Notes under the pieces: model-generated
The model's input: the letters and a program-made list of their open reading frames with translations, nothing else
Database searches by the model: none
What the model was told of the DNA's origin: nothing
Assembly: GCA_040902005.1 (NCBI GenBank)
Contig: JBBDYA010000081.1
Coordinates: forward strand, 63,827-93,747
Length of the DNA stretch: 29,921 nt
DNA from: Gemmatimonadaceae bacterium
GTDB taxonomy: Bacteria > Gemmatimonadota > Gemmatimonadetes > Gemmatimonadales > Gemmatimonadaceae
Direction of reading: 5' to 3'
Program-made: the position numbers and the translations under genes
Shown here: one piece after another, positions 1 through 29,921 of the stretch
Layout of the letters: each line of letters starts with the position of its first letter
How positions within the stretch are numbered: the first letter of the stretch is position 1

Positions 1-25
1 CCCCCCCCCCCCCCCCCCCCCCGCC

Positions 26-66
26 GAGAACCTCTAGCAGAGAACCTCTAGCAGAGAGCCTTTAGC
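26..66. repeat. 14-bp tandem repeat (GAGAACCTCTAGCA x2 plus a degenerate third copy) at the murG 3' end
   Basis: 26-39 and 40-53 are identical GAGAACCTCTAGCA. 54-66 is GAGAGCCTTTAGC and overlaps the murG stop codon. Confidence 0.75.
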
Positions 67-1162
67 CGCCGACAGCTTCTATCAGTGCCACGATGCGTCG
101 CGCGATGTCCTGTGCCGCGTTCGGTCGCGCGCGCGCCGCCGCCGCCCGCGTGATGCGCTCCAGTCGCGCGGCGTCACCCACAAGCGCCGACACCTCGGCG
201 CCGAGGCGCGCGCCGGTGAGCTGTGACTGCGGCAGGTGTACCGCGGCGCTGGCGTCCGCGAGCGTGCGCGCGTTGTGCGTCTGGTGATCCGCGGCCGCCG
301 TGGGCAGCGGAATCAGGAGGGCGGGAATGTGCCACGCGAACAGTTCGGCGAGCGTCATCGTGCCGGCCCGCGCGATGGCAAGAGTCGCCGACGCGTACGC
401 ATCGCGAATTGGCGACAGGTATGGCCGCACGCGAACCCGGTCGGACTCGAGATGCGCGAACGCGTCGTACGTCTTCTTCCCGGTGCCCCAGATCAGGTGC
501 ACGCGCGGCGGCAGTCCGCCGGCGATCCAGTCGCGCACCGCCGTGTTGATCGCCAGTGACCCCTGGCTGCCGCCATACACCAGCACCACGATGGCCTCCG
601 GCGGAAACCCCCACGCGCGCAGGGCCGCCTCACGCGCGGGGCGCGGTTCTGGCGGGGGCTCGATCGGCGCGCCGACATCCACCAGCGCCTCCGGCGATCG
701 CGCGTGGAGACGCTGTGCGGACTCCGGAAACGAGAGATAGATCTCGCGCGCCCAGCGGCTGAAGAGGCGCGCCGTGAGACTCGGCAGACTGTCCCCGGTC
801 TGCTCCACCAGCGGAATACGATGCGCCACCGCGTACGCGAGCATGGTCACCGCGGCATAGCCGCCCGTGCCGACCACGAGCGCCGGACGCTCCTCACGCA
901 CCAGCCGGCCGATCGCGCGCCAGGCGGTGAGCATCCCCGCGGCAGTGCGCCAGTTGTTCCACACCCGGGATCGGTACAGCGGGTGGAGGTCGAGCAGCAG
1001 ATGCGGATAGCCCGTGCCCGGAAGCACGTCGCGCTCCACGCCCCGTCGCGCGCCCACGAAGAAGGGCTGGATGTCCGGGCGCAATGCCTGCACGGCGCGG
1101 GCGATCGCGAGGCCGGGATACAGGTGTCCGCCGGTCCCGCCTCCCGCGACTATGATCCTCAC
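62..1162 (-). CDS. murG: undecaprenyl-PP-MurNAc-pentapeptide GlcNAc transferase MurG
   Basis: Motifs RIIVAGGGTGGHLYPGLA, GTGGYA, YGGSQG, RAGTMT and DHQTHNA. GTG start at 1162 overlaps the ftsW TGA (GTGA). The ORF track's upstream extension to 2248 is not coding. Confidence 0.96.
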   Translation of the reverse strand: MRIIVAGGGTGGHLYPGLAIARAVQALRPDIQPFFVGARRGVERDVLPGTGYPHLLLDLHPLYRSRVWNNWRTAAGMLTAWRAIGRLVREERPALVVGTGGYAAVTMLAYAVAHRIPLVEQTGDSLPSLTARLFSRWAREIYLSFPESAQRLHARSPEALVDVGAPIEPPPEPRPAREAALRAWGFPPEAIVVLVYGGSQGSLAINTAVRDWIAGGLPPRVHLIWGTGKKTYDAFAHLESDRVRVRPYLSPIRDAYASATLAIARAGTMTLAELFAWHIPALLIPLPTAAADHQTHNARTLADASAAVHLPQSQLTGARLGAEVSALVGDAARLERITRAAAARARPNAAQDIARRIVALIEAVGG

Positions 1163-2352
1163 GCGCGCCGGGTCAACGGATCGGTGGCGCCGGTGCCGAC
1201 GACCCGATCCCTTCTGCTCCCGATGTTCACGAGCACGCCAGTGAGAAACATGGTGAGCACCAGGTTCGAGCGCCCGTAGGACACAAAGGGGAGCGTGAGT
1301 CCCGTGGTGGGCAGCAAGCCGATCACGACGCCGATGTGCACGTACGCGGTGAGCACCGTGGTGAAGGTGAGCCCCACGGCCACGAGCTGCAGAAACGGGG
1401 ACCGTGCGGCGCGGGCGATGCGAAATCCGTAGAGCGCGTACGCGCCGAAGGCGAGCGTGAGGGCCGCCAGACCCAGAAACCCCCACTCCTCGCCCACGTT
1501 GCTGGCAATGAAGTCGCTGTACGGATACGGGAGAAATCCGTACTGCTGCCGTCCCTCGCCGTAGCCCGCGCCGAACGTGCCGCCCGAGCCCACCGCGAGC
1601 AGCGACTGCCGCAGCTGATACCCGGCCGACGGCGCCTGCCCCGGATCGAGGAAGGACACGAGGCGCAGCAGCGCGTACTGCACGCGTTCGATCTCCACCC
1701 AGAGCCACGGAAGCGCGAGCGCGCCGAGCAGCACGAAGTGCGCGATGCGCACGCCGCCGGCGAAGAGCACGATGGCCATCAGCAGCGTGTAGAGAATCGC
1801 CACGGACAGGTCGGGTTCCGCCGCGGCCAGCACGCAGAGGGCCAACAGTACCACGAGAAAGGGCACGAGGCCGCGCGAGAATCCGCGCAGCCGGTCGCCC
1901 TTCTTCACCACGAGCATGGCGGTCCACACCACCACCGCGAACTTCCCGAGCTCCGACGGCTGGAAGGACGTGCTGTAGAGGAATCGCTTGGACCCGTTGA
2001 TGCGCGGCGCGATATCGTTCGGCAGCACCAGCACCAGCAGCAGGGTGACGAGCGTCACCCACATGAGCGGCCACGCCCAGGCGCGCCAGCGCTCGGCATC
2101 CACCTTGGCGGCGACCATGAAGGCGATGACGCCGATGCCGGCCCCGGTGAGCTGCCGGATCAGGTAGTACGTGCCATCGCGTCCCCGGTTGATCGCCTCG
2201 ATCGCGCTGGCACTGTACAGCACGGCCAGCCCGAACACGAGCAGGCACGCCGAGACCAGCACGATCGCGCGGGCCTCCTCACTGATCACCCAGCGCTCCC
2301 GCACGTCGGCGCGTGGCAGCTCGCGAGCGCGCGCGACCGTTGCCGCGGTCAC
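1159..2352 (-). CDS. ftsW: SEDS-family peptidoglycan polymerase FtsW
   Basis: Multi-TM protein with FQPSELGK, EPDLS, GYQLRQSLLAVGSGG, SDFI, GEEWGF and PTTGLTLPFVSYGRS. Lies between murD and murG. Confidence 0.95.
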   Translation of the reverse strand: MTAATVARARELPRADVRERWVISEEARAIVLVSACLLVFGLAVLYSASAIEAINRGRDGTYYLIRQLTGAGIGVIAFMVAAKVDAERWRAWAWPLMWVTLVTLLLVLVLPNDIAPRINGSKRFLYSTSFQPSELGKFAVVVWTAMLVVKKGDRLRGFSRGLVPFLVVLLALCVLAAAEPDLSVAILYTLLMAIVLFAGGVRIAHFVLLGALALPWLWVEIERVQYALLRLVSFLDPGQAPSAGYQLRQSLLAVGSGGTFGAGYGEGRQQYGFLPYPYSDFIASNVGEEWGFLGLAALTLAFGAYALYGFRIARAARSPFLQLVAVGLTFTTVLTAYVHIGVVIGLLPTTGLTLPFVSYGRSNLVLTMFLTGVLVNIGSRRDRVVGTGATDPLTRRA

Positions 2353-3743
2353 GACTGGACCACGAGTCGCTTGAACTCGTTTCCGCGGTGCTCGTAATCG
2401 GTGAACATGTCGAAACTGGAACAGGCCGGAGACAGCAGGACGGCGTCGCCCGGCGACGTGGACCGTCGGGCGCGGGCGACCACGTCCGCGAAATCGGTGC
2501 CGCCCTGCTCGACGGCTACGCTGCCTGAGAGGTCACGCGCGATCAGCTCAGCCGCCTGGCCATACGCGATCACGCGCGTGACGGTGCGCTTCACCTCGGG
2601 GACCAGCGCGGTATAGGCGTCGCCCTTGTGCATGCCCCCGAGCAGGAGCACGGTGGGCCGCGTCATGCCGCGCAGCGCGACCAGCGTGGAGGCCACGTTG
2701 GTGGACTTCGAGTCGTTGATCCAGAGCACACCGCCAACGTCCGCCACGATCTCGATGCGGTGCTCCAGGCCCCGGAAGGACCGCAGCGCATCCCCGAGCA
2801 GCGCGCAGGACTCCGTGGTGCGGTGCCGCGGATCCGCCAACATCACCGCGAGCGACGCGGCCAGGGCGTTCGCCACGTTGTGATCCCCGATCAGCCGGAG
2901 CTCCGATCGCCTGATCAGCGGGCAGCCCAGCACCATCAGCGCGTCGGAGTCCCGGTCGTAGTACGCATCGGATTTCCCCACGAGCGAAAAGTTTGCGTGA
3001 ACGCCAGGAACGCCGTCTGCCAGCGACCGCACGGCGGCATCGTCCGCGTTCGTCACCCAGCACGAGGACGGCGTCGCGTTGACGAACAGGCGTCGCTTGT
3101 CCGCGTAGTAGGCCTCCACGTCGTCGTACCGGTCCAGGTGGTTGGCCGACAGGTTGGTGAGCACGCCCACGTCCGGCCGCAGGCTGGGGGTATCGTGCAG
3201 CTGGAACGATGACACCTCGAGCGCGACCCAGTCCGGCGGCGCAGCGTGCTGCGCCACCTCGGCCAGCGGAAGACCGATGTTCCCGGCGGCGACGGCGCGC
3301 AGGTCCAGCGCGAGCAGCAGGTGCGCGACGAGGGCCGTGGTCGTCGTCTTGCCGTTCGTGCCGGTCACGGCGACGTAGCGCAGCGTGGGCAGGAACCGCA
3401 GCGCGATCTCGATCTCGCTCACCACCTCGCGCCCGCGCTCGCGCGCCGCGATCACGGGGGGCGCGTTCGGCGGCACGCCGGGGCTCACGACCAGCAGCGA
3501 CGCGCGCGCGATGCGATCCAGGTCGTGCCCGCCGAGCTGCGCGTCCACCCCTTCCCGCTCCAGCTCCTCCGCCGCGGCCTCCAGCTCGGGGGCGCGCCGC
3601 GCATCGGACGCGTACACCAGGTTGCCCGTGCGCGCGAGCAGCAGGGCCACGGCGTGTCCGCTGCGTGCCAGGCCCGCGACCGCGATTTCGTGCTGGAGCC
3701 AGTCCGCGCGCAACGCGGGCTCGGAGACGCGCGGCGTCCTCAC
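2349..3743 (-). CDS. murD: UDP-MurNAc-L-Ala:D-Glu ligase MurD
   Basis: GLARSG, VVSPGVP, VTGTNGKTTT, LEVSSFQL, NHLDRY, HRIE, INDSKSTN and LLSPACSSFDMF. Confidence 0.96.
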   Translation of the reverse strand: MRTPRVSEPALRADWLQHEIAVAGLARSGHAVALLLARTGNLVYASDARRAPELEAAAEELEREGVDAQLGGHDLDRIARASLLVVSPGVPPNAPPVIAARERGREVVSEIEIALRFLPTLRYVAVTGTNGKTTTTALVAHLLLALDLRAVAAGNIGLPLAEVAQHAAPPDWVALEVSSFQLHDTPSLRPDVGVLTNLSANHLDRYDDVEAYYADKRRLFVNATPSSCWVTNADDAAVRSLADGVPGVHANFSLVGKSDAYYDRDSDALMVLGCPLIRRSELRLIGDHNVANALAASLAVMLADPRHRTTESCALLGDALRSFRGLEHRIEIVADVGGVLWINDSKSTNVASTLVALRGMTRPTVLLLGGMHKGDAYTALVPEVKRTVTRVIAYGQAAELIARDLSGSVAVEQGGTDFADVVARARRSTSPGDAVLLSPACSSFDMFTDYEHRGNEFKRLVVQS

Positions 3744-3744
3744 G

Positions 3745-4890
3745 TCACCGGAGCTTCAGCGTGCTGACGGCCAGGACCGCGAAGAGCACCTGGATGATCC
3801 AGAAGCGCACCACCACCTGCGACTCGTGCCACCCCTTGAGCTCCATGTGATGGTGCAAGGGCGCTCGCAGGAGCAGCCGGTGCCGTTGCGCGTACTCGAG
3901 GCCGAACCGCTTGCGGCGATACTTGAACACGAACCGCTGGCCGAGCACGGAGAACGTCTCCACCATGAACACGAACCCGACGAACACGAGCAGGAATTCC
4001 GATTTCAGCAGGATCGCCACCGCGCCGATGCCGCCGCCCAGCGCGAGCGACCCCGTATCGCCCATGAAGACCTGCGCGGGATACGCGTTGAACCAGAGGA
4101 ATCCGATCAGGGCGCCCACCATCGCCGCGCAGAACACGGTGAGCTCGCCGGCGTTGTGCAGGTAGAAGACGCCCAGGTACCGGCTCGTGTCGACCCGACC
4201 GATGACGTACGCGAACAGCGCGAGCGTGGCGAACGCGATCGCGCTGAGCCCGGCCGCGAGCCCGTCGATGCCGTCCGTCAGGTTCACCGCGTTGCTGACG
4301 CCCACCAGGATGAACGTGGTGAACAGCACGTAGATCCACGCCAGCGACGCCGTCAAGGGCACCACGAGCACGTACTTGTAGAACGGCAGGGTCGTGGAGG
4401 CGCCGGGCAGGTTGGGCGACAGGGGAAACTGCCAGAGGTACCAGCCGAGGAACAGGCCGACGGCGACCTGGCCGATGAGCTTGTACCGTTCCACGAGCCC
4501 CTGGTTCTTCGTCCCCTCCCGCTTCTGCTTGAGCTTCAGCACGTCGTCCAGGAAGCCGATCGCCCCCATCCAGGCGGTGACCAGGAGCGCCAGCACGGTG
4601 TACCTGCTGTTCATCCGCGCCCAGAGGAGCACGGACGTGAGCGAGCAGAACAGGATGATGAGCCCGCCCATCGTGGGCGTCGTCCCCTTGGACAGATGCG
4701 AGTCTGGCGTGCCCTCGCGGATGACCTGATGATACGCGCGCGTCCTGAGCTGCTTCAGGACGAAGGGGCCCACCACGAATGACAGCAGCAGCGCCGTGGT
4801 GGCCGCGCCGGCCGCGCGGAACGTGATGTACACGAAGACATTCAGGAACGGGTATTCCCGAATGAGCGGGACGAAGATGGCGTAAAGCAC
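3745..4890 (-). CDS. mraY: phospho-MurNAc-pentapeptide transferase MraY
   Basis: KGTTPTMGG, GFLDD, SNAVNLTDGIDGLA, FMGDTGSLALG and APLHHH; multi-TM. Confidence 0.97.
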   Translation of the reverse strand: MLYAIFVPLIREYPFLNVFVYITFRAAGAATTALLLSFVVGPFVLKQLRTRAYHQVIREGTPDSHLSKGTTPTMGGLIILFCSLTSVLLWARMNSRYTVLALLVTAWMGAIGFLDDVLKLKQKREGTKNQGLVERYKLIGQVAVGLFLGWYLWQFPLSPNLPGASTTLPFYKYVLVVPLTASLAWIYVLFTTFILVGVSNAVNLTDGIDGLAAGLSAIAFATLALFAYVIGRVDTSRYLGVFYLHNAGELTVFCAAMVGALIGFLWFNAYPAQVFMGDTGSLALGGGIGAVAILLKSEFLLVFVGFVFMVETFSVLGQRFVFKYRRKRFGLEYAQRHRLLLRAPLHHHMELKGWHESQVVVRFWIIQVLFAVLAVSTLKLR

Positions 4891-4932
4891 GTGGTCCTGG
4901 GTGGCGGCGCGCGGCGTTCGGCGGAACCCGGC

Positions 4933-6315
4933 CTATGACGCGCCGCGTGCCCACTCCGTTACCGAGGGCACCAGCCGCTCCAGCCGGACACCGCGCGAAC
5001 CCTTCAGCAGGATAATGGCGCCGGGCCGCAGGCGCGACGCGAGCCGGTCCCACACCCCGTCCACGTCCCCGGCGCCCACCCAGCGGTCGGCCGGCGCCCC
5101 GACCCGCTCGAGGGCCAGGGCGAATTCGCCGACGCCGGCGATCACATCGATGCCGGCGTCGAGCGCGGCGCGCGCAATCTCGTCGTGCAGCGCGGGCGCG
5201 GTGGGACCCAACTCCAGCATCGTCCCCAGCACCGCCACCCGCTGCCTGCCGGCCGACGCGGCGCCCCCGGCGTGCGCCAGCAGCTCCAGTGCGGCGCGGG
5301 CGGAACCCGGATTGGAGTTGTACGCGTCGTTGATGAGCAGCGTGTCGCCGATCCGCTCCACGTGGCTCCGCATGGGCGGCGCCGGCATCGCCGCGATGCC
5401 ACGGGCCGCATCGGTCAGTGGGATTCCCAGCTCGCGCGCGACGGCAAGCGCGAGCATCGCGTTGCGCAGGTTGTGCACCCCGCGCAGCGGCACGCGAACC
5501 TCCACGTCATCGACGGTGATCGCGCCACGCCCCTCCGCGTCGAGTGACCACCGCTGGACCGGCAGGTCGCCACCCTCGAGTCCCGCGACCACCACGCGAC
5601 GCGCGCGCCCGCGCGCTGCGGCCACCACGTCGGGCTGGCCCGCGGGCACGATCGCCACGGGCGCGCCGTCGCACGCCGCCATCTCTTCGCGCAGCACGCC
5701 GGCCAGGTCGCCAAGTCCCTCGAGGTGCTCCTCCGCGATCGACGTGACCACGACCACCGTGGGCTCGACGATGGCGCGCAACGTAGCGACCTCGCCGGGC
5801 TGGTTCGTGCCCATCTCGATCACCGCCGCCTCGGCGCGCTCCGGAAGCGCCAGCAGCGTCTGCGGCACGCCGATGAGATTGTTGAGGTTGAGAGGCGTGG
5901 CGTGCACCTCGAGCCGGCTGCCGAGCGCCGCGCGAATCAACTCCTTCGTGCTGGTCTTGCCGTTCGTGCCCACGACGCCGATCACGGCGCCCGGGAACGC
6001 CCGGCGCCGGTAGCGCCCGAGCGCGCCGAGCGCGGCGCGGGTGTCGCTCACGTGGTAGACGGGAACGTCCAGGGCTCCCCCGCCCGCCCGCTCGGCGCGC
6101 GACACGACGACGGCGGACGCACCCGCGCGCACCGCCTCCGCGAGAAAATCGTGGGCGTCGAACCGCTCGCCCACGAGGGCCACGAAGAGGTCACCGCGTG
6201 CGATCGACCGCGTGTCGGTCCACACGCGCGTCAGCGCACCAGGGCCGGCCGGAGGAGGAGCGACGGCAAGCGGCGCCAGCGCGTTCGCCACCCGCTCGCC
6301 CGTCCAGAAGCTCAT
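4933..6315 (-). CDS. murF: UDP-MurNAc-tripeptide:D-Ala-D-Ala ligase MurF
   Basis: DTRSI, GERFDAHDF, GTNGKTSTKE, NLNNLIGVP, IEMG, INDAYNSNP, LGTMLELG and LKGSRG. Confidence 0.96.
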   Translation of the reverse strand: MSFWTGERVANALAPLAVAPPPAGPGALTRVWTDTRSIARGDLFVALVGERFDAHDFLAEAVRAGASAVVVSRAERAGGGALDVPVYHVSDTRAALGALGRYRRRAFPGAVIGVVGTNGKTSTKELIRAALGSRLEVHATPLNLNNLIGVPQTLLALPERAEAAVIEMGTNQPGEVATLRAIVEPTVVVVTSIAEEHLEGLGDLAGVLREEMAACDGAPVAIVPAGQPDVVAAARGRARRVVVAGLEGGDLPVQRWSLDAEGRGAITVDDVEVRVPLRGVHNLRNAMLALAVARELGIPLTDAARGIAAMPAPPMRSHVERIGDTLLINDAYNSNPGSARAALELLAHAGGAASAGRQRVAVLGTMLELGPTAPALHDEIARAALDAGIDVIAGVGEFALALERVGAPADRWVGAGDVDGVWDRLASRLRPGAIILLKGSRGVRLERLVPSVTEWARGAS

Positions 6316-7778
6316 GCGCGCACCCGGGTGAGCTCCGCCACAATCGCCTTCTCATCGAACGGGAGTCGCTCGGTGCCGCGCAGCTGGTAGGTCTCGTGGC
6401 CCTTCCCCGCGAGGAGCACCACGTCGTCCGACCCCGCGAGGGCCAGTGCCCGCGCGATGGCGTCGCGCCGGTCCTCGATGCGCTCGTGCCGGCCCGCCGT
6501 CATTCCCGCCTCGATGTCGTCGAGAATCGCCTCGGGATCCTCGGTGCGTGGATTGTCGCTCGTCACGATCGCCAGGTCTGCCAGGCGCTCGGCGATGCCG
6601 CCCATCTCGGGGCGCTTTCCCCGATCGCGGTCGCCGCCACAACCGAACACCACGAGCAGGCGCCCACTGACGAACGGTCGCACGGCACCGAGCGCCCGCG
6701 CCAGCGCGTCCGGCGTATGCGCGTAGTCGCGCAGCACAGTGGGGCGTTCCCCCACCACCTCGAGGCGCCCCGGCACCTGCGGCACGGTGCCGAGCCGCCG
6801 CGCGATGGTGTCGGTCGGCACGCCGAGCGCGTACGCCGCCGCGGCCGCCGCCACCGCATTGCTCACGTTGAAGTCGCCGATGAGCGGCAGCCGCACGGGG
6901 AAACGCTCCGTCCCGGCCACGAGCGTCCATTCCGACCCGCGCGGCGTGTAGCGCGGACGGTGCGCGTGCACCTCGACGGACGAGTGCGTGCTGAACTCCA
7001 CCTTGCGCCGGTCGGTAGCCAGCGCGCGCCATACGGGATCATCGGCGTTCACCACCACGATGCCGTGGGGGGGGGGCGCGAGGTGCGCGCAGAGGCGTTC
7101 CTTGGCCTCGCGGTAGGCGTCCATCGTCTGGTGATAGTCCAGGTGGTCGCGCGACAGGTTGGTGAACACCGCCACGTCGAACGCCAGGCCGTCCACACGA
7201 TGCTGATGCAGCGCATGCGAGGAGACCTCCATCGCAACGCGGTGGACGCCCGCGTCCACCAACGCGCGCAGGATGCGCTGGAGCTCCACCGGTCCCGGCG
7301 TGGTGAGGCCGGGGTCCTGGATCACGGCACGCCCCTCGCTGCCGACAAGCACACCGACCGTGCCGATGGACGCTGCCGCACCGTCCTCGTCCAGCAGGTG
7401 GCGGAGCATGTGCGCGGTAGTCGTCTTGCCGTTGGTGCCCGTGATCGCGACGAGGCAAAGATGCCGCGCGGGAAAATCATACGCGGCCGCCGCGGCCACG
7501 GCGGCCGCGCGCCGTCCGTCGCGCACCACGATCGCCGGCAGCGGGGCGCGCGCCGCGTCCTCGACGATGGCGGCCGCGGCGCCGGCGGCGCGCGCGCGAT
7601 CCAGATAATCGTGGCCATCCATCGTGGCGCCGCGCACCGCCACGAACAGCCCTCCGCGCGTCAGGCGGCGACTGTCGTCCGCGATGGACGAGATGTGCGC
7701 CGGCAGCGCACCGCGGGTCTCGACGAGCAGATCGGCGGCGGTGAGAGCCGCCGTGATGTGGGTCAACGGAATGGGCAT
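6312..7778 (-). CDS. murE: UDP-MurNAc-dipeptide:meso-diaminopimelate ligase MurE
   Basis: DDSRR, ITGTNGKTTT, LTTPGP, MEVSSHAL, FTNLSRDHLDYH, DYAHTPDAL, GCGGDRD, SDNPR (the DAP-type DNPR motif) and LAGKGHE. Confidence 0.96.
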   Translation of the reverse strand: MPIPLTHITAALTAADLLVETRGALPAHISSIADDSRRLTRGGLFVAVRGATMDGHDYLDRARAAGAAAAIVEDAARAPLPAIVVRDGRRAAAVAAAAAYDFPARHLCLVAITGTNGKTTTAHMLRHLLDEDGAAASIGTVGVLVGSEGRAVIQDPGLTTPGPVELQRILRALVDAGVHRVAMEVSSHALHQHRVDGLAFDVAVFTNLSRDHLDYHQTMDAYREAKERLCAHLAPPPHGIVVVNADDPVWRALATDRRKVEFSTHSSVEVHAHRPRYTPRGSEWTLVAGTERFPVRLPLIGDFNVSNAVAAAAAAYALGVPTDTIARRLGTVPQVPGRLEVVGERPTVLRDYAHTPDALARALGAVRPFVSGRLLVVFGCGGDRDRGKRPEMGGIAERLADLAIVTSDNPRTEDPEAILDDIEAGMTAGRHERIEDRRDAIARALALAGSDDVVLLAGKGHETYQLRGTERLPFDEKAIVAELTRVRA

Positions 7779-9791
7779 TCAGCGAGTGTAGCGGAGGCGC
7801 ACGAGCGAGCCAGCAGGCGCGAGCGCACCGGGCGCCGGCTCGGTGACTCCCGCCACGCTCGCGGCCTGCGTGAGCTGGACGCGGAATCCGGCAGTATGCA
7901 GGGATCGCACCGCGTCGCGGAGCGTGAGTCCGCGCACATTCGGCACGCTCCGCGGCGCGGGCGGTTCGGCACGGCGCTCCGGCGGCGACGGGATGTCGAT
8001 CACGACGCTGGCCACGGCGGCGTCCGGGAACGCCGCGTCGTCATTCGCCCGCGCGACAGCGGCCACGGGCGCCAGCGAACGACCCGCCTGCACCGCCGCG
8101 ATGGTGCGCGGCGCGAGCCGGCTGCGATCCAGGGCTGCGTCGCGCGCGGCGATGGCGGCCTGCAGAATCGTCCGGGTCATCGGGGCCGCCGTGCGGCCGC
8201 CGTAGAAGTTGCCCTTCGGGCTCGTGAGCTTGACGACCACCACGAGCTGCGGCGCGTCTGCCGGAAACAGCCCGACGAAATTCGGGTTGTATTGCATCGG
8301 CGCGTACCGCCCGTTCACCGTGCGCCGCGGCGTGCCCGTCTTCCCACCCACCGCGTAGGTGGCAAGATCCGCGTCCAACGCGGTGCCCCGTTCCACCACG
8401 TCAGCGAGCAGGGTGCGCAGCGTCCTGGCGACCTCCTCGCTGATCGCGCGACGCACCACGCGGCGCTCGTGGCGGAAGGTCACCGCGCCGTTCGGCGCGC
8501 GAATCTCGCGGATGAGCGCCGGCTCCAGCAATTCGCCGCCGTTGGCGATCGCCGCGTAGGCGACGGCCAGCTGCACGGGCGTGACCGCCACTTCGTATCC
8601 CATCGCCAGCGAGGCCTGAGACTGGCGGGACCATGCCTTCGGGGGACGCAGCGTGCCAGCCGCTTCGGCGGCGTAGGGCAGTCCGCTGGGCATGCCCAGG
8701 CCGAAATCCCTCAGCGTCTCGAACTCCTCGCGCTCGGTGAGGCGCTCCGCGAACTGGACGATCCCCACGTTGCTCGAGTAGCGGATCACGTCCGCGAGCG
8801 ACAGCTGCGCGCGCGGCGGCCCCTGAGCTGGCTCGTCGTGCACGGTGCGGCCGTGCAGCGTGTACGTGCCGCCGCGCGTCGCCACCATGTCGGTCGTGCG
8901 GGCGCGTCCGCGCGCGAGGAGGCCGGCGGCGATGAGCGGTTTGAGCGTCGATCCCGGCTCGAAGGGTTCCGTGAGCGCCGTGACCGACCGGGACACGGCA
9001 CCATTCCGCTCACCGGCCATCGCGAGGATTTCGCCGCTGCGCGGGTCCATGATCACGATGTCGCCGCCTTCCGCCTCCAACCGGGCGACCGCGTCGGACA
9101 GGGTGCGCTCCGCGATCCCCTGCAGCTCGTGGTTGATCGTGAGGGTCACCGAGTGGCCAGGCGTGGGCGCCAGCCCGGGCGACGTGGGCGACACGAAACT
9201 GCGGCCGCCCATCGCACGCATCATCCGGGACGCACCTGGAACGCCGCGGAGAAGCGAATCCAACGTGAGTTCCAGCCCGTCGATGCCGCGGCCGTTGGCG
9301 ATGCGCCCGAGCAGGGGGCGGAGCCCCGGGGACATCGCGTACGTGCGGTCGCTGACCGGCGTCGTGTAGACCCCGCGCATCGCGGTGATCGCCGCCACGT
9401 CCTCCGCCACGAATCGCCCCGGGATTTCCACCCACTTGCGGCGCCGGTCCGCGGCACGGGCTGCCCAGGAGGCGTCCACCTTCGCGTTGAGCAAGGCGCG
9501 CTGCAATCGCCGGGGATCGCGGAGCTCGCGCGGCGCGACCTCGAGCTGCACCACCTCGCGCGTGGTGGCGAGGGTACGGCCGCCCGCGTCGAGCACCCTC
9601 CCGCGCGGCGCGGGCACTTCGCGCGCCGTGAACTGCTGGCGCCGCGCCAGGTCGGACCACGCGCGTCCCTGCACCAACTGCACGTGCGCCGCCTTGCCCA
9701 GCACGCCGAGCATGAGCAGCGCGAGCGAGGCGTGCACCAATCCGATGCGTCGGTGGCGATGGTTCGCCGACCCCTTGCCCACCCCTGTCAT
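7779..9791 (-). CDS. ftsI: class B penicillin-binding protein FtsI (PBP3-like) with C-terminal PASTA-like domain
   Basis: N-terminal TM, PRGRVLD, GIDGLE, EPGSTLK (SxxK), YSSNVG (SxN), GKTGT and C-terminal VPNVRGLTLRDA. The ATG at 9791 overlaps the ftsL stop (ATGA); alternative GTG at 9782. Confidence 0.92.
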   Translation of the reverse strand: MTGVGKGSANHRHRRIGLVHASLALLMLGVLGKAAHVQLVQGRAWSDLARRQQFTAREVPAPRGRVLDAGGRTLATTREVVQLEVAPRELRDPRRLQRALLNAKVDASWAARAADRRRKWVEIPGRFVAEDVAAITAMRGVYTTPVSDRTYAMSPGLRPLLGRIANGRGIDGLELTLDSLLRGVPGASRMMRAMGGRSFVSPTSPGLAPTPGHSVTLTINHELQGIAERTLSDAVARLEAEGGDIVIMDPRSGEILAMAGERNGAVSRSVTALTEPFEPGSTLKPLIAAGLLARGRARTTDMVATRGGTYTLHGRTVHDEPAQGPPRAQLSLADVIRYSSNVGIVQFAERLTEREEFETLRDFGLGMPSGLPYAAEAAGTLRPPKAWSRQSQASLAMGYEVAVTPVQLAVAYAAIANGGELLEPALIREIRAPNGAVTFRHERRVVRRAISEEVARTLRTLLADVVERGTALDADLATYAVGGKTGTPRRTVNGRYAPMQYNPNFVGLFPADAPQLVVVVKLTSPKGNFYGGRTAAPMTRTILQAAIAARDAALDRSRLAPRTIAAVQAGRSLAPVAAVARANDDAAFPDAAVASVVIDIPSPPERRAEPPAPRSVPNVRGLTLRDAVRSLHTAGFRVQLTQAASVAGVTEPAPGALAPAGSLVRLRYTR

Positions 9792-10095
9792 GGAGTAATC
9801 GGAGTCGGTTGGCGTGGCACGATGATCACCTGGCTGTCGGCTGGCACATGCATCTGAAGGCGGCGCTCGGCGATGGGCCCCAGGCGCGCCCGACTCGACG
9901 CGTCGCGAATCTCCGCTTCGAGCCTGATGCGAGCCGCATCCACTGCGTCCCGCCGCTCCGCGCGCTCCCGAATCTCCCGGGCCTGGCTGATGCCGAACGT
10001 TCTCCGAGCTATGACGCCCATGGCCACCACGAAGAAACCAAGCAAGAACAGCGCGATGAGGGAGCGCCCCCCCCCCCCCTGGTGCGCCTACCCAT
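9788..10095 (-). CDS. ftsL: cell division protein FtsL-like, apparently frameshifted at a G13 tract
   Basis: Lies between rsmH and ftsI. TM segment (RSLIALFLLGFFVVAMGVIA), coiled coil and C-terminal 'IAERRLQMHVP'. The likely ATG (10095, preceded by GGGGA) is out of frame with the body across the C13 run at 10067-10079. The first in-frame start is TTG at 10045, in mid-TM. Confidence 0.75.
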
Positions 10096-11038
10096 CGCTG
10101 TCGTCCCCGGCCCGGCGCCACGCGCGCAACCTGGCGCTGCGCGCCCTCGGATTCCCTTCGATCTCGGACGGTGCCGGCATGACCGCGCGCCGCGTCAGGG
10201 TCTGCCCGAGCGCCCGCCCGCGGCACGTGCACATGGGCTGTTTCGGGGGACACACACAGGCGGCGCTCCAGTCGCGAAAGGCATGCTTGACCAGCCGGTC
10301 CTCGCCGGAATGATACGTGATCACGACCATGACGCCGGCGTCACGGAGGCGGTCACGCAACGCGGGAAGCGCGTGCCGCAGCCCCTCCAGTTCGTCGTTC
10401 ACGGCGATCCGCAACGCCTGAAAGAGGCGAGCGAAATCGCCCGGGCCCGTGCGAGGGCCGAGCGCGCCCCGGATCGCTCGCACGAGATGATCACTGGTCG
10501 CGAAGGCCTCGGTGGCCCGCCGGCGAATCACTTCGCGCGCCAGACGGTTCGCACGCGGCTCGTCCGCATACTCCCGGAAGATCGTGGCCAGTTGGCCCTC
10601 GTCGGCGCTATTGAGCACGTCCGCCGCGGTGTCGCGTTCATCGCCCATGCGCATGTCCAGCGGCGCGCCCTCGCGGAAGGTGAATCCGCGCTCGATGGCA
10701 TCGAACTGCCGCGAGGAAACGCCGAGGTCCAGCAGGATGCCTTCGAAGCGCGTGTCGCCCCCCCCCAGCGCGCCGGATTCGTCCAGCGACGCGTAGTTCC
10801 CCAGGATGGCCCGGAATCGCCCAGACGGCTCGAAGGCTGCGAGGCGCGCGCGCGCCACGCGAATGGCGTCGGCATCCCGGTCCACCCCGACCACCAGGGG
10901 CACGCCCGCCTGGAGCAGCGCCTCGGCGTGGCCGCCGCCGCCCAGGGTACCGTCAAGCACGCTTTTCGCACTGCGCAGGAGCTCGACCACCTCAGTGGCG
11001 AGCACCGGCTGGTGATACCAGTCACCGGTGACCGTCAT
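10088..11038 (-). CDS. rsmH: 16S rRNA m4C1402 methyltransferase RsmH (MraW)
   Basis: HQPVL, DGTLGGGGHA, DRD, LDLGVSSRQFD, RGFTF, PLDMRM, FQALRIAVNDEL, YHSGEDRLVK and NPRARSARLR. ATG at 11038 is preceded by GGGGA. Confidence 0.96.
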   Translation of the reverse strand: MTVTGDWYHQPVLATEVVELLRSAKSVLDGTLGGGGHAEALLQAGVPLVVGVDRDADAIRVARARLAAFEPSGRFRAILGNYASLDESGALGGGDTRFEGILLDLGVSSRQFDAIERGFTFREGAPLDMRMGDERDTAADVLNSADEGQLATIFREYADEPRANRLAREVIRRRATEAFATSDHLVRAIRGALGPRTGPGDFARLFQALRIAVNDELEGLRHALPALRDRLRDAGVMVVITYHSGEDRLVKHAFRDWSAACVCPPKQPMCTCRGRALGQTLTRRAVMPAPSEIEGNPRARSARLRAWRRAGDDSDG

Positions 11039-11052
11039 GCGATTCCCCACAC

Positions 11053-12027
11053 ATGGCCGCACGCAAACACATCGCGCTGGTGACCCACGGCAAACGCGCC
11101 GACCGTCCGGACTTCCGGCACATGGTGTCGTGGGTGCGCGAGCGCGGCCATCACGTGGACGTGCGCGTGACGTTCGAGCGCGGGGATGGCGAATCTCTGG
11201 CGCGCGAGGCCGCCATGCGCGGCGCCGACGTGGTCGCCGCCGTCGGCGGCGACGGCACGCTGAACGAAGTCGTCAACGGACTCGACGGATACGACACCCC
11301 TCTGGGCGTGATACCACTGGGGACCGCGAACGACTTTGCACGCCAGGCCGGTATTCCCGCAGACGCGGATCATGCCATGGATGTTATCCTGCGCCGCAAC
11401 CCTGTGCGCATCGACACGGCGTCGCTGAACGGCCGGCGGTTTCTCAACATGTCCACCGGCGGGTTGGGCGCCGAGGCAACGGCGGAAACGCCGCCGGAGG
11501 CCAAGCAGGCCCTCGGCGCCTTTGCCTATGCGATCACGGGGTTGCGAAAGCTCGCGGACTTCGAATCCCACCACGCGGTGTTCCGCGGCGGCGGGTACGT
11601 GCTGGACTGCGACTTCATGATGTTCGCGGTGGGAAGCGCTCTCGAGTCAGGCGGTGGCACGCTGGTGACGCCGCACGCGTCCACCACCGACGGCCTGCTG
11701 GATCTGTGCGTGTTCGCGCGCATGAACCGGCGCGAGTTCGCGCGCACCGTGATGCTGCTGCGGCGCGGGGAGCACGTGGGCGCGGCCGGCGTGCATTACG
11801 TGCGGCTGCCGGAGTTCACGATCGAAAGCCAGCGGCCCATGAGCGTGAACGTGGACGGCGAGGTGTCCAACGACGCCCGACTCCACTATCGCGCGCGCGC
11901 GCGCGACCTCTGGGTCCACGTGGTGAACCTGCCGGGCGAGACGACGCGAACGCCCGAGACCAGAAAACGCGACGCCCGGAACGCAACCAGCGCCGGCAAA
12001 CCGGTGCGCGGCCGCGCGAAGAAATGA
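11053..12027 (+). CDS. YegS/Rv2252/BmrU-family (diacylglycerol kinase-like) lipid kinase
   Basis: GGDGTLNEVVNG, PLGTANDFAR, FLNM, DGLLD and VNVDGE motifs. Confidence 0.9.
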   Translation: MAARKHIALVTHGKRADRPDFRHMVSWVRERGHHVDVRVTFERGDGESLAREAAMRGADVVAAVGGDGTLNEVVNGLDGYDTPLGVIPLGTANDFARQAGIPADADHAMDVILRRNPVRIDTASLNGRRFLNMSTGGLGAEATAETPPEAKQALGAFAYAITGLRKLADFESHHAVFRGGGYVLDCDFMMFAVGSALESGGGTLVTPHASTTDGLLDLCVFARMNRREFARTVMLLRRGEHVGAAGVHYVRLPEFTIESQRPMSVNVDGEVSNDARLHYRARARDLWVHVVNLPGETTRTPETRKRDARNATSAGKPVRGRAKK

Positions 12028-12035
12028 GCCAATGC

Positions 12036-12068
12036 AAAAGGAGAATGGGCTTCCCCATTCTCCTTCTT
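12036..12068. terminator. bidirectional intrinsic terminator between convergent genes
   Basis: Perfect 12-bp stem AAGGAGAATGGG (12038-12049), CTTC loop, CCCATTCTCCTT (12054-12065). The tail is TTTTGCATT on the minus strand and TTCTT on the plus strand. Confidence 0.8.
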
Positions 12069-12086
12069 CCGCCACGCGCTCGCGGA

Positions 12087-13838
12087 CTATCGACAGTACT
12101 GCGTAACCATCTGATCGGCGGCGGGTGAATACTGCGCCACGTAGCCGAGCACCGTCCGCGCCGTCGCCGCGTCCACCGAGCCCCCCGCCGGCATGTTCAT
12201 CTGCGTGAGCACGAACATGTCCTTCGCCTGCCGGGCCAACCCGCAATTCCTCCGCGCCTGCGCGTCCTGGAGCGACGCAATCGCGACATTCAGCGAGGTG
12301 ACGCCGATGAAGAACTTCGCCGTCGCCGACGGCGCCAGGCTGTCGGACGCCTGCGCAAATCCCAGCGCGCGGCGGTACTCCGTCACCGTCTTCACCGAGT
12401 CCGCATACTTGTACACCGCCTGCGTGGGTTGCAGCAGGAAGGTGCCCCAGGTCTGGCGATCCTCTCCCGCCGCCACGGCCCGGCGCGTCAACGCGAGCGC
12501 CGAGTCCGGCCGGTTCAGTTCCATGAAGATTGCGCCGAGCATCAACGTGCCGTTGAGCGTCCGGGGATCGATCGACAGAGCGCGCCGGATGGACTGCTCG
12601 GCCATCTGCAGCTGTCCAGCGCGACGTTCCGCCTGCGCCTTCAACGCCCAGAAGGATGCGCGCTGTGGGTATCGCTGCGTGGCGCGCGACGTGATCTCCA
12701 CCGCGCGCAGTGGATTCTCCGTGACGCCCTGCGCGGCGGCAATCTGGCGCTCGAAGTACGCCGTATCGGCCAGCGTCGAGTCGCCGCGCACCATGGCCAT
12801 CCCCGCTGCGACGGCCTTGTCGAACCAGGCCGACCGCGATGACGGCACGGTATCCGCCGCGGCCGCGTTCAGCGTCAGCAGCCAGCGCTGGCGCATCAAC
12901 TGCGGGTCGCCCGGATTCTTCGCGATGAGCGAGTCCACGAGCGGAAGCGCCACTTCCGGCTTGCCCAGTTGCGCCAGCGCCGTGACCACCTGGCCCTGGA
13001 GCGTGGGGTTGTTGGGCTCGAGTTCCATCAGGGACAGGAGCGAGCGCACGGCGCTCTCATTGTCACCCTTGATCTCCTGGGCGGCGTACGCCAGCCGCAA
13101 TGCGACCGTGCTCCTGGGATCCAGCCGGCGAACCTCTCCCACGATCCGGAGCACCTCGTCCGCCGTGCGAATCCTGGTCGCGGAATCCTGGCTGGCCATC
13201 ATCGCCTGATAGGCGCTGGCCATGCAGAGGCGGGCTATCGTCGCGATGGGGTACTTCTCCACGGCCGCCCGCGCGGCTGCAATCGCCCTGTCGAACGCAC
13301 CGTCACGGATTCCGTTCTCGCACGCCTGGTTGTCGGCGAGCTGCCTGCGAGCGTCCTCGTACGCGCGTTCCACCTGACGCGCCAACGCACCGACGTTGCC
13401 GCCCTCCGCTGCCGGCAGGGCCTGGGCGATCGTGACGTCGCGCGCGAGCATCATGCGCGGCTCGATCCGGAGATTGTCCCCCCTGCGCGTCACGTGCCCG
13501 CCGATCACTTCATCGGCACGGAGCCCCTTGGCCAGCGCTTCCAGGTCGGTCATGCCGAGCGAGGAATCGGGCCGGTATCCCGACCCCTCCAGATAGGTGG
13601 TGATCTGTTCCTTGTGGATCACCGTGATCTGGCGCGGATTGATGCCGGCCAGGATGCGCGAACGGATCGCGTCCGAGACTTCGACGCCTGCCGCGCGATC
13701 GCCGCTGAACACCACGACGAGGACTCGGGGCGCCTGCGGGTTGACCGTCCGCGTTTGAGCCTCGAGGGCGGCCGGCGCGGAACACAACCCGAACGCCAGT
13801 GCGACCGCAGTCGTTGCACGTCGCTGATTCACCTTCAC
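12087..13838 (-). CDS. exported TPR-like alpha-helical repeat protein
   Basis: Strong GGAGGT RBS 5 nt before the GTG. Signal-peptide-like N-terminus (basic, hydrophobic, ALEA/Q). TPR-like units end in LDP, LEP, KNP, RYP and IDP. Confidence 0.8.
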   Translation of the reverse strand: MKVNQRRATTAVALAFGLCSAPAALEAQTRTVNPQAPRVLVVVFSGDRAAGVEVSDAIRSRILAGINPRQITVIHKEQITTYLEGSGYRPDSSLGMTDLEALAKGLRADEVIGGHVTRRGDNLRIEPRMMLARDVTIAQALPAAEGGNVGALARQVERAYEDARRQLADNQACENGIRDGAFDRAIAAARAAVEKYPIATIARLCMASAYQAMMASQDSATRIRTADEVLRIVGEVRRLDPRSTVALRLAYAAQEIKGDNESAVRSLLSLMELEPNNPTLQGQVVTALAQLGKPEVALPLVDSLIAKNPGDPQLMRQRWLLTLNAAAADTVPSSRSAWFDKAVAAGMAMVRGDSTLADTAYFERQIAAAQGVTENPLRAVEITSRATQRYPQRASFWALKAQAERRAGQLQMAEQSIRRALSIDPRTLNGTLMLGAIFMELNRPDSALALTRRAVAAGEDRQTWGTFLLQPTQAVYKYADSVKTVTEYRRALGFAQASDSLAPSATAKFFIGVTSLNVAIASLQDAQARRNCGLARQAKDMFVLTQMNMPAGGSVDAATARTVLGYVAQYSPAADQMVTQYCR

Positions 13839-13921
13839 GATTGACCTCCAAATTCGGTAAGCAGATCTACCCGAGTGACTTGCTTCGGTTCCGGCAAAAC
13901 AGGTGTTACCAGCGCAATGAG

Positions 13922-13995
13922 TGGGCGAAGAGGGACTCGAACCCCCGACTTCCTGCGTGTAAGGCAGGCGCTCTAACCAACTGAGCTATTCGCCC
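13922..13995 (-). tRNA. tRNA-Val (anticodon TAC), CCA not encoded
   Basis: GGGCGAATAGCTCAGTTGGTTAGAGCGCCTGCCTTACACGCAGGAAGTCGGGGGTTCGAGTCCCTCTTCGCCCA. Acceptor GGGCGAA/TTCGCCC, anticodon stem CCTGC/GCAGG around CTTACAC, T-loop GTTCGAG. Confidence 0.97.
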
Positions 13996-14079
13996 CAGCG
14001 ACGACTCGCGGGAATCCGACACGGGACGAGAGTCGACGTGCATCAAATACGAAGCCGGAAGCACGTCAGCACGCCCGGG

Positions 14080-14256
14080 TTACGAGCGGAGAATCGCGAC
14101 GGGAACCAGCACGCAATAGCCAACCACAAGGAGGACCGGGGCGAGGTTCATCCCGCCCCGGGCAAGGTCCGCATATCCGATCGCCAGCGCCAGGAGCGCG
14201 AGTCCCCACCACAGAAGCGGACGCGAGCGCGGAATGGAGGTTTCGGTGTCAGCCAT
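14080..14256 (-). CDS. small 58-aa two-TM membrane protein (not in ORF track)
   Basis: Hand translation: MADTETSIPRSRPLLWWGLALLALAIGYADLARGGMNLAPVLLVVGYCVLVPVAILRS*. Two hydrophobic stretches, directly behind a consensus promoter. Confidence 0.75.
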   Translation of the reverse strand: MADTETSIPRSRPLLWWGLALLALAIGYADLARGGMNLAPVLLVVGYCVLVPVAILRS

Positions 14257-14265
14257 GAGCAGAGT

Positions 14266-14294
14266 AGCATATCGGCGCCGGAAAACAGTGTCAA
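14266..14294 (-). promoter_or_regulatory. sigma70-type promoter TTGACA-N17-TATGCT
   Basis: Minus strand: TTGACA (14294-14289), 17-nt spacer, TATGCT (14271-14266), then 9 nt to the ATG at 14256. Confidence 0.75.
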
Positions 14295-14324
14295 CTTCAA
14301 ATGCCGCCGCGCGTTACGATTCCA

Positions 14325-15257
14325 TTAAGGCCGCTCCCCGGGATCATTCTCCCCGAGGAGGTCCTTGAGAGCACTTTCCCGCTCGGCGCGGTCCGCCGCT
14401 TCGTCCGCCACACGCATGCTCGCCAGCCGCCGGCGATCGCGGCGTCGGCGCGCAACGTACAGGGGTGTCAGCAGGAACAGGAAGAGCAGCGCCGCCAGCG
14501 TCACGTTGCTCGCCAGCGCCAGCGCGCCGTACTGCCGGCGCGTCTGCTGACGCCAGCGCTGCTCGAAGCCGGCGAGCGTCATTCCGTGCGCCCGGCGCAT
14601 CGCGGTGTCGAGGGAGCGGGTGTCCCTCCAGTAGCCCAGCAGCAGGGAGAGTCCGTGATCGGGACTGGCCCGCGCCAGCTCCGCGACCGCGCGATACGAG
14701 AGGGCATAGGCTGACTGCGCGGCGGTGGTGCCACCGGAGAAGGATGCTTCCAGCTCGTCCAGCGTGGGCATGCCGCGCAGCGCCAGGGCGAGGTTCGTCA
14801 TCAGCACCTCCTCGCGGCCCCATTCGCCGGCGGCGTAGCTGGCATAGCCCTCATCGAACCAGCGGGGCGGCAGGTTACCGAGATATTCGTGCAGCGCGAG
14901 GTGCGCCAGTTCGTGGCGCAGCACCGAGAGCGGATCGCCCGCGTCAGAACCCGATCGCTGGCCCTGCATCACGATGCGGCGGAACTCGGGAAACGCGACG
15001 GCGCTCCCCCATTCCGGAGTCGCGTCGCCAGCCCATTCGCGGAATCGCCGGTAGTCGGGCGCGATGGCGATGGTCACCCGCTGCTGCGGGCGCGGCATGC
15101 CCGGAAAGGTGTCGGTGGCGAGTGCGTGGGTCGCCAGCGACGACGCGAGGGTGCGGTCCCGCTCGAAATAGAGAAACTGGAAGCGCCCGCGGTCGAGGCG
15201 CTCCGGGGTGGTCTGGCCCTGAATGCGGAGCGGCAGCGCGAGGAGACTCCCCAGCAC
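14325..15257 (-). CDS. membrane-anchored HExxH metallopeptidase (peptidase MA-like/gluzincin domain); start uncertain
   Basis: LRHELAH plus downstream PRWFDEGYA. Hydrophobic N-terminus, and a C-terminal TM followed by RRRRDRRR. GTG at 15257 is the first start codon after the upstream stop. Confidence 0.75.
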   Translation of the reverse strand: MLGSLLALPLRIQGQTTPERLDRGRFQFLYFERDRTLASSLATHALATDTFPGMPRPQQRVTIAIAPDYRRFREWAGDATPEWGSAVAFPEFRRIVMQGQRSGSDAGDPLSVLRHELAHLALHEYLGNLPPRWFDEGYASYAAGEWGREEVLMTNLALALRGMPTLDELEASFSGGTTAAQSAYALSYRAVAELARASPDHGLSLLLGYWRDTRSLDTAMRRAHGMTLAGFEQRWRQQTRRQYGALALASNVTLAALLFLFLLTPLYVARRRRDRRRLASMRVADEAADRAERESALKDLLGENDPGERP

Positions 15258-15268
15258 CAGACTGAGGA

Positions 15269-16129
15269 CTAGGGCTCGCCCCCCTCCTCGACCGTCTTGA
15301 GTGCTTCCGCGCAGCGCTTCCCCCACGGGTTGAACTTGTTTGCCGCGAATCCGTCGCGCCACGCCTGCATCCCCTCGTCCTGCTGCCCGTTGAACCAGAA
15401 GGCCTTGCCCAGCTCGTAGTACGCCTCGATCAGGTTCGGACCGAGCACGAGCGTCTTCTGAAAGAACGTCTGCGCATCCTCGAACATGTCGCGCTCGAGA
15501 TAGACCAGTCCAAGATAGAAGTGCGCGTACAGCGTTGCCTTCTTGTCGTTGTCCAGGCGGATGGCGCGCGACAGATGCTCGATGGCCTCACCGAAGATCT
15601 TCTTCTTCAGGCAGATGTAGCCGACGTTGATGCGCGCGAGCGCGTTCTGGGGCTCGCGCGTCAGCACCTTCTGGAACCAGAGCAGGGCGTCGTCGTACTT
15701 CTCCTGGAGCATCAACGCCCAGCCGAGCAGCGCCTCGGACTGCGGCTGGTTGGGCGACAGCTCGATGGCTTTCAGGAGGGCCTGCTCCGCCGCGGGATAG
15801 TCGCCGAGCGACAGGCGACTCCAGCCCTTTTCGATGAACGTCGACGCGCCGATGTGGTCCGCGTGCACGATGGGCTTCTCGGCGCTGAATTCCGGCGCGA
15901 GCGTGGCGCCCGCCTGCATCGCCTTCCACTTGTCCACCAGCTTCTTGACGTCGTCCTTGAGCGCGGTGAGGTCCGCCATCTCCTGCTCGATCGATCGGAA
16001 GAAGGAGATGATCTCGACTTTCAGCGCGTCCCGCTGCGCGAGCGCGTCGGGGGCGTCGAGCCTGGCGTCGAGGTTGTTGAGGGTGGCGCGATGCGCGGTA
16101 ATGGCGCGCGCGACGATCTGCTCAGACAT
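15269..16129 (-). CDS. TPR protein with N-terminal coiled coil
   Basis: Starts MSEQIVAR (ATG 16129, 8-nt overlap with cheB). Heptad-like N-terminus followed by about 5 TPRs (LSPNQP, REPQNA, LDND, LGPNL). Confidence 0.85.
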   Translation of the reverse strand: MSEQIVARAITAHRATLNNLDARLDAPDALAQRDALKVEIISFFRSIEQEMADLTALKDDVKKLVDKWKAMQAGATLAPEFSAEKPIVHADHIGASTFIEKGWSRLSLGDYPAAEQALLKAIELSPNQPQSEALLGWALMLQEKYDDALLWFQKVLTREPQNALARINVGYICLKKKIFGEAIEHLSRAIRLDNDKKATLYAHFYLGLVYLERDMFEDAQTFFQKTLVLGPNLIEAYYELGKAFWFNGQQDEGMQAWRDGFAANKFNPWGKRCAEALKTVEEGGEP

Positions 16130-17183
16130 GGTGGTACAATATGTAACGGGTGATGGCGGCCGCCATGTCGGGGAGCGACACGACCAGATCCGCGCCAGCC
16201 AGCTGCAGCGCGGCCTGCGGCATTCCATAGATAGTGCAGCCGGCCCGGTCCTGGACCAATGCGCGCCCGCCCGCCGCCCGAATGGCCCGCAGTCCCTCCG
16301 CGCCGTCGCGCCCCATGCCCGTGAGCACGACACCGACGCAGCGCTCCCCGAAGGTGCCGGCCAGTGAGAGAAAGAGCGGATCCGCCGCCGGTCGCACGCC
16401 CCACACCGGCGGATCGTCGCTCAAGGCGATCCGCGCATCCTCGCGCCCGCCCACCAGCCGCATGTGGTGGCCGCCGGGCGCCAGATACACGCGTCCGGCC
16501 TGGAGCGTGTCGCCGTGCGCCGCCTCCCGAACGGGCAGCGGGCAGCTCGCGTCGAGCCGCTGCGCGAGGCTGCGCGTGAAGCCGGCGGGCATGTGCTGCA
16601 CGATCAGCACGGCCGCGCGCAAGTCGCCCGGGAGCTGCGGCATCAGCTCGGACAGCGCGCGCGGGCCGCCGGTGGACGTCGCGATGGCGACCACGCTCAG
16701 GGCCGGCTGACCCTCCACCGTGCGCGGAGCGCGCGCCGTCGCCGGCGCGGCGACGCGGCCCGCCAGCCCCGCGAGGTTGGCCTCACGGGCAGCGCGCAGC
16801 GCATCGAGCAACCGATCGCCCACCCTGGCCAGGTCCACGCTGACGGGACCCGACGGCTTGCGCACGAAATCCACGGCGCCCAGCTCCAGCGCGCGAAGCG
16901 TGAGGTCCTGTCCATGCGCCGTGGTTGCCGCGCTCAGCATGACCACGGGCCGCGGTGCCTCGCGCATGAGTCGCTCCAGCGTCTGGATGCCGTCGAGTTC
17001 CGGCATCTCGATGTCGAGCGTGACGATGTCGGGGTTCAGCGCCGCCACCTGCTTCAGCGCGTCGAGACCATTGCGGGCCGTGCCGATCACGCGGAATTCG
17101 TCGCACGCGCCGATGATTTCCGCGATCGTGCGCCGCATGAAGGAACTGTCGTCGACCACCAGCACCGAGGCCCTAGAGGACAT
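16122..17183 (-). CDS. cheB: chemotaxis response regulator methylesterase CheB
   Basis: Receiver domain VLVVDDS, TLDIEMP and FVRKP; esterase motifs TSTGGP, VQHMPAGFT and LTGMGRDGAEG. Confidence 0.95.
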   Translation of the reverse strand: MSSRASVLVVDDSSFMRRTIAEIIGACDEFRVIGTARNGLDALKQVAALNPDIVTLDIEMPELDGIQTLERLMREAPRPVVMLSAATTAHGQDLTLRALELGAVDFVRKPSGPVSVDLARVGDRLLDALRAAREANLAGLAGRVAAPATARAPRTVEGQPALSVVAIATSTGGPRALSELMPQLPGDLRAAVLIVQHMPAGFTRSLAQRLDASCPLPVREAAHGDTLQAGRVYLAPGGHHMRLVGGREDARIALSDDPPVWGVRPAADPLFLSLAGTFGERCVGVVLTGMGRDGAEGLRAIRAAGGRALVQDRAGCTIYGMPQAALQLAGADLVVSLPDMAAAITRYILYHHV

Positions 17184-17676
17184 GCGTTCCCCGTCGCAGC
17201 GTCCGGACCTCGAGCGCGCCATCGGCGATCCGGAACAGGACGCTGCGCCCCTGGTCGCCGCCGGTGTCCTCCGCAATCAGTGGAATGCCCGCGGCGCGCA
17301 GCGCGTCCCGCGCGGCCAGCACGTTCCGTTCGCCCACGTTGATGCCACTGGTGGCCAGCAGATTCGCGAACATGCTGGCCCCGCCGGCGAGCTTGGCCTG
17401 AAGCCGGCCAGGGATGGCGCCGCGGCCGCGCAGCGCCTCGACCATCGCGGGCACGGCGGTCTGGGCGAACTTGGCCGGATTGGTCACGTCCGTGGACATG
17501 GACGGATCCGGAAGCAGCACGTGCGCGAGCGCGCCGATCCCGGCCGAGGGGTCATGCATCGCGATCGCCACACACGAACCGAGGCCGATCGTCGAGATCA
17601 CCCCGTGAGTCGCGACCACGAATTGCGCGACGCGCACGCGGTGCTCGACCGCCGGCGGCAGCGGCGCGGCGCTCAC
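17173..17676 (-). CDS. cheD: chemoreceptor glutamine deamidase CheD
   Basis: TIGLGSCVAI, AHVLLP, AKLAGGASMF, NVGERN and EDTGG..GRSV. Confidence 0.94.
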   Translation of the reverse strand: MSAAPLPPAVEHRVRVAQFVVATHGVISTIGLGSCVAIAMHDPSAGIGALAHVLLPDPSMSTDVTNPAKFAQTAVPAMVEALRGRGAIPGRLQAKLAGGASMFANLLATSGINVGERNVLAARDALRAAGIPLIAEDTGGDQGRSVLFRIADGALEVRTLRRGTHVL

Positions 17677-18512
17677 GCCCGGCGAAAGATCCGCTCACGC
17701 GCGTCCACCGGCGCGAAGTGTTTTCGCATGGGACCGAACAGCGTCTCGACCTTGCCGAAGACGAGGAACCCGTTCGGCGCGAGCGCGGCGTGGAAGGACT
17801 CGAACAGCCGCTCCTGCGACTCCCGATCGAAGTAGATGAGGACGTTGCGGCACACGATGAGTTCGAGCCGCGCAAGCGGCGGGCCGTCGGAGAGCAGGTC
17901 GCCCACGCGGAAGCGCACGAGCCGGCGCACGTCGGGATCGAGGCGGAAGGGCGGGTCCGGCGCGAAGTACCGGGCGCGCAGATCCGCGGGCGTGTCGGCG
18001 AAATCCGCCTCGGCGAACTCGGCGCGGCGCGCCACGTCCAGGATCTGCCGGTCCACATCGGTACCGACGATGTGCAGCCGCGACAGCCGCTCGGTCGTGC
18101 CGGTCGCATGGGCGTACCGGTGAAACAGCGCCGCGAGCGAATACGCCTCATGCCCCGCGGCGCACCCGGCGCTCCACACGCGCACGTCACCGTGGGCTGC
18201 GTCCTCCCAGAGCGCGGGCACCACCTTCGCCTCGATGGCGGCGTACGCGTCCCAGTTGCGAAAGAGCTTCGTGACGTTGATCGTCAGCACCTGCATCAGG
18301 CGCTCGTATTCCGCGGTGTCCTCGTCCAGCAGGCGCGCGTACTCCGCGTACCCGAGCACGCCACGCGCCCGCATCCGCACCCCCACGCGCCGCTTGAGGC
18401 ACCGCTCCTTGTAGCTGGCGCAGGCAAAGCCGCGATCGCGCGTCACCTTGCGCATCAGGTCCGCGAATCCGTCGTCCGGCGCGCGCGTCGCCGGTGAGTC
18501 CGCGGTGGTCAT
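17673..18512 (-). CDS. cheR: chemotaxis methyltransferase CheR
   Basis: YKERCLKRR, LTINVTKLFRN, VWSAGCAAGHEAYSLA, GTDVD and IVCRNVLIYFD. ATG at 18512 overlaps the upstream stop (ATGA). Confidence 0.94.
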   Translation of the reverse strand: MTTADSPATRAPDDGFADLMRKVTRDRGFACASYKERCLKRRVGVRMRARGVLGYAEYARLLDEDTAEYERLMQVLTINVTKLFRNWDAYAAIEAKVVPALWEDAAHGDVRVWSAGCAAGHEAYSLAALFHRYAHATGTTERLSRLHIVGTDVDRQILDVARRAEFAEADFADTPADLRARYFAPDPPFRLDPDVRRLVRFRVGDLLSDGPPLARLELIVCRNVLIYFDRESQERLFESFHAALAPNGFLVFGKVETLFGPMRKHFAPVDARERIFRRA

Positions 18513-20131
18513 GCGGTTCCCGTCTGGATGGCCTCGAGATTGGCGCGGGCCAGGGTGTTCTCCGGATCCAGCTCGAGCGCGCGCCGCCAGCACCGCGCCG
18601 CCTCCTCCCGCTCCTCCCGGCGCAGCTTGATGTTGCCGAGCTTCAGGTAGACGTCGTCGCCGAGATCCGGATTCGCCTTCACGGCGCGATCGAACGCGTC
18701 GAACGCCTCCTCGTAGCGCGCGGCCCGGTAGTACAGGTCGCCGATGTTCTTGTGGAGCTGCGCCATCGCGGGATCGTCCGTGAGGCCGTGCTCGGCGGCG
18801 AGGAGCGCCTCGTCGTACGACCCGCGCCGCTCGTGCAGCGCGGCGAGGTTGTTGTGCAGTGCGGCCACGCGCGGGTGCATCGTGAGCCCCTCCTGGAGGA
18901 CTTCGAGCGCGCGCCCGAGATCGCCCAACAGCGCCGCGGCCAGGGCCGCGTAGTGGAACCACGCGGCCGACGGCTTGCCACTCCAGAACGATTTCGCCGC
19001 GCTCAGGGCGCGATCGGCCGCGTGCAGGTCGCCCATCATGAGTGACACCACGCCGAGCGACGTCTGGATGCGGGCGTCCTTGGCGCCGCCGCGCTTCGTG
19101 GCGTCCTGAAGCGCGCTGAGCGCCTCGGCGTACCGCCCCATCCGCTCCAGCGCGAAGGCCAGATTGTGGTAGGTGGCCGGCTTCGCCCCAGGGCGCGCGG
19201 CGGCGTCGACCAGCGCCTCGATCGCGTCGTCCCACTTGCCCTGTCGCAACAGCACCAGGCCCAGGTAGAACCGCGCGTTCGCGTCGTCCTTGTTCTGGTC
19301 GAGGACGTGGCGGAACTCGCGCAGCGCCTCCTCGTGCATTCCGGTGCGGTAGAAGGCGGTGCCCAGGTTGCGGTGCTCCTCCGTCTTGCCCGCGGGCACC
19401 GCCTGGAGGTTCACCTTGCTGTTGCGCCCCACCCGGTGGATCAGCCCCGCGGTCAACAGCCCGTACAGCGCCTTGCCCACTTCGAACTCCACCAGCCCCG
19501 CCGCCTCCACGAGACTCACGACGTCGCGACGGCCGTCCACATGCTGCAGCACCGCCTGCTGCTCGGCCGTGAGCGCGAGCTCGGTGGCCGCGAGCTTCCG
19601 CCAGTCCGCGTCGAACACCATGTCGAAGCTGGGGACCTTCTTCTCGATGAGACTCCACTCGTCCACCCGCCGCGCCCCTTCGAGCAGCAGCGATTCCGGA
19701 TTGATGGACACGAGCAGATCCTGACGCTCGGGGTGTACCTCCGCCTCGAAATTGAACGTCCCCTCGTTCCACGTGAACAACGTGTACACCGCTTCCTCGA
19801 TCTGCACGCGCACGTGCTCGTGCAGCGCGTCACGCGTGAGGAACTCCAGGTCCACCAGCAGGTCGCCAATGCGCTTGTCGCGGTGCTTGCCCTGCGCATC
19901 GATCGCCTGCTGCAGTTGCTCGGCCGTAATCGAGCCCGCCTTGACGAGCATGTCCCCGATCCGGTCGCGGCGGTTCACGATGGAGGCGTACGAGATGCGC
20001 CCCTTGTCGAAGTAGATGTAACCGAAATTGTTGCGATGCGTCACGCTGAGACAGCCGGTCTTCTTCCCCATCGAGAGCAGCTGGAGCACGTCGGGCAGCG
20101 ATGCCTCGCGGAGCGAGCCCTTGATCGCCAT
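18509..20131 (-). CDS. DUF4388 (PATAN-like) domain protein with MshEN-like insert and C-terminal TPRs
   Basis: MAIKGSL...LPDVLQLL...KKTGCL, YFDKGRI, W..GTFNF and LLLEGARRVDEW, followed by about 7 TPRs. The start overlaps the upstream stop (TGATG). Confidence 0.85.
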   Translation of the reverse strand: MAIKGSLREASLPDVLQLLSMGKKTGCLSVTHRNNFGYIYFDKGRISYASIVNRRDRIGDMLVKAGSITAEQLQQAIDAQGKHRDKRIGDLLVDLEFLTRDALHEHVRVQIEEAVYTLFTWNEGTFNFEAEVHPERQDLLVSINPESLLLEGARRVDEWSLIEKKVPSFDMVFDADWRKLAATELALTAEQQAVLQHVDGRRDVVSLVEAAGLVEFEVGKALYGLLTAGLIHRVGRNSKVNLQAVPAGKTEEHRNLGTAFYRTGMHEEALREFRHVLDQNKDDANARFYLGLVLLRQGKWDDAIEALVDAAARPGAKPATYHNLAFALERMGRYAEALSALQDATKRGGAKDARIQTSLGVVSLMMGDLHAADRALSAAKSFWSGKPSAAWFHYAALAAALLGDLGRALEVLQEGLTMHPRVAALHNNLAALHERRGSYDEALLAAEHGLTDDPAMAQLHKNIGDLYYRAARYEEAFDAFDRAVKANPDLGDDVYLKLGNIKLRREEREEAARCWRRALELDPENTLARANLEAIQTGTA

Positions 20132-22074
20132 CAGCGCGGATCCTCGATCAGCCGCGCGCCGATGTCCGGCAGGTGCCACACGATCTTCTCGTCATCGAGG
20201 AAATACGGATCGGCGGCGCGCACGTCGGGGACGCCCGGCACCGGAGCGCCGCCGTCGAGTTCCGCCCGGGCGATGGCGGTGCTCAGCGGCAGGCCGGCAA
20301 TGTCCGCCGCCGCCACCACGCGGTGGACGAGGCCGATGACTTCGCGCACGCTGGCGGCTGCCCGATCCGCGAGATAGCCAACCAGCGCGTCCCGATCCAG
20401 CGTTTCGACGTCATTCAGATAGTGCGCGTAGAGTTTTTCGCGCAGGGCCCGGTCGGGCACCTGCATCTCCACCACCAGGCCCCCCTCGAACCGCGAGCGC
20501 AGCCGGTCCTCCAGTCCCTTGAGCTGCCGCGGTTCGCGATCGCTCGCAAACAGCAGCTGCTTGCCCTCGGTGTGGAGCGCGTTGAAGACATGGAAGAGCT
20601 CCTCCTGCGTGCGCTCCTTGCCCGCCACGAACTGCACGTCGTCGATGACGAGCGCGTCGGCGCCACGATAGCGGATCCGCCAGCGGTCCACGGTGCCTTC
20701 CTGGAGGGCGGCGATCAGCTCGTCCATGAACTGCTGGGCGCTCACGCACGCCACTACGGCCGCGCCACCGCTCGCGTTGATCATCTCGTTGCCCACGGCG
20801 TTGACGAGATGCGTCTTGCCCACGCCGCTGGGCCCGTACACGAACAGCGGGTTGTAGCGCTTGCCCGGCTCCTCGATCACCGCATCCGCCGCACGCACCG
20901 CCAGCTGGTTGCTGGGACCCACCTCGAAGCCCGTGCGCGTGAACGCCGCCGACGGCCCCGGTGGCGGCGACGAGCCCGCGAGCGCCCGCGTGGCCAGGGC
21001 CTCCGCCTCCGCCACCCGCAGCGGATCGCGGAAGACCTCGTCGGCGCCGAGGGCGGGGTCCACCGCCGTGGCCTGCCCCTCGAACAGGCGCAGCCGGTCG
21101 ATGTTCGCGAAGTATTCCCGCAGTGCGCCCTCGAAGTCGGTCTTCGGCCCGGCATCCTGCAACAGCCGCTCGAGCGCGCTGGTCCGGTACCCCTCACCGC
21201 TCCAGTAGGCGACCGCCTCCGCCACCTTGATCTTCCACGGGTCCACATGCTGCGCCACCGCGGTGGCGATGTCAGACACGAAGCTCTGGAAGTCCAGGTT
21301 GCCGCGCCCGCCGGACACGCGCGAAGTGCGCATCGGCGTGGGCGTGCGCATCGGGGGCTCGGCACCCGGCCCGAACATCCCGCGGACCTGATCCGCGCGC
21401 ACCTGGTCTCCGCCCAGCGTCTGCGTGGCGATGATGCGATTCAGCGCGCCCTGGAGCTCGCGGATGTTGCGGAACTCCATCTGCGCGAGTTCCTCCAGCA
21501 CGCCCCCCTGGAACCGGACGCCGCGTTCGTCGCACCGGGCGCGCATGATCGCGATGCGCGTCTCGAAGTCCGGGGGCGCGATGTCCACGATCAGGCCGCC
21601 GGAGAGGCGCGTGATGAGACGCTCGTCCACATCGGGAATTTCGGATGGCGGCCGGTCGCTGGTCATGACCACCTGCCGTCCGGTGCCCTGCAGCGCGTTC
21701 AGCAGCCGGAGCATCTCCGCCTGTGTCTCCCGGCGCCCGGTGAGGAACTGCATGTCATCGAGCAGCAGCACGTCCACCCGCCCATACCGCTGCTTGAACC
21801 GGTCGGTTTCGTTCATGGCGATCGCCGCGTGCAGTTGCTCCACGAAATCGTCGAGCGTCACGTACTCCACGTTCATGTCCGGCTGGCGCTGCTGGACGTA
21901 GTTGCCGATCGCGCTGATGAGGTGCGTCTTGCCCAGACCCGATCCGCTGTAGACGAAGAGCGGGTTGTAGGTGAGGCCAGGCTGCTCGGCGACGGCACGC
22001 GCCGCGGCGACGGCCAGCCGGTTGGCGGACCCGGTGACGAAGTTCTCGAACCGGTGGCGCGTGTCGACCTGCAT
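20131..22074 (-). CDS. protein with two tandem DnaA-type AAA+ domains, lacking DnaA domains I, II and IV
   Basis: Domain 1: FENFVTGSANRLA, YNPLFVYSGSGLGKTHL, LLLDDMQF, TSDRPP, RLITRL, NIRELQGAL. Domain 2: FEVGPSNQLA, YNPLFVYGPSGVGKTHL, LVIDDVQF, TQEELFHVFN, ASDREP, RLRSRFEGGL, SVREVIG. Confidence 0.88.
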   Translation of the reverse strand: MQVDTRHRFENFVTGSANRLAVAAARAVAEQPGLTYNPLFVYSGSGLGKTHLISAIGNYVQQRQPDMNVEYVTLDDFVEQLHAAIAMNETDRFKQRYGRVDVLLLDDMQFLTGRRETQAEMLRLLNALQGTGRQVVMTSDRPPSEIPDVDERLITRLSGGLIVDIAPPDFETRIAIMRARCDERGVRFQGGVLEELAQMEFRNIRELQGALNRIIATQTLGGDQVRADQVRGMFGPGAEPPMRTPTPMRTSRVSGGRGNLDFQSFVSDIATAVAQHVDPWKIKVAEAVAYWSGEGYRTSALERLLQDAGPKTDFEGALREYFANIDRLRLFEGQATAVDPALGADEVFRDPLRVAEAEALATRALAGSSPPPGPSAAFTRTGFEVGPSNQLAVRAADAVIEEPGKRYNPLFVYGPSGVGKTHLVNAVGNEMINASGGAAVVACVSAQQFMDELIAALQEGTVDRWRIRYRGADALVIDDVQFVAGKERTQEELFHVFNALHTEGKQLLFASDREPRQLKGLEDRLRSRFEGGLVVEMQVPDRALREKLYAHYLNDVETLDRDALVGYLADRAAASVREVIGLVHRVVAAADIAGLPLSTAIARAELDGGAPVPGVPDVRAADPYFLDDEKIVWHLPDIGARLIEDPR

Positions 22075-22082
22075 CACATCGC

Positions 22083-22682
22083 CTAGCGCGCCGCGCCCGC
22101 GCTCAACCGCTTGAGCACGAGTTCCGAGATGCCGCGCAGCGTTTCGAACACGCCGGGGCCGTGCAGGGCGTCGGCCGGATAGTCGGGCACCCCGCGAAAG
22201 TTGACCGTGTCCGACAGCTCGGCGGTGGTGAGAATCAGGTCGCTGGGCAGGTCCTGCTTGTTGTACTGGATCACCAGCGGAATCGTGCGCGCGTCCACGC
22301 CCTGCTCCGCCAGGTTCTGATGCAGATCCTGAAAGCTCTCGATGTTCTCCTGCAGCAGCCGCGCCTGACTGTCCGCGACGAACACGACGCCGTCCGCGCC
22401 CTGGAGCACCAGCTTCCGCGTCGCCTGGTAGTACACCTGCCCCGGCACGGTATACAGCTGAAAGCGCGTGGTGAATCCGGAAATCGTGCCCAGGTCCAGC
22501 GGCAGGAAATCGAAGAACAGCGTGCGGTCGGTCTGTGTCGCCAGCGAGACCATCGTGCCTTTGCGATCCTCCGGCACCTGCCCGTAGATGTAATGCAGAT
22601 TCGTCGTCTTCCCGGACCGCCCCGGTCCGTAGTAGACGATCTTGCACGTGATCTCGCGGGTCTGATAGTTGACTAAGGACAT
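22083..22682 (-). CDS. mglA: MglA-family small Ras-like GTPase
   Basis: KIVYYGPGRSGKTTNL, TDRTLFFDFLP, LYTVPGQVYY, ADGVVFVADSQ and YNKQDL. Confidence 0.95.
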   Translation of the reverse strand: MSLVNYQTREITCKIVYYGPGRSGKTTNLHYIYGQVPEDRKGTMVSLATQTDRTLFFDFLPLDLGTISGFTTRFQLYTVPGQVYYQATRKLVLQGADGVVFVADSQARLLQENIESFQDLHQNLAEQGVDARTIPLVIQYNKQDLPSDLILTTAELSDTVNFRGVPDYPADALHGPGVFETLRGISELVLKRLSAGAAR

Positions 22683-22691
22683 AGATGCGGG

Positions 22692-23162
22692 CTACGGCCG
22701 CCCGAACAATTCGGCGAGATTCCTGTTCAACTCGCCCTCAAAGTTGGCGCTCAACACCGGCCCCTGCGGCCCGACCGGCGGCGGGGCGGCGCTGGCGAGA
22801 TTCGTCTGGAGCTCCTCGAAGTACATGCGCACGAGACCGAGCGAGCTGTCCTGGTCGAACACTGTAAGAAAAATGTAGGGGCCGCGCGCGGTTTCCGCTT
22901 CCGCGAGAAAGATCTGCCGACCGGTGCCGGCATGCAGTCCGCGAAACGGTTTGCCCTCCAGCTGCCGCCCGAGTTCCGACGACGACGCGTGGATCGCCGC
23001 GGCCAGCGCGCACGCGGACATCACGTCCACCGCCCGCACGAAGCCGTGTTGCGCCAGCACCTGTCCGCTCGGATGCAGCAGCAGCGCGAGCTGGACGCCC
23101 GCGTCCAGCACGAACGCGCGCAGCGGCGTCTCGATCCAGGGCTCCACGGAGGTCTTGATCAC
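22692..23162 (-). CDS. mglB: MglB-like roadblock/LC7 protein (putative GAP)
   Basis: SGQVLAQHG, ALAAA and VFDQDSSLGLVR resemble the MglB core. A Pro-rich linker leads to a C-terminal amphipathic helix. Lies 9 nt upstream of mglA. Confidence 0.8.
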   Translation of the reverse strand: MIKTSVEPWIETPLRAFVLDAGVQLALLLHPSGQVLAQHGFVRAVDVMSACALAAAIHASSSELGRQLEGKPFRGLHAGTGRQIFLAEAETARGPYIFLTVFDQDSSLGLVRMYFEELQTNLASAAPPPVGPQGPVLSANFEGELNRNLAELFGRP

Positions 23163-23506
23163 GCGAGCGCCTCAGCGGACCGCAGCATCTCCACCCGGAT
23201 CATCCCCACGTTCGCGTCACGCTCGGCCACCACGACCAGCACCAGCTCGTCGCCACCGATCAGGCACAGCCGCCCGGACTCGGCTTCCAGCTGCATGAAG
23301 CCGGTTGCGCCGAACCCTGCGGCGGTGGCCGAGCGGCGCGCCTTGCGGTAGAGCGACGCGGACAGCGCCGCCACGCGACTGCCGTCCTGTCCGATCTGCA
23401 GGTTGGAATCGATCGCAATGCCGTCCGTGGCGCTGACGACGAGGCTGGCCCGCACACCGCGTTGCCGGATGAGCGCGTCGAGCACGGCGGTGAATCGCGT
23501 GGTCAT
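23159..23506 (-). CDS. roadblock/LC7 domain protein
   Basis: GVRASLVVSATDGIAIDS, VAALSASL, LEAESG and NVGMIRVEM. Overlaps both neighbours by 4 nt. Confidence 0.87.
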   Translation of the reverse strand: MTTRFTAVLDALIRQRGVRASLVVSATDGIAIDSNLQIGQDGSRVAALSASLYRKARRSATAAGFGATGFMQLEAESGRLCLIGGDELVLVVVAERDANVGMIRVEMLRSAEALA

Positions 23507-24333
23507 GCGAGCCCGGTCCCGCCGCCGGCCTTGAGCCACGCCTCCACCCGCGTGAGGCACCGATCGAGCAGGCGGCGCAACAACCCGAGCGGCGTCGCGG
23601 GCGCGCCCGCCAGCACGAGCATCCCGCCATCAGCCAGCGCGCCGCGGGCGGGCGAGAGTGACACCACCGCCTCCTCCGCCTCGAAGATGATCGAGCGCCA
23701 CGCGCCGATGCCGAGGTGTCGGGTGGCGCGGAAGGCCTCATCCGAGACGCCGGACAGGCTCGCGCCGACGTCCTGCGCCACGTCACGTCCGTCGGCGGCG
23801 TAGTACGCCCCCGCGAGCACGAGGCCGTCCTTCGTGAGCAGCATGGCGGTCTGGTCGTTCGTCAGCAGGCCCGCGAAGAGCAGATGCGGGTCGGACGGGA
23901 GATCGGGCGGCAGCGATTCCACGGACACGACGACGCCGGAGGACCGCCGCACGGTATCGATCGCCGCCGAGATGTCGGCGTCCTCGCCGATGCCCTGCGC
24001 CTGCACCAGCAGGCGCTCGGCTTCCTCGTGCGCGCCCTGCTGGAAGCGGACGAACGCCATCCCCTTGATCGCGCCCACGTGCCCCGGCAGCAGGCGGAGG
24101 ACCATATCCCATTCATCGAACGCGTCCTGCAGATCGCCGCGGTCCGCATGCACGCGCGCGAGCAGATCGTGCGCCTCGGGATTGTGGGGATGCCGCTCCA
24201 GTCCACGCGTGGCCACCTTGCGCGCCAGGTCGAGCTGCCCCTGGCGTCGCAGCGCTTCGGCGAGCGGGAGGAAGACCAGGCTGGCCGGATCGCGCGCGAG
24301 CTCGTCGCTCCAGGATCGCACGTCGTCAGCCAC
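23503..24333 (-). CDS. TPR + roadblock/LC7 fusion protein
   Basis: N-terminal TPRs (LAEALRRQG, ERHPHNPEAHDLLA, LLPGHVGA). C-terminal AMLLTKDGLVLAG...GASLSG...LGIGAW..IIFEAE...PLGLLR. Confidence 0.8.
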   Translation of the reverse strand: MADDVRSWSDELARDPASLVFLPLAEALRRQGQLDLARKVATRGLERHPHNPEAHDLLARVHADRGDLQDAFDEWDMVLRLLPGHVGAIKGMAFVRFQQGAHEEAERLLVQAQGIGEDADISAAIDTVRRSSGVVVSVESLPPDLPSDPHLLFAGLLTNDQTAMLLTKDGLVLAGAYYAADGRDVAQDVGASLSGVSDEAFRATRHLGIGAWRSIIFEAEEAVVSLSPARGALADGGMLVLAGAPATPLGLLRRLLDRCLTRVEAWLKAGGGTGLA

Positions 24334-25291
24334 CGGTGTGCTCCTCCAGCGCGGTCAGCAGGCGCGACGCCGCCTCCAGCGCGGCCTGCACCCGCGGCAC
24401 GGCGGGATCCGCGGGGGCCAGCGCGAGAAACTGCTCCCAGGCCACGCACGCCGTCCGCAAATCACCGGCGCGCGCCGCGGTGAATCCGCGATCGAGGTAG
24501 ACGGTGGCGTCTGGCGTGTGGGTGCGCGCGGCCGCCTTCGCTATCGACACGCTGATGCGCTGCCGGGCCGGGCGGCGGATCTCGATGACCCCGGTGGTGA
24601 CCAGGCCATAGGCGATCTTCGCGATCTCGAACTCGGCGCGACCAAGCTCGCCGGCGATCGCGCGCAGGTCGCGCTCGCCGTCGAGCATCGTGAGCACTTC
24701 CCACTCGTGCGGCAGCAGGTCGAGCTGCGTCTCGTGCTCCGGCGACACGGGTGCCAGCGACGGAATCACCGACACGTCGGGCACCTTCGACGCAATGCGC
24801 GACCATTCGTCGATGCGCCGCGCACTCTCCATCAGTAGCGACTCCGTCGCGATGTCGAGCCGCGCTTCTCCGGGGACATCGTCGATCTCGCGCTCCTCGA
24901 AGGAGAAGAACCCCTCCTGCCACTCCATCAACTCGAACACCACGCGCTCCAGTCGCTGCCGCAGCAGGCGATCCAGATCCCGCGCGCTCAACGCGCCCGC
25001 CTGGACGAGGATGTCGGTGGCGGTCGTTCCGTTGGCCAACTGGGCCTCGAACGCCCTGGCCTGCTCCAGATCGTGCGTGCCCACGCGCCCCGAGCGCAGG
25101 AGGATGTCGTCCAGGGTGGCCGGGTTGCTGCGGACATCCGCGAACACTACGCGGCCGCGCTCGAAATACACGGTCCCTTCGTCCTTGCGCGAGTCGGAGG
25201 TCACCCGCAGCATCCCCGTCTTCCGGCTGAGATCCAGCAGCTGGAAGACGTCGTGCACGCTGAGTTCGTGGAGTGGGCCCTCGATCGCCAT
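24326..25291 (-). CDS. DUF4388 (PATAN-like) domain protein with a C-terminal TPR-like helix pair
   Basis: MAIEGPL...DVFQLL...RKTGML, YFERGRV, W.EGFFSF and LLMESARRIDEW; paralogous to 18509-20131. Confidence 0.85.
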   Translation of the reverse strand: MAIEGPLHELSVHDVFQLLDLSRKTGMLRVTSDSRKDEGTVYFERGRVVFADVRSNPATLDDILLRSGRVGTHDLEQARAFEAQLANGTTATDILVQAGALSARDLDRLLRQRLERVVFELMEWQEGFFSFEEREIDDVPGEARLDIATESLLMESARRIDEWSRIASKVPDVSVIPSLAPVSPEHETQLDLLPHEWEVLTMLDGERDLRAIAGELGRAEFEIAKIAYGLVTTGVIEIRRPARQRISVSIAKAAARTHTPDATVYLDRGFTAARAGDLRTACVAWEQFLALAPADPAVPRVQAALEAASRLLTALEEHTGG

Positions 25292-25294
25292 GCG

Positions 25295-28012
25295 TCAGTC
25301 CCCGCCCCTGGCGAAGATCCGCTGGAGGTCGCCGGCGCTCTTGATCTGCCGCCGCGCGCGGCGCGCGAATTCCCCGGTCGGCGCCAGCGTGATCACCTGC
25401 TGCCAGCGGTCGATCGCCTCGCGGTACCGGTGCTGTTCCGCGAGCATCGCGCCCTCGTGATACAGCGCGCCCACGTGCGTGGGATCGAAGCGAAGCACGC
25501 GCGTGAACGCGGTGACGGCATCCTGCTTCTGCCCGAGATCGAGCAGCGTTTCGCCCAGCGCGATGAGCGCGTCGAAGTGGTAGCGGTCCCGCTGCAGCAG
25601 CTCGATCAGCACCGGGAGGGCGTCCGCGGGGCGACCCACCTGGCGCAGCAGCGCCACCAGGGTCAGTGTGGCTTCGGCATACGTGGGCACCGCGTCGAGC
25701 GCGGCCACCAGTTCCGCCTCCGCGTGGGCCCACTGGCCGCGGTCCATGAGCACCCGCGCGAGCTGGTATCGCACCACGGCATAGCGGGGGTCGATCGCGA
25801 GCGCCTCGCGATACGCGGCGATCGCGCCGTCGGCGTCGTTGAGTTTCTGCGACGCATCCCCGATGTGCTTGCGCACGTCGGCGCGCATGGGCGCCACGCG
25901 GCGCGCGGTGTCCAGCGCGGCCAGGGCCGCCGCCGGATCCCCGGCTTCGCCGCGTGCTTCGGCGGCGAGCATGAGCGTCTCCACATCGTTCGGATTTCGT
26001 TGCAGCACGGATTCGGTCACGAGCCGCGCTTCCGTGGCGCGGCCCAGCCGCAGCAGCGCGGTCGCCTCGCCGGTCATGGCGGCGGCGAAATCGGGCGCGG
26101 CGCGGCGCACGTCGCGGTACCGCTCCAGCGCCTCGCCCCAGAAGCCCTGCCGGGCGAAGATGTCGCCGGCCAACGTGCTGCCCCGCACCGGGTCGGCGCC
26201 CCGCGTCATGGCCCGCCGGACCTCCGCGTGCGCCCGGTCGAAGAATCCCTTGCTGAGACAGTCCGCGGCCATCGCGAAGGGATCGGCGCCCGCCGGGAGC
26301 GCGGTCACCGCCGGCGGCGTGGTGAGCGCCGGCGCGATCTCGGTAAACAGGGTGTCGAGAACGCTCGGATCGAAGTCGAAATCCTCGATCGCAGCGTCGG
26401 TCCGGCGCTCCTGCCCCAGGTCGGGCTGGATGGAGAGGTCGGGATCCTCGTGCTGGAGGTCGATGGCCAGCTCGAACTTCTGCGCGACGTAGTACGGCTC
26501 CAGTTCGATGGCGAGCTTCGTTTCGCGCAGGGCACCCTCGAAGTCCCCGAGATTCGAGAGGGTGAAGCTCATGTTGTAGTGCGCCTCCGCGTATCTGGGC
26601 CGCGCCTGGATCGCGCGCGCGAACGCGTTGCGCGCGTCGCCGAACTTCTTGAGTTCCGCCAGCACGAGCCCCAGGCCGTTCCACGCCACGGGCTGCTCGC
26701 CGTCCACCGCCAGCACCTGCCGGTAGGCCTCCAGCGAGCGCTGGAGGCGCTTTGCCTTGAGGAGCAGCAGCGCCTGATTCAACCGGGCCTTCGCGAACCC
26801 GGCATTGACCTCGAGGGCCTGGGCGAACGACGCGGACGCGCCCTCCGGATCGCCGGCGTGATACAGGGCCACCCCGAGATTGTTCAGCGCGAGCACGTAG
26901 CCCGTGTCACACGCGATGGAGCGGCGATAGCTCTCCTGCGCGTCGAGAAAGGCGCCGCCCTGGTGGAAGGCAACGCCCTGCTCGTTCCACAGCTTCGGGC
27001 TCTGCGGGGCGCGCTCCAGCAGTTCGCGGTAGAGCTCCAGGGTGGCCGCGGTATCGCGGCCGAGCAGGTGCACCTCCGCCATCGCCTGCTGAACGAGATC
27101 GCGATCTTCGCCGCGCTGCAGCGCCAGGCGGTATTCGCGGAGCGCTTCCGCGTGGTATCCCTTTTTCCGGAAGGCGAGCCCCAGGTTGTAGTGCGTGAGC
27201 GCGGCCTCGGGCGCGACCTCCATGGGCGCGGCGCGCGCGGACTCACGCTCTGCCTTCTCGACGTAGCGGTTCGCGTTGAGCGCGAGGTTGGCCTGCGCGC
27301 GGGACAGCGACGGATTCAGCTTCACCGCGCGCTTCGTGGCGTCCTTCGCCTCGTCGTGCCGGCCGGCGTCGCCCAGCACGAAGCCCAACAGATACCAGGC
27401 CTCGTGATTCTCGCCATTCAGCGCGATCGCGCGCTGGAGCAGCGCCAGCGCCTCGTCGTTGAGACCGCGGTTGTAGGCGATCTCGCCAAGATAAAAATGC
27501 ACGAGCGAGCTGTCCGGATCCGCTGCGCGCGCCTGCTCCAGCCACCGCTGCGCCACCTCGATGTCACCGATCGCCTTCTCGGACAGGCCGATCTGAATGA
27601 GCGCGCCCAGGTCGGACGGATGGTACTTGAGCAGCTCGGTGAACTCGTTCACCGCCTCGAGATGCTGCCCCAGCAGCGCGTACGTGCGGCCAAGCTCCCA
27701 GCGCGCGTCGCGGTCGCTGGGGTTCGACCGCAGATGCTCCACGAGGCTCGAGATCCGCCGGTTCGAGTACCCGCTGTTGACATACGCGATCTCGATATTG
27801 CGCTGCGCCACCTCCATCCGCGGGTCGAGCTCCAGCGCGCGCATGAAGGCGACCACCGCGTCCTCGTACAACCCCTTGTTGAAATACAGGACGCCGAGAT
27901 TGTTGTGCGCCCCGGCGTCGGAGGGATCGATGCGGCGCGCAAACGAACGCAGGGCCGCCTGATCCTTCGCGGACGCGAGCGACTGTTTGCCGCCGGTCGG
28001 CACCTCCGGCAC
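25295..28012 (-). CDS. large multi-TPR protein (about 905 aa); start uncertain
   Basis: Repeated AHNNLG, THYNLG, ALNNLG and AWNGLG motifs and ALELDP-type units along almost the whole length. No signal peptide seen. Confidence 0.88.
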   Translation of the reverse strand: MPEVPTGGKQSLASAKDQAALRSFARRIDPSDAGAHNNLGVLYFNKGLYEDAVVAFMRALELDPRMEVAQRNIEIAYVNSGYSNRRISSLVEHLRSNPSDRDARWELGRTYALLGQHLEAVNEFTELLKYHPSDLGALIQIGLSEKAIGDIEVAQRWLEQARAADPDSSLVHFYLGEIAYNRGLNDEALALLQRAIALNGENHEAWYLLGFVLGDAGRHDEAKDATKRAVKLNPSLSRAQANLALNANRYVEKAERESARAAPMEVAPEAALTHYNLGLAFRKKGYHAEALREYRLALQRGEDRDLVQQAMAEVHLLGRDTAATLELYRELLERAPQSPKLWNEQGVAFHQGGAFLDAQESYRRSIACDTGYVLALNNLGVALYHAGDPEGASASFAQALEVNAGFAKARLNQALLLLKAKRLQRSLEAYRQVLAVDGEQPVAWNGLGLVLAELKKFGDARNAFARAIQARPRYAEAHYNMSFTLSNLGDFEGALRETKLAIELEPYYVAQKFELAIDLQHEDPDLSIQPDLGQERRTDAAIEDFDFDPSVLDTLFTEIAPALTTPPAVTALPAGADPFAMAADCLSKGFFDRAHAEVRRAMTRGADPVRGSTLAGDIFARQGFWGEALERYRDVRRAAPDFAAAMTGEATALLRLGRATEARLVTESVLQRNPNDVETLMLAAEARGEAGDPAAALAALDTARRVAPMRADVRKHIGDASQKLNDADGAIAAYREALAIDPRYAVVRYQLARVLMDRGQWAHAEAELVAALDAVPTYAEATLTLVALLRQVGRPADALPVLIELLQRDRYHFDALIALGETLLDLGQKQDAVTAFTRVLRFDPTHVGALYHEGAMLAEQHRYREAIDRWQQVITLAPTGEFARRARRQIKSAGDLQRIFARGGD

Positions 28013-28153
28013 CCCCGCGGAGCCGGCCGAGCCGGCTGGCTCCCGGGCCTTGGGCTCGGTGATCTCGCGGTCTGACGCGCCGCTCCCCCCGGGCGTCGAG
28101 TCCGGTGCGGAAAGCGTGGGAGACGCGCGCGTGATCAGGACACCCCCGAGTGG

Positions 28154-28774
28154 TTACGCCACGCGAACCGCCCGCAGGATCGCGGACAGCGACGGTGGGT
28201 CCGGCAACAGGAGAAAGAATCCGCGCAACGGCTGCTCCGTTCCCTTCACGAAGAACTCGCTCTCGACGCAGAAGACGAAATCGCGGTCGGAACCGAACTG
28301 GAGATATGCAGTGGTCAGCACGGCACTCGACATGTCCACGGCGAGGCTCGGCGGCGAGGGCAGCAGCAGCATCCCCATGAAATCGCTCAGTGCGTTCATG
28401 TACGCGCTGCTCAGGATGTTGCCGGCCTCCTTGATCGCCGACTGCTCCAACTCACCCAGCTCCGTCGAACTGGCGGCCGGGCGCCGCAGCAGGAGCTCGG
28501 CAAGCCGGATCGCCACGTCCCGCGGGAACACCAGGAGCGTGCGCCCGGTCAGGTCGCCCAGCATGTGCAGGAGGACGGCGGCCACCGGCTCCTCGGGGGC
28601 CGCTACCACCGGCGGTACATCCTCGAGGCGCGTGACGTTGATGCGCGGCACGCTGATCATGATCGTGGAGCCGATCATCTGGGACAGCGCGGTCGCGGCA
28701 TGCCCCGCGCCGATGTTCGCGACCTCCCGGAGCGCATCCAGCTGTTTCGGATTGAGAGAGCGAATGTCGTCCAT
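28154..28774 (-). CDS. cheC: CheC-family CheY-P phosphatase
   Basis: Two E-x-x-N active-site motifs: DALREVANIGAGHAATALS and SAIKEAGNILSSAY. Confidence 0.93.
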   Translation of the reverse strand: MDDIRSLNPKQLDALREVANIGAGHAATALSQMIGSTIMISVPRINVTRLEDVPPVVAAPEEPVAAVLLHMLGDLTGRTLLVFPRDVAIRLAELLLRRPAASSTELGELEQSAIKEAGNILSSAYMNALSDFMGMLLLPSPPSLAVDMSSAVLTTAYLQFGSDRDFVFCVESEFFVKGTEQPLRGFFLLLPDPPSLSAILRAVRVA

Positions 28775-28779
28775 GGGCG

Positions 28780-29921
28780 TCAGGAAAGGCCACCAACATC
28801 CAGTATCAGCGCGGGCGCGCCGTCAGTGAGTATGGTTGCCCCGCTGAAACATCGCAGCCCGTCGCGCAGCTGATCCATCCGTTTCACGACGATGTCCTGC
28901 TGCCCGACGAGGTCGTCCACCACCAGCGCGGCGCGCTTGTCCGCCACCTCGAACACCACCGCCTGTTCCAGTTGATCGGGCGCGACGGCGGGCAGTCGCA
29001 CGACATCCCGCAACCGGATCAGCGGCAGCACGTCCTCGCGCAGCATCAACACCTCGCGTCCCCGCAGCAGGGACACGTTTTCGGGAAGCAGCTCCACCGT
29101 CTCGCGCACGTGCGTCGTGGGAATCGCGTACTGCTCGGCGTCCACGCACGCCAGGATGGCACGCACGATGGCGAGCGTCAGGGGCAGCCGGAGCGTGACG
29201 GTCGTGCCGCGCCCGGCCACGCTCCGCACGTCCACGCTGCCGCCCAACTGGCGCGCGCGCGCGAGGACGGCGTCGATTCCCACCCCGCGCCCCGACAGGT
29301 CCGTGACCCGGTCCGCCGTCGAGAATCCGGGACGCGCGATCAGGCGCAGCAGGTCGTCGTCCGAGAGCTCGCCGTGCGATGCCTCGAGCAGCCCGGTCTC
29401 CCGCGCCCGCGCGGCCACCCGGTCGCGGTCGATCCCCCGGCCGTCGTCGCTCACGCGGATCGCCACGGCGTTCCGGTCGCGTGTGGCGGACAGCAACAGG
29501 CGCCCCGCGGCTGGCTTGCCGCCCGCCACGCGCTCGACCGGCGACTCGATGCCGTGATCCACCGCGTTCCGCAGCAGGTGGACGATCGGGTCGCCGATCT
29601 CGTCGAGCATGGACCGGTCGAGCTCGATCCCCTTTCCCTCGATCGTGAATTCGACCTGCTTGTCGAGTCCGCGCGCGGCGTCGCGCACCAGGCGCGGAAA
29701 GCGATCGAAGACCTGTCCCACCGGCACCATGCGACTCGTCACGATCTCGTCCCGGAGTTCCCCGATGAGCCGCGACGCCTGCGCCACGGCGTCGGTGAGC
29801 GCCTCGCTGCCCGCCACGCTCACCAGCTCCTGCAGGCGGGCACGCGAGATCACCAGCTCGCCCACGAGATTCATGAGTGTATCCAGCCGCCGCGCGTCGA
29901 TCCGGATGCTCCGGGGGGGGG
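28780..29921 (-). CDS. cheA: chemotaxis histidine kinase CheA, 5'-truncated by the window end
   Basis: SIRIDARRLDTLMNLVGELVI (dimerisation), HLLRNAVDHG, DDGRGID, PGFSTAD, GRGVGID, LPLTLAI and a CheW-like tail (GQQDIVVK, SGATILTDG). The Hpt and P2 domains lie outside the window. Confidence 0.95.
   Translation of the reverse strand, partial: PPRSIRIDARRLDTLMNLVGELVISRARLQELVSVAGSEALTDAVAQASRLIGELRDEIVTSRMVPVGQVFDRFPRLVRDAARGLDKQVEFTIEGKGIELDRSMLDEIGDPIVHLLRNAVDHGIESPVERVAGGKPAAGRLLLSATRDRNAVAIRVSDDGRGIDRDRVAARARETGLLEASHGELSDDDLLRLIARPGFSTADRVTDLSGRGVGIDAVLARARQLGGSVDVRSVAGRGTTVTLRLPLTLAIVRAILACVDAEQYAIPTTHVRETVELLPENVSLLRGREVLMLREDVLPLIRLRDVVRLPAVAPDQLEQAVVFEVADKRAALVVDDLVGQQDIVVKRMDQLRDGLRCFSGATILTDGAPALILDVGGLS

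Follow-up and report, generated by a model that had tools for sequence, protein, structure and literature searches.

A tandem DnaA-type AAA+ ATPase of Gemmatimonadota and its putative link to c-di-GMP signalling

The window (the whole stretch of DNA analysed, 29,921 nucleotides from a Gemmatimonadaceae bacterium) encodes a tandem DnaA-type AAA+ ATPase whose constant companion is the PATAN-MshEN-TPR gene directly downstream, and not mglA (Table 1). The product of this partner gene is likely a c-di-GMP receptor, judging from its MshEN-type insert, and the C-terminal tail of the ATPase is predicted to clip into its TPR groove. Because of this predicted contact with a likely c-di-GMP receptor, it is likely that polarity or pilus signalling has taken over an engine of replication. 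On balance, the protein is probably a c-di-GMP-linked signalling ATPase, likely serving type IV pili.

Table 1. Features of the tandem ATPase, its partner gene and the surrounding operon (positions in the window)
Feature	Position	Strand	Remarks
Peptidase_MA-like HExxH protein	14325..15362	-	retained in many minimal loci
Coiled-coil/TPR protein	15269..16333	-	Pfam
cheB	16122..17276	-	Pfam, NCBIfam
cheD	17173..17676	-	Pfam, NCBIfam
cheR	17673..18503	-	Pfam
Partner gene, 540 aa: PATAN (DUF4388) with MshEN-type insert and TPR array	18509..20131	-	directly downstream of the ATPase gene
TPR groove (partner residues 284-494)	18650..19282	-	holds the ATPase tail in the complex model
MshEN-type tandem c-di-GMP motif (partner residues 57-107)	19811..19963	-	NF053729, 50.8 bits against a cut-off of 38
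Tandem DnaA-type AAA+ protein	20131..22074	-	647 aa; DnaA domains I and IV both lacking
C-terminal tail motif (residues 621-647)	20134..20214	-	consensus EKxVWxWPxxxxRLIEE; predicted binder of the downstream protein's TPR groove
Module 2 (residues 378-607)	20254..20943	-	every motif intact in the 647-aa protein
Family-specific all-helical domain (residues 262-365)	20980..21291	-	no Pfam match
Variable Pro-rich linker (residues 237-260)	21295..21366	-	alignment, model
Module 1 (residues 4-232)	21379..22065	-	nucleotide pocket conserved; ssDNA-contact positions changed
MglA-type small GTPase	22083..22682	-	Arf and small_GTP matches
Roadblock/LC7 protein, MglB-like	22692..23162	-	weak Pfam match, E 6e-4
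Second Roadblock/LC7 protein	23159..23560	-	Pfam
TPR protein, C-terminal roadblock-like part	23503..24333	-	roadblock from inspection only
Second, shorter PATAN (DUF4388) protein	24326..25291	-	insert fails the c-di-GMP model
Large TPR protein, 905 aa, putative SgmX-like effector	25295..28012	-	Pfam, NCBIfam
cheC	28154..28774	-	Pfam, NCBIfam
cheA, 3' part	28780..29921	-	5' part, cheY and a cheW-like ORF outside the window

Architecture and distribution of the ATPase

The ORF translates without internal stops, and Pfam matched PF00308 twice (whole-protein E 1.4e-114), while neither DnaA_N (domain I, PF11638) nor Bac_DnaA_C, the helix-turn-helix of domain IV (PF08299), was found in the same scan. 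This is the outcome that the original prediction had expected of an HMM search, and its two DnaA-like modules with full motif sets are likewise confirmed: Walker A reads YSGSGLGKT in module 1 and YGPSGVGKT in module 2, Walker B reads DDMQF and DDVQF, respectively, and SDRxP, RLxxR and xRE occur in both. The serine opening the first Walker A is there as described, but it is a family trait rather than a peculiarity, the position being S in 16, G in eight and A in seven of 31 module-1 sequences. The DnaA model TIGR00362 matched two stretches of the protein; the Hda model TIGR03420 scored 170, under its cut-off of 194.8, and Pfam and NCBIfam returned no PilB/T2SSE-type ATPase domain.

AlphaFold modeling (mean pLDDT 81.7, pTM 0.45) gave two AAA+ folds, whose mutual arrangement carries no confidence at this pTM, and between them a helical domain at residues 262-365, in agreement with the helical region of over 100 residues noted earlier. 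A Pro-rich linker does contain the spacer PMRTPTPMRT, but the spacer is little conserved in homologues and of low confidence in the model. The "short acidic/aromatic tail" of the original prediction is indeed no domain IV; it extends to residue 647, however, and forms a strongly conserved motif. The top PDB fold match was B. subtilis DnaA domain III. A comparison with domain III structures (B. subtilis 8BV3/8BTG, T. maritima 2Z4R and A. aeolicus 1L8Q/2HCB/3R8F) revealed the same fold and motifs, including the initiator-specific motif, with a sequence identity to 8BV3 of 44% across 235 columns and a TM-score of 0.91 by target. The differences from DnaA are two modules per chain, a new helical domain, a conserved tail, the lack of domains I and IV, and a gene that is not at the origin and coexists with a canonical DnaA. 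Searching the ESM Atlas with the helical domain gave no matches; the whole ATPase retrieved nothing beyond Gemmatimonadota clusters labelled "DnaA/Hda family" and short fragments of DnaA.

The inter-module helical domain was found in 199 of 301 genomes of the phylum. Misassembly, or a run of two genes, is ruled out by 107 full-length homologues (625-670 aa) that align end to end and by 100 of 114 loci with both modules in one ORF, the frame-disrupted L047 and L052 included; of the others, two are split between two ORFs, 11 naturally have a single module and one is cut by a contig end. A canonical dnaA-dnaN locus lies on another contig (C120), where its DnaA carries domain I and accounts for the sole PF08299 match in the genome, which rules out the tandem protein as a replacement for DnaA. 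The original prediction thus stands on the three points that it had itself exposed: no helix-turn-helix, one gene in most relatives and a separate canonical locus. PF00308 has three matches in this genome, namely DnaA and the two modules, and hence no separate Hda-like gene was found. Public records label such proteins "chromosomal replication initiator protein DnaA" or "DnaA/Hda family protein," and these initiator labels are an annotation trap. No published description of the ATPase was found in open-licence PMC and bioRxiv.

The partner gene and the modelled tail contact

The partner protein possesses two 24-residue RLGxxhhxxGhhxxxxLxxxLxxQ motifs separated by a short spacer, the second glycine of the second motif being changed. 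The start of its gene and the stop codon of the ATPase share 1 nt, and the gene that we take to be mglA lies 8 nt upstream of the ATPase gene. The same 1-nt overlap occurs at 60 of 105 loci, with a gap of 10 nt or less at 87 of the 105, and a PATAN-MshEN-TPR (or TPR-only) gene follows the ATPase at 111 of 114 loci, the other three ending at a contig edge. The original prediction had stressed a coupling to mglA. That emphasis is not sustained: mglA adjoins the ATPase gene at 95 of 113 assessable loci (L078, at a contig edge, was left out) and is not adjacent at 18, which rules out an obligate link. Ten loci of family f7 keep the ATPase and its partner with no che or mgl gene nearby.

The MshEN insert is present in 103 of 105 PATAN partners, the other two being cut by contig ends. 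At six single-module loci, from two distant families, the partner consists of TPRs only, without PATAN or MshEN, and c-di-GMP is therefore not part of every version. Ten further loci have lost the ATPase and kept the operon; here all ten partners are shortened to 426-477 residues and have no last TPR. Nine of them, forming one clade, have also had the MshEN insert cleanly deleted, whereas the tenth (G112) retains it. The deletion is a single evolutionary event (clade support 0.966; the partner itself is part of the tree), whilst the TPR truncation represents at most two; the species-proxy tree was built with FastTree only.

Modeling of the tail with the partner gave an ipSAE of 0.85 (runs 0.85, 0.85 and 0.86), a mark reached by 116 of 157 solved pairs and two of 215 mismatched pairs. 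The best of three controls scored 0.02, these being unrelated proteins and not the other TPR proteins of the operon. TPR grooves in general bind peptides with ease. Between runs, at least 85% of contacts agreed, and partner pLDDT was at least 71. The tail is of low confidence in both monomer models, which give no support for self-docking. The modelled interface takes in partner residues 490-494, which are missing in ATPase-less loci. Apart from this truncation there is no selective erosion of the interface in ATPase-less partners, the value for interface residues within 250-465 being 0.70 compared with 0.67 at other conserved positions.

Conserved residues, proposed function and alternatives

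Module 1 has the Walker A lysine, both Walker B aspartates and the sensor I aspartate in 31/31 tandem forms, and this invariance of its catalytic residues suggests that it binds and hydrolyzes ATP. Module 2 kept its Walker A lysine in only three of 13 distant forms, the P-loop having decayed in the other ten, and despite this its arginine-finger and initiator-specific-motif face is retained across the phylum. The equivalents of B. subtilis R202 (30/31), E228 (31/31), R260 (30/31), R264 (31/31) and L269 (31/31) are kept nearly as strictly as in DnaA itself. The single-module forms have the sensor I aspartate in at most two of 11 and R260 in three of 11. The two modules form separate, non-sister clades in both trees, with weak deep branches and a long Hda root.

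Our proposal, in which the protein would likely act as an ATP switch for c-di-GMP and polarity signalling, starts from the observed fixed gene pair and a tandem ATPase that is free of DNA-recognition domains and stands beside a separate canonical DnaA. The tail would bind the TPR superhelix of the co-translated partner, and the partner in turn would bind c-di-GMP through its MshEN-type insert. Module 2 would offer its arginine-finger face to the module 1 pocket in the style of a DnaA filament, and the tandem would therefore be a pre-built head-to-tail pair. In the weakest step of the scheme, c-di-GMP (in most lineages together with MglA and the Che pathway) would set the place and time of complex assembly, the likely output being type IV pili. 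The original prediction had offered two options, of which an ATP-dependent signalling scaffold is now the better supported, while a DnaA regulator has found no direct support.

Such a regulator of the real DnaA is the leading alternative, although it strikes us as somewhat unlikely. The module 2 face would dock ATP-DnaA, capping the filament or triggering hydrolysis in the manner of Hda, and the tail would couple this to c-di-GMP and cell polarity, so that replication would be tied to lifestyle or asymmetric division. Hda acts by donating an arginine finger, the function of the very face that module 2 conserves, and Hda/HdaA are likewise DnaA-type AAA+ proteins without domain IV. Hda has a single module, however, as opposed to two here (single-module relatives exist in this family), and the sequence of the ATPase resembles DnaA far more than it does E. 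coli Hda. The sliding-clamp binding patterns QLxLPL and QLxLF of Hda occur at 0/114 loci, bearing out the absence claimed earlier. The strict retention of protomer-contact residues in module 2 would suit this role, but module 2 is missing entirely at 11 loci, and the relaxation of module 1 sensor residues in its absence fits an internal partner better than DnaA. No Hda was found in the genome, but the ATPase gene was not found in many near-complete genomes with a normal DnaA. The operon lies directly upstream of a division and cell-wall cluster, near an ORF that is presumably divIVA-like, but in none of the 40 wide loci mapped, nor in this genome, does the ATPase gene adjoin dnaA or dnaN.

We consider it quite improbable that the protein is an ATP-bound structural hub, that is, an oligomer on the TPR scaffold that would organize a chemosensory array or division-site complex, with little cycling and no direct action on pili. 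Judged by their residues, module 2 has lost catalysis in family f7 and most single-module forms have a degenerate module 1, but the catalytic residues of module 1 are invariant in tandem forms. Only two chemoreceptor matches occur in this genome, both outside the operon; the ten f7 loci that lack nearby che and mgl genes argue against the hub.

Least credible is a use of the module 2/module 1 interface as the two-part nucleobase pocket of DnaA, where a guanine nucleotide or single-stranded nucleic acid would bind (for instance in DNA uptake or in direct nucleotide sensing). In B. subtilis DnaA, R202 and E228 recognize a guanine, the following protomer contributes E183/N187 for an adenine, and the same residues double as protein-protein contacts, according to PMC10721633. 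The ssDNA-contact set (E. coli V211/R245; B. subtilis E183, N187, I190, R202, K222 and E228) is mostly kept in module 2 of the 647-aa protein, which also has the equivalents of I190, K222 and E223, but in 11 of the 13 distant forms module 2 carries T in place of K222. The set is mostly lost in module 1, which holds an acid (E or D) at 183 in 31/31 but H and E in place of I190 and N187, the former being H or polar and the latter mostly E across the family.

Pili, c-di-GMP and related systems

Returning to the c-di-GMP-linked signalling ATPase, a GGDEF match was found in 47/47 ATPase-positive genomes tested, compared with two of 13 module-less genomes of families f6/f7; the ten genomes with a partner and no ATPase have all kept GGDEF genes. 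A PilT-family gene is present in 46 of the 47 and flagellin in only 12, and no flagellin was found in this genome; a flagellar output is thus not favoured. Both pilM and PilT occur in 78 of 80 sampled genomes, and their presence therefore does not single out pili, pilM being uninformative as a discriminator. PATAN regulators bind the PilB motor (PMC9090330, citing Jakob 2020 and Han 2022), and MglA acts on pili via a TPR protein (PMC7519303).

In MshE/PilB the tandem RLGxxLxxxG...Q c-di-GMP motif of MshEN is linked to an ATPase (Wang et al. 2016, PMC5013675); its two supplement files do not mention DnaA. The likeness is a motif-ATPase link, predicted here in trans; the difference is that the ATPase is of the initiator clade and not of the secretion type, and that the motif is carried by a separate TPR protein, within its PATAN domain. 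The logic of MshE/PilB, in which MshEN controls the ATPase in cis, would thus have been rebuilt in trans with an initiator-clade ATPase.

An MglA-type GTPase and a putative roadblock GAP are encoded together in the operon (family-level matches), and MglA, roadblock, TPR and Che proteins are likewise combined in the Myxococcus MglA/MglB system with its TPR effector SgmX under Frz; pili present and flagellin mostly absent add to the resemblance. The Myxococcus pathway is, in those pages of PMC7519303 that deal with it, said to be c-di-GMP-independent and described without a DnaA-type ATPase. It further differs in that here the genes make up a single operon with CheC/CheD, and in that loss of mglA does not entail loss of the ATPase-partner pair. 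In the cyanobacterial PATAN-REC proteins (PixE and relatives) PATAN proteins control the pilus motor ATPase, as outlined in PMC9090330; here an MshEN insert and TPRs replace the receiver, and the modelled contact is from tail to TPR and not to PATAN.

An MshEN motif is fused to one or two DnaA-type modules in 16 of 120 large proteins, an in cis counterpart of the predicted link, and of 117 tested none had a domain IV match. No supported clade unites the fused proteins with this family, and they may thus be independent recruitments; the tree took a subset of 14 tandem pairs, ten random TPR fusions and ten random other fusions. A wider and more tentative possibility is that recruitment of the DnaA AAA+ module, probably on several occasions, produced a general switch that is controlled by c-di-GMP and works outside replication, in trans through the tail-TPR tether of Gemmatimonadota and in cis through the MshEN-DnaA and TPR-DnaA fusions of other lineages. 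If true, initiator-clade ATPases would here have their first class that acts in signalling and motility instead of on DNA, and in its boldest form the same switch would also return polarity state to the real DnaA.

To our knowledge, the DnaA-clade ATPases (DnaA, Hda, DnaC/DnaI and IstB) all have DNA itself or the machinery of replication and transposition as their target. With a conserved phylum-wide form linked to a c-di-GMP receptor and to an MglA/Che operon, the clade would reach into signalling, and the ATPase would be a candidate output of a chemosensory operon that is mostly found where flagellin is missing, in an abundant and little-studied soil phylum. Relatives among the fusion proteins include records named Ca. 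Fermentibacteria, Sumerlaeota and Hydrogenedentota.

Architecture and gene neighbourhood of the tandem ATPase

Translation yields a 647-aa product in which Pfam matches PF00308 (Bac_DnaA) twice, without any match to DnaA_N or Bac_DnaA_C; the original prediction of two DnaA-type AAA+ modules lacking a DNA-binding domain is thus correct. The canonical dnaA-dnaN locus that it looked for elsewhere in the genome is found on contig C120, where dnaN comes after the gene for a 461-aa DnaA with domains I, III and IV; this protein and the two ATPase modules account for the three PF00308 matches in the genome. The ATPase shares the domain III AAA+ of DnaA but lacks domains I and IV, and by the defining tests it is neither DnaA nor Hda. 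In the AlphaFold model (pLDDT 81.7, pTM 0.45), which among PDB folds best matches domain III of B. subtilis DnaA, two AAA+ modules are separated by a loose linker (residues 237-260) and a helical domain (262-365). The Pro-rich spacer noticed earlier exists as this linker but is not conserved among relatives, and the serine seen in the Walker A motif of module 1 proves to be a trait of the whole family (S 16, G 8, A 7 of 31).

The minus-strand run comprises cheY, cheA, cheC, a large TPR gene, a short PATAN gene, a TPR gene, two roadblock genes, mglA and the ATPase, followed by the PATAN-MshEN-TPR partner, cheR, cheD, cheB, a TPR gene, a peptidase and then a division/cell-wall cluster. The partner gene start overlaps the ATPase stop by 1 nt. 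The proposed coupling to mglA holds here, where mglA lies 8 nt upstream, but loosens across a sample of 114 loci (47 hand-picked for diversity, 67 from a similarity search), with mglA in only 95/113, leaving out L078, a locus at a contig edge. The partner lies downstream in 111/114, the remaining three stopping at a contig edge. Both modules occupy one ORF in 100 loci, are split in two, are reduced to a single module in 11 and are cut off in one; single-module forms retain the C-terminal tail. In ten loci of family f7 the gene order is rluA, ATPase, partner, peptidase, without any che or mgl gene, and six loci from two distant families have a single module plus tail and then a TPR-only gene; the minimal unit is therefore the ATPase with a TPR partner.

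Relatives that bear a name are Gemmatimonadota. The inter-module region is present in 199/301 genomes of the phylum (a tally, and the only claim, that takes in four genomes flagged unpublished): 55/70 in the source family, 121/125 in the next, 10/48 in f7 and 0/23 in f6.

Coordinates of the ATPase and of further features observed (G000, source genome; C, contig)
Position	Feature	Observation
Window 20131-22074(-)	ATPase	
Window 22074-22085	ATG TGA start-stop pair	mglA frame, between mglA stop and ATPase start, overlapping the latter
Window 14325-15362	Peptidase_MA-like HExxH protein	Likely signal peptide, C-terminal membrane helix; adjoins ATPase and partner in minimal loci, not found in 10 ATPase-less loci
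Window 24326-25291	Short PATAN paralogue	Similar-size insert; no RLG motif, no match to c-di-GMP model
G000:C58:29375-30049	Second mglA-like gene	51% identity; carries an insertion
G000:C81:96396-97689	Two neighbouring lipoprotein signal peptidase-like ORFs	Upstream of window, before rluA; labels by inspection
G000:C81 ~93700, ~95000	Short N runs behind G-homopolymers	Frames of cheA and the cheW-like ORF interrupted; probably gaps in the assembly
G202:C11, 9389-10177	Smallest natural form (L042), 263 aa	Single degenerate module with tail; helical domain absent; adjoining partner intact

A proposed division of labour and a predicted tether

The best explanation, which we consider somewhat probable, is a c-di-GMP-linked signalling ATPase tethered to the partner, likely for type IV pili. 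Module residues were mapped onto B. subtilis and E. coli DnaA, at positions which we take to be sensor I, sensor II, box VII and the AID. Module 1 keeps the Walker A lysine, Walker B DD and sensor I aspartate in 31/31 tandem forms, and lacks DnaA I190, N187, R206 and the FF pair. Module 2 retains R202 and R260 (30/31 each) and E228, R264 and L269 (31/31 each); in 13 distant forms its Walker A lysine is left in three and the lid is gone. Sensor I and R260 are relaxed in the 11 single-module forms. Given the residue functions described in portions of PMC10721633 and PMC3287180, this pattern is most simply explained if module 2 turns the arginine-finger face of DnaA towards the pocket of a module 1. 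That face could instead meet the real DnaA, and regulation of DnaA by the ATPase is the main rival, possible though doubtful; no sliding-clamp motif was found in the 114 loci. A role as structural hub we regard as improbable, and modules forming a nucleic-acid or nucleotide pocket as very improbable.

The tail has a conserved consensus, EKxVWxWPxxxxRLIEE, with a W-containing pattern in 105/114 loci, and is placed without confidence in the monomer models of both ATPase and partner. When ATPase residues 613-647 were folded together with the complete partner, the ipSAE reached 0.85 vs 0.02 for the best control, the controls being unrelated proteins, none a TPR protein; this mark is reached by 116/157 solved and 2/215 mismatched pairs, a rough guide given the alignments used. 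At least 85% of contacts agree between runs, partner pLDDT is at least 71, and the modelled tail runs along the TPR groove (partner 284-494), away from PATAN and MshEN. The PDB contains many TPR-peptide complexes, and interface residues in partner 250-465 show no special erosion in ATPase-less partners (0.70 vs 0.67); like the choice of controls, both facts caution against taking the modelled tether too far.

Cyclic di-GMP and pili

Within the partner's PATAN domain sits an MshEN-type tandem motif (NF053729, 50.8 bits vs a cut-off of 38), in agreement with the c-di-GMP motif as set out in part of Wang et al. 2016 (PMC5013675), and this insert makes the partner a likely, putative c-di-GMP receptor. 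It is present in 103/105 PATAN partners adjoining an ATPase. Where the partner is kept without ATPase (10 genomes), the insert is deleted in 9/10 and all 10 lack the last TPR; the nine form one clade (FastTree support 0.966), with G112, the genome keeping the insert, placed outside it, so that insert loss represents one event and TPR truncation two at most. The pairing of ATPase loss with partner erosion is suggestive, not statistical.

Among 47 ATPase-positive genomes, GGDEF occurs in all and a PilT-family gene in 46, of which 45 have at least two; flagellin occurs in 12, the source genome not among these. Module-less f6/f7 genomes (n=13) have two PilT-family genes in 1/13 and GGDEF in 2/13, a contrast that gives no more than a direction, since these groups are related to one another, nearly all genomes sampled carry pilM, and GGDEF genes are present in module-less genomes from other parts of the phylum. 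In 11/13 (e.g. G056, G059, G062, G069) GGDEF goes unmatched at E 1e-25 and the PilT family is represented by one gene at most, which suggests that c-di-GMP signalling has been wholly lost in these lineages. The source genome has two chemoreceptor matches, both outside the operon, two PilB/GspE-like ATPases with MshEN, and a second mglA. Precedents appear in parts of PMC7519303 (MglA-SgmX-PilB, Myxococcus) and PMC9090330 (PATAN regulators of PilB, cyanobacteria). Wuichet and Sogaard-Andersen (PMC4316618) report Group 1 MglA in Gemmatimonadetes, and also PATAN neighbours, the relevant portions of the main text being without DnaA; PMC12448109 contributes nothing further. No description of the ATPase was found in open-licence PMC and bioRxiv literature; all its parts are of known kinds, and what is new is their combination and apparent non-replicative use.

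Other DnaA-type fusions

A wider class emerged when the full library was searched with one of the single-module forms as query. MshEN is joined to one or two DnaA-type modules in 16/120 large relatives (P0142, P0145, P0275-P0280, P0282-P0284, P0301, P0314, P0315, P0324, P0337), in which the spacers are long and helical and domain IV is absent; P0142 and P0145, returned by that search, are 1.9-kaa proteins with N-terminal MshEN (NF053729, 57.7 and 67 bits) and two modules. TPR arrays occur in many large relatives, and domain IV had no match in 117/117 tested. The MshEN fusions and the Gemmatimonadota tandem family are not joined in trees, which argues for a recurring association, not common descent. 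The names Ca. Fermentibacteria, Sumerlaeota and Hydrogenedentota belong to some large relatives, not to the MshEN fusions themselves. Proteins P0223 and P0300-P0391 (~1360 aa), several named Ca. Sumerlaeota or Hydrogenedentota, are large TPR arrays that end in a DnaA-type AAA+ module; a zinc-finger-like part stands at the N-terminus of some. In P0209, P0221, P0331, P0352 and P0354 such a module is joined to HEAT repeats, zinc ribbons or DUF835, a mostly archaeal domain.
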